64,000 bases of DNA from positions 711,123-775,122 of the forward strand of contig CM082586.2 in NCBI GenBank assembly GCA_040954595.2. Direction: 5' to 3'. A program made the position numbers and the translations under genes. The stretch comes from Balanoglossus misakiensis (Eukaryota > Animalia > Hemichordata). This document shows positions 1-64,000 of the stretch, piece by piece. A model generated the notes under the pieces. That model had not been told where the DNA came from. It was given only the letters and a program-made list of their open reading frames with translations, and ran no database searches. Each line of letters opens with the position of its first letter. Within the stretch, counting starts at the first letter, position 1.

Positions 1-646
1 ACAATTTCATAATCCTTCAATCATTTCTGATTCTCTGAACATTTTCAGTGACACATCTACACAGACACAGATTGAAGCAATGTCTATATACCAAATTTAT
101 CAGATGCAAAACTAGAGCATTGTAGATATCATTTGTGTAAACACAATATAACATTTGTTGACCGCGTATCACTCAGTTTTCATAGCTATAGACTTGAAAA
201 AGAAGGCTCGCAGACCACTGAAATTATTTCATAAAGAAAAAAAATCTATTACCTTGTCTATTTCTCAAAATAATATTAGATGCGCAGCAGTAATGTAAAA
301 ATCTTATTCTTTTGCTATCAGACTTATCTTCAAACACCATGCATGAATTTTTGCTCAATCGTGTCTTTCATGATGTACCATTCACTTGATATAACCTGGC
401 GTACTTCTGCTCTTTGGTGCTGACTTTCGTTGTGGGACTGTGAGCTTAAGTTAACCAATCAATGTCTATGTAACTCAACAGAACTTTTTTTTCGTTTTCA
501 CCTATGTCCCATATTCATGTTTAATAACATATCTCATTCTCTGTCTGTTTTCTGCTACAACGCAGCATGCAATAATTGTGCATAATTAAGTTTGCACAAT
601 ATTCATGAATATCCTGTAACTTCTAACAATTTCAATCCCTCTAGTT

Positions 647-739
647 TTAACCCTTTTACCCCCATGTCTCTGTATGGTTTCACCCACACCCCATTGAAAA
701 CAATGGGGTGGGATTAAAATATGGTGGTGAAAGGGTTGA
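647..739 (-). mobile_element. ~90-bp MITE, piggyBac-like ends (copy 1, SF1 intron)
   Basis: TTAACCCTTT...AAAGGGTTGA termini, internal hairpin CCCCATTG-aaaa-CAATGGGG; its reverse complement aligns with the copies at 36375 and 47500. Confidence 0.7.
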
Positions 740-1053
740 TTCACTTGTCTATGGGGAAGGGGTGTATATGTATGGTACTGCTACATACTGTGATCAAGGA
801 TTGTAGAATGAATTTCCTTTTAGGTGTAAACGATGGCAACAAGAAACTTGCTCCCTGCCATTGTGCCCACCATAAAAACATTCAGTATATGCCAGCATAG
901 TGGATAATACGTTTCAATTCAACATTTCTAACCAGACAAGCAAAATATACATTAAATTTTAGAATTCTCAGAGTTACTTGGAGTTGTATATTCCACAGGC
1001 TTTTGAAGAGACAGACGTTTAATTCATAGTTCATCATATCTTAAAATTATTAG

Positions 1054-4000
1054 ATCACCATCTCCAGAGCCTATTTATAACAGTGAAGGTAAACGTCTGA
1101 ACACGAGGGAATACAGGACAAGGAAGAAGATTGAAGAAGAGAGACATAAGCTTATACAAGAAGCCCTGCAGTTGAACACAGAGTACAAACCACCATCTGA
1201 TTACAAGTAAGCTGGAGTAGTTGTGCTGTTTTCTATAGGGACATGCTTAATAAATCACATCAGTGAAATTCATGTACTTTCTATTGTCGCTCAAGTAAAT
1301 TGTCCAATTTTACTTTTTGTCTTCCAGACCTCCTGTTCAGAGAGTAAGTGACCGAGTCATGATTCCACAAGATAAACATCCTGATATCAACTTTGTAGGT
1401 CTTCTGATTGGACCAAGGTAAGTTGCCTTTCAGTATCTGATTTCACTTCAAGAAAAAGACCTCCAGTGAATGATGTCCATGACATGAATATGCATAGACA
1501 CCATCTTCTTCTGCATACAGTGCCTTTTGAAATACAGCTGACTTCTGAAGTCTGCCAAAGAAAACATGTCTGACTTATTTGTTCCAGAGGTAACACCTTG
1601 AAGAAAATGGAAAAGGAGACATCGGCCAAGATCATGATTCGTGGCAAAGGTTCTGTTAAAGAAGGAAAAGTTGGACGCAAGGATGGTCAACCCTTACCTG
1701 GAGAAGATGAACCATTGCATGCTCTTGTTACTGCCAATAATGCAGAGAGTGTGAAGAAAGCTGTGGACCAGGTAAGGCAACTGTGAGGTCTTTAAGGTGT
1801 TTTTGTGTTGGTTATCTTGGGATTGAGTTTCATCTAATGTTGGTCCACAGGTTGACACACAATGATTCCTGACACCAATATCCTGTCAATCACCAGATAT
1901 TTGACACAAGTTAACATCCAATAATAAATTTACAATGCACCAAAATCATATGTTTTTATTTTGAATGTACTGTGTGTCTTTATATTTGCTGTAAACTTAT
2001 TTCGATGGTTGTTACTTGTCTCATGTGCATATTTTTTTTCTTTACACCACAATGCATGCAGTTGTCAAATTTTGTTATATTTCCCACCTTGGTGTGTCTA
2101 CATTGCATATAGCTGTTATTATTTTCATCCCTTCTTGTTGTATCTCACTGGCCAGTAAAAATAGTTTCTTCGAAGTTGAAAAATGAACATTAGTCCCAGG
2201 CTGATCCAAAATTGACCGTATGGGGGTTCAGGGGTCAATGTACTTGACGCTGGCCAACTTTGACACCATCCGTACAGATACATTTGTTCATTTGGAAATT
2301 TGATTTGTGTGACTAAAATGGACCGTGTGTACTAATGAATTTTGTGAAAATAAGTTTTGCAAAGCAACTATTACTAAAGTTTGATTGATTTTCGCTGTAC
2401 TAATTCAAACTTTTCCATTGATCCATACTCACTAGCATTTTGTTTCTTTTGTAGCAGTTATCGTAGCCAGGTGTAAAAAAGCAAATTATGGCAGCTTGTT
2501 GCCACCATAAACATAGGATCAAGATGTATAGTCTACTCAGACTGCAAAAGATGGGAAAAAAGTTACAAAGAGATTTGTCAACAAAAATACTTTTTCATGG
2601 CAACTGCTGAATATTATTTCATTTCTTAGCTCATCGTTGTTTTGTCATCCAAGTTAATTCAGATGTCAGATTTTTGTACTAATTTTATTTTACCTTTTCA
2701 GCTAGCTATTTGTACTTATACGTATTTTTATTTCTATCTAGCTGAGTGTAGAACCACAGTTTTTGCATTTGTCTCCATTGCTGACTATAGACTACCATAG
2801 CGATATCTGTTATGCAACACCCACCCACTCCTGCCTATCACCTCACCCCCTCCACCCATCCATGGAATGCTGTTTTTCTGTTCACAGCCTACTAAAAAGT
2901 GTCTCCATTCCACGGTTTTGGTGTTCTGACTTCATGGGATGATTCTTGGCCTTGGTGTTATTATCGTGTCAAACTCAAAAGTCGTCTTTATTCAAATCTC
3001 CAATAATCCTTCTGAATAAAACAGATGGTTCTAAGTCTCTCTGAATGCTAGTCACTATGATAAGCAACAACCCAAACTCTGAAGACAATAATTGAGTGCC
3101 TGTAAGAAATGATATCTTCTTCAAGAAGATTGTTGAAACAAAATCAGTATAATGCAATTGATATTTGCCCCCCAACCCCCTGCCGGCCCAGGCCCTACTG
3201 ACGACATGTGCCAGATCACATATCTGTCTCTCTCGTAGATCAATGAGATCATCAGGCAGGGGATAGACACACCCGAAGGACAGAACGACCTGAAGCGTAT
3301 GCAGCTGCGCGAGCTTGCAGCACTCAACGGTACTTTACGTGACGCGGAAGCTGTAAGGTATTTGTGGACGTACTTATATTCTCTTTTTTTCCATCCCCTT
3401 CTCTCCCCTCGTGCTGTCTTGTGTCTGTGTTTGTAGATCAATGAGATAATCAAACAGGGAATCGAGACGCCTGAAGGCCAGAACGATCTGCGTCGCATGC
3501 AACTACGGGAGCTTGCCAAACTGAACGGCACTCTACGAGAGGATGACACTATAAGGTTCATTTGGTTTTATTTCTTTGGTGTGCACTTTTAGTTTTAATG
3601 TTGCCAGCATTTGATATTCGGTGTGTATGTTGTCTTTTCAGTGCCTCGCTTCCCCCAAAAACAAAATGAAAAATATTGGAAAGTCAGGAGCACATTTAAT
3701 TGAATGCCACTAACAGCCAATGAAATGGCAGCATTTCCATTAATGTTTCATGATCTCCAGTGACTGACTAGCAAATTAAAATGATTAATTTCTTGATCAA
3801 TCATGAGAAAGTGAACTTCACAGAAGTGGACATCAGATCTTCAAAATCACATTTTATATTTAAAAACTATAAAAGCACATTAGCCGAAATTCTTGTTTTA
3901 GTCCTGGCGGGTACAGAGTGTCATCTGTCAGCCAATAGAGGATTATTAGGAGTTCACCTTGGACCTGTGGAGCTTCCTCTGTTGTGATTGGTCCATAACC

Positions 4001-7000
4001 ACTAACAATTTTGTGGCACTGAAAGGACGCAAGACAATAGGTGTAGAGAGTTGTATTGCCTCTGTGGTTGTACTTCAACCTATCCCACCTCTTTATTCCA
4101 TGTACTATGGATTGGCCCATCATATCTTCATGGTGGATCAATCTATTTTCCATGTGAAGAGGGGTGGGAAGGTAGAAGAATGCATGCCTCCCCACCCAAC
4201 CCCTAATCCATCCATATAATACCGGTATTTTACAAATTGGTTTTGCATGGCCTCTTACCAATCTTCGCCAATGATTACCATGTACATTGATGGTACTGTA
4301 CTTTGTGTCATTTCGTCTTTTTTGGCATGCAAATAAAAAAATGTACTTTTCTGACATGAAAAGATTCTGAAATCCTGAAAATTGGGAGGAATGTGTTTTA
4401 AATTACAGTTTAAATTGCACTGTAGATTCAGTTGGGGAAAAGGTTAAAACAATATCTATAAAAGTTCGGTATCAGGGAATTTTAAAAGAAAAAAAAACAC
4501 TTTGCGCTGGTCACCTAAAGAATTGATGTTTACCAACTGCAATTATACAAGTTCAATTCTTCAAGATTTTGATTTTTGTGACATGGTAAATTGATTTGAT
4601 TTTACTGCCATGTAAATAACAATAAGGTAAGTAAGATAATGGAAATCATGTAATACTTGAAGTCCAGAGTACAAGGGACAATGCTGTATTTATTCCAGAT
4701 AACAGTATTTTAGTTTCAAGAAGATACAGCAGTTTGTGTTGAAGACGTCACAGAAAAATATCAACAAACATATGTAATTCATTACCACTGCAATGTGCCT
4801 ATGAAGGAGAAGCAGAAAAGCTTGATACGTGTAATGTATTTGGTTTACAGAATGACTGATAGAATAACAATCTCTAAGTGGCTTTATTATATCACTGATT
4901 GGCTGACTGACAGAGGAGTTTGTTTAACTGACAGGTGCACCAACTGCGGTGCCAGCAGTCATCGTACATGGCAATGTACGGAACGACAGAATATCACAAA
5001 CACAGTGCAGTGTTCACAGTGTGGAGGAGCTGGTCACATCGCTGCTGATTGCAGACAGAAGAGAGACAGAGCAGGAGGATTTGGCCCAACGAATACAGTG
5101 GATAAAGCCAAAATGGATAGTGAGGTGAGTGTTTCTGAGCTGGTGCAGAGATTTCTCGCATGGATAATTATTCAGTTCTGTGGCTTCCCTGTCAAGTGTC
5201 TTTCTGAGTGAATGTTCATACTGTGGTATGTAGAAAACCTTATACATATAGTTTGGGAACATAATATTTTTGTTCTTTCTTTCCTGCAGTACTTGTCACT
5301 GATGGCAGAGTTGGGAGAAGGTCCACCACCTCCTTCAGCACCAAGCAGCATGTCCAGCCATCATCATCATCATCATTCATCGTCTGGACCGAGACCGTTA
5401 CTCTCTACACCTGTTAGTCATCACCCTCCTCCATTGGTGAATATTACACATTTAGTCATGCATGTCATCTAACTCTAACCCTGTACCCCTCAGCCATCCC
5501 GAAACAGTGTCTCTGGACTATTCCATTAGGAAACTGAGGGGTTGCAGGGTAAAGTCTGTAGTTGTGTGCTGTGCATCTGTTGCTAATAACGTCAAATGCA
5601 CACACATGTTCATGCATGCATACATACATAAGTACCTACGTACATGCATTCATACATTGCATACATACAACTTTCTGTGTTTAGGCATTGATAAATTTCT
5701 AAATAATAGTATTGTGAAAAGTTCTTACTTGAGAGTGGTTTCTCGTATTGCTTGAGTGAAAATGCTGAACATGGGAATGTAAATCCAATTGCCTCAACAG
5801 ATGAGCCAGAACACACCACCCCCCTGGATGCAACACAAACAAGACAAGCACCATAACTCAATGGACAATAGACCTCCCAGTCTGCTAGGCTCTGGACCGA
5901 ACCAACCACCAAGTCTTATGTCACAACAAATCGGGCCCCATCATAATATGCCTCCACCACCCCCGTCAAATCAGCATTGGTCTCAACCTCCTCCACCTCC
6001 TTCAAATTCAGGTAAGCCAGATTGTTGTATAGGGGAGTATTATTTCCATACCTGTTGTGAAATACAACTCTCATAGATTTGTCGGTTTGATGGTTTGTCT
6101 TTCTTATCTCTTGCAGTGCCACCGCCTCCACCACCCTCATTGCTGGCGGCACCCCCACCACCACCTCCTCCAACCAGTGAACCCCCGCCACAAATGTCTA
6201 CCAGTCAGTCATGGCAAACAAGTAAGTACAACATGTCTGATCCGACAAACAGTGATGGTCTTGACTGGACAGGAAAAAGAGTGTGGGCCATGGCTTTCAT
6301 GATAATGTTTTATTCTGGGACAGGTTTCCGAAACAAAGTAGAATGTGACTTGGGATAACAATTGCTAACTGGATGTTTTTCCTGTTATCCAATGCAGGCA
6401 ATGCTCCAACGTTAGCTACAAGTCATTCTGGTGCACCGCCACCCTGGTACCAGAATCAAGGTACTCAGAATGCACACACAAACACACAGTGCATGTTCTG
6501 TAACCGTGTTGGTTTGTGTAGTTGTGCAGTGACCCCAAATTATCCTTAGTCACCTATTACCCAGGCCGAGAAAATTATTCCACTGTAGTGTGTCATGATT
6601 GATAAGTGGTATAGTTACACCAATATTGACTGAAACCTTGTCGTGTGTGACACTTATTTATGACCTCACTACCCTGACTGAAGGTACAGTGGTTGAGTGG
6701 ATAGGCAAAGTTTCAACCTTCTGATGTACTCGGCCTGATCACAAGCAAGTCGTTGTAAGAAGGAAACTGTTCTTGAACTGAACAGCATAAAGCAGATGGT
6801 TTCAAAATTCTTCATGCACCTTCCGTCAGGGTTGAGGTTTATATCAAGAGTATGCACACACAACTGAAAATGTTTGTCTGATTGAACTTTTAATGCACCA
6901 TCTCAGTTCTCAAAAATCTCAAATATTTTTAACTTTCAGGTTCGTCATCGTCAACATCAAGCTCAGCGATGCCACCACTACCACCATGGCAAGTACCACC

Positions 7001-7280
7001 AATAACAACCATGGCCCACATGCCACCATGGCATCAACCACCACCACCACCAATGCCACCACCGCAACACCATGGCATGATGCCACCACCCATGCAACCA
7101 GGATTGCCACCTCCCCCAGTACAGCCCCCACTCCCTCCAGGACCTCCCCCACCACCCCCTATGGGAATGATGCCCTACGGTCAACCACCACCACCCCCTC
7201 CCCCAGTTGACATGCAACCGAATATGGGGGCCGTTCCTCCTCTATTGCCCCCAGCACCACCACCTCCCCCTCCAAACTAA
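1054..7280 (+). CDS. SF1: Splicing factor 1 / branch-point binding protein (5' exons outside window)
   Basis: Exons 1054-1206 ([19 protein letters not shown]), 1328-1417, 1588-1771 (KH: [22 protein letters not shown]), alternative 3239-3357 or 3437-3555 (QUA2), 4935-5124 (two CCHC knuckles), 5290-5436, 5801-6011, 6117-6221, 6398-6460, 6940-7280 (Pro-rich, TAA). GT-AG introns with consistent phases. Confidence 0.97.
3239..3357 (+). CDS. SF1: SF1 alternative QUA2 exon A
   Basis: 119 nt, tag|ATC...AG|gtattt; [39 protein letters not shown]; TACTGAC branch-point-like site at 3196-3202. Confidence 0.85.
3437..3555 (+). CDS. SF1: SF1 alternative QUA2 exon B
   Basis: 119 nt, tag|ATC...AG|gttcat; [39 protein letters not shown], the copy closer to vertebrate SF1. 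Confidence 0.9.
5600..5670. repeat. Imperfect (CATA/CATG)n microsatellite in SF1 intron
   Basis: catgcatgcatacatacataagtacctacgtacatgcattcatacattgcatacatac. Confidence 0.6.
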
Positions 7281-8589
7281 GATTTACACTTCAGATCTTG
7301 ACTGTACAAAAGTAATTTTGTGGTACAAGATTATCATGTTTTAGCTGAAGTTGGTGATATTTTTATGAATGCTATGGTACCTTGTTTTGTGTACATGAAG
7401 GAAGAGGTTGATATGACTGAACCGTTGAACGGGTATATGCAATTTAGTTTCTAATCTTACTGCATGTGAATCTGTCATTGATGTTACCTCTAAACTTAGG
7501 ATCCAATTCTATCCTATTTTGCCACTTTTACTGAAAATTGAAAAACAAAATAAATTGAAAATGACCATAGCCAGAATGAGAGGATTGGATCATCGTTGAA
7601 AAGTTCCAATGAGTTCAATTATTTCATACATGCAGAGGAAATTTTCTCTCTGTATACATATAATGTGTACATAGCTTTGATGATTGCAAAACTGAAAGAG
7701 ATCAACTGATACGTGACCGTGTATTTTGCCAAAGTTGCATCATTTTTGTGATCATTCGTGAAGTGAACATTTACTTTCCCCCAACAATGTTTATTTGGTG
7801 AATGTTGGCTATTCATATATGAAGTCAAACTTTTGTGACCTTTTTACATTCTTGTGTATTATTTCCAAGACCGGCTCTGAGTTCATTTCTGTGAAGAATC
7901 ATGTACAGTTGGTCTCTTCCAGTTAATTTCTTTGCTAATCTTGAAAATTAAGAAACATTTTTTCAGGGATGAAGGGTGATACATGATGATGTGAATATGA
8001 CACTTGAAATGCACTCTCAGGATCGCAATGATTATACCATTGATAATTTTGTGTGCTGTGATGTGATAGTGTGTATAATCTCTGCTTTTGTTGTCAAGCC
8101 ACGAGTAAATATTAATAGACCAGCTGTGGCTATTTAACTCTGTTACTTTTCCCCTTCTACCCAGTTTTAGATCAAATGTGTAATGTATTCTTTCTTTGGG
8201 TCAAAACTTGAAATTCCGTAATAAATGTTATCAACACCACAAGCTGTCTTTGTCAAGTGTTGAAGTTGTTTTGGAGTGTGAATCCAATTGTGAGGTAGAT
8301 CTGAATGAATGACTGGTTGCTCCTTTTCTGTCCAGTTTCTGACCCCGAAAATTGAACATAGAAGTCGAGAGATGTGAGTGAATTGCAGTTTTTGCTATTT
8401 CATGAGTTCAACCCCCATCCAAAAATGCCAAATAACGCTAATATTGTGTCATATATATTCTTAAAGATGATCGTCATCAGTGGAATATCCCTTCGCTTTA
8501 TGTCATCTATATTTTTGGTTTCGAATATTGAACTTTGAGAGTGGAAATATACGACCATACGTCATCGTCGTGACTTACGAAAAACGGAT

Positions 8590-8819
8590 TCTTTGATTGG
8601 TCAATTCTTTAGCAGTGGTGTCTCCTGATTGGTGGAATTTCCCATTCTATGCAAATGAAGCAATATGGGTGACCTGTGTTGCTTATGCAGGAGCAGATGA
8701 TAATCAGTCGAGACTTTGCGGTCTGAGGAAGATGTACTACCGCTATCCACTGCTTTATCTCGATTTCAGGTAAAAGAAGTTCGAACGCAGTGTGGTTACA
8801 CCGGTTTTTGTTCATTAAG
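8590..8819 (+). promoter_or_regulatory. Probable promoter and non-coding first exon of the orphan gene
   Basis: Two inverted CCAAT boxes (GATTGG near 8595 and 8627), octamer ATGCAAAT 8649-8656, CpG enrichment, donor AAG|gtacgt at 8819/8820. Confidence 0.55.
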
Positions 8820-10586
8820 GTACGTGATATCTTGTCCGATTTTGAAATTTTAAGAAATAGTGACGCACTATGTAGAAATGGGCGTACGTGTACGATCGGT
8901 CACCCGCGCCGCACGACCGTGGCTGTTGCAATGAAGGTTTGAGGTTGCGTCATGCATATTCATCACTCAGCTGTGCGCTTACTATTGTTTATAATTTTCT
9001 TACATGCATACGTACCTGCAGTTGCATAATTTTTAGTGCAAAATAGAAAGAGTACTTTGTCCGTGACGCGCATGAAATGCAACACGATATTGTTTGCGTC
9101 TGTCTGAAAAAAATCCCTTGTGCATTTCATTCCAAACAGTTTAAGTTAATAAAGGTTTCACGTGCAATGCTCGTGAAAGATTAGACAGTCCAGTAAGGTT
9201 TGACCACCACGAGTACGTGAAGTGCTCGTGAAACTTAAGACAGACCATGGACAGCCCAGTCAGAACACATGAACAGTGATCTATCATACCAATAAAATTG
9301 AAACTTGCACAGAAATCATTTCATTCAAATGTATCATTTTCGGCATTGCAACATGATGATCTTCCAAACAACATTGCACCATGAAAACATCATTAGCATA
9401 TTACTGTTACACAATTAAAAGGTCAGTCACATTTTGTAGTGGCCACAACACAGCTTCTTGCTATGATTGCAAAAACCTGCGTTCTTGTTATTAACAGTAC
9501 CAAAATTGAATGGTTCACACGTAGATTTGTTCAACATATATGCCCATCTGAAATTTTTATTCTGAATTTCAGCCCAAGAATTTAGTCTCCAGCAGGTACC
9601 CTTATCTTTGCATGAGCTTTGTATTAACAAGAATATTGAAATTATTGTTTGTAGAATAACTTAAAAAAGACCAGAAAAATGTTGGTTTTGGGGTTGTCTG
9701 TTCGCATACAGTTGAGTTTTTCACAAGGTTGACCCTTTACCCGCTTAACCTAATTCACTTTCTATTCAGTGAGTTGTATTCCACAGAGTGACATATTTGC
9801 ACAAAGCTGGTTTCATATATATGAAGAGGTCATCGTCTAAGGGAAATTTCCACTCCCAATTTAGACGCATTTCTGAAATTTGTTTGGATCATGTTTTTGG
9901 TATGCTGGTTGTCTAGTACTTGAATCTATAACCTAAATTCATTGTATTACTATTTACGTGTTTAATCCAGTCTCCAGGAGGCTTCTGTTAATATGGGTGT
10001 GGATGAGAATGATCCATTTTCCGACTGCTGATTTTATCTTTTTATGTGATTCTCATTTTGTGTGAAAACATTTAACTTCGATTGAAGTGTACAGATTCTG
10101 ATACTTTTCACCTTGCCTTTAAAAATTGTACCCAGTGAGTGAGAGTGAAGCTAGGTCACATGCAAATGAAGATCATTATTGATCACAGGATTATGTTAAG
10201 TAGGTTCCGAGAACCTGTATACATAATAAGGCCTTGTTGCTTCTGTTTGGTATATATAGATATACAAGGACTGACATGTTTTTGTTTTCCATTTGCTAGA
10301 GCCTGACCTCGTATCAGAGTGTGAGCAAGTTTAAACATGATAGCTTAGAATGATTAATTAGTAAAGTCCCAATTGGAATTTACTTTAAATAGTCCACTAT
10401 GACAAGTATTAAATATTTTGCATAATTCTGTAGCTTGCCTCTTCCAACCACTCGTTTCCCCCACCTGTATGATGTTGTTCTCCATTCTTTGAGTTTCTAC
10501 AAGGAGTTACAACTTCACTCATGAAACTATCTTCTTTTCTCTCCTCTAGTTATTTCAAGAAATCTTTTCAAAGATAAACGACTGTC

Positions 10587-11089
10587 ATGGCTGCCGTACC
10601 TAATGCTTGTTATGCTGCCACCAACACGTATGCAAACTTCCATAAGAAGATTGTTATTGAGACGAATGGGGAGTCCACGCCTCCATCAAGTCCTTGCAGG
10701 CCAAGATCACCAACTGGTATGATGTAAATTGTCTTCTTCATGGGAGGTTGTGGGTGGTGGATGTGGACGTCAAATGTACATGGAGTTCTTGCTTGAGCAT
10801 GGAAAATTTGAGTCATTGACGCGTCATATGGGCTTAGAGGGTCATTGTAACATAATGTTCCTTTTGTTCTTTTATATCAGGACCTACCAGTCCAGCCAAA
10901 TGGATCAACTCTGCCCTGAACTACTTTCAGTTTAATGGTCGACCAAGAAGTGAGTCAAACCCCGAGACACTGTCCTCATTACCCATGTATAAAGGAAACA
11001 CTTCAGAAAATGGAGAGTTTGCGGACAATAAAAATCTCCCAGTTAGTCCTCTAACGAGAGACATGAGTCATCAAGATGAGAGGAGTTGA
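10587..11089 (+). CDS. Small two-exon orphan protein, 112 aa, Ser/Pro-rich
   Basis: Acceptor ctcctctag at 10549, gtcATGg start at 10587, exon 10587-10716 (G|gtatga), pyrimidine-tract acceptor, exon 10881-11089 in matching phase and open to TGA. Missed by the ORF track. Confidence 0.7.
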
Positions 11090-14000
11090 AAGTTTTGATC
11101 CAAATTTACATATAACTATCACCCATTTTAGTGCCACAGATCCTATTTGTATTTCTACAAATTTGGTTCTCGAATTCTTGTAGCCATAAGGTATATGTTT
11201 AAGTTTTACCATGATGAGTCTGTGTCCACATGGTGCCAAGTGGTCTTTTTCAAGGATTATTTCAATTTTTTGGGAATGTGTCATTACCATAGAAACTTCC
11301 TAAGGCTGTATATAATAGTTAATTTTGCACTTTATCATGTATATTCCATTTATGTAAGTTTTGCAACCTCTAAAGGACAAAGTTGCTCTCATTTGACACG
11401 CGAAGTGTGTTCTGCCTTGCGTGTCAAAAGATAGCTACGTTGTCCTTTTAATTTTTGTGGCTTCATGCTGAAATCCCTACCTAAATCCTTTTGTGTGTTT
11501 AATGTAAATAATTTCCAACCTGATAATCTTTTGTAAATGTTTTGATAGAAGCCAATCGTTCTGAAGCACTGTTGTAACACTGGTTGTGTGTAGTGTTTCG
11601 TGAACCAAAGTCACAGACACAGTCTTCCTGTATAAGGCTCTTTATGTCTCTAAATTTTACTGGGTATCAACTTCACTAGACTATATTCAATTACTCCAAC
11701 TTCATTTATGCACGTTGCAATACGGTAAAAAATACAAAACTTTGGGAACCTCGCAAGCAGTTCCAAATACATGCAAAACTTGCGGACAACTCTGAAGGTG
11801 TACTCATTACATTTCCGTAATGAGTCTCAGAAAATGATTAAATTGACACCCCGACAAACTAAGGACAAGTTCATGGTTCTGCACCACGAGAGACTTCAAT
11901 GTTCAAGACAACAAAAGTAAAGTCTTCAAGCTGATATTGTGTTATAATCATGACAGTTTCATCAGTCATTACTTAAAACCTACATGTCTGATATTACATT
12001 TCAGTTCACGGATTAATTCCTACAAAAAATGACCATTTGAAGACATGCAAGTATCAGTGCAATTATTCAAATGTTCATTTGTCCTTCTGGTGAAGTTTTC
12101 CCTCTTTGCAGAGATAAACTGAAACTGTTGTGGTGTGCTCTCACTGCCCAAATACTGCTGCCCAAAAATGATCTTGTAGTTTCTTTATGTCCCGGAAATG
12201 GAATTATTTTGAGCTTGTTTCCAATTCCCCCAAATACCATTTTATTTAAATTTCAAACAGCCATGTCATCATACTATCATGTTTTACTCGGCATATTCAA
12301 AGGGGATTAATTACATTAGTTACATATTTTATTTCTGTCTCATGTACTAAATTGTCAACTCCAGAATCTTCACCTGTCTACATATCATCCAATGATAATC
12401 AAAAGTCAGATTTTTTTAAGGGAATTTATATTTTATCGTTAAGGAGGATAAATCAGAAGATTTTCAGATCATAACACTCAGGATTATATTTGATAGAAAT
12501 CGGAATATTTTTATTGAGCACATGATGATAATTTAACACCATCTTTGTTACATTGTTATCGTTACAGACAATGGTACCTCCACTAGTCGTTGTGAACACA
12601 CACCAGTGGACTATGGGTACTATTTGTGGTAATAAGGCAACGTCACAAGCAATTGCAGATCTAGCTTATCAGGCAGGCCGTCATTTCATATGTATTTACA
12701 TCTGTTCATGCTTGCTGCTTAGGAGGAGAATAAACTGCTGAAAATAACAACTTTGTCAATACATAGTTCATGTTTTGTCATCCCATGTATGCAGCCTGTG
12801 TAAATGTCTTATTCATAGTGACTACTTTGCTAAACGCATGCCTGCTTGCTAGAGTTATTGATTCATGCTTTATCTTGCAGAGCGAGTCCAACAGGACAGC
12901 ACTATATACAGTTAGTATTTGTGAAACTGCAACCTTGTGAAAATAAGCATTGTACTCATCCACTTTGGATATGCATGTGCTACAAGTTGTGATGTGAATA
13001 ATTAACTGTGTTTGCAATAACTAATGCTACACATGATGGTAGTGTGAAAATGTTAAGTTACTGTATGTCCGTGAAATGGGCTATCAGTTCAACTCAGTGC
13101 AGAGTACACATCTCTGGGGTTTGAAGCTTGGGCATTCAATCTTTTATTTCAGTTATACCATGCATGCAGTTGAACTGAAATAGGACAATGTATAATTTTG
13201 TGTGTAACCTATTGTGCTGCAGGTGTTATCATCTTTTAGTCTGGCAAACAATCTGTCATTTTTTAAAGAAAAGTACAAAAGATTGGCAGGTGAATATTGT
13301 TTTAATAAATTGCTATTGACATGTACTTGGTTATAAATTTCTGGTATGTTTTGGAAAGATTGGTTCTTGTGAGTTTGCCTTGGAAGGCTTGCTTAACCAA
13401 TGTGTCACACCCAACAGACAATGAGACATTGTTCCTAGCAAGCAAACTGTAAATGATAAAGTTAAATGTTCATTCAAGTTATCAGAACTTTGTATTTTTC
13501 TGTGGTTTTAATGTTTTGTTTTAGTCTTGCAAAATAAAAGGCTTGTTAAATTGCTTTATGGTCTCATAGTGTATCTGATGTGACAATGACAAACTGGTTA
13601 AGACTTGAAATGAAGAAATAGGATGTAAACCCTCCAACAGAGTAAAAAACGAAAATACGGATCAGTGGCCATTTCTACCGCTGGCTGCGCTATAACTGAC
13701 CTAGGTCATAGGTCAAACTTTGCGGAGCCATGAGGGTACCCGGCATGCATGCTTAGAACTCCTGACAAGTTGCTGTGACAGTCTGGAGGCTTGGATCTGC
13801 TATATATGTTCGGCAGCTACTTTTCAAGTGTGGTAGGTAGGTACGTATTCTGTCATAGTTGTGATACAAATCTGTTGTGGTGATCTTCGGTTGGCTGTTT
13901 CAGGTACGCACGCGAGTGACGCGTCAGCGTTTAGAGTGTGTATTAATTGTGTATGCAAACACTTCGAGTGGCAGGAATTCACCGTTTCCACGTTAGACAA

Positions 14001-14323
14001 GTACTGCCGGTACTATTATAATTTCGTCCATGATGTCGCCCAGCACAGTCACCGTTGCTGAATCCATGCTACATCATACAGCAAAAACAAAATTGCCACG
14101 TGTGAAACGGAGTACCTTGCCATGCTGGAGGATGCATGCTGGGGGTGTACTTGCAACCATCATCCAGCTGTGTCAGTCATTGAGTACCGTTTGAGGGCGC
14201 CCCAAAGTGAACTTGGGGTGTTCTTATGCAAATGAAGCTATCTAATTAATCTAATCAAATTGCTCATTTCTTTGCAGTGTTGAAACACTGTTCACCACTG
14301 GACTTGGGGAAATCTGATTCATC

Positions 14324-17209
14324 ATGACTTCCAACGAAATGGACAGATGTAATGTTGATGCATCAAAAGATACGGGTGATGAGACCAAGCAGGAAATTGG
14401 AGGAAGCACGGATGGAGTTACTCTGAATGCAAAGAAGATGAAAGACAGGGAGAAGAGTTTTGTTTGTGAGATTTGTCATGCCACATTTGGGAAAAAGTGT
14501 GGGCTGACATCACACGCAACAATTCATGACACAAGTCCGAAAGTCTTCAAGTGTGAGCGCTGTCCCTTCAAGGCAAACAGAAAGGTCAACTTGGGAAGAC
14601 ATATGGTGAAACACCGAAATCAAGAAGCAGTTGCTAAGAGATTTAAATGCGATGTGTGTCCGTATAGGTGCCGTCAGATGTCACATTTGCTTTGTCACAA
14701 GAGAATTCATAGTGGGGCTAAACCCTATAAGTGTAAACTATGTGACTATGTTGCAAGACAGAGTAGCCACATCTACATGCACATGAGGACACACCGTCCT
14801 GCAAGTACCGGTAGAAGTAAAAAGCGTCGTCAAGAATCAGAGAAATCGAAAAATAGTGAACATAATGATGACAAGAAAAAAACTTTCAAATGTAAGTACT
14901 GCGACTATACAACAGGCTTTGCGAAGAACTTCAAAATTCATGTGAGTAAGAAACATGAGAAGCGACCACCTGGCAAACCGTATAAATGTGATATGTGCTC
15001 TGTGTCTTGTCGTTATTCGTTCAATTTGACCGTTCATAAAAGAATTCATACGGGGGAGAGACCATATAAATGTGAGTTGTGTGATTTCGCTGCAGCACGG
15101 AGTGATACCGTCAAAGTCCACATGAAGAAAAAACACCAGAAAAAGCACAAGAATTCAGAAGCTGAAGATTCCCTCCACATGAAGAAAAAACAACAGAAAA
15201 AGCAGCTCAAGAATTCAGAAGCTAAGGATTCCCTCCTCATGCAGAAAAAACAACAGAAAAGGAACAAGAATTCAGAAGCTGAGGATTCCTTTTTCGAATG
15301 TGAGATGTGTTCCTTTACTTGTCGTTCCCCGTTGAAGTTCAGACTCCATCAAAGCAAACACAAAAATCCCTTCACATGCAAGTTCTGCAGTTACGTCACC
15401 TCACGCGTCTCCTGTATTAGAACTCATGTGCAGAGAAAACACAAGAAGTTACAAGCTGTGAACAAACTTTATAAATGTGATGTCTGCGCATTTGCAAGTC
15501 ATCGGCCGTGGACACTGAAAATGCACAAGAGAACTCATACGGGCGAAAAACCCTACAGATGTAAACTCTGTGATTTCGCTTCCGCGCAAAGCAGCAACTT
15601 CAGAAGTCATATGCAGGTTAAGCATAAAGATCAAAAACCTGAAGAAAGCACATGTACATATAAATGTGATTCATGCTCGTATATGTGTAACAGTCCAGGG
15701 AGTTTGAAACGGCATCAAAAAATTCACTTGGTAGACCAACCCTTCAAGTGTAAATACTGCGACTACTCTGCCCCTCACATGAAAAACATCAGAATCCATA
15801 CAAAGAAGAAACATAAGAAAGAAGTAACAGTTCCTGTACCAAGACGGCACAAATGCGATATCTGTTCATATTCTTGTCGCTTTCCAGGAAATCTGAATGC
15901 CCATAAAAAGATTCACGCCGTTAGCCAGTCCTTGAAATGTAAATACTGTGATTTCATTGCAGTTAAGAGTAAAAGTATCAAAATTCACATGAAGAAGAAA
16001 CACAAGAATGAAACGGTCACAAAATCATATCAATGTGACCTGTGCCCATATAATGGTCGCTTTCTGGCAAATCTGATCGCTCACAAAAGAATTCACTCCG
16101 GTGTTGACAAGTCTTTCAAATGTGTGCACTGTGATTATGTTTCAAGTCAGAGTAAAAATATGAAAATCCACATGATGAAGAAACACAAGGATGTATCTGT
16201 TCAAAGGCCTTATAGATGCGATATGTGCTCCTATACCTGTCGCTTTCCTCAGAATCTGTCTGTCCATCGAAGAATTCATACGGGTGAGAGGCCCTTCAAG
16301 TGTGCTCTCTGTGACTACGCTTCAACTCAAAGTAGCAACTTCAAAAGACATATGATGAGACACGAAAGCGAAGAGAAGAATAACTGTGCCCTCAGTAAAG
16401 TGAAGCGCAGTGGAGATCATGCAGTTGTACCGACTGAAAAGAGATATCAGTGTTTCACGTGTAACAGCTCGTTTGAAAACAAGCTTGATTGGCTGAAGCA
16501 TGTGAAAGAATTCCAATGTAATTATACAAGCGGAGAAGAGCACGGTCGAGACGACCCTGGAGAAATCGGCAGCCATGCTCGATCTGAAGAAACTCTGCTG
16601 GAATGCAGTCGGTGTCCGTTCAAAACTTTGAACTCTTCCGACTATAAAGCTCATGTGGCTCTGCATGAAAACTACAAATCCTTCGATTGTTCATTATGCA
16701 AATATGCGACTCCATTTGAACTGTTGTACAAGGACCACATGGAGGAACATTTACAGCAGGTTGACATTGTCAAATATTTTGATAAGCGCAGTAAGAAGTT
16801 CGTTTGCAAGTTGTGTGATCAGACATTCTCAGATGTGAGTGAACTTGAGGTCCATCTTGAATTGCATCTGGCGGATGAAGGCAATACAGAAACCAGACAT
16901 TCACCGGTGAATGATATGAGGCAAGGATTTGAATCTTTCAGTGAAAGTGATGTATTGACCCAAAGATGTGAGGCTCCTGATTCTGTGAGAAATATTCCTG
17001 AAACATGGATCATTGGGGAAAGCATTACAGATCTGAGCAACGAGGAAGTAGAGGCGTTTATGAAACAGGAAGAAGGAAATCAAGACAAACCTTTTGTTTG
17101 TCAATATTGTAACAGAGGCTTTGATGAAAACAATGTATGGCAAAAACATGTACAAAGACATTTTATGAAATGGCCAACCAAAAAAATAACTTCTTACTCA
17201 CATTTTTGA
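14324..17209 (+). CDS. Multi-C2H2 zinc-finger protein, 961 aa, single coding exon
   Basis: More than 20 CxxC..HxxxH fingers with TGERPY/TGEKPY linkers; acceptor at 14277; probable non-coding exon ending near 13832. Confidence 0.95.
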   Translation: MTSNEMDRCNVDASKDTGDETKQEIGGSTDGVTLNAKKMKDREKSFVCEICHATFGKKCGLTSHATIHDTSPKVFKCERCPFKANRKVNLGRHMVKHRNQEAVAKRFKCDVCPYRCRQMSHLLCHKRIHSGAKPYKCKLCDYVARQSSHIYMHMRTHRPASTGRSKKRRQESEKSKNSEHNDDKKKTFKCKYCDYTTGFAKNFKIHVSKKHEKRPPGKPYKCDMCSVSCRYSFNLTVHKRIHTGERPYKCELCDFAAARSDTVKVHMKKKHQKKHKNSEAEDSLHMKKKQQKKQLKNSEAKDSLLMQKKQQKRNKNSEAEDSFFECEMCSFTCRSPLKFRLHQSKHKNPFTCKFCSYVTSRVSCIRTHVQRKHKKLQAVNKLYKCDVCAFASHRPWTLKMHKRTHTGEKPYRCKLCDFASAQSSNFRSHMQVKHKDQKPEESTCTYKCDSCSYMCNSPGSLKRHQKIHLVDQPFKCKYCDYSAPHMKNIRIHTKKKHKKEVTVPVPRRHKCDICSYSCRFPGNLNAHKKIHAVSQSLKCKYCDFIAVKSKSIKIHMKKKHKNETVTKSYQCDLCPYNGRFLANLIAHKRIHSGVDKSFKCVHCDYVSSQSKNMKIHMMKKHKDVSVQRPYRCDMCSYTCRFPQNLSVHRRIHTGERPFKCALCDYASTQSSNFKRHMMRHESEEKNNCALSKVKRSGDHAVVPTEKRYQCFTCNSSFENKLDWLKHVKEFQCNYTSGEEHGRDDPGEIGSHARSEETLLECSRCPFKTLNSSDYKAHVALHENYKSFDCSLCKYATPFELLYKDHMEEHLQQVDIVKYFDKRSKKFVCKLCDQTFSDVSELEVHLELHLADEGNTETRHSPVNDMRQGFESFSESDVLTQRCEAPDSVRNIPETWIIGESITDLSNEEVEAFMKQEEGNQDKPFVCQYCNRGFDENNVWQKHVQRHFMKWPTKKITSYSHF
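15120..15290 (+). repeat. Three tandem 57-60 bp coding repeats in ZNF gene 1
   Basis: HMKKKHQKKHKNSEAEDSL / HMKKKQQKKQLKNSEAKDSL / LMQKKQQKRNKNSEAEDSF; the DNA unit aagaattcagaagct occurs three times. Confidence 0.85.
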
Positions 17210-17252
17210 GATGGCCGACTTCATTATCTGAATTGGTCTGATTAAAGTAGCA

Positions 17253-17287
17253 CTCTACAGAGGAATATGGTGGGGTGAAAGGGTTAA
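17253..17287 (+). mobile_element. Partial MITE end in ZNF gene 1 3' UTR
   Basis: ctctacagaggaatatggtggggtgaaagggttaa matches the terminal part of the 90-bp MITE family. Confidence 0.5.
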
Positions 17288-19233
17288 AGGTGATAATGGT
17301 TGCATTAGAGTTTACAGTGATTTTGACGAAATTTCACCCATTGAGACAAGTTTATCTGTCTCATGCTGACACTGATCCAGATGAAGCTGTAATGTCAGCG
17401 GTGATTTGTATCCAGTTTGTGTATTAAATGTGTATTTTATTCATTTTGACTTGAATTTCCAATATGAATGCTGAAACTCAAGAATTTATGTTTTTGATTT
17501 TTTTTTACTTATTCATGTATTCCCACTGCCAAAGTCGATTATATTTTCAGTTATTTAACAGTAGTTATTAACAAGATAGAAACTAACATGTTGACTAACA
17601 AACTTTGCTCATTAAATCCTGGAAACAAAACAAAAGTGTCAAATAGTATTTGGTGAGAGATTTCAGCAATTTATAAGCACACGGTGTGAGGTGCTAAGTG
17701 CATTTTTGTTGAAATTTACATATTCAAGGTACATTTTTGTAGAATTTTGAGTGTTTAATACCAAGAAATAAACTTTCTATTAGTATTAATGACAGCCATG
17801 TGTCTTTGTATCTTCATATCAGATCACTTGAATTCAATAGGACGTTCACCATTGTGCGGATACTGAGAAACAAAGTAATCCATTTGAAGTATTCTAGAGG
17901 GCGCTACCACAAACCCAGCCTCGCTCGAGAACCTGGAATATATTTTTGCATACGTTTGGCATCAATTTCCTAACCAGCTAACAGTTGCTGTCTATTGTCA
18001 GCTAAGGAGCACATACAACTTTGTGCTTTTGTCCTGCATGTTTTCTCTTGTGCAAAAGTGAGGAAATATATACCGCAAGTGCAGAATGAGATGCATACTT
18101 CGTCATATCATTTACTTCACTCAGAATGCAGCAAGTTACTGTCACGGGGTCGATAACAGACAGGCGATCAACATTTGTATTTGCAGCTGGCCCTGCCCCC
18201 CTACCCCATGCCCCAATTTGAAGGGCAAGTCAGCGCGACCCATGTGACCTTCCAGGAAAAGGGTTTAGCAAAGGTCAGTGGCTGTACCCAGCATGCCGTG
18301 TGCTTCTGATGGCGTCCCATTCTGGATGAGTTGGAGGGGAATTTTGGTAAGTTTTTAATCGAAGTTTTCTGACTTAGACGCAGGTGACTGGGTTAACATT
18401 CAAGTTTTGATCAGTCTGTGTAATGACTACGGTGATTTCAGGGTCTGTCAGCGCGTACGTCGCTTTCAGCCACAGACCTGTTGACCGGTCGGCCTCGACG
18501 AGTTAGTCTGGTCTAGACAAATTCCGATACACACTCGAGGTGCGAGTTCACGACGCGACAACTTGTTGCTGCAAGTTTATTTCGAGTATGTTCGGTCTAG
18601 TAATTACGATCTCACATATATTGTGTTTCACATATTGCGCACACTGCGTCAGTCGATGGTTTCTGAAGTTAATTTCAGCTAGTTTTAAAACTTCTCAGCA
18701 TGGTAGACAAGTTGGTAAGAACCCGGATGTTCGATGAGTAATCACGTGACTGATATGTCGTGCAATCAACATGCAACATGGGTCTTCAAGTAATCGGTTA
18801 CAATCAATGCAAAAAAAATGGTGCAATCTTTTCAAATTATCAATCATATTTCTCACAAAAATCGAGATTTAACAGTTTTATTAATTTCCATTGTTAGGTT
18901 GGTATTTGCATAACAATATTATGAGTTGACAAAAATAAATAAATGGGTACTTTTTATTGATCCCTGGTTTCCGATTACTTCTTGTCGATGTGTTTTTGTT
19001 TTAGAAAGCATTTGTTTTTTTATTTAAATATTTATCAGCTGAACCCATTTATATTTTGATAAAAAAACTACAATAATTGATTTAAATATGTTCTGAAAAA
19101 TTCTGAAACTTATTCTCAAGTGATGTCCATATCAGAGAACTTATCGCTTTCAACCATCTCTCATTTGTTCACAGTTCAACAAATTCAACATTAAATTCTT
19201 TAATCCGGAGCTTTAGGACTCGGCCGTGTCAAC

Positions 19234-20916
19234 ATGTCTTCCAGTGATGTAGATATCTGCACTGTAGATGCAACAGAAGATGGTGAATTGGAAGAAACCA
19301 AAGAAATAAAAAGAGAAGAGTTAGATTCTGATATTGATATGACTACATTCAGTCCAGTCACAGCCAAGGTAACTGATGCTGACGTGATATTTCCGTCCGA
19401 AGTGGAAATGACGCGTACGTACTCATGCCTGCTTTGTGACTTCAGCTGTGATGCGAGAGATGACATGGAAGAACATCAGAAAACCCACTCTGGAGCGAAA
19501 TCTTTCCACTGCAAATTCTGTTCATACAAGACAACCCAGGAAGGGAACTTGCATCGACACGTACAGACACATCTACGGATGAAACTCTTCAAGTGTTCGT
19601 ATTGTGACTTTGCGTCGCCTCACAGACCGGTTCTGGTCAACCATGAACGGGTGCACACTGGGGAGAAACCTTTCAAATGTGACCAGTGTCCCTACAGCTG
19701 CCGACAACAAGGTCATCTGGTGTCACACAAGCGAGTTCACTCTGGAGACCGACCTTATAAATGCAAGCATTGTAACTACGCCACATCACAGAGCAATCAT
19801 TTGAAAACACACATGAAGAGACATATGGGAATCCGACCGTACCAGTGTAGTTACTGCAACTACAGTTGTAGAGAGAGGGGCACTTTGATCATCCATCAAC
19901 GTATACATACAGGCGAAAAGCCTTTCAGTTGTAGTCTGTGTGGCTATCGCACCGGTCGCAAATCGCACTTACAAGAACATTTGAAAACGCATACAGGAGA
20001 AAAACCTTATAAGTGTGAGATCTGTGATTTTTCCACCGCTCAGCATCCACATATGATTATGCACACTCGCAAGCACACCCGCGAAAAACCATTTCAGTGT
20101 GAGGAATGCCCGTATCGAGCGATGTGTCCCAGTGCACTGAAAGTACATCGCCGAATGCACACATGCAATGAAGCATTCAAATGTAGATTCTGCACCTTCT
20201 CAAGCAGCCGACAAGTGTTTGTGAAAAATCACATTGCACAGGTACATGCCCTGACAGAAGCACTTGAATGCGACAGATGCCCTTTCAAAACTTATGAGAT
20301 GTCTGACTATAAAGCACACGTGGAATTGCATGAAAATCACAAATCCTATGATTGTACACTTTGCAAGTATTCAACTCCTTTTCAAATCTTGTACAACAGA
20401 CACAAGGGTGAGCATTTGAAAAAAGCTTCAGAGTATTTCAACAAATCCTGCATGCGATATTGTTGTAAGATGTGCCCTTTCACATGCACTGATGCAATCG
20501 GCATAGAAACTCATCTCAAGACACACTCAGACAGTACAAACACTGGCTTACCATCTCCCAGTGTTGGTGCCCTACAAAAATCAAAGTACCAAAGTAAGCC
20601 AGAGTCTACATTGATATATCCATCTCATGAAAACGGTCCTTTCATCTTGAACGGGAGCACTCCAGACTCTCCAACTGAAGCAACTGTGGGAACTCTCCCA
20701 GACGTGCCTATAAGTGCAGATTGTTCTGTGATACCAGTCACCTATGAAAGCATCACGGATCTCACTAATGAAGAAGTCGAGGTCGTCATGAAACAGGAAG
20801 GAGCCAGACCAAACAAACCTTATGTTTGCCAATATTGTGATAGAGGATTTGATGACAACAATGAGTGGCAAAAACATGTACAAAGACATTTCATGAAATG
20901 GCCAACCAAAAAATAA
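19234..20916 (+). CDS. Multi-C2H2 zinc-finger protein, 560 aa, paralog of 14324-17209
   Basis: Tandem fingers with HTGEKP linkers; shares C-terminal modules with the upstream gene; donor at 18346, acceptor at 19173. Confidence 0.95.
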   Translation: MSSSDVDICTVDATEDGELEETKEIKREELDSDIDMTTFSPVTAKVTDADVIFPSEVEMTRTYSCLLCDFSCDARDDMEEHQKTHSGAKSFHCKFCSYKTTQEGNLHRHVQTHLRMKLFKCSYCDFASPHRPVLVNHERVHTGEKPFKCDQCPYSCRQQGHLVSHKRVHSGDRPYKCKHCNYATSQSNHLKTHMKRHMGIRPYQCSYCNYSCRERGTLIIHQRIHTGEKPFSCSLCGYRTGRKSHLQEHLKTHTGEKPYKCEICDFSTAQHPHMIMHTRKHTREKPFQCEECPYRAMCPSALKVHRRMHTCNEAFKCRFCTFSSSRQVFVKNHIAQVHALTEALECDRCPFKTYEMSDYKAHVELHENHKSYDCTLCKYSTPFQILYNRHKGEHLKKASEYFNKSCMRYCCKMCPFTCTDAIGIETHLKTHSDSTNTGLPSPSVGALQKSKYQSKPESTLIYPSHENGPFILNGSTPDSPTEATVGTLPDVPISADCSVIPVTYESITDLTNEEVEVVMKQEGARPNKPYVCQYCDRGFDDNNEWQKHVQRHFMKWPTKK

Positions 20917-21507
20917 GAACTCTCCCATAGCCAAATAGATTATGCACTACAAACTGATACAATTATTATGAAATATGCAATCTTTGATAAAATGTAAATA
21001 ATTTAGGCATAAATTTTGTAATTTCGTACTTATCTACCTTTGACCAATATTTTTATAGTACTGATACATTAGGAATATTTTTGTGTACTCAACATTTTGT
21101 ACAATTGTCATAAACAAGAAATGAATTCATAGAGTTTGATACCAAATTGTATTTACTATTTTTTGATAATTTTAGTTAGATTTGTATTTAGAATAACTGC
21201 CTGGCGTGAAATGTCAACAAATGATTCTCATAAAATTCAACCATGCACGTTTTAATTATCAATGGCCTCAAGGAGAATTACTCTTTTGTGACTTGCATAC
21301 CAGTTTTATAATGTTTATAACATTTTGTATCATTCTTGATATTTTCTAGTAAAAACAAAGTTACACTTAATGGGAAAATTGTTTGTGTCTTGCATTGTAT
21401 TGTGTATGCTGTGAAACAGATGCAGACTAATAAAAACGTAAGTGTGACGATAGAGGGAGCTTCAATTTAACTTTGACCTCGTTTGCCGGTAGTCTGTTCG
21501 TCCAAAC

Positions 21508-22319
21508 ATGGCGTTGGTAAGATACGCAGCTGCACGCTTCACCAGGAATTTGGCCGTTTACGGGTAAGATATTGGGTTTTAATTGCATGGTCTTCTTTTT
21601 AAGTTGCTCGTCCGACCGATCGCCGTGAAGTTTGAAATGTGACAGCTCAGGTATATATGGGTATACAGCGTACCGAGCATGCGTACGTGCGTTAGTTTGA
21701 GTACACTGTACAGTCTGATAAAACCGAAGGTGACGTTAAGAAAATCACTTCACTGGTGTTTACACTAAGTCTTTTGCATGTACAACACATTCTGAATATA
21801 TAATGGAGGTCTAGGAATTTTATTTTGCTAAGAAGAGACCGTGGCTTAATGGTGCCCGTTGATGGGTGGGTTAATTGACCTATCGAAATCACGTGACTTT
21901 TCTAATGGACACGTTAGTGAAATGTACGTGACCTGTCCATGTCCCCAGCCAGGACAGCAGTCGAGTCTTGCTGGGGACTGCACTGTGTCTTAGATTTATA
22001 GGTGAAGTCTATGACTATATGTGACAGTGGTTTAATACCATACACCATTTGCAATTTACTATTTTTCTCTCCTTCACCCTCAGTCAAGTTCGAATGATGA
22101 CTGGCCATGGTGAATTCGGTTCTGGTGCTGGAAAGGTATGTCATTATTGTAATCATTGCTGTAAGATTAATTTTAAGAGTTGTATCCTTTGACAAGACTT
22201 AATACATGTCTTACTTTTTTATTCTGTAGGGAGGTGGTTCAGGAGGTGCTGTGAGGGATGCAGGTGGTTCTTTTGGTAAAATGGAAGCAGCCCATGAAGA
22301 ACAATATTTCAGAAAATTA
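21508..22319 (+). CDS. ATP5IF1: Mitochondrial ATPase inhibitor IF1, exons 1-3 (terminal coiled-coil exon not found)
   Basis: Exons 21508-21563, 22084-22135, 22230-22319 give [66 protein letters not shown]: an Arg-rich presequence plus the IF1 signature. Confidence 0.9.
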
Positions 22320-23781
22320 GTAAGTGAAAAAATCATGCAAGGTTGAAAAAATTGTGAGGATTTTTAAATGTCCATCTTATTTAAGGGTTTTATGCATCAG
22401 TTTTAAAACTGACTGTGTTGTCACATATGGGTCCCCTCAGTTTGATTATTTTTAACACCATAATATATTTCTTCCCTTAACATTTCTTTTTTCTGTACGA
22501 GTGTCAATTTCAGTGTGCATATGAAAATCAGGAATAAAATCATTTTCTGAAATGTTGAATGCATGTTTTGTTTTTTATTTTTCGGTAAAAGAACATCGAA
22601 TTTTCACCCATATTTTTCCTCAAAATAAAATATTTAGATTTCTATCAGAGTACTTATTTATTTGCTTTAATTTTGGGGGTGTAAATGTTTGCCTTTTTGT
22701 CGTATACTGTACATGGCAATCCGTTACTGCGCCCTCTTGCGGTTATGATTTGGAACACTAACGTTTGAAAGCTGATACTGGGCGCGTGTATATTGCTTGG
22801 TGTGAGAGAGTGCCCAGTGTAAATCGCAGTTGTGGAGCGGACTTGTGCCTATCTCTGAGTGTTTGTCAACCGATGAATGTGTAAACAGTTCAGATTGTTC
22901 CGTAACTACCTACTAGTACTTTACACCGGTGAAGTAGCTATTCGGGTAACTGATCGTGGATCAACGGAGGCGTGGGGCGTGTATGTTTGCAAGCAAACAT
23001 TTTGGAATCGACGAGGCACTGCAGTGAAAGTTTTGACGAAGATTGTTGTAATGGATTCCCAGAAGATGAAGCGACCTTGGTGTGATCATTCTTCTGGAAA
23101 CGTTGAACTTCGACAGGCATGATGTGTCATTACTTGTCGGCTTTTGAGGTAATGTAGATGTTTTCAATCTCTGGGACGCGAATTCTCACAAGCGAAAGGA
23201 AAGCGGAGATAAGTGTCTACAAAGTTGGAATTGATCACTGCTCTGTTTCTGCGTCCATCGAACGGGTCTCGCATACTACAGCGGAAGTTTTGAAAACGTC
23301 AAAACTGTGGCGAGCTGTCTGCATTGTCCTTTCCTTGCATCCGGAGAGCAAGAAAAGGGGCTGGAAATACTTGTGTGCGCCTATGAATAGAGCTCCGCGA
23401 CGCATGAATAAGAAAACTGACAACCCGTGAATAGATCCGACGGCCGACTGGATACTGTACAGTTTCAAACAAGGCATACTCCGGCGATCCACTCGAAAAC
23501 ACTTCTTTGTGGGACGTTCTGCCGCTCTGTGGATGTATGGCAAAGTTTGTAAACTCATGCGATCTGTGATCGCTACTCAGCTAGACTTTCTCCAATGCTA
23601 GCAACATAGATGCAGTTGTTGGAAAGTGTTCCTACCGATTGCGATTCGCTTTGTACTGACCTCGGAGTAATTCGATCTTGCCGATTATAATTTCGAGTCG
23701 GCTTTGTTTTCAACGTTGACAGATACCTCCGTGCCAGCCAGCACACAAGTTTATATTTTCTTTTCGCTCTGACTGGACAAT

Positions 23782-26700
23782 ATGGCCGACGCTGGGAAGA
23801 TTGTTGCGGTTTTCACGGTCTTAAGTTTCTTCTGTCAAGTTTTTGCCAGCGTCGGCGACAACTGTAAGAAAGCGACAACGTGCGAGCCACTGGAAACGGA
23901 TTTATGCCTTGGGACAAAATTGAGCCACACACATACTTCGACTATTTTGGCGAACGATTCGAACTCGCAAGACGATGTGAGGGTGAAGCTTGCCTTGTGG
24001 AGAGGTCTGCAAAATGTTCCCCGCTGTTGGGAGGTCATCCAACCGCTACTTTGTGCCGTCTACATGCCTAAATGCGAGAACGGTTTCGTCGAACTGCCAT
24101 CCATGGATATATGCTCAGTTACCAGAGGACCGTGTAAAATTGTTGAAGTCGACAGGGGGTGGCCATCTTTTCTACAATGTGACCAAGATCATTTTCGGGA
24201 AGGATGCGATGTAAGTAGTCAAATATATTTGATAGTGTAAATTTACAGTCGCGCGTGTGAGTTTCCGTTACGACCATTTAATTTGATTAAAATGTCAATA
24301 AGTTGGGCGGTGAATATATTTACTCTTGTGTTCTTATGTGTGAAGAGTTCAGGGGACACTGTAATTATCTTGGAAACAAACAGCTGAAATTGACGCACAT
24401 TAAAGAATTATGTAACTTTCAAAATTGACACATGGTTTATTGAAATCGACAACTTTTCGGTACATTGTATTCTCGATCACTGGAAATCGATACAAATTGT
24501 GTCTTTTTTGTCCATTAGCTTACGTTAGTCCTCCGATTACTTGCGCATTGCTGGCCATTACGCACGGCAATCAAGGTGTGGAAAGAATTTCCTGTTAAGA
24601 ATAAAAGTTTATACAAATGACAGGAAAACGTAATAAAAAGAGTCATTTATGTTATTAAGATCTATAAGGATGAGTCACTTTATCTTAATAACCGTGGAAT
24701 TCCAAAGATTTAAAGGATAATTGTAAATATATGAAATTATCAATAGTAATGTCTAACAAGACAGAAAAAACTAAAAAATCGTTTCCCTCTTGGCGAAAAA
24801 CGATGACTAAATTTCGTGATGGGATAAGTTGATATGCCAGTAACATGTTCAATAAAACTGAAGGATGCTGTCTTGAGTCGATGGTTCCTTTGTGATTAGT
24901 TTCGTGCATGGAATTTGACAAGACTCTGTCAAAATACTTCAAGACATCCCTTCCTGAATCGCTATTGTTCTTGCTATTGTTGTTGTCTTCTTATTCCCAT
25001 GTTGTTTCATTGTTTGTGAAACAATGATCTGAAGTCTTTTTGATTGGTCAAACATGGCAGAGGTTCGTCAGGTCTACCCAGCATGCATCAGCATTGCCAT
25101 GGTATTACTCATGCATACATTTTGAAGTCACAAAACTGAATTCTGAATATTAGCTTCTTTGATGGTTTTGTGACACCTTTTTCAAGGGTTTGTGTTTGGT
25201 CAAATAACTCAAGTACCTACTATGTTATACAAGCATTTCAATTTGTTTATTTTAGATTTACAAGCAGTTTGACAGAATCCTGTAAATTACTGTTTTCTGC
25301 AGCAAGACAACATCATCTGGTAGCAGAGTGAATTACTTCTGGGTTTAACCACACCCCACAGATCCCTCAAAGTTTTGTTTTACCCTCAAATATTAATTTG
25401 TCTTTCAGAATACCTATGCTCAACTCACCTTCAACACAACATCTGGATGTGAGCCACCATTAGTGGAGACAGATAATGACAACAGTTGGTATGAGGGCGT
25501 GGAAGGATGTGGAATTCAATGCAAAAATCCCTTGTTCACTGACAAGGAACACGATCAAGTTCATTTATTTATCGCCATCATGGCTTCAATATGTGTGGTG
25601 TGTACATTTTTCACCTTGGTAAGTAATTTTATCCAAAATCTCATGAAGTCTATTGGTTAGTCACTTCGGTTGATAAGTGAAACCCATTCATATCTATATT
25701 CTGTGACTGTGTGTAACTATGGTGCCACTAAGATCAAGTTTGAAATGTCTGCATAACAATCAGTGGGTCCATGCGTCAAAAATGAGATTTAAAAGACATA
25801 TTTGGAAAGGCAAAAGTGTTTTTCTTTCCGTTCATAGAAGGAGTGTGTTTTCAGAAAGTTGAACTTTTGACAACATTGTTACTTGAAGAATTGCCTCCAT
25901 TTTGTTTTCTATGCCCGGAGGCTGGTATTCATATAGCGTACATGTGCCTTTCCAGTTGTGTCTAAAGAATTCTGTGTTCTGCATATGAATGCAACAAATG
26001 GCTATTTTGTGGGTGTTTAGCATAACAACTGCAGTCGTTGGAGCTTGCAACAATGGCCGCCCAACATATGAGAAGACAGACCACCCACTAATACCTTACA
26101 TTAGACGGGTAATTATAGGAGAAAAGTTGCAGTCCGGCGTTTTCTAACCAGTACCGTTGCCACAGAGACACAAAAATCCCTGCAGCATAAACCTTATAAC
26201 CGCGTAGATAGACAAGAAAGTAGAAACTGATCTTCGTAGTTGTTACAGTCAGACACAAAACAGATTAAATCTTGCCTGCAAACAGTTCACTTTGTATCAG
26301 TGATGGCTAGAGTTTTAAATTTCTACTCCTTGTTGTTTTGGCCAGACAGCGATTATGTCATGAAATACTACGTCACACATTCTTTTGAATGTAATGAAGC
26401 AGAATTTACTTCTTATTCTCTGCCGAAGCTAAGTTTAAATTCATCTGCATATCTTGAAACACAAAAATAGAACCAAGGAGGCGAAACTGGCAAACAGTAC
26501 AGAATACAAAATATTGATACTATGTTATTCAATAAGTATTCCCAGAATTAGTTTGATGGTCCATTACCAAAATAAAAACTCATTTTCAAATGAGCATCTT
26601 TTTTATATCAACAGGCAACTTTCTTTGCTGATTGGAAGAACTCCAACAAATATCCAGCCTTGATCTTATTTTACATGAATGGTTGTTTCTTTGTTGGGAG

Positions 26701-29690
26701 TATCGGGTGGTTGGCGCAATTTACAGAAGGTGCTCGCGATGATATCGTCTGTCGGAGAGATGGAACTTTACGATTGGCAGAGCCAAGGTTAGTCTCTTTT
26801 AGGCTTGTGCTGAGGTTGGAACAAATCCACCAAAATCCTAAGCTTTATCCTGAATCGTCTCAAATTCCGTAATTTGATCTCAAATGTTTCCCTGGTGGTC
26901 AGGGTTGAACTTTTGTGCTTTCAGGTGAATCCAAGTTTACGATTTCTGTTGATTTGCTGCAGCTGTTGGGGACCTTTTGTATTCTAGTGATACTTAGACT
27001 GTTGCAAACACACGACACCAAATCCACTTTGGTCATAGTTGAGTGAGAGTGGAATGCGCTTTATATTAAATGATTCTTTATAGCATATAGCATAGCTATC
27101 CACAATCACATGTTGCAAATGGCCATGAATATTAAGTGAAATAAATCTGAAATAAATCTTTTTCTTTTACAGCCAAGGTGAAAACTTATCCTGTGTCATT
27201 ATCTTCATAATCGTTTATTATTTTCTGATGGCTGGTGTGTCCTGGTTTGTCATGCTGACCTATGCTTGGCATCTGTCTTTCTCTAACCTTGGTACTTCCA
27301 AGGGTGATGCTTTGCAAGGAAAGGTTTCATATTTCCATATCATTTGCTGGAGTTTGCCTCTGGTCTTGGTGATTATCATATTAGCAGTGGGAGAGGTAAG
27401 ATTTTCAACCAATTGCTAACATTTGAATTCTTTGTGGTCACTTTAAACAATTTCAATTTCAATGGCAACCAAGTGCTTCAAGTTGATTGTCTTTGTGTCA
27501 GTCTAATATTTTCTATTCAATTTATAGGTTGATGGTGATTCAGTCAGTGGTATTTGTTTTGTGGGATACAAGAATCATTATTTCAGAGGAGGTTTCGTCT
27601 TGGCACCCATTGCAGTTGTTCTCACGGCAGGTGGCTTCTTCCTAACCAGGGGTAAGTTCAACTGAACAGATATGATTCAAAGCAGTCCCAACATTTCACA
27701 CCACAACAAAATTGATGATTTCTAGATTTGCTAGTTTTGTCATGTTAGATTGTAAAAATGACTTTTTAATTCTTTTCCATTGTAGGACTTGCCACTCTGT
27801 GCAGTGTTAAAAAGAGCAGTCCGGAACTCTTGAATGACAGAGCATCTCATAAAATCAAAGAGACCATTGTAAGGATCGGTAGGTGAACAAATTCAATAAT
27901 GATACACAATTTTGAAATTGCTTTTTATCAAGTTTTGTTTTGGTAAAAATGTTTATTCTCAATGAAATTTTTGTTTTTCTACCTGCAGGAGTTTTTGCGT
28001 TATTGTGTTTCCTGTTTGTGTTTACAACATTTGCGTGTCATGTGTACGACTTCAGTAACCAACATCTGTGGGAGATTGGCTTCAGAGATTATATTCTGTA
28101 AGTACAATTTATGTTTAGTTGGATTTACTTTTCCGCTCAAATAAAATCCTATTCTCTTATGTCTGCATGCTTCTCATGACAATTGAATCAAGCTAAAAGG
28201 GAATGGATGATTAATATTTTTGTTGAAAATTTATTTTTGCTGCACATTTAGGTGTGAGGCCAATGTTACCATCTATAAGGAGCTGGACATGGAACCTGTA
28301 ACTTGTTCCATCAATCCTAGACCCAGTCTGGCCATCTACCTTGTCCATCTTGCTTCTTTGTTTGGTGCCGGAATTGTAATGAGCACATGGGTGTGGACAC
28401 CATCAACTCTTCAAATATGGCAGAGGATGTGGAGAAAGTGAGTTGATGAATTTTTCCTTGATGGCTTCTTTTATTATTAAACCATTCTCAATAACTTCTT
28501 TTGGTAAAAAAGGGTAAGATCGTTTAATTATGGAAGTCAGTGGTCAATCCAGTTGCTGAAAGTACAAGTAAATATTTTCTTACTTCTGACTGTCTATAAC
28601 ATTGTTTATCATTATCTCTTTTCTCTGATTGGTTCATTCCTTGCCACCAGGGTCACAATGCAGCCAATCAATGAACCTCAACGAGTGAAGAAGAGTCGAA
28701 TGATTGCTAAAGCTTTTGCCAGGAGAGTCAACAGAGGAGGTGATGAAGTCTCAGATGATGACAAGATATCCATCAGTTTTGAAACAGTGTCTCATGATGA
28801 TCCATTAGGTAATATGTGATTTAGTGGTGACTGCTATATTATTTTCATTCTGTCCTTTTGGACATAGTTCCATGGCTGCCAGTATTCACGTCAACATAGC
28901 AAGAGTTCATTTTACATATAGAGACTCAGTATGTACATGAACTTTAATACTCTTTCCCTTGTTTGTCATTTCAGGAATGGATTTAGAACTGAACAAATCA
29001 TGTACTTCCACGGACAGTTCATCTCAGTGGACCAATGTTCCCATGAGAATGTTGACCAGACGAGGTGCCACTGTGTTGCCTCCCTCTTCTTCTACATCAA
29101 CGACACCAACACCAGGTGAATATAGACAGAAAGAAATTTAAATACTTTCCCAGATTTTATGGTTTCTTTTACCAATTCTTCATGAAAATGTACAGTTATT
29201 AATTGTTTGATGCCGGTAAAATTTTATTGTGGTTATTTTTACCATAAAATCTCAGTTGAAATATATTTTGTTTGTCATCACAGAGCCATATGACTGCAGA
29301 CAATTAACACCAACAGAACTTCCAGAAGCAAGTCTGATTATTGAAAAGGGTAAAGACAGAAGTCCCGTGAAGAAACACAAAAATCGAACACGGAAGAAGA
29401 AGCGAGAGAAACCAATGCAGAGCTTCCATCGACCGACAAACTTGATCAGCGAGCAACATGTGTCAGACAGTGCTGAAGATTTACAAGCAGACTTTATTCT
29501 GATGGGCCCCAGAGTTTCAGGAATCTCACAGAATGTGAATGGAGATGAGCCAACAGAATCTACCTCAGTGGATGAGAACAATCGATCAACTGTGCCAAAG
29601 TTACCTGCAATTAGTCACAGAAGAGTCAACATTGTGGGTGGAATGGAACCACTTAAAGTACTAGGTCTTCCTGGTCAGAGTGATACTTAA
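23782..29690 (+). CDS. SMO: Smoothened (class F GPCR), about 11 coding exons
   Basis: Signal peptide, CRD ([27 protein letters not shown]), [49 protein letters not shown]. Confidence 0.97.
26079..26087 (+). promoter_or_regulatory. Perfect GLI consensus site in SMO intron 2
   Basis: GACCACCCA; variant GGCCGCCCA at 26055-26063. Motif match only. Confidence 0.35.
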
Positions 29691-30669
29691 TTATGTGTTT
29701 TACCTGAAAAAAAATTATTTTCAAAAAGTTTGTAGATTATGCATTAATGATGTTTTACAATGCATTGGCATGATAAATGTGCCTTTTCACCTCTGTAGTG
29801 TTTTGTTATGTTCTATGTTACTTCTTGGGAATGAAATTTGATATTGAGACTTAAATCATGATAATCTTTGATAAGAATTTTGATTCTTCATTTACAGAAA
29901 TTTTTCAAAAACAAACTTCATGATGTTAGCTGTCTGCAGTATTACATGGTTTTGCCTTAATAAATGACCATGATTGTTATGCTAAAATCAGACTTGATTT
30001 AGATCTTATCGAATCAAATCTAAGTTGATTATTTAAGAAGAAAATATGCTGTAGTTTTGTGAAAGAGAAGATAGAAATATCACTGTGTGATAATCAGCCA
30101 AAATTATATTAATATTTTACAGGTGCTATTATAATAATAATCATTATTATATAAAATGATCTCACTATGCATATAGACAATCTATTAGATTATGTGCTTT
30201 AAAAATGTTATCTACTCGAGTGAGACCTTTTACTTCGACAATGGTAATATTTTCTAACTTGTTTTCATGTAAATTAGACAAAAATATTTTTTTAGTTGTA
30301 GCAAAGTATATTTTATTGTATCCATCAAAATGTACAGTAGTTTATATGCTAGAATTTTTCAAGTGTTATCTTTTGGCATGTTTTGCATCATTTAAAAATA
30401 TTTCCTTCAATTCAAAAACTGTACAAACTGAAAACATTTGATAACTATATAGTAGACTCTCTATGTGAGTCAAAACTTATTGATATTTTTGATAGATGGT
30501 AAAGCTTTGTAATATTTTTGTATATCAATCATTTCTTTATACAAATTTTACTAGTATATCTCAAACCATGTATGTTCTTAATACACAGTAGATTTTAATT
30601 TCAAGAATAAAGAAAGTTCATTGTCAAATGTTCTGACTATTCTTTTTCTTGTTTCTTTTGGATGTCCGG

Positions 30670-31029
30670 CCCGAACCACGTGCCCGAACGAAGCACTTGC
30701 ATTGAATTATTTCATACTGCCATAGGGGGCAGTGTTGTCTGCCACTGTATAAACGCAACGCGCATGTGCGATTGGCGTTCTATCTGGAAACACAGGGTTT
30801 TCTCTGTTTATACCGTAAAGGTAACTCAAAGTGCGCTGGTAACATTTTTTAAGGAAAATTATTCGGTTGGCCATTCCGGCTATCAAATGGCTGCCAATAT
30901 TTCCATATTCCATATTCGAGATTCACGTGTGACCTCAAATCTCGCAGATGACCTGAGTTGAAAGGTCATACACGTGTGGTGAGTTTCACGTGTGAGTTTC
31001 TGTGTCGCAAAAGTACAGGAAGTAGGAAG
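30670..31029 (+). promoter_or_regulatory. Bystin promoter with four CACGTG E-boxes
   Basis: CACGTG at 30677, 30924, 30971 and 30987, plus CCAAT boxes. Confidence 0.6.
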
Positions 31030-33323
31030 ATGGGCAAGTCAAAACGATCAAAATCGGCACGAAAGGAGGGTGATCGACCCGATAGGAATGTTTCTCTTGC
31101 AGAGCAGATTCTAGAGGACAGGACAGTACACGGCAGCGAACGATCAAAAGTCAGGAATCGTCAAGAAGAAGAAACGGTGAGTTTCGCCGCTGGTTGATTT
31201 CCTCAGCTGTGTGTGAACTCATGGTCGTCCTACGATGTTTCATCATCATAATAAGTTGCACGTGGATGCATATAAGTCATTGAGAAATAATAGATTATGT
31301 TAATTATCCATTCACAGTTTGTTGATGAGAAACTATCAAGAAAAATTCTGGAGCAAGCCAGGCTACAACAAGAAGAGCTTGAAAATGAACACGGACTTGG
31401 GTTGGTATTTTCGTCTTCCACTGAGGCATGTGGCCTATGAAACACTTCTATGTTGTATCATGCTAAAAGTAGTACAATTTGAAATTCGAAGCCCAGACAA
31501 TGTGGTTTTCTTTCTGCATGTAAAGAATGCCTATCTCCAAATTTTAATTTATGGTTTCAGAGCAAGTTCAAGTGCCCGGTCAAAAATTACAAGTCTTGGT
31601 CCTCCAAGGGATGATGATGGAGATGACGATGATGAAGCTGTATCAGATGAAGAATTTCCAGAACATACAGGAGAATTTTATGAACATTTTGTGAGTTATT
31701 TTACTTCAGTCAAGTGATGATGTTGAAACTTTCTCAATTACATTAAGGACCCACTCAGCTGTGTCTTAGTAACTTAATGACATAAAATGCTTCAATATAT
31801 CATTTGTATGACAGGAAGTTGATGAAGAAGATGAGAAAGCACTTGAAATATTTATGAACAAATCAGCTCCCATGAGAAGAACCTTAGCTGACATCATCAT
31901 GGAGAAATTGACAGAGAAACAAACAGAAGTTGCCAGTCAAATGTCAGATACCAGCATACCGATGTCACAGTTAGACGAACGAGTCATCAGAGTCTACAAA
32001 GGTGTTGGAGAAGTTTTGTCGAAATACAGAAGTGGAAAGTTACCCAAGGCTTTTAAAATTGTTCCTACTTTAGCAAACTGGGAACAGGTAAGAGACATTT
32101 GCACAAGCCTAGTTTGTCTTCCAAGAAAAACATGGAAATGATAGATGAATCACTCATTCTCTTAATATCTCTTGCAATCTCTATTTCCAGATTGTGTACA
32201 TCACAGAACCTGATAGATGGACTGCAGCAGCCATGTATCAAGCCACCAGAATATTTGTCAGTAATCTCAACGCAAAGATGGCACAGAGGTGAGTATCATA
32301 CAATGTATATGCTTGGATCTGACATTATTTAAGATCATGTTCTGATTGTAATCATTTGTTTATTTTATATTTCAGGTTTTTCAATTTAGTTTTACTTCCA
32401 AGAATACGGGACGATATTGCAGAATACAAAAGACTAAACTACCATCTTTACATGGTAACTATAAGAACATCCTTTTTTGCTAGTTAACATACATCTAAAA
32501 TCTAACTCATGTTTAAATAGCAGAAAAAACTTCTTGGAGAAATGTTATTTCTGACGTGTTACTATTTTTACTTCCCAGGCTTTGAAGAAAGCTGTCTTTA
32601 AACCTGCTGCGTTTTTCAAAGGAATAATTCTGCCGTTGTGTGAGGTATGTAACCAAACTGATGGAGTCACACCAATGAAAATATCAGTATGTATATGTAG
32701 AGGTCACAATAATGGTCAACTAACGTTTATCTTGTTTCTTTCTCATACTAGTGTGGCACATGTACACTACGAGAAGCTGTCATCATGGGAAGTATCATCA
32801 CCAAAGTGTCCATCCCTGTACTCCACTCCAGTGCAGCTTTGTTGAAAATTGCGGAAATGGATTACAACGGTGCAAATAGCATATTTCTCAGACTCTTGAT
32901 TGATAAGAAGTACGCTCTTCCCTACAGAGTTATAGATGCTGTGGTGCATCATTTCTTGAGGTAAGCATTCCAGATCATGTCGATTTTACTGCCAGGCAAG
33001 TTCAACTTGGACTGTACCATTCTCTGGTGGCAAAGATTACGGTTATGACTGTACAGTTCATGATTTGAAAACCAACAAAAAACTTTTGCTTTTTTGTTTT
33101 TCAAAGGTTTCTACATGACAAGAGAAGCCTACCAGTGCTGTGGCATCAAAGTTTGTTGACCTTTGTTCAGCGTTACAAAGAAGACATCTCCACAGAGCAG
33201 AAAGAGGCTTTGATGGATTTACTGAGAAACCAGACGCATGAGCAGATCACACCAGATATCAGACGCGAATTATTGCATTCAAAATGTCGAGATGCTGAAA
33301 CTGATCAGCCGATGGGGATGTAG
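31030..33323 (+). CDS. BYSL: Bystin (40S biogenesis factor, Enp1)
   Basis: [69 protein letters not shown]; multi-exon GT-AG. Confidence 0.96.
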
Positions 33324-33579
33324 TGGGGCAGAAATGAATGTCAAACTGTGGAAATAAAGGCACAAAGAAAAATTGAAATTTTGTTTTATGAGTCTGTGTT
33401 TAGAGTGCGTGTCTGAGAGAAGTCATGGTTCTAGTCTTGAATTTTATTTTTATCTTGCAAGTTGTGCAAAACATATGGGAGCATGGATATGCATCAAAGC
33501 TTGATCGAATACAGAAAGGTTAAGGCGTTTATATGTGTATGTGAGTGCGCATTGCAAGCCAAAGTACATTTGCAACCAA

Positions 33580-33748
33580 CATTCAGCTTTGAAATCGACA
33601 AGGGAGTTCCCGGAGGATTCATCAGATGACGTCATCGATTTAAAACGTTGACGTGGGAACCCTACGCATGCGCCATAATCCTTTACAAAACTTTCCCGCG
33701 AAGTGATCAGCTGTTTGTGAGGTGGTAACGTACACACCCCATCAAATC
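33580..33748 (+). promoter_or_regulatory. MSH6 proximal promoter
   Basis: E2F-like TTTCCCGCG at 33692-33700 and CRE TGACGTCA near 33627. Confidence 0.55.
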
Positions 33749-36700
33749 ATGTCGAAACAAAACACTCTCTTTTCGTATTTCACAAAATCTCCAGCGGTGA
33801 CATCGAAGAAAAGACCTGCAGATGTGTCAAGCACAAAATCGAAGAACTCGTCGCCCGGAGAGACAGCGAAACAACAGGAATCTCTTTCAAAACAAAATGG
33901 CGAGTCAGGTCAGCTGTGTTTACCTTTAAAGATTGAAGTCAAAAGCGATCTGCAAAGAAATTCATACACGTGCATGTGTTGACATCGAGTATGTGACTTT
34001 GCACGTCCTCTTACATGAACACACATGTAATGTACGCAAGTTCACTGAACAATTTAGCCGTGCGTTGTCAGTGTCAGTTTCACACGTGCGCACACGCCCC
34101 CTTCTCATAGAGGCACTTCCCACACTGTATGCAGCTACTGAGCTGGGCATGCACGCTTCGAGGAAAGACTTGTGTTAACATTGGTGTTCTTGATCTGTGG
34201 GAAATGAAAGGGGTAAGTTGACGATAGTTGTTTTTTTCCCTGCAGCATGTGAACACAATGTTGGTGATGTTGTGTGGGCCAAGCTGGATCGATTTCCTTG
34301 GTGGCCAAGTCTAGTCTGCAAACACCCAACTAAGGGTACACACTATCAGGAAGGCAAAACTCTAATGGTACATGTGCAGTTCTTTGATGAGACAAAAAGC
34401 AGAGCATGGATTAAAAACAAGTAAGTCCCTCTGAACTGAATATCTCTTGGAAAGAGGAAAATTTTTGATTTGTGTTTTCATGATGAAGCCAGTTTATATC
34501 ACAGTACATCATCTCATATGAATGTTAATGTAAGTTACATATGAAATTCGTTGCCAGATATGTCAAATCTTTCAATGGATCCACAACAAAAGAAGCCCGA
34601 CGTGGAGGAGCATTTTTCAGCCCAAACCCAGACATACAGAAAAGTGCTAAGTATGCAGACAAAGTTCTCGAACAAAGTCTTGAAGAAAGATTAAAGTTGG
34701 TTGTGTGTGCTCCATCAGATGAAGAAGAAGAAGAAGATGGTGATGATGAATGTGATGGAGTTGAAGATGCAGAGGATGAGGAGCAGGATGTAGAAGATGA
34801 TGGTAAGCTCTTTGAGTGAAAGAAAATAATCAAAACATTGCAACATTTTCATTGAAAATAAATCATTAAAGGCACAGACACACAAGCCCAAAGATGATAA
34901 AACTCATTATACTAAGAGTTTTTGTCAATTTCAGGAGATCATAGAAATGGTGACAAAGAGAATATTGGGATAGACAGTGACAGTGATGATGAAGTTATTG
35001 GGAGACGGAAACCACCAACAAAGCGTCCTCGTGAGGCATCTCGGAAAGCTGCTGCAAGGATTCAACACAAGCAAAAGAAAAGGAAAGTGATTCTGGAATC
35101 TGGAAGTGAAGATGATGAGGATTCTGGTGAGAGATTGATTTGTCATACTCAGTTGTTTTGTATCACCATTTGTATTTTCGATTGGTTCATCTGTTTAAGT
35201 CATAACATTCCTTCTGTATGTTTGATCAGAAGATGAATTTCGCCCAGAAAGTGATGCAGACTCTGATGAAAGTATGAGCAGTGGAATTGATGAGAATGAT
35301 ATAACAGAATCCTCAGAATCAGATCCTGAAACACCAAAGAAACCTGCGAAGAGAAAACGTGGAACTGCAACTCCAAGAGCAGCACCTAGTGTGAAGAAAT
35401 CTCTAACTGAACTCACCACACCAAAGACAGGAATAAGCGGTGCAAGGACACCATCCAGAACTCCAAGTGTTGCCTCGGCAACCAAGGCTAAATTGGCAAT
35501 GTTCCAAGCTCCAGAGGTGAGTTTATGATTGTCCTGTTACATTTTGTGTGGAAGTTTAATCTGGAGGTGATGTTGAACAAAAATAATGAAGAGTTTTGTG
35601 TCTTATTTTTTCTCAGGTTTCTGGTTCACCTTCCCCAACAGTTGAACCTGCAGAGAAATTCCCACATCACGACTACGAATGGCTGAAAGAAGGGAAGAGG
35701 AGGTACATGTATCTCTCATTCTGATTGGCTTTCAGGCAGCATTGCATGACATACTGACCAATCCCCTATACCGAGGCATTGTGGAATGATCGAATTTTAT
35801 TGAATTTGTGATCACCATTTCTCATTGGCTTTGAAGTGTCATTTTTAGTGAAAATATTAATGAAAGAAATTATGTATTGTTTTCATCAGAGATAAAAAGA
35901 AACGTTTGCAGACTGACCCAGACTATGACCCTGGAACATTGCATGTTCCTGAGTGTTTTCTGCATTCTTGCACTCCGGTAAGTCACTGTAATTATAGTTG
36001 CCAAGAACCTCATGGTTGCAATTTTCTGTTTTCTATCAAATTTTGACACTTGTAGCCCCCGCAAGTGACTATTCTGTTTCACTTGCAGGCTATGAGACAA
36101 TGGTGGGAAATGAAATCACAGAATTTTGATGCTGTGTTGTTTTTCAAGGTAAGAAAAGTTTGAGGTTTTCTGAGGAAGGTGGAAGTATGTACCAATGCGG
36201 CATAAATCACTATTGAGAAATAATTATTTTTCTTTATTTTGTCAGATGGGAAAATTCTACGAGTTGTACCACATGGACAGTGAAACCGCTGTGAAGGAGT
36301 TGGGGCTGATATTCATGAAGGTAAGACATGATTTGACAGATGCAAGTCATTCAACCACAGGCAACTCCCTTTGCTTAAACCCTTCAACGCCAATGGTTCA
36401 CTCCAACCCCATTGTTTCCTATGGTAAGGTTGGACCTCTATACAGGGAAAAGGGTGTGACAGGGTTGAACTCTCTTCCACTTTTAGGGCCAGTTTGCTCA
36501 TTCTGGATTTCCTGAGATAGCATTTGGTCGCTATGCCAACACACTGATAGAAAAGGGATACAGGGTTGCTAGGATAGAACAAACAGAGACACCAGATATG
36601 ATGCAAGAAAGATGCAAGAAAAGTAAGACAATTTTTTCTTGTTTTCATTGTCTTTTTGAAGTGCATGCTAGTCAGTGTTTCCTCCAAGGTGTTGAAAATG

Positions 36701-37517
36701 ATCAAGTTTGAGTCATGGTAACTGTGTCATCTGGATGTAGGGAATATGAACGTACCAAATAAATGAAATGTGTTCTCTGTGATGTGTTTATGTTTTAGTG
36801 GCCAGACCAACAAAGTTTGACAAAGTTGTCAAAAGAGAATTGTGCCGAATTTCTACAAAAGGTAGGTCTTTTATCCTATAACATCAAATGTTTCCTGTGC
36901 CTGTATGAAAAAGGCTTTTATCAGATCATTACCATTGAGAAAGTCGAAGTCATTGTTGATACTGTTATTACATTGAAATCATGTGATGTTAATTCTCTCC
37001 AGGAACCAAAATTTACAGTTTCATTGATGGTGATGCGGGTGAACCAGACAGCAGTTATTTACTTGCTTTGACTGAGAAACCGTGTGATGGTGTAATGGGA
37101 GGGGAGAGTTTATATGGTGTGTGCTTTGTGGATACTTCCATCGGAAAATTTCATGTGAGTAGAGTCATGATCAATATTGTCGATATTTCCTCCTAGGTTT
37201 AAAATCAGTAGTATTCCTTCAAAGAATGCCATGTGATGTTCATGTTTGTGATCTATTTTTTTTCAGCTTGGACAATTTGAAGATGATCGTCATTGTTCGA
37301 GATTCAGAACTCTCCTTGCCCATTACACTCCGACTCAAGTCTTGATAGAGAAAAATAAACTACTGCCAAAGACCCAACAAATATTGAATCAGAATCTCGT
37401 CTCAGTCATGAAGGACTCTCTCTCCTCTGGCTCGGAATTCTGGGATAGCACCAAAACATTAAAGAACCTCGCAGAGGAAAAATATTTTGATGTAAAGAAG
37501 AAGAAAGCGAGACTGGG

Positions 37518-37550
<33 letters not shown>

Positions 37551-40500
37551 CGATGATAATGACAGCGACAACTCTGAGTATTGGCCGGATACAATTAAAC
37601 AGATGCTATCGGAAAGTAAGCTAATAAAATTTTCCAGAATCTAGAATCTTTTTCCAATGCCTGGTTTGGATACATCATCTAAGAAAATTGAATTGGGTTA
37701 CTACTTTTTTCTTGCAGCGGACTCACTTGGGTTGACGGCCAAAGAAGACTGTGAGTTGGCTATCAGTGCTTTGGGAGCCATAACATGGTAGGAATTTTCT
37801 GTCTAGTGTGAGTGGGCAAGAAAGTGAATCAAATGGCTAAAAATCATGTTGACAAGCAATTTGTGAATTTTAACAAGTGACGATCTTTCACTCTGCTTTG
37901 TCAAGGTATTTGAAGAAGTGTTGTGTGGAAGAGGATCTGTTATCGATGAAAAACTTCACAATATATAAACCTGTAGATAGTCAGAAACCAACACAGATAC
38001 AAACAACGTCAGCAGATTTCACCAGAGGTCGACATCACATGGTAAGCTGTAGCTGTCACATGTTGTTATTTGATGCGGAATGGTTTCCAAGTTGTTGGGC
38101 ATTATTGAAGACTATGATTCTGTGAAAGAGTTTTGAAATTCTGTCTGTTCTTTCACATTTTGGCATATTGTCTAACACACCCAGGTGCTAGATGGTGTAA
38201 CACTATCCAACCTTGATGTAATTGATAATGGAGCTACAGGTACATCGGAAGGAACATTGTTAGAGAAACTTGACAGTTGTACAACTCCATTTGGAAAGAG
38301 ATTGTTGAAACAATGGCTGTGTGCACCTCTCTGCAATCCCAAATCTATCAATGATAGGTAAGATTCAAAGTCATTTGACTTTCATGTCATTTGATTTGAG
38401 TTCATAGTCCAATCATTCCATTGAAACAACAGGGCTGAACCAAGTTTTGTGTAATAAAGGATTCCAAATCAATTACATGTACTTTGACTTCAGTTTTAAT
38501 GCATTTAATTTTTCTGTAGGTTGAATGCTATTGAAGATTTGATGGCCGTAGCTGATGTTACTGCTGAGGCTAAAGAAATGATGAGAAAATTACCAGATTT
38601 GGAGAGACTGCTCAGCAAGTTAGTGTGATTCAAAAAGTCATTTCATCTAGAATGATAAATACTGAATAATTTTGATAAAGTTAACTTAATATTGCAGTTG
38701 TCTACTAAAGCTTTTCTAAAATTTACTTCATCCATGATTTTTCTCTTGCTCAGAATTCACAGTCTGGGATTATCCCGGAAAAATAAAAAACATCCGGACA
38801 GCAGGGCCATATTCTTTGAAGAAGTTGCCTACAGGTCAGTGAGATGTTTGTATTTTTTGTATTTATGCTTAGAAAAATTAATGGTATTCCATAGATACAA
38901 TAAGTTTCCTTTTTTCCTTTTTCATTTCCCACCAGTAAGAGAAAGATAGAGGATTTTCTTGCAGCCCTACAAGGATTTAAAACAGCTCAGAAAATCATGA
39001 AGCTTTTCAAAGGAAAGAACTGTGATTTCAAGTAAGTAGTGTCTGTGTGTCTCAGGTCACCATAGCAACATTTCTTGTATCCCAGATCTGTGTGCAATAT
39101 TGTTGTTTCTGATCAAATGCATTTGTATATTTTGTTTCTTCTGAAGATCAAAGCTACTGAAGCAATCCACAAGTACTGCAAGTAAAGAAAATCCCAAGGG
39201 TGCTTTCCCTGACATGAAAGAACAGTTGGATTTCTTTGATGTAAGTCTCACCCAACCATATTTGTAATTGGTTGAATCGAATCTCCACTTGTAAGAAACG
39301 TGTAAGAAATAAGAAACTTGTATGACTTTTACAGAGTGCATTTGATCACAGCAAAGCCAAATCTGTGGGTGCTATCATTCCAAGCCAAGGTGTTGATGAT
39401 GATTACGACACTGCATGCAACAATATCAAATCCCTTCAGAAGAAACTTGACCAGTATCTTGACAGGCAAAAACAGAGACTGGGTAACAGGGTAAGTCTGT
39501 CTCAATGTCAAGTTCTGTGCACTGCAACAAAATATAATCTGTTTGATGTGATTATGCATGTGTTTTAGCCAAATGACCTCTTGTAATGTACATCTGACAT
39601 CATTACTAATCACATGATTTCCATTCAACCAATCAGAGTCTGTCTTTCTGGGGAACTGGTAAAAATCGATACCAGATGGAGGTTCCGGAGTCTGCTGTAA
39701 AACATGTTCCGGATGAGTATGAAGTGACATCGTCCAAGAAAGGCTGGAAGAGGTACACCACTTCCGCTATCCAGGAAATGTTACAAGAACTGGTAGCACA
39801 AGAAGAGAAACGAGATGCTGCTCTCAAAGACATCATGAGGAGAATTTTTGCGATTTTTGACGAACAGTAAGTCATCTCGTCATCCCTCATTTTATCACAC
39901 TATTCAACTGATGTCCACGGTGCTTTTGATTGTTTAGTTACTCTTCAAACAGGTGCACGAATGATCCCCAAACAGGCCCTGAACATTGTCCCTAATTTGC
40001 TACACTTATTTCAGCTACACAGCATGGGAAACAGCTGTCCAGTGTCTGTCAGTGTTGGATGTGTTGATGTCACTGACGCATTACAGCCAATCAGGTGAAT
40101 GTGAAATGTGTCGTCCTGAAGTAATAGCGCCTTCTGGAGACATAAAGGTAGGCAGGTAGTCTTTGTTTGAATGTAATGAGATTATGTTTGCCTGTCCGTA
40201 TAACTTGTCAAATAACTTCTGTCTTCCTTTCCTTTTCAGCCCTTTATCTCCATCTGTAATGCAAGGCATCCATGCATCGTCAGAACCTACAGTGGAGGTG
40301 ACTTCATTCCAAACGATACCTATATCGGCTGTAGAAATGTTAGTATCACATTTTCAAAATTTGTCGAAGAAATTCTCAATTATTTTCAAATCTGCTTTTA
40401 CCTTTTTTATCTACAACACAAATGTAAAATTTCTATTTCTTCACCAGGAAGGGGATGAAGACAGCAGCAGTGATGACACAAGCACTTGTGTCCTGGTTAC

Positions 40501-41674
40501 AGGTCCAAATATGGGCGGCAAGTCTACTCTTATGCGTCAGGTTGGCTTAGTGGTGATCTTAGCTCAGTTGGGTTGTTATGTTCCTGCAGAGTCTTGTAAG
40601 ATGACTCCAGTGGATCGAGTTTTTACAAGACTTGGTGCTAGTGACAGGATTATGTCAGGTATGGTCAAAGTATCCTCAACATGATTTTCTCATCTTATCT
40701 TGAGGGAGCCATGAATGATATTATAAACTTTTGAGTGAGTGAGATTTGATTTGATCGATATTAATTTTGTGTTTCAAGGTGAAAGTACCTTCTTTGTGGA
40801 ACTGAGTGAGACATCAGCAATATTGCAACATGCCACAGCCCATTCATTGGTTCTGATGGACGAACTTGGTAAGTGTTTTATTTAATCTAAGAAATACAAA
40901 TATGGTCATATGATAACCAGAGATAATAGGATACAGCATAAAGTGATATTGAACAAACAAAACAGCATGGACCATGGTTTCCATTTGGTTAAAATAAATA
41001 TTGACTGGCCTATCTTGATTCCACACAGGTCGAGGAACTGCTACATTTGATGGTACCGCCATTGCTTGTGCTGTTGTCAAGGAGATCTCTGAAACCATCC
41101 AGTGTCGTACCTTATTCTCAACTCATTACCATTCATTGGTTGAGGAGTTTTCCCATGATACAAACATACGATTAGGGCACATGGTAAGGCATTCACTATG
41201 GCTGTGTTATCTGGTCCAAGATAGGAAATGTGTTCCAAATTTGTCATCTTATTACGTTACAAATACATAATTCTTTTTTTTCATTTTCAGGCATGTATGG
41301 TCGAGAATGAAAATGATGAAGATCCTAGTCAAGAGACTATCACATTCCTGTATAAGTTTGTGAAAGGAGCTTGTCCAAAGAGTTATGGATTCAATGCTGC
41401 AAGATTGGCAGGTTTACCGGAAGAGGTAATTAACAAGATGAGAAGGCCAGGGGAATAAATCCTCCATTTCTATAGTTTGTCTTAGAACAATTTTTTTATC
41501 ACAATTCTGTATTAATCTGTTCTCTTCTTCTAGGTTATCTGCAAAGGTCAAGCAAAATCTCGGGAATTTGAAGCATCTCTGGACAGACTAAAAGTCTTCA
41601 AGCGCCTCTCAACATTGGACAAGACCATTGATAAGAATAACTTACAGTCACTGATTGGTCAGATCGCTGTTTGA
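33749..41674 (+). CDS. MSH6: DNA mismatch repair protein MSH6
   Basis: N-terminal PIP box [12 protein letters not shown] domain ([12 protein letters not shown]), [10 protein letters not shown] mismatch motif, Walker [31 protein letters not shown]. Confidence 0.98.
36375..36468 (+). mobile_element. ~90-bp MITE copy 2 (MSH6 intron)
   Basis: AACCCT...AGGGTT termini; shares aaggttggacctctata-aggga with the copy at 47500. Confidence 0.7.
37519..37557 (+). repeat. Coding (GAT)10 microsatellite within a 13-Asp run in MSH6
   Basis: GAT x10 then GAC GAT GAT. Confidence 0.9.
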
Positions 41675-42047
41675 TGTCAACTGTTGATTGGTTTATAAGC
41701 AGTTCTGTGATTTCTTTGCAACTTTTTTTTGACATACACAGAATAAAACTGGAAAAAAAGGAATATGTACATTCCTAAAGAGCATGATAGTGACAACTTT
41801 ATTTTAGTATGTGATGTGTCAAGTATATTTCTATGCAAAATAAATCATGGAAGTTTGATGATTACTATGGTGTTATTGTGACTCTTGTTTTAAATGCCCA
41901 AATTAAAAGAGTGGGCGAAAACTACACGGATAAATTTGCATATGTGGCCTAAAATGTCTGTTGCAAGTTGAACGGAAGCTAAAGTGGGTCATAGGTCACG
42001 AGAAGAACCCCGCTTTCTCTGACGTCATAAGTATATGCGCTTTCAAG

Positions 42048-46832
<4,785 letters not shown>

Positions 46833-47499
46833 CTTTATTTGACTGCAAAGAAGGGAAGACTTGTGACTTCAAGGGAAGATGATGTTAGCTGGATTGCTGT
46901 TTTCTGTTCTGGAACAAGGCTAACAGCTGATTGGCCACTGGAACTTTGTTGTGGACCAATCAGTCAATGAAGAAATCAGCTACATGTGTTCATGTGCTGA
47001 TGCTGAGTCGTGTATCCTTTCAACAGAACTTTAATAAGAAGATATCAATGAATATAAACTGGTGGAAGGGTTCATTTGAAGGTTAAAATTTCTACCAGTT
47101 GAGAGTTATTAGACAGGATTTGGTAAACTGTACTCTACAAAATTTTCTTAAGTTTCTTTAGCCTTTTCTTCAGTTGGTGAGACAGAGAGGTGAAAGAATT
47201 GAAATGATTGAAATTGCATTTTGTAAATGACTTTACAAGCAGTTTACTATTGCTAAGGAAGTACTTGTAAATGTGAATTCTAACACAAATGTACAGTTTT
47301 TACCGAAAAGAAAAAGTAACAAAATTACAATTTTGTACTATTTAGTATCATAATCTGTTCTTGTAACCTTTGAATAGGTCTACTCCAGAAAAAAATGACG
47401 CACACAGATGACTTCAGTGCCGTAGAAAATGTATACATGTGGTTCTGTTTGAGTTGAGAGTTTTGATGTCTTGTCTGGCCGATCATTGTGCCGATAGAG

Positions 47500-47592
47500 T
47501 TAACCCTTTTACCATAATGGTCCAGTCCAAATCCATTGATTTCAATGGGAAGGTTGGACCTCTATATAGGGAACTGGGGATGAAAGGGTTAA
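47500..47592 (+). mobile_element. ~90-bp MITE copy 3 (probable WDR48 3' UTR), best preserved
   Basis: TTAA CCCTTT ... AAAGGG TTAA with internal CCATTGA-tt-TCAATGG hairpin. Confidence 0.75.
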
Positions 47593-48274
47593 AGGTTAAC
47601 TGAATACTAATCATGAGTTGATGATATATTGGTTTTTAAATTGTTACGAAAACCAATTTTGCGCACATGAATATTTCAGTGTCAGTGTTGGAATTTGTAT
47701 ATTTTATACCCTAAACAAGGGCACATTATCTTATGTATTTCCGTTTCAGTAGGAGTCATGTGCACTTGCATAAATTATAAATTCATTTTTCAAATCCTGA
47801 ACCTCTCAACGGTGACAAATCAAAGGGTTTTGTTTAAATTTTGTTGTAGATATTTTTGTCATTATTTACTCTTTTATTGTAATAAAGATTAACCATTTTT
47901 GTATGTTTAATGACAAAAGTCAACATATTATTATTATCATTATTATTATTATTCAGATGTGATTGTTACCATGTATAATTGTATAATGGAAAACACATTA
48001 AATATTGTCAATACTATTGTACCCTTCTGACTTAATAGGTTGTTTTTTCCTGAGATGATTAGCTAGATTGATTGGTAAATTTTATTTTGTCAAGAAACAT
48101 ATAAGTAAAACAGAGACAATGGTAAAAGTACTGTACATTGAATATCATAAGATTAATTGAGACTGTCATGGGCAGTATCTTGTTCAACATAGCTGCGAAA
48201 TTCTCAAAAGAATCATTTTGATTTTTAAAATGGTTACATTTTTGTATAAAAATCAACACATGTAGTTCACAACA

Positions 48275-49654
48275 TCAGCAACATCCGCCTCTCTTTCCAT
48301 GTGAAGGCAATCGTTCAGTGTCTTTGTAACTTTCCCCGGAAGCCTTTGTGTTGGTGGTGGGAGTGAGGTCAACAACTCCTTTTGGAGTTTTTCTGCCTGC
48401 ATTTGGGTCAATTGGGTTTCCTTCCTGGTCAAGTGGTAGGATTGTCTTAAAGATGTACGTGAAAACATTGTCTACATTTTCCCCTGTCACAGAACTGGTC
48501 TCGTAGAACGGAATGCGCAGGTCAGTCTTCTTACCATCTTGGAAACGGGATGGATTTGCATCAAAAGCAAACTTTTCTCCTTCTTCATTTGTGACCTCTC
48601 GTTTATTTGGGGTCACAAGATCTAATTTTGTTCCCACGGCAATGACAAGACAGTCTTCTTCCGCACCTTGTAACAGTGGAAGATGTCTTGCATACAAACT
48701 GTCAAACGACTCCCGTTCTGAAATATCATATGCCATAATGGCCGCACGTGCATTGCGACAATAAAATGAACTCAACCCAGAAAACTTTTCTTCTCCAGCA
48801 GTATCCTGCGGTAAGAAATGGAAAATTGACAATTAATTTCAAAGCAAAATGATTATTCTCATAAACAGCAAAACAGTTACAAAAAGTTGTTTCACAAAAA
48901 AAACTTGACTGCAGACTTTTATAACCGACATTGTTCTTTATTTACACCTACCCATATCGCAATGTTATACGGTCCCCATTGTTTCAAGAAAAATGCAGCA
49001 CCAATAGTTTGCTGGAGAGAAAAAAAAAACAAGTAACCATTAGTTTTTAAAAGTGAATTAAAAAATAATATTCATTGGTTCTGACCTCAAAAAGGAAATG
49101 AGTTGAAGCAGTGTGATATATGTACATTATTAGTATCATCCTCATTCGCATTCCCTTGGAATTCATTCAATACTTACACTTAAAGTTTCTTCAAATTTAC
49201 CAGACAGATATCGTTGTATAAGTGTTGATTTACCGACGCTGGAATCACCAATGATCACAACTTTGAGGTCACTGCAATGTCAATGATATGAACATAAAGT
49301 ATTTTCACACGGCACTGATAACAATCAGAAGTACGCCCCCTAGGTGCAGACCCGTGTGCGAAGAGGGAAAAAGTCTATGGAATCTGACCAATTTTTGTGT
49401 GCCCCTGTCACTAAGATAACATGATCTTCCCGGACCAAGGCTGTTACAGGTATGTACAAGTGAGTCTTATCTGTCTGGATGATATCCATGTATCTGCTAT
49501 TTCTACGTCTACATATTAGACAACGCCTAACGATCGCGATGCGGAAATGGAAAAGTTTGTTGACATGATAATCAGCTGGTCGATTGTCGTCCATTGTAAA
49601 CAAATGTTTAAACCTCACTTACGCTTTTTTCTTTTTCGATGCCGCTGAAGCCAT
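48275..49654 (-). CDS. RAB20: Rab GTPase, Rab20-like
   Basis: Exons 49654-49623, 49271-49178 (GDSSVGKS), 49011-48952 (TIGAAFFLKQWGPYNIAIW), 48805-48275 (DTAGEE, TKLD, ETSS, C-terminal GGCC). Confidence 0.85.
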
Positions 49655-51883
49655 GGCGGTGGTCAAAATCTCTGAGAGTTTTACAGTAACGTCATATTTC
49701 AACACTGTCCGTATCACTTCTGATCGACTTCACGATGATTCACAGTCAGACCTACCTGGAGTGGTACAAACAATCACTTCCGTGATTTCTGCATATCGTC
49801 GTTGATGGCGTAGTTTGACTGACCTATGAGTTCGACAGGTCATATAAATCTGCATATTGCAAGCCTTGCACCTGTTGTTTGTCAGTAATTGCGCCAATCA
49901 GCTTCCACATTGCGAAAGTGGATGTCGACGCCCTTGTATAAACCATAAATGGCTGATGATTAGGGTCTGTGGTCGCCATGTCTCTCTCAGTCTCACAATT
50001 TCTGCTTCTGGTCGGAGTCACCATTCAAGTTACCTGGTCTCCAAGTCACTATTTCTGTTATCGTGTGTACATTATCTGTTGTTGGACTTGTTCTGGCAGG
50101 CATCAGTCAACGTTAGCGGCGGATATTTCATGTAGCTGGGCCTACATGCTCCACGTGTGTGCAAGGACGGCTGCATCCCAACCAGGCAGCCAGTCTGGCA
50201 GACAGATGGGTGTTTTTGATTTCCAGTTACCAGCAAGTAGACTTGTAGTCAGCGTCCGAGTTACCGGTCACAAGGCAATCACCGTGTCACCAAATAACAG
50301 GTATGCATACTTGTTTTGTATTAATTCTGGGGACTGTTACGCTGTTTCTGTTGTGAGTTTACATTGTGTGTGTATGTTATGAGAGAGAGAGAGAAGGGCC
50401 GAATAGTTTATTATTTTATGAGATGCGCATGCGGCATGATGGGCACCATCTTATGCCGGAGAAACGGTTGCCAAGCGATAAAATCTCTAGTCACCTTGTT
50501 GATTACGCCTTTCAACAAGAAGATGTAAGTGAAAAAGTTGATAAATGATTGACGCAACCAATTTGAGAAAATACAGCTTCATGTAATCATCCTCAAAACA
50601 GCGCTTAAAGCAATTGAGCGAATAATTCAATCATTTTCGAACCATTAGCAAATCTGTCTAAGTCGATTGGGACTTTGGCCTGACGTCAACATCGTAGTGA
50701 CCTGAAATGACCTTTCGATTAGGGTACCCGAGGAAAATGCTGCCTCCCCAAATGTTCAAGCCCCCCCCCCCGGCCACCCATTCCTTCTGAGTGTATGCAT
50801 GTTTTCCAGAGAACATGCAGGCTTCAAAGAATTCTTGCAACGTGAACTGCCAGTGCATACTGCGCATGTCTAGTTTCCCTATTCAGTTGTACCAACGAGA
50901 AATGTTTCACAAGTGCGCTGAGTAGGATGACACTCTGTTCCAAATTACGCTGTACTTTTATTGAATCTCAAAATCGTCACACTTCACTACAGAGCTATTA
51001 TCCAGGTTCATTGAAGGAGATAGTTTTACACCTCTGAATCGGCGTTTAAGAACTTTTAATCACAGTCCGGATTAAATTTAGCAAGCGATTACGTAGATCA
51101 TTAGACGCAATTTCGGATAACATGACGCCTATACTTTATCGGTTTTGCCGCCAATTGTCGCCTTCTTTGCAAACACGCAAATAGCACTTAAGGCTCTGTA
51201 CATGGATGAGGAATAAGTGTTAAGGTATTTACTGAGTAATTCCTGAAAGTATCTTTACGTGTTTGCTTGAGTGTCACTTGTATGGTTATTCTTATTTTTG
51301 AATCACTGTTTTATTTATTGTACACAAGAGGCAAGATACTATTAGTTATTTTACTGAAAATAGAATTGTTTCGTCGATCGATGACTAATATTACGTCATG
51401 CAATGTGATACGCGTGTTTCTCAAACAAGTAGACTACCTAAGATTATATTGAAGTTACAATATGTCGAACGTTGAGAGCAATAGTTTGAACAGCAAGCGA
51501 ATGTATAACAGAAATCTTGGAAAGAAAACCCCAAAGGTTATCCAGGACGTCATGTATTTGTGCGCCAGTACTAAATTTGCAGAGGACAATTTGTGCGTAT
51601 GTTGGCAAATCTCCTATCAGGAACATGCAGAGTAACTATGAACAAAGCAGACGCGATGAAAACAAGATTCCACACTATTACCATTGTCAGAATCAATTTT
51701 CTTCCACAAAGAAGCCGATCGAAGCGACTTCAAAGATGATAGCTCACGGTTCATTAAATGGACGCTGATAATAAGATGGGGTGTATCACCTCGCTTTAGA
51801 AGTGAAGAAATATATTTTAGCATTGAACTCGGTATCGATACTGAATCGCAGCTGTCGTTACGAATTGTTCGAGAAAGAATGCA

Positions 51884-53316
51884 GGCCCGGGATATTGGAA
51901 GCTCAATACGAGTCTACTCAAGGATGACAACTATAGAAGAATAATAAACAACGTCATAACACAAGCCATAACAAATTATCAAAAACTTTATGATTATAGA
52001 AGTTTATTAGATCTAATTAAGGTGAAAGTTAGAGAAGCAAGTATTAAATATGGAAGGGAAAAGGAAAAATATAAAAAAAAGAGACAAGCAATAATTCAAG
52101 AACAGCTAAAAGAAATTGAAGATAAATTACTTAGAGATAACAGGGGAAAGGAAGACCTAATAAACATTTATGAAGAAAAAAAGAGGGAACTAACTCAGCT
52201 ATATGTAAATAAACTACGTGGGATTCAAATTAGATCCAGAGTGAAGTGGTACGAAGAAGGAGAAAGAAACAGTCGTTATTTCCTGGGACTAGAAAAGAAA
52301 AGATCTAGAGCAAAACATATAAACAGGTTGATGGTTAATGATAAGGTTATTACAAAGACAGATGAGATATTAGCAGAAGAAAAGGCTTTTTATGAAGATC
52401 TTTATAAATCCAAGAGTGTTAATAACAGTAAAGTTAAAAAATACATAAATGACATTAAAATAGAGTCTAAGATCAAAGCAAGTGAGGCATTATTGTGTGA
52501 TGGTAAAGTTTCTGAGGAGGAATGTCTAAAAGCCATGCGCAGAATGAAAAGCAACAAAACACCAGGACCAGATGGCATTCCTATAGAATTTTACAGAGTG
52601 TTTTGGAAAAATATAGGTAAGATAGCAGTAGACGCATTTAATGAAGGTTATAATAAAGGTACGCTAGCCAATTCTCAGTGTAATGGTATCATAACGTTAA
52701 TACATAAAAAGGAGTGTAGGCTTAATCTAAAAAATTGGAGGCCCATATCGCTGCTCAATCATGATTACAAAATATTATCATGCGTGTTAGCTAATAGACT
52801 AAATCAGGTTATACCCAAGTTGATTAGTACTGACCAAGTGGGTTATATTAAAGGACGTTTTAGTGGCCAAAACGTTCGGCTTATTCAGGATATTATCGAC
52901 TTCTCGGAGAAACGTAACAAGGGGGGAGCAATTTTGTTCCTTGACTTTTGTAAGGCATTTGATACTGTCGAACACAATTTTATGTTCTTAGCTCTGGAAA
53001 AATTTGGATTAGGTCATTCTTTTATAACATGGATGAAAACTATCTATTCCAAGTGTAATAGTTCCATCATAAATAATGGTTGGATAACGCCACTTTTTAA
53101 TCTACAAAGGGGTATTCGACAGGGATGTCCCCTGTCTGCGATTTTATTTTTAATAGTAGCAGAAATTCTTGCAACTGTAATTAGAAATGACGACGAAATA
53201 GAGGGTTTCAAAGTTAATAATTATAAAGTTAAGATCACACAATTAGGTGATGATATGCAGGTATACATAAGCAAAGAAAAATCTCTCATGCGTTTACTTA
53301 ACTTGATTGATGAGTG
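51884..53316 (+). mobile_element. L1/Tx1-clade LINE ORF2 fragment (linker plus N-terminal part of RT), truncated at both ends
   Basis: GPGYWKLNTSLL at 51884 in frame with IRSRVKWYEEGERNSRYF, KTPGPDGIP, NWRPISLLNHDYKIL, LDFCKAFDTV, GIRQGCPLS, QLGDD; very A-rich sense strand. Confidence 0.92.
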
Positions 53317-54488
53317 CAGATTCCATTGTTGTATTCTGCTCACATGTCACCTATAAGAACATTACCGATAATTGAGATTAGACTAAAAATTGCAATTTTT
53401 TTGTATAGGAATTGTCATCTATGTCCATACCTGCATACACACGTGGCTTATATCCAATCCACTGCAATCTTGGTTCAAATTGAAATGACTATTGCATTAA
53501 CTATAATCCCAGGGTGAAAGACACACAAATTCCAAAGTAAATCATCAGAACTACTGCGACAATCGCAAAACCGCCTAATTCTAAGGGTTGTCATGGATAT
53601 TAAACTGCTAATGCATTGGATTGTTGAAATAAGAATGCTAACTAGATGAATGTGTAACCAAGCATGAAATGGCAGATATTCCTTCGCGAGTATCTTCAAC
53701 AGACTTCTCTGCTAATTTATATTACGGTTGGCGCTTTTGCTTAGTTTATAGTGAGTCGCATTTAAATCATGTAAAGGTTTGTGCAAATCACACAATGATA
53801 TTTTGTATTCTACGAAAACTATTTTTGGCCAGCATCGGCCTATATCTTTCGTGACTTTCCTTGGATAATTTCCTACTTTATTTTTATTTTCTTCTTTTGT
53901 CATTGTTTCGTGTTTTTTCTGGGGAAAACTCGGACATGATACTGTGCGTCACGAGACAGAGGGGCGGAGAGAGAGAGAGAGAGAGTGGGGAGGGGGGGGG
54001 AGGGAGAGAGCACTCCTGTCCGATGACAGACACAAGATGCGTGCGCAACTGATAGTTTTTGAATAAATTAAACTGTTTCACGAACATCCAGATAATAAGA
54101 TGATGATTGGCCATACTCTGTGAATGTGATGACTTGCCTTTGATGAATACATTATTCACAAGAGACGTGAGAAAATTTATCATTTGGAAGTGTTAAAGTT
54201 TCCACGCTGGATAAATATTTTGCCGTTGTCAGTGGATCTCGTTCCCTTGTGGTATCTTCTCCACAATTGAGAGGAAGGCGATCAAAGAATAACGAATCAG
54301 TCTCCTTTGATGAATCTGACCGAGTTGTTGCCATTCAACAAAATTGACGAAAAGAATCGTGGACAGATCAGTCTTCGTACGGAAATGATAACAGCCTTAT
54401 GTTGCGCCTGTACACCTCGCTGCTTGTGATGGATGTATGCACGCACCGATTGTTTCTGATGGCGTACAAGAGATGAAGCACAGACAAT

Positions 54489-55448
54489 ATGTTGAACAGT
54501 GTACAACCTACTTTTGTCGTTTTCTTGACTTTGGTGATAATCTGTGGAAACATTTTGAATCTACTTGTCATCAGGAAATGCAAAGATATCCCTTCTGTAC
54601 CACGGTATTTTATGTCGTCTTTGGCTGTGGCGGATCTTGGAATAGGCTTCATATCAATCTTCGCTATTTATCCATCTATCACTGGTGTTTGGCCGTATGG
54701 AGAGGTCGTCTGCTTCATCATCGGCGTCCACTCGCACACTTTCTGCTCCATTTCCATCGTTTCTTTGCTTTTTGTCAGCATTGACCGTTACATCTCCATC
54801 AACTGGCCTCTAGACTATCATCGCTATATCACAGACAGGAGAGCTATCGGTCTGATAATTACAGAATGGGTTGTCTTAGAAACATACGGGTATTTACTAG
54901 CGGTCATACAAGACTGGGATTTTTATCACTTTAATTCGGGCGCTTTGACTTGTGTTCCTGGCTATGGAAAACCCACTTATAGGGTTTTCACAATCGTTGG
55001 CTTGGTGAGTTTTATTATTGTACCAACTATCATCATCATGTATATTTACGTACGTATTATGCGAATCGTGCGCCGACACAAGTCTCAGATCTTGGAGCTC
55101 AACACTCCGAAGGACAGTGATCAAGTTGAAGTGAGAAAGAGAAGCAATGAGAATTTCAAAGCAGCCAAGATGTTATTCGCAGTTTCGGGAGCATTCGACA
55201 TCGCCTGGTATCCGTACGGTATTTCGACTTTCTACCAAGCCGTATCGGGATCACCTGTGCCACAGTACGTCCACTTCATAACGACATGGTTGGTGTACTC
55301 TAACAGTTTCTGGAACGTGCTGATCTACACAATCATGAACAAGAAATTTCGAAGCACTGCTTGGCTGTTACTCAAGAGATCAACAAAATGTGGCGTTTCT
55401 CAGATCGAGCCGACAGAACGCCACTCCGACCAGGGATCGGTGTGTTGA
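54489..55448 (+). CDS. Intronless class A GPCR, GPR21/GPR52-like orphan
   Basis: Seven hydrophobic segments; GN, SLAVAD, SIDRY, WYPY, and SNSFWNVLIY (NPxxY lacking Pro, as in GPR21/52). Confidence 0.88.
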   Translation: MLNSVQPTFVVFLTLVIICGNILNLLVIRKCKDIPSVPRYFMSSLAVADLGIGFISIFAIYPSITGVWPYGEVVCFIIGVHSHTFCSISIVSLLFVSIDRYISINWPLDYHRYITDRRAIGLIITEWVVLETYGYLLAVIQDWDFYHFNSGALTCVPGYGKPTYRVFTIVGLVSFIIVPTIIIMYIYVRIMRIVRRHKSQILELNTPKDSDQVEVRKRSNENFKAAKMLFAVSGAFDIAWYPYGISTFYQAVSGSPVPQYVHFITTWLVYSNSFWNVLIYTIMNKKFRSTAWLLLKRSTKCGVSQIEPTERHSDQGSVC

Positions 55449-56472
55449 CAGTTCAACCGCGCATTGCAAGAACTCATCTGTTTCGAACTGTTACTAAAAT
55501 GCAAGTAATTTTGTGTGCATCGTCGCATACAATACTTGAAACCTTACAAGATGTTTTCTTATCAAGGTTTCCTTCACACAGACTGACTTTCCAACTTTCT
55601 TCTTCCGAGCTGCGTATGATTGCTGCTAATCACTTCGGAATCATACATTGTATATGATTCGAGCTGAGCTCGTTAAAAAAAGATATAAATAAGGTTTCTT
55701 AAAATTAACATCAGTAACTTGAGATTTTTCAAAATTCTCCGAACACGCTCCAAAGGTGTTAATGAACACTGTTATTGTATTTACTTACTTGCGCTATTAT
55801 CACTGAATGTGTTAATTTGTAAATAACCTTGACTTTTTACCATGCCGTATTTTAATTCGAAAAGAACCTTGACCGATTCTTCCGCGATGCTTCAATTGTC
55901 ACAGCTTTTATCAAAACCTTTGGGAACACAAGATAATACTGTCTTCATCGGCTTTCATGATGAAATTTAATGACATGATAAAATGAGTTGTCAATAAACA
56001 GCGTTTTTTTCGGACAGGGTAGTGATTGTCATGTTGATTGACAACGCGGAATGTTGTCAATCTTGTGTCTATCTCGTCATGATTGATAGTGAAGTTGCAT
56101 TGAATACTAGTATACATGTACATGTGTTATGTGTGTGAGACATCTAGCGCGAATTGTAACCCCCCTCCCACTTGTGATTGCCCTTCCCTTAATTTGGCTT
56201 ATGCCCTTTGTACATGCCACTGTAGCAGTCATTACTAAGTTTACCCATAGATGTTCACACAGGGTTCTACCAGCACCCGCATAGGGCCTGTCACCGGGGG
56301 GGGGGGGGGTCTTTTGGTTGTGTAATAATATGATCATGACGGAAATGCTTTAAAAGTATATGTGCATGTGAAACCATTGTTTGTTGTCATGACAAGTCAC
56401 ATGAGGTCACGTCATGTGATCAATGTACCCGGTCAAAGAACTGATAAGTGATGAGACAGCAAAATCGCAACA

Positions 56473-59400
56473 ATGGAAGACACTAAAAGTCTCGAGAAAG
56501 AACCATTGCTGGACAGATCCAAGGTAACCCCTGATAGTCTATTGCAATGTCAAGTTTACGACGACTTGCTACACTGTCCTACTTCAGAATTTAAGGCTTA
56601 CAGGTATTTTTATCAATGACTAGTTGAGTTGCCATATCGGCTGACAGTTTGTCGCGGAAGTGCTACGTGATGGTACTTCTAAGCGTCCACATATTGGAAC
56701 CTTTTCATAAATTATAGACATTTATGTAAATTATTTATCTGTACAAACGTATAATTATCACTCAGGTTGTACATGGTTTAATGTGTTATGAGTGACGCAG
56801 CTGAGTGGACATATCATGCGCATACCGAGTAAACGTGAACAACACCCTTTGTCCTAAGCCACGTGAAAGGTCATTTGCGTCCTGCGGTTGCCTGTAACAG
56901 AATTTAGGGAGTGTCCAGATTTTACTTCAAGGGGGGGGGGGGGGGGGGCGGAGAATTTTCCAATTTTGGTGTAATATTTTATGGCCCCCTTAGACTTTTC
57001 CCCATTGGCCCTTGTGTATAAATAAATCTGTAAACGATCTATTTCAGGAAGATGAAGCGAAAGATGACGTCATAGTGCTGGAATCGCAACATGGGAGTTT
57101 CAAGTACAGAATTAGCATGATACTGTCATGTATAGGCTGCATGGTCGGCACTGGCAATATCTGGAGATTTCCACGAATAGCAGCAAACAATGCTGGCGAT
57201 GATGGTAAGTAAGAATGCGATCGTCTTATGCGCAATTTCGTGTGTACAAACATTCTACGTCCAATTCAAATGTTCTGCACGTTTAACGTTAGATGCTTTA
57301 ATCGTATTGTATTTTTTACCTGCAGGGGCTTTGCAATTCTTATTGGTGTGGGTCATGTTTTTATTCCTCTGGTCAATACCGATGATCCTTATAGAGTACG
57401 CCATTGGAAGATTTGTGAAGAAAACACATGTGCCTATTTACAGGGATCTTATTGGACCCAAAAGCATGTGGTGTGGTGGATGGATAGTTATCGTTGATCT
57501 TGGAATCACGTAAGCATTACTATTAAATTGAACTGTGCATGTTGCATTGGTTCTATTTCAGATGTTGTCGACCAAATTTCTTTTTTTATATGCTAATAAC
57601 TATCGCATGCGCACTTGGGTGGCCAACCGAAGCCAACTTGTCAGCTCAATCCACGTGATCGAATACGTCATGAAAGATGTGTCAAAGCCAGCTGTCATTA
57701 TCCAATCGATCGATAAGTGTGCGTGTCAGAGACAATAGAATAAAAAAGGAGAACGCGTATGAATTGACTAATTATTCACAGGCGAGAAATCCAGCTGTAA
57801 TCTTCTGCCAAGTCGCGTACTTATACAACCTATCTTACCTCCACAGATGTTATTATACAGTCGTCTTGGGCTGGTGTTTTTATTATCTCTACTACACGGC
57901 TGCATATCCTCTGCCTGAAGACGAAGATACTAGTCAACAAATATTTGACGAATTTGCCAAGGTGTTTATTACACTCAGATTATTCTATGGTCCAAGTCAA
58001 CGTGTTCTATATTTTGATATTTTACAGGCACTGGACGAATTCATTTATTATTTCATTCAATAGGCGGGTGTTGTAAATAATATGCATACCAATCACGGTG
58101 CTTATTGTTACAAATTTTGCATTTTACTATTTCAGGAAAGTAACGTTCCCTTGGCAACACACGCGGTCGCCATAATCCTTGCGGGAATCACAGTATTATG
58201 GGGCGTGAAAAGCATAGAGATGTTCAACACTGTTGTAGTACCAATATTTCTCGCGATTATCCTGGCGACTTTTATTTGGTCCTGTACACTTCCTTATGCA
58301 GCAGACGGCATCAAGTTTCTGTTCACCCCGGATTGGAGTAAGTAATACGTGTATTCGTAAATTCAACTTCTAATCTAAAATAGCCAAAATCCAATCTTTA
58401 TTTATACGTAAATTTTACTGAATTATCACACTGATTCTTGTTTCATGGTACATCGTTTAACTGTAGCAAGGAACATTTGTTCTTAATTTTCATTGTTCGT
58501 AAAGCTCCACGTTTCACCAATACCATTTCATTGGTTCATTATTCAAGAATTCACCTTGCAACCAATTTGTTACATGCACATACGAAACCAACGCTCCATA
58601 CCGAAGATTGTTAGGTGGCATGTCGTAATGTAATTTCAGATGGCTTGGGTAATTCCAAGTTATGGATAGATGCTGCCAGTCAGAATGCGTGGGATACTGG
58701 AGCAGGGGCTGGTCTCTTTGTAGCCTATTCTGCCTATATGACAAGGAGACACGGGATTCTTAAAATGGCAACGGGCATCCCGCTGATAAACAACGTAGTC
58801 AGGTAAACATGGTCTGTTTCAACTAAAATAAACACTGTTTATTCTTAGACTCACGCTAACATTTTCATTTCATTAATTCTCTGTTGCTATGACATCTAAC
58901 ATGCGCTGTGGTTTAATCTTAAAGGTAATAAGCTAAATCCGAATTAGAATTGGTCATTTCAAGTTCATTGTTGTTGTATTGTCATCATACATTTCGAAAT
59001 TCAAACGGATCGTTGAACCAAATTTTATACACAAATTGTCGCAGAAATGATCAAATGAAGAATTCGACTTTCAGGTGAATTAGGCAATGCTCAATTGTGG
59101 GTGGATGCAGCCTCGCAGAATGCATGGGACACAGGGGCTGGTTTGGGTGTCTTTGTTGCCTACTCAGGCTACATGACTGCACGTAATGGAATCGTTCGAT
59201 TCAGTTTTGTCATTCCTATCTGCAACAACATTGTCAGGTAAAACATTTTTCCTCCATGATTACGTTCATAAAAATTAAAAGTTGGCCGACTAACAGTAGT
59301 ATCTTGCAACTATACTAACGCATATTACTAACAATGATAATTCTCCTTGTACAGAACATGTAACAGACATTTCATTAATTATTTATTTTTAGAATGTAAT

Positions 59401-60920
59401 ACTATACTTCTGTTTATAAAAAAAATCACGATGTAAACATAGAGTCCAGATTAACTCATGATGTCTTTAATATATTTTTGCGTCTACAGCTTGGTATGTG
59501 GTATGATGACTTTTGCTACCGTTTTCTCAGTGCAAACACAAGCAAACGCCACCAAAGAAGAAATAGTGCATCTTTTACGGGACAGTGGAGAGGCAAACAC
59601 TGGACTGACGTTTGTGTGGTAAGAAACATGGATAACTCTGGTCTTTTGACAAATAGAATCCTTTCAGAGTGTGATAATGGTTATTGTAGTGTATTTTCTT
59701 TAACTGTAATCTACATGTGCTTACTTTCAAGGCTGCCAATCCTTTATTCCACGATGGACGCTGGAAGGGTCTTGGCGGTGTTATTTTTTCTGGCGTTGTC
59801 GTTCGCTGGTCTGAGTTCTCTTGTAGCCAATGTGGAACTCATCGCAAAATCATTAGTAGACTTTGGTGGTAAGTACAATAATACTAATACATTTGATGCG
59901 ATTATATGTAAAGTCATCATTTCGTTTGTGTGCGTATTAGTAAAGAGTTGGGTTGGCTAAACTATTTTTTTTCCTTCAACAGTGAACAGGAAAGTTAGCG
60001 TTCTTCTGGTTGTGATATTCGTCTTCGGGTTCGGATCCATATCAGCGCTCGACATGACTTTCCTCATCAATCAGGTAATTTTGATTTCTCCACTTATAAA
60101 CATCAACAAACATCCAGCCAAGATTTACAAAAGTTTACTTTACATCAGTGACAGCCAAGATTAATTTTCTGTTTCCTTTGCCTGCAGGACTTCGTATGGA
60201 GCTTTGCTCTCATGATCTCAGGCGCAATGCTTCAGTACTTGGTTATCCGCTACGGTACAACTCTCTTCCGAGCCAGGTTGATTAATGAATACAGTGAGGA
60301 CGATTGGTACCTTCCAAAAATGTGGGAATGGCTTGTGAAGTATGTACAAACGTCTAAATTTATTACATGCTTTTGAAAATAATATTTTAAAAACAATACT
60401 ATTTGTAGAGTTTTTGTTGCTATTTATAATTTATATTTCCTGTAAATTACTCGTAGGTTCTTGTTTATTCATTGTGTGTAATGATTTCCGTAGCTGATCA
60501 TTCACGTCGATTTTGCAGGTACATAGCACCATTTGAGGCCATCGGTCTTCTTGTATGGTTTTCTGTCAATCAAATCACAACCAACCCTGACGATTGGTAC
60601 AAGATGGGTGAAACCACTCTAATGTCGTGTCTAGTACAGGTAGGTTTTCTTTTCTGTCATTTTCATAACACGAAAACCTGAAATATCAACTTCAACCACA
60701 AAAAAGATTATAACACCGAAATATGCTTTATGAAGGCATTGATGAGGTGATGGGTAATCTTCTTTGTCGACAGTGGCTTGGAGTGATGTTGGTCTTGATT
60801 GTCATCAACTTGATCTTTGTCTATTGCTACTTACGACGTTCACCCTCTTATCAAGTATCACAATCTCCACCAAAGACAGAACAGCAACGAGAATGTATAA
60901 AGAATGATCAGTTCAATTGA
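56473..60920 (+). CDS. SLC6/NSS sodium-dependent transporter, prokaryote-like subfamily
   Basis: Exons 56473-56523, 57048-57204 (GCMVGTGNIWRFP), 57326-57509, 57847-57961, 58136-58337, alternative 58640-58802 or 59075-59237, 59490-59618 (TGLTF), 59732-59868 (LSFAGLSS), then four more to 60920. Confidence 0.92.
58640..58802 (+). CDS. SLC6 alternative TM6-TM7 exon A
   Basis: 163 nt, phase 1 to 2: GLGNSKLWIDAASQNAWDTGAGAGLFVAYSAYMTRRHGILKMATGIPLINNVV. Confidence 0.88.
59075..59237 (+). CDS. SLC6 alternative TM6-TM7 exon B
   Basis: 163 nt, phase 1 to 2: ELGNAQLWVDAASQNAWDTGAGLGVFVAYSGYMTARNGIVRFSFVIPICNNIV. Confidence 0.85.
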
Positions 60921-61619
60921 TTGCAACATTGGAGGATTGCAAATGGCGTCTTCAGGTTTTCGTCGCTTCTCGGACTTAAACGGTTTCGTGTTTGTTTGTT
61001 GGTTGGTTTGTTGGCATAACTTTGTTCGCCATCTTTGTACAAAGAAAGAAAATTTACGTAGAGCAATAGTGATAACGCACACCCTTATAACATTTACAAC
61101 TTTTTGATTTGGATTACACATATTATTATAAGCGTTGGTGGCACCTATACTTCAAGTTTCAAATCGCATGTAAAACATACTTATTCATGATAACCATAAC
61201 AAATGTAGAAACAAAAAGACAAAGCAGTGAATTTATTCTCGTGAAGTTTTATTAGAATTTCCCATGTAATTTCATCAGAAGCATTTCGTATTGTCGTGTG
61301 ATAGCTGTGTGTATATCGAACCCACAGAAGTCATTGTCAATGACCTAGTTCCCACTGGTTTCTAAGAAATGATATTCCTGGAGGTATGACGTGCACGTAC
61401 ATTATAGAACATTGTACTTGTAAGTTGTAGTCAGTTAATGAAATCAATTTAATATATTCAAGAAATACTTTTGAACATAAAAAATAATAACGACATGGCT
61501 GCCTGGTCAACATATCGGATCATATCATATTATAAATTGGTAATAACTGACGTGCACTTGAAAATCTTAGCATAATGTCATCGTACCACGCTTGTATTAG
61601 ATCGGTGCAGGCATGTCTG

Positions 61620-61652
61620 AGTAAAAGACGGACGGACAAACGGACGGACAGA
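61620..61652. repeat. (GACG)n-like microsatellite, possibly the core of a short interspersed repeat
   Basis: gacggacggacaaacggacggacag. Confidence 0.5.
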
Positions 61653-62442
61653 GCGAAGGAACCCAATCCATACATTTTCATTGAAAGGCGTGTACATAAA
61701 ACTTATGTTATCTACTGGTACGTAAATATCATGGACCAGGACGGATAATGTTGAACACGAAAATGTCCTCTTATTCAAATAGATTCTTCCTTTGGATTTC
61801 TAGAAACGTCAAATGCGTCTTACATATGTGCTGGTAACCGGATATCCTTAATTAAGAATTAGGAAAGTCAAAAACGTATCAGCCCAAATATTACCAGAAA
61901 ATGTGGACGTACACAAAATTCACCAAATTAAAGGCTGCCGGCAAGAGCAAGCCCAAGTCAAGATATATAGTGCATAGATTTGTTTGAAATAACGACAATA
62001 ATGATGATAATAGAATTCATCAATAGAATTGCACAGACGCCATATACATATCAAGACTTTCTAATATCGAATTTTCTTCACGGTTTGAAATTTGCTCCAC
62101 AGAAATAAATAAATTTGCAACAAACTCCCAGTAAATAGTAAATGATGTACATTTGCTAAAATGCAATAAAAGGGTACAGTATTATTTATACTAATCCCGT
62201 GATAAAAACATCTTTAAGTTTAAATGGATATTCTATAAAATAGTTGACAGTGGTCATACATTTGATTAGTAAATATCCTTATTGACTGCGAACTCTCTCT
62301 CTCTCTTCATCCGATACAGCGAATTCAATGTAATCTTTCTGTCTTTATCAAACTAAGCTATGTCATAAAATAAGTCAGCCTACACAAAAAATGGCAGTTC
62401 CAGAATATTTTCACTGAAAACCTGCTGAATAAGTTATGCTTA

Positions 62443-64000
62443 CTATGTGATAACGCCTGGTATACTATCAGTTGGGTCTTCTCGTCCAACCAGATAAAAG
62501 GTCAAAAGTTCACCTTTACCTTTGACTTTCACCAATCCTCTTTTCTCGAATTTATATCCAAAGGGTTTGAGAATTTTCATTGCTTCTTCGACAACCTGAA
62601 AAATGTGTAAAAACAAGGTCAGTTTTAATATTTTAGTCACTTTTCCACTGTTCATAGGCAGATGAGTTATGCAGTTGTAACGAACGTAACGGATAACGTA
62701 TGTCGCTGGTGGCGCCCCTATGCACAGGTGGGATATCATGACGTAATTCTAGGAATGCCCTTCCATTGTGGCCCTTCACACGTGCACATGAGACCCACGC
62801 CCGACTGGAATCTCAAGAACCAGCAGAGGTAGTCCGGAAACCCTACAAGTACTGTGTTATATCAAGGTTAGTAGCCGGTAATTACTACGCCAGTCTGTAC
62901 ACCATGTCAGTATTTACTCCCTTACCTGAATGTGGCCAGCTTTTCCCGTACTTTCCATACGGCTCGCAACATTCACCGTGTTTCCCCAGATATCATAATG
63001 CGGTTTTCTTGCCCCGATAACGCCAGCCAGAACAGGTCCGTGGTTTAGCCCTGCAATGTAGAGGTCAGGATGCGCGAATCAAGGAAATGTCAATTCTCAC
63101 GTAAGGCGCTTAGTGACTTAATTATTCGCTGCAAAGGACATGAGCAAAGATGTAGGCTTATTGATTAGCACATTCAGCGCAGAATTCTCCACTTTCACTT
63201 ACCGATTCTAAGAATGAAATTGTTGAAGGATTGTTGGTTGATTTTGTCCAGAGATTCCCTGAGGGCGAGCGAGAATTCCACCAGATCAGACAAATGAGAC
63301 CATCGTTTTCTAATGTCAGATGATTTGAGATGTTCAAAGTCTGTAGACATTCCTGAAGCTGCCATATAGGTACTGGATATTGTCTTGATTTTGGTGATTG
63401 TTTTGAAACGAGGTTCATTCAGGAGCTGTAATGTAATGTAATATAATATAATATATGAGGGATAGATATAGACTGAGACAGACAGACCGTCTCATACTTC
63501 TCCAAATGAAATAACCACTTAACACAAAACGCTTGATTTGTACCTACCCCGTCAAAATCAGAAATGACTTCGTTAAGGAACCTCAGACACTCGACGCCCT
63601 GATTATTGATTAAGTCTTCAGTATAGAACTCAGAAAAATTGGGTATGGACGCAAAAATGACGCCAACTTCATCATAAGAATGGCTGTATAACTCCTGCAG
63701 GATCAGAATCCAAATACAGTAATTATTTTTCAAATTTATTTTAAATGTGAAGAAAGAGTGATCTCAGAAAGAGGGATAATTACCATGGCAACTTAAAACA
63801 GTTTTCAAAGCAAAATAAACAAATGCAGCAGTAAATATACGATTTGAACGTTGGTGACGCTCTAAAGTCTCTTATAGACATACCTCGTCTTTCCTTTTCG
63901 TACCCAAGAAATGCTTTGCGACATGGCCTGGTAATATATTCATTATTAATGCCTCATTTTTTCTTCTCAATTCGTAAACCTCGTCTTTCTGATTCTTAGC
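62443..64000 (-). CDS. ADCY3: Adenylate cyclase type 3-like, C2 catalytic domain (3' part)
   Basis: Exons 64000-63884 ([13 protein letters not shown]), 63694-63548 ([14 protein letters not shown]), 63425-63203 ([20 protein letters not shown]), 63050-62926 ([24 protein letters not shown]), 62595-62443 ([12 protein letters not shown]). Confidence 0.92.

Follow-up and report, generated by a model that had tools for sequence, protein, structure and literature searches.

A probably mutually exclusive pair of QUA2 exons in the SF1 gene of the hemichordate Balanoglossus misakiensis, with a counterpart in a brittle-star-like metagenome locus

Organization of the SF1 locus

The window, i.e., the whole stretch of 64,000 nucleotides of Balanoglossus misakiensis contig CM082586.2 analysed here, holds part of an SF1 gene, whose N-terminal exons lie upstream of it. 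Two exons, A and B, both coding for the QUA2 helix, are found in tandem between two constitutive exons, the second of which carries cysteine motifs that we take to be zinc knuckles (Table 1). A domain listing gives PF00098 for relatives.

Elsewhere in the window, we noticed several other features, among them two zinc-finger-like frames that are likely tandem paralogues, and a gene with a Frizzled domain that presumably corresponds to Smoothened (Table 1).

Table 1. Coordinates of the features of the SF1 locus, of the related metagenome locus L001 and of the remaining part of the window
Feature	Location	Strand	Description
Upstream exon	1588..1771	+	constitutive; C-terminal part of KH domain; donor joins A or B; start (1588) read from the sequence
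Predicted branch point of A, TACTGAC	3196..3202	+	A at -38; one mismatch to the yeast consensus
Exon A	3239..3357	+	QUA2 helix, Lys19-Arg20 (yeast/cnidarian type), Ala28
A/B intron	3358..3436	+	no AG before acceptor; 41 A-free bases at 3394-3434
Predicted distant branch point of B, TACTTAT	3371..3377	+	A at +19 from the A donor, 60 nt before acceptor
Exon B	3437..3555	+	QUA2 helix, Arg19-Arg20 (bilaterian type), Lys28
Downstream exon	4935..5124	+	constitutive; two zinc-knuckle-like cysteine motifs
A' (counterpart of exon A)	L001:1755-1873		119 nt, AG/GT
B' (counterpart of exon B)	L001:1997-2115		119 nt, AG/GT
Single-exon frame	14318-17209	+	long; C2H2 zinc-finger-like repeats; C-terminal motif common with next frame (by eye)
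Single-exon frame	19204-20916	+	long; C2H2 zinc-finger-like repeats; C-terminal motif common with previous frame (by eye)
Frizzled-domain gene	23773-29690	+	Frizzled-domain exon plus later exon
MutS exon	40160-40684	+	MutS domain V
Ras-family exon	48275-48832	-	Ras-family GTPase
LINE-like frame	51845-53356	+	503 residues, resembling a reverse transcriptase fragment (by eye)
GPCR frame	54477-55448	+	single-exon, rhodopsin family

The paralogous exons described in the original prediction were confirmed in all structural details, including the quoted peptides: both are 119 nt long, flanked by AG and GT and open in frame, with a phase-0 start and a phase-2 end, and only 79 nt of intron lie between them. 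When 1771 is joined to either A or B and this in turn to 4935, the SF1 reading frame is maintained into the first zinc knuckle. The frame shift expected upon inclusion of both exons or of neither was also found, with stops at 3447 and 5046, respectively, while retention of the 79-nt intron leads to a stop at 3434. A and B are identical at 89 of 119 nucleotides and 30 of 39 amino acids, the codons being divided into 14 identical, 16 synonymous and 9 replacement ones. The resulting values (dS about 1.5, dN about 0.15) agree with the proposed old duplication under purifying selection. Such a pair is not due to chance, since a repeat finder detected a single 125-nt repeat at 76% over it, and each exon matches human SF1 with E-values from 1e-11 to 2e-15. 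A third QUA2 copy was not found in the window by tblastn.

Isoforms in related species

The exon A peptide is a 100% match to an SF1 isoform of Ptychodera flava in RefSeq. Among the seven SF1 isoforms of this species, which are automated models and not reads, three contain the exact A peptide (X2, X4, X7), four the exact B peptide (X1, X3, X5, X6), and none contains both, in accordance with the predicted mutually exclusive use. Transcripts presumably underlie these models, and we regard A and B as almost certainly a true mutually exclusive pair. The flanking exons are likewise identical to those of P. flava SF1 at the protein level (61/61 residues over 1589-1771 and 62/62 in the downstream exon), while the proline-rich exons diverge, with, for example, 40 of 48 and 58 of 71 residues identical. 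Segments matching the 7-residue and 21-residue stretches of the proline-rich tail that vary between P. flava isoforms were observed at 5416-5436 and 6398-6460.

Membership in the SF1/BBP family is indicated by the SF1 helix-hairpin (PF16275) and the BBP-type KH domain (PF22675), both above cut-off in the two types of P. flava isoform and followed by QUA2. The best structure matches of A and B are 1K1G and 4WAN.

The B peptide is identical in Glandiceps and differs at a single position in Saccoglossus (38/39). The A type was not found among 36 annotated proteins of other ambulacrarians: it was absent from the four Glandiceps and five Saccoglossus SF1 proteins, all of which carry B, and from the 27 named proteins of echinoderms that have the motif (two fragments lacking the motif were left out), which share one B-like type. 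B is likely the default form of the protein, and A a minor or restricted one.

Affinity of exon A

The tail of exon A had been described as Quaking-like, a resemblance that did not hold as a sign of affinity. Quaking/GLD-1 QUA2 sequences do have in common with exon A the Lys at the base-reading site and the RD tail, but A is far closer to SF1, with 46.5 bits against the human SF1 compared to 27.2 bits against Quaking, and the protein that contains it has the helix-hairpin of SF1 and a KH domain of BBP type. Based on these scores, an origin of A from the Quaking/GLD-1 branch was rejected. Exon A is about 80% identical to coral SF1, and its signature, K..AAL..RD, is also present in coral, placozoan (Trichoplax-like), choanoflagellate and fungal SF1.

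A protein search with the short A query returned six proteins, all of cnidarian type, and no further copy of A. Likewise, no new A-type ambulacrarian protein was detected among the best 150 of 327 matches in a search of 50% clusters. Four proteins with two copies (P0001, P0153, P0309 and P0358) were discarded, as their internal repeats are identical and likely represent gene-model or assembly artefacts. Two others, P0314 and P0332, each contain in one read-through frame two tandem QUA2 segments of Quaking/HOW type with intron-like sequence between them, and the segments of P0314 differ (KKMQ and KKRQ). Duplication of the QUA2 exon may recur in the Quaking branch.

A related exon pair and the age of the duplication

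A metagenome scan for the SF1 QUA2 yielded 80 loci, with two copies in one of them (L001) and a single copy in the remaining 79, most of which were fungal, protostome-like or spliced. In several protostome-like loci that contain introns, the KH exon is located 53-112 bases upstream, leaving no space for a second copy. A narrower metagenome scan with a two-exon alignment detected no relative. L001 is one contig without flanking exons, in which the A-type copy comes first, as in the window, and the copies are 123 nt apart. Among 426 proteins, the B' peptide is identical only to SF1 of Amphiura filiformis and to one other protein, and the locus can thus be considered brittle-star-like.

A' shares Arg6, Asp10, Lys19 and Ala28 with A. 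Residues 6, 10 and 19 are fully informative, and all three group A with A', while none groups the exons by species; a tendency toward the same grouping is seen at residues 28 and 38, and one in the opposite direction at residue 2. The comparison of A and A' (pS 0.90, dN 0.17) points to long constraint on A, adding to the case for an old duplication under purifying selection. Since A-type and B-type copies follow each other in L001 as they do in the window, the duplication is likely older than the split of echinoderms and hemichordates, which took place over 500 million years ago, and on these sequence comparisons we consider an ambulacrarian age of the A/B duplication highly probable.

In a tree of 34 rows built on only 39 columns (LG+G4), A and A' are sisters (74/91), and B and B' are placed in a group of 22 rows together with protostome and vertebrate rows (92/94); a further member of this group looks like a jellyfish protein. 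Outside it fall the coral and anemone rows that bear names, as well as A and A'; neither the A/A' branch nor the 22-row branch was starred, and the A' branch is long (0.61). The AU tests rejected no alternative (four tests, p 0.20-0.47), including a species-specific duplication (p 0.27 and 0.20). Separate duplications in the two lineages, which afterwards converged, would accommodate these tests as well as the long A' branch. According to such a scenario, the cassette would be younger than Ambulacraria and A may decay in echinoderms; the lack of A in annotated Saccoglossus, Glandiceps and echinoderm proteins, and the seeming recurrence of QUA2 duplication in Quaking-type genes, would fit in as well. 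We nevertheless find it quite improbable, because order, length, layout and an intronic heptamer (described below) are common to both pairs, three informative residues stand against none, and A' has intact splice sites and a dN of 0.17 at saturated dS.

Probable mutual exclusion of the two exons

In regard to the mechanism that could keep the exons apart, the intron between A and B has an unusual composition. Its adenosines are restricted to positions +3, 11, 15, 19, 21 and 36 and to the acceptor itself, and it is AG-free for 77 nt. The + strand of the window contains a single 41-mer without A, and AG-free 77-mers occupy 1.3% of window positions. TACTTAT is the only match to yUnAy in this intron. 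In the intron of L001, TACTTAT likewise precedes the pyrimidine tract, with its A at +33, and an internal AG is absent; further yUnAy matches, at +84 and +89, lie beyond the steric limit. The sharing of the heptamer is only modestly significant, as shuffling produced it 310 times in 5000 (127 times in 5000 when counting the first 56 nt).

The excerpt of PMC5740500 used here gives a donor-to-branch-point distance below about 50 nt as the criterion for steric interference, which applied to 57 of 629 human clusters. The passages available from PMC7969005 describe the same features in exons 4a/4b of OGDH and 2/3 of Tpm1, namely a branch point less than 50 nt from the upstream donor, a long pyrimidine tract and an AG-free zone. 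There, the branch points were mapped, those of OGDH at 25-41 nt from the upstream donor, whereas the position +19 in SF1 is predicted and the intron is much shorter. As every possible branch adenosine of B lies within 36 nt of the A donor, U1 bound to the A donor and U2 bound to the branch point of B would not assemble together. Steric exclusion by a branch point near the A donor is thus the mechanism that we consider likely from the sequence. The frame shift would serve as a second safeguard: stray products containing both exons or neither have premature stops, and nonsense-mediated decay would eliminate them.

Docker-selector RNA pairing, as in Dscam, was considered and rejected, since neither the window locus nor L001 shows a strong inverted repeat pattern. 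The intronic comparison between the window and L001 gave no match better than E 0.12, and the fold of the 79-nt intron is weak (-4.5 kcal/mol).

RNA contacts and the likely consequences of the switch

The original prediction had proposed two SF1 versions with different RNA reading and had noted the loss of the basic residue before LNGT (residue 28) in A. The sequence comparison supports the idea of two versions but not a weight of this residue. At residue 28, yeast Msl5 has Glu and other sequences have Gln, Leu, Arg, Lys or Ala, and the position is not among the Msl5 RNA contacts listed in the part of PMC4338336 consulted. Those contacts align to exon residues 16, 19, 20, 22, 23, 26, 27, 32, 33 and 34, nine of which are the same in A and B. 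The A/B replacements are found at residues 6, 10, 19, 28 and 35-39, and residue 19, overlooked before, alone among the nine coincides with a listed contact. It corresponds to Lys252 of Msl5 and is Lys in A and A' and Arg in B and B'.

According to the same part of PMC4338336, Lys252 makes hydrogen bonds to U1 and to C3 of UACUAAC, and the affinity and specificity of the yeast protein are credited to its KR dipeptide as opposed to RK in human SF1, citing Garrey 2008. The yeast K252R mutation converts KR to RR, i.e., it is the same change as that from A to B. In the sections of PMC3378887 at hand, K252R alone grows normally, yet combining it with the tgs1 deletion is lethal at 25-30 C and combining it with the nam8 deletion gives sick cells, which is not so for R253K. 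For GLD-1, the K313R/R314K double swap is described in the cited part of PMC4081071 as reducing affinity 11-fold, Arg being in the authors' view unable to form the same bonds; the in vitro effect, known here through citing passages, concerns the KR/RK double swap and not the single RR form. By analogy with these yeast and worm homologues, A would form hydrogen bonds through its Lys19 with U1 and C3 of UACUAAC, which would raise affinity and 5' selectivity, and Arg19 of B would not. With Lys19 at the Msl5 Lys252 site, and considering the effects of yeast K252R and of the GLD-1 swap, A is likely the stricter and B the looser branch-point reader, and we lean towards a measurable difference in their binding.

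Alternatively, the two proteins could bind RNA almost alike, both being kept for a need of particular tissues or stages, or for tuning SF1 level via unproductive splicing. The identity of nine of ten listed contacts and the absence of a growth defect in yeast K252R alone (PMC3378887, in part) would be in line with this, and early stops in both unproductive outcomes would suit level tuning. We consider it unlikely, given that residues 6, 10, 19 and 28 distinguish A from B in both lineages despite saturated synonymous sites, and that K252R has synthetic effects (same source). It is still less likely that A and B differ mainly outside the RNA face, through a linker (residues 6 and 10) and a tail (35-39) that alter KH-QUA2 packing, the position of the zinc knuckle or a protein contact. 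Seven of the nine differences do fall at these residues, and the part of PMC4081071 cited above makes the case that the KH-QUA2 interface is important over and above a single residue; however, the tail differs between A and A' at four of five residues, while Lys19 is conserved. Taken as a whole, the reading that we moderately favour is of an SF1 gene with two tandem QUA2 exons, which the common ancestor of hemichordates and echinoderms likely already possessed, likely made exclusive by the near branch point, and likely coding for a stricter (A) and a looser (B) reader.

Relation to known systems

The contrast between yeast Msl5/BBP and human SF1, as far as covered by the cited part of PMC4338336, has its counterpart in the exon pair, A having the yeast KR and B an Arg at the first site like the human protein. 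There, the states are divided between species, while here both are present in one gene; moreover, B is RR and not the human RK. The link between the QUA2 dipeptide and a looser branch-point consensus previously rested on yeast versus human, so that both base-reading states in one gene offer a natural test, on the same background, of how SF1 stringency affects branch-point choice. Such a test would be possible in animals with embryo tools, for instance sea urchins, if exon A is kept there.

Tandem duplicated and alternatively spliced exons of a core 3' splice-site factor are also known from vertebrate U2AF1 (U2AF35), where, following the excerpt of PMC5224494, exons 3 and Ab resemble A and B of SF1 also in that one copy has weak branch points beside a long tract of pyrimidines. 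U2AF1 is, however, another gene in another lineage, and the SF1 pair swaps the branch-point-reading helix, toggling a residue with solved base contacts. SF1 would thus join U2AF1 among the core factors of the 3' splice site that exon duplication has diversified.

A description of duplicated QUA2 exons in SF1 was not found in full-text searches of the main text of freely readable papers. In the portions available, PMC5703972 does not mention SF1 and PMC8624252 does not describe such exons. The A and B isoforms are already present, unremarked, in RefSeq; what is new is the same pair in L001.

Candidate branch points of the alternative exons

In all four alternative exons, the candidate branch point starts with TACT, the part read by QUA2. 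The candidates are near-consensus for A and A' (TACTGAC, and TACTAAC at -55) and weaker for B and B' (TACTTAT), the window and L001 not being independent samples in regard to this pattern. A TACT start was absent from the best three candidates of each of eight other SF1 introns, some with approximate boundaries, and of 119 acceptor-like sites across the window, 5 had TACTnAy upstream. The consulted parts of PMC3061054 and PMC13004596 report that human SF1 binds ACUNAC and that SF1 and QKI compete for ACUAA branch points, respectively. Autoregulation, or control of the A/B choice by STAR proteins, is plausible from these motifs.

A wider scenario, which we put forward as speculative and rather doubtful, would see in A the pre-bilaterian QUA2 that has survived (Lys, strict) and in B the bilaterian one (Arg, relaxed). 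The duplication would have occurred in the bilaterian stem, with A lost in chordates and protostomes and ambulacrarians still switching, and the TACT-type branch points would form an autoregulatory loop.

Two minor observations concern the sequence behind exon B. TTTTAGTTT, with CAC before it, was found just 3' of exon B both in the window (region 3602-3615, approximate, within 60 nt of the donor) and in L001 (2144-2152); this motif is AT-rich and its recurrence may be due to chance. Two ACTAAC sites (Quaking/SF1 consensus), with none in the corresponding stretch of L001, are located at 3709 and 4001 in the intron following B.

What the first reader, a model, noticed from the sequence alone, without database searches (positions are those of the whole stretch)
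58640..59237. Mutually exclusive TM6-TM7 exons swap the substrate-pocket residue of an SLC6 transporter
Seen: two 163-nt paralogous exons 272 nt apart, both intact, with the same phases and near-identical donors (AG|gtaaac, AG|gtaaaac). Double inclusion or skipping shifts the frame. The core DAASQNAWDTGAG is identical in protein yet differs at many third positions, indicating selection on both. Aligned by eye to LeuT TM6 (QIFFTLSLGFG), the F259-equivalent is Ala in A (GAGAG) and Leu in B (GAGLG); IL3/TM7 also diverge (KMATGIPLINN vs RFSFVIPICNN). Known: the F259 position lines the S1 site and tunes substrate size in NSS proteins, and TM7 contributes to the Na1/anion site. Inference: one gene makes two transporters with different substrate or ion specificity by exon choice. 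I know of no description of this for SLC6.
Basis: partly seen in the sequence, partly recalled or inferred. Interest (0 to 1): 0.9.

Follow-up and report, generated by a model that had tools for sequence, protein, structure and literature searches.

The report
Swappable substrate-pocket exons in SLC6 transporter
An amino-acid-transporter gene, likely from an acorn worm, carries two intact, either-or copies of the exon that lines its substrate pocket, and annotated transcripts of two feather stars swap the same exon, so one gene likely makes two carriers predicted to prefer different-sized substrates.

Summary
Observation confirmed. Exons 58640-58802 (A) and 59075-59237 (B) are 163-nt paralogues, 272 nt apart, in a 12-exon MhsT-like SLC6/NSS gene. 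Either gives a 549-aa protein; both or neither gives an early stop. Silent sites are saturated while conserved columns are kept in both. The closest relative is a Ptychodera flava protein, so the host is likely an acorn worm. Residue 260 (Ala/Leu) aligns without gaps to MhsT M236 = LeuT F259 and is the most variable of 54 exon columns in the family. New support: RefSeq isoform pairs of two crinoids differ only in this exon, with Ser versus Phe/Trp at that site. Against: no RNA for this organism; P. flava and Glandiceps orthologues show only a B-like form; ion-site residues are identical, so the ion-specificity idea is unsupported. Substrate change is inferred, not shown. The principle is known from SLC7A2 and SLC12A1; my searches found no SLC6 case in print. 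The scan noted a similar TM6 exon pair before in a glycine-transporter-like gene on other DNA (unchecked).

The parts
56473..56523 (+). Exon 1, probable start codon (N-terminal 17 aa)
   Evidence: Gene model; start inferred from frame and N-terminal likeness to P0001
57048..57204 (+). Exon 2 (TM1; Gly at the position that marks amino-acid carriers)
57326..57509 (+). Exon 3 (TM2, start of TM3)
57847..57961 (+). Exon 4 (TM3, EL2)
58136..58337 (+). Exon 5 (TM4-TM5), constitutive upstream exon, phase-1 donor
58640..58802 (+). Exon 6A: EL3 end, TM6, IL3, first half of TM7; Gly-Ala-Gly in the unwound TM6 loop
58708..58710 (+). Ala260 codon, equivalent of MhsT M236 / LeuT F259
59075..59237 (+). Exon 6B: paralogue of 6A, closest to the exon of acorn-worm orthologues; Gly-Leu-Gly in the unwound TM6 loop
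59143..59145 (+). Leu260 codon, same site in isoform B
59490..59618 (+). Exon 7, constitutive downstream exon; completes the Ser291 codon and TM7
59732..59868 (+). Exon 8 (TM8; Asn at the MhsT L328-equivalent pocket position)
59983..60074 (+). Exon 9
60188..60339 (+). Exon 10
60519..60639 (+). Exon 11
60774..60920 (+). Exon 12 with stop codon
58524..58543 (+). CATTTCATT-like intronic element, also at 58866-58885 and 59368-59387; candidate splicing-regulatory motif, unproven
   Evidence: found post hoc

Best explanation
The gene holds two intact tandem copies of the TM6-TM7 exon, only one of which fits in a readable message, so it likely makes two 549-residue sodium-coupled amino-acid transporters that are predicted to differ in substrate size preference or affinity. 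Shown: exon anatomy, frame logic, selection on both copies, and the register of residue 260 in the unwound TM6 loop. Inferred: both exons are spliced in this animal, messages with both or neither exon are removed by nonsense-mediated decay, and isoform A (Ala260) has a roomier pocket than isoform B (Leu260, near the Met of MhsT and of the orthologues), so A would accept bulkier side chains or hold small ones less tightly. Ion coupling is predicted to be unchanged. Odds: both exons used about 0.85; a measurable substrate or affinity difference, given use, about 0.65.
For: Frame logic and intact borders. pS 0.81 (saturated) against pN 0.26. A's 17 departures from the P. flava exon fall on family-variable columns (mean entropy 2.15 vs 1.46, permutation p 8e-5) and touch 1 of 15 highly conserved columns; neutral drift to 70% identity or less kept the frame and 14 of 15 such columns in 42 of 66,451 simulated runs pooled over five distances. 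Antedon mediterranea XP_071958674.1/XP_071958681.1 differ at 28 of 55 positions in this exon and 0 of 496 outside; Anneissia japonica XP_033119992.1/XP_033119993.1 at 26 of 55 and 0 of 406; Ser vs Phe and Ser vs Trp at the same site. Ungapped alignment to MhsT, SIT1 and dDAT puts residue 260 on M236/F; the model of the P. flava orthologue (pLDDT 89) puts it in the break between TM6a and TM6b and matches LeuT. MhsT M236F abolishes aromatic uptake (bioRxiv 10.1101/2020.04.03.022970, passages); LeuT F259 acts as a volumetric sensor (PMC6689989, passages). Column 260 ranks 1 of 54 in variability within an otherwise conserved motif, and acorn-worm paralogues carry M, W, H, N or Q there.
Against: No RNA evidence for this organism. 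The P. flava and two Glandiceps orthologues are single-member clusters with a B-like exon only, so conservation of exon A is not shown. Only 2 of 84 member comparisons that covered the exon showed the swap, both crinoid. The crinoid pairs are database models; I saw neither their read support nor their genomic DNA. Ala/Leu is a milder change than Ser/Trp, and the column's high variability could mean tolerance. 12 of the 19 differences lie in IL3 and TM7, so kinetics or regulation may be what differs. No substrate is known to me for this subfamily, and the M236F paper notes that other pocket features also set specificity.
Confidence: 0.55

Rival explanations
1. Both exons are used, but the isoforms carry the same substrates and differ in turnover, gating, trafficking or regulation through IL3 and the start of TM7.
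For: 12 of 19 differences are at residues 268-289; pN is 0.40 in the last 21 codons against 0.16 in the first 32; the F253-, T254- and S256-equivalent pocket residues are identical. In SLC7A2 the exon swap changes capacity and affinity for the same substrate (PMC12714141, passages).
Against: The one pocket residue that changes is the one with the best documented effect on substrate size, and it also changes in both crinoid pairs.
Confidence: 0.28
2. Exon A is a relic or very minor exon; only B is used in practice.
For: Orthologues are annotated with a B-like exon only; A has the longer branch (0.31 vs 0.05) and a weak pyrimidine tract (10 of 20).
Against: B's tract is as weak (9 of 20; constitutive exons 10-17). 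A has kept frame, both splice sites and 14 of 15 conserved columns despite saturated silent sites.
Confidence: 0.1
3. The exon swap changes ion coupling (Na1 affinity or chloride dependence), as in NKCC2.
For: The exon encodes the Na1 residues of TM6 and TM7 (LeuT T254, N286: PMC10945697, passages); second-shell TM7 residues differ.
Against: Q251, D255, N287 and S291 are the same in A and B, and the first three also in all four crinoid isoforms; Q251, D255 and S291 are invariant in 78 of 78 aligned homologues.
Confidence: 0.05
4. Assembly artefact (two haplotypes or paralogue fragments joined).
For: Near-identical internal repeats of this region occur in two Branchiostoma gene models (P0083, P0140). 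No reads were available to check the assembly.
Against: A and B are only 62% identical in DNA with saturated silent sites and non-homologous introns; all other exons are single.
Confidence: 0.02

Closest known systems
RefSeq isoform pairs X1/X2 of the crinoid homologues (Antedon mediterranea XP_071958674.1/XP_071958681.1; Anneissia japonica XP_033119992.1/XP_033119993.1)
   Same: Same subfamily, same exon, equal-length isoforms identical outside it, F259-equivalent residue switched.
   Different: Ser vs Phe/Trp rather than Ala vs Leu; more divergent exons (26-28 vs 19 differences). Trees favour a separate duplication but do not reject a shared one. Automatic annotations; no paper found.
SLC7A2 CAT-2A/CAT-2B mutually exclusive exons
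   Same: Tandem-duplicated exons tune an amino-acid transporter (about 3-fold capacity, lower affinity); listed in the human catalogue. Shared LeuT-type fold is recalled knowledge.
   Different: Different family; same substrate class in both forms; not shown here to be the TM6 pocket exon.
SLC12A1 (NKCC2) exon 4 variants
   Same: Alternative copies of a membrane-helix exon change binding properties (PMC6873903 passages; three exons).
   Different: TM2 and ion affinity; here the direct ion ligands do not change.
MhsT (Bacillus halodurans) and LeuT
   Same: Best solved sequence match (E 2.4e-34; profile E 2.8e-71); same fold; the P. flava orthologue has the same Gly-Met-Gly loop.
   Different: Bacterial single-form proteins; this subfamily has Asp at the T254-equivalent position and Asn at the L328-equivalent position, and is about 40-45% identical to a separate bacterial clade with Trp at the site.

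Membership tests
SLC6 / NSS family | Pfam SNF (PF00209) domain | tested here: met
   Exon B 27.6 bits (cut-off 27), exon A 20.7 bits (E 2e-4, below cut-off as a fragment), orthologue P0001 159.7 bits. The spliced window protein itself was not scanned.
SLC6 / NSS family | LeuT fold with unwound TM6 | tested here: met
   Model of the P. flava orthologue (75% identical outside the exon): pLDDT 89, helix break at 257-261; Foldseek LeuT TM 0.73-0.83. Orthologue, not the window protein.
SLC6 / NSS family | Na+-coupled uptake of amino acids or amines | not testable with these tools
   Site residues are conserved; transport needs an assay.
Tandem duplicated mutually exclusive exons | Adjacent homologous exons of equal length and phase | tested here: met
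   163 nt each, phase 1 to 2, 35 of 53 whole codons same residue.
Tandem duplicated mutually exclusive exons | Double inclusion and skipping are non-productive | tested here: met
   Stops after residues 291 and 241.
Tandem duplicated mutually exclusive exons | Transcript evidence for each exon alone | not testable with these tools
   No run could be listed for this DNA. Indirect only: crinoid isoform models.
Tandem duplicated mutually exclusive exons | Exon pair conserved in orthologues | tested here: inconclusive
   Acorn-worm orthologues show only B-like proteins; their genomic DNA could not be read; crinoid pairs may be independent.
Dscam-type docking/selector RNA structures | Competing intronic base pairings | tested here: inconclusive
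   Best inter-intron duplexes were matched by 8, 9 and 14 of 30 shuffles; one hand-picked pairing reached -14.2 kcal, between the 1st and 5th percentile of background.
Ion-affinity splice variants (NKCC2 type) | Direct ion ligands differ between exons | tested here: not met
   Q251, D255, N287, S291 identical.

The most novel reading that the evidence does not exclude
The TM6-TM7 exon is a recurrent specificity cassette of SLC6 transporters: duplicated separately in an acorn worm and in crinoids, each time flipping the volumetric-sensor residue between small and large, so that regulated splicing switches one gene between substrate classes, the same diversification that acorn-worm paralogues reached by whole-gene duplication (M, W, H, N/Q at the site).
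Probability: 0.35. Interest if true: 0.75.

Novelty: new variant of a known kind. Interest (0 to 1): 0.58.

Why it matters
The F259 position has been studied almost only by mutating bacterial models. Natural isoform pairs that are identical except for one exon (Ala/Leu here, Ser/Phe and Ser/Trp in crinoids) give a clean test of how far this loop sets substrate choice in animal SLC6 carriers, and a handle on an uncharacterised, bacteria-like SLC6 subfamily found from sponges to amphioxus. It would also add SLC6 to the transporter families in which tandem exon duplication recurs; the human catalogue of such events lists none.

Tried and rejected
No whole genome is held for this window. No RNA holder was listed for 57000-61000; this is no evidence either way. 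A search for shorter homologous fragments gave 4 proteins, none a close relative. The metagenome scan gave 1 locus from 504 candidate stretches, a eukaryotic homologue with a different exon structure. The representatives search gave 94 proteins; I read 22; the top two-stretch hit is an exact repeat in a bacterial-type fragment and four others are read-through introns, none an exon pair. Dating the duplication failed: none of 7 fixed topologies is rejected under two models (p-AU 0.098 or more), nor any of five clade tests. Docking/selector pairing: not above shuffles. YCAY enrichment in the three flanking introns: 22 vs 15.3 expected, p 0.06. Ion-specificity reading rejected on identical ligands. 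The first neutral simulation demanded 15 of 15 conserved columns, stricter than exon A meets; it was redone with 14 of 15. The first gene model had the exon 5 donor one base off; corrected. Of 105 cluster members listed besides the 30 representatives, 16 short or other-domain rows were left out and 5 of the 89 compared did not cover the exon; one cluster listed 15 of 62 members. Literature searches that returned no SLC6 case: (listings only).

Full report
Observation. The window holds a 12-exon gene from 56473 to 60920 on the + strand. Position 6 is filled by either of two 163-nt exons, A (58640-58802) and B (59075-59237), 272 nt apart, both phase 1 to 2 with AG/GT borders and donors CAG|GTAAAC and CAG|GTAAAA. 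Either exon gives a 549-aa frame; both give a stop after residue 291, neither a stop after residue 241. The exons match at 101 of 163 nt; of 53 whole codons 14 are identical, 21 synonymous and 18 non-synonymous. Counting the junction codon the isoforms differ at 19 residues. The introns are not copies of each other and no other SLC6 gene is in the window.

Selection. pS is 0.81 (saturated) and pN 0.26; 34 of 53 third positions differ against 10 of 53 second positions (p 4e-6). That could reflect constraint on one copy only, so I tested A by itself. Its 17 departures from the P. flava exon lie on family-variable columns (mean entropy 2.15 against 1.46 at random, p 8e-5 over 55 family rows) and touch 1 of 15 columns conserved in at least 90% of rows. 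Among simulated neutral copies that had drifted to 70% identity or less, 42 of 66,451 (pooled over five distances) kept an open frame and 14 of 15 such columns. Both exons therefore look protein-coding and constrained.

What the gene is. Relatives carry Pfam SNF. The closest is Ptychodera flava XP_070534344.1 (75% identical outside the exon). In a tree built without exon 6 the window gene is its sister (SH-aLRT 99), inside a clade of 11 acorn-worm genes (98) next to an echinoderm clade (34 of the fetched rows, quick method). The host is thus likely an acorn worm; this is inferred from one gene. The subfamily is the bacteria-like one that databases label YhdH/YocR/HI_0736-like, present in sponges, corals, molluscs, flatworms, echinoderms and amphioxus and about 45% identical to bacterial proteins. 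Its best solved relative is MhsT (E 2.4e-34; profile 2.8e-71). A model of the P. flava orthologue has pLDDT 89 and matches LeuT; the window's spliced proteins were not folded.

Where the differences fall. The exon aligns without gaps to MhsT, SIT1 and dDAT. Residue 260 falls on the Met of the MhsT Gly-Met-Gly loop, M236, which the paper equates with LeuT F259 (bioRxiv 10.1101/2020.04.03.022970; I saw 12 passages). In the model it lies in the break between TM6a (242-256) and TM6b (262-267). That paper reports that M236F abolishes aromatic amino acid uptake and leaves Leu uptake unchanged, and also that other pocket features matter. PMC6689989 (12 passages) describes F259 as a volumetric sensor and notes Trp at this place in glycine transporters. 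In the family this column is the most variable of the exon's 54 (S 14, W 11, M 10, A 6, G 5, L 2, H 2 and others among 55 rows), although it sits inside a nearly fixed motif. Acorn-worm paralogues carry M, W, H, N or Q there. By contrast the residues matching the Na1 and anion sites are the same in A and B: Q251, D255, N287, S291. LeuT's Na1 residues T254 and N286 and the role of E290 come from PMC10945697 and bioRxiv 10.1101/2025.05.20.654092 (passages); the transfer of LeuT numbers by a fixed offset from F259 is my inference, since no LeuT alignment was printed. Twelve of the 19 differences are in IL3 and the first half of TM7, which leaves room for kinetic or regulatory effects.

Related sequences. 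I looked up 30 clusters and compared 89 of the 105 listed members with their representatives; 84 comparisons covered the exon. Two show differences confined to it: Antedon mediterranea X1/X2 (28 of 55 inside, 0 of 496 outside) and Anneissia japonica X1/X2 (26 of 55, 0 of 406). At the site X1 has Ser in both, X2 has Phe or Trp; Q251, D255 and N287 equivalents are constant. So two crinoids have the same exon annotated as alternative, with the X1-like and X2-like forms each conserved between the species. These are database models; that such isoforms usually rest on RNA reads is my background knowledge, and I saw no reads. Against generality: the other 82 comparisons show no swap, and the three acorn-worm orthologues are single-member clusters with a B-like exon (84%, 76%, 75% to B; 69%, 59%, 56% to A).

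Origin. B groups with the orthologues' exon (99/95); A is unplaced. Among seven fixed topologies, duplications inside acorn worms score best and a duplication shared with crinoids scores worst, but none is rejected (p-AU 0.098-0.89). Independent origin is favoured, not shown.

How exclusion might work. The 272-nt intron is too long for simple steric exclusion if the branch point is near B's acceptor (inference). Both acceptors have weak pyrimidine tracts (10 and 9 of 20; constitutive 10-17). TTCATT occurs 7 times in the three flanking introns against 0.72 expected (corrected p about 0.04, post hoc), including a CATTTCATT-like element in each intron. No competing duplex stood above shuffles. 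The likeliest arrangement is regulated choice between weak exons with decay of frameshifted messages; this is inference.

Comparison with what is known. Tandem-exon tuning of transporters is established: SLC7A2 (PMC12714141, passages) and SLC12A1 (PMC6873903, passages). The supplement of the human catalogue PMC8373072 has 0 occurrences of SLC6, 5 of SLC7A2 and 8 of SLC12A1. PMC9741552 reports convergent events in ion transporters (passages); its one held supplementary file had none of six SLC6-related terms, and PMC7954323 text and six held files had none either; these held files are small and may omit the full event lists. Searches (listings only) showed no paper on mutually exclusive TM6 exons in SLC6; one search showed none on this subfamily. 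The library lacks most subscription journals and bioRxiv supplements were closed. The scan's own notes hold a similar claim for a glycine-transporter-like SLC6 gene and for SLC38A9 on other DNA; I did not test them.

Verdict. A real, selected pair of alternative pocket exons in an uncharacterised SLC6 subfamily, echoed in two crinoids; a new variant of a known kind. Use of both exons about 0.85, substrate or affinity difference overall about 0.55, interest 0.58.

Noticed in passing
window 58524-58543, 58866-58885, 59368-59387: A CATTTCATT-like element sits in each of the three introns around the exon pair; TTCATT is about ten-fold enriched there. The TCAT core resembles a Nova-type site (recalled).
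   Followed up: partly
window 59289-59332: Three ACTAAC copies downstream of exon B; resembles a QKI/STAR or branch-point motif (recalled).
   Followed up: partly
window residue 255 (codons in both exons) and P0001 D255: The subfamily has an invariant Asp at the LeuT T254-equivalent position (78 of 78 rows) with Ser at the E290-equivalent position; the Asp may supply the charge that chloride or E290 gives elsewhere, which would make these carriers chloride-independent (inference).
   Followed up: no
P0001, P0004, P0005, P0009, P0011, P0013, P0017, P0022, P0023, P0045: Acorn worms have at least four paralogue groups of this gene, with M, W, H and N/Q at the F259-equivalent site; within a species several share a contig length, suggesting gene clusters.
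   Followed up: partly
L001:968-1028: A eukaryotic homologue in a metagenome contig starts the exon at the same phase-1 acceptor but has an extra intron after the WDT motif; several representatives show read-through of the same intron.
   Followed up: partly
P0083, P0140: Two Branchiostoma gene models contain near-identical internal repeats of part of TM6, probably assembly or annotation artefacts.
   Followed up: no
P0135 vs P0137; P0067 vs P0138: Branchiostoma isoforms X1/X2 of equal length differ only in the C-terminal region (16-20 residues), possibly alternative last exons.
   Followed up: no
P0057, P0150, P0196: Oyster models of about 760 aa; P0057 carries an extra PF01738 domain, and 231-aa 'usf-like' proteins share one cluster, suggesting a fusion or read-through with a neighbouring hydrolase gene.
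   Followed up: no
window 54477-55448 (+): Single-exon rhodopsin-family GPCR frame just upstream (7tm_1, E 2e-44).
   Followed up: partly
window 51845-53356 (+): Retrotransposon-type reverse transcriptase frame (RVT_1, E 8e-28).
   Followed up: partly
window 62443-63763 (-): Last exons of an adenylate/guanylate cyclase gene converging on the transporter gene.
   Followed up: partly
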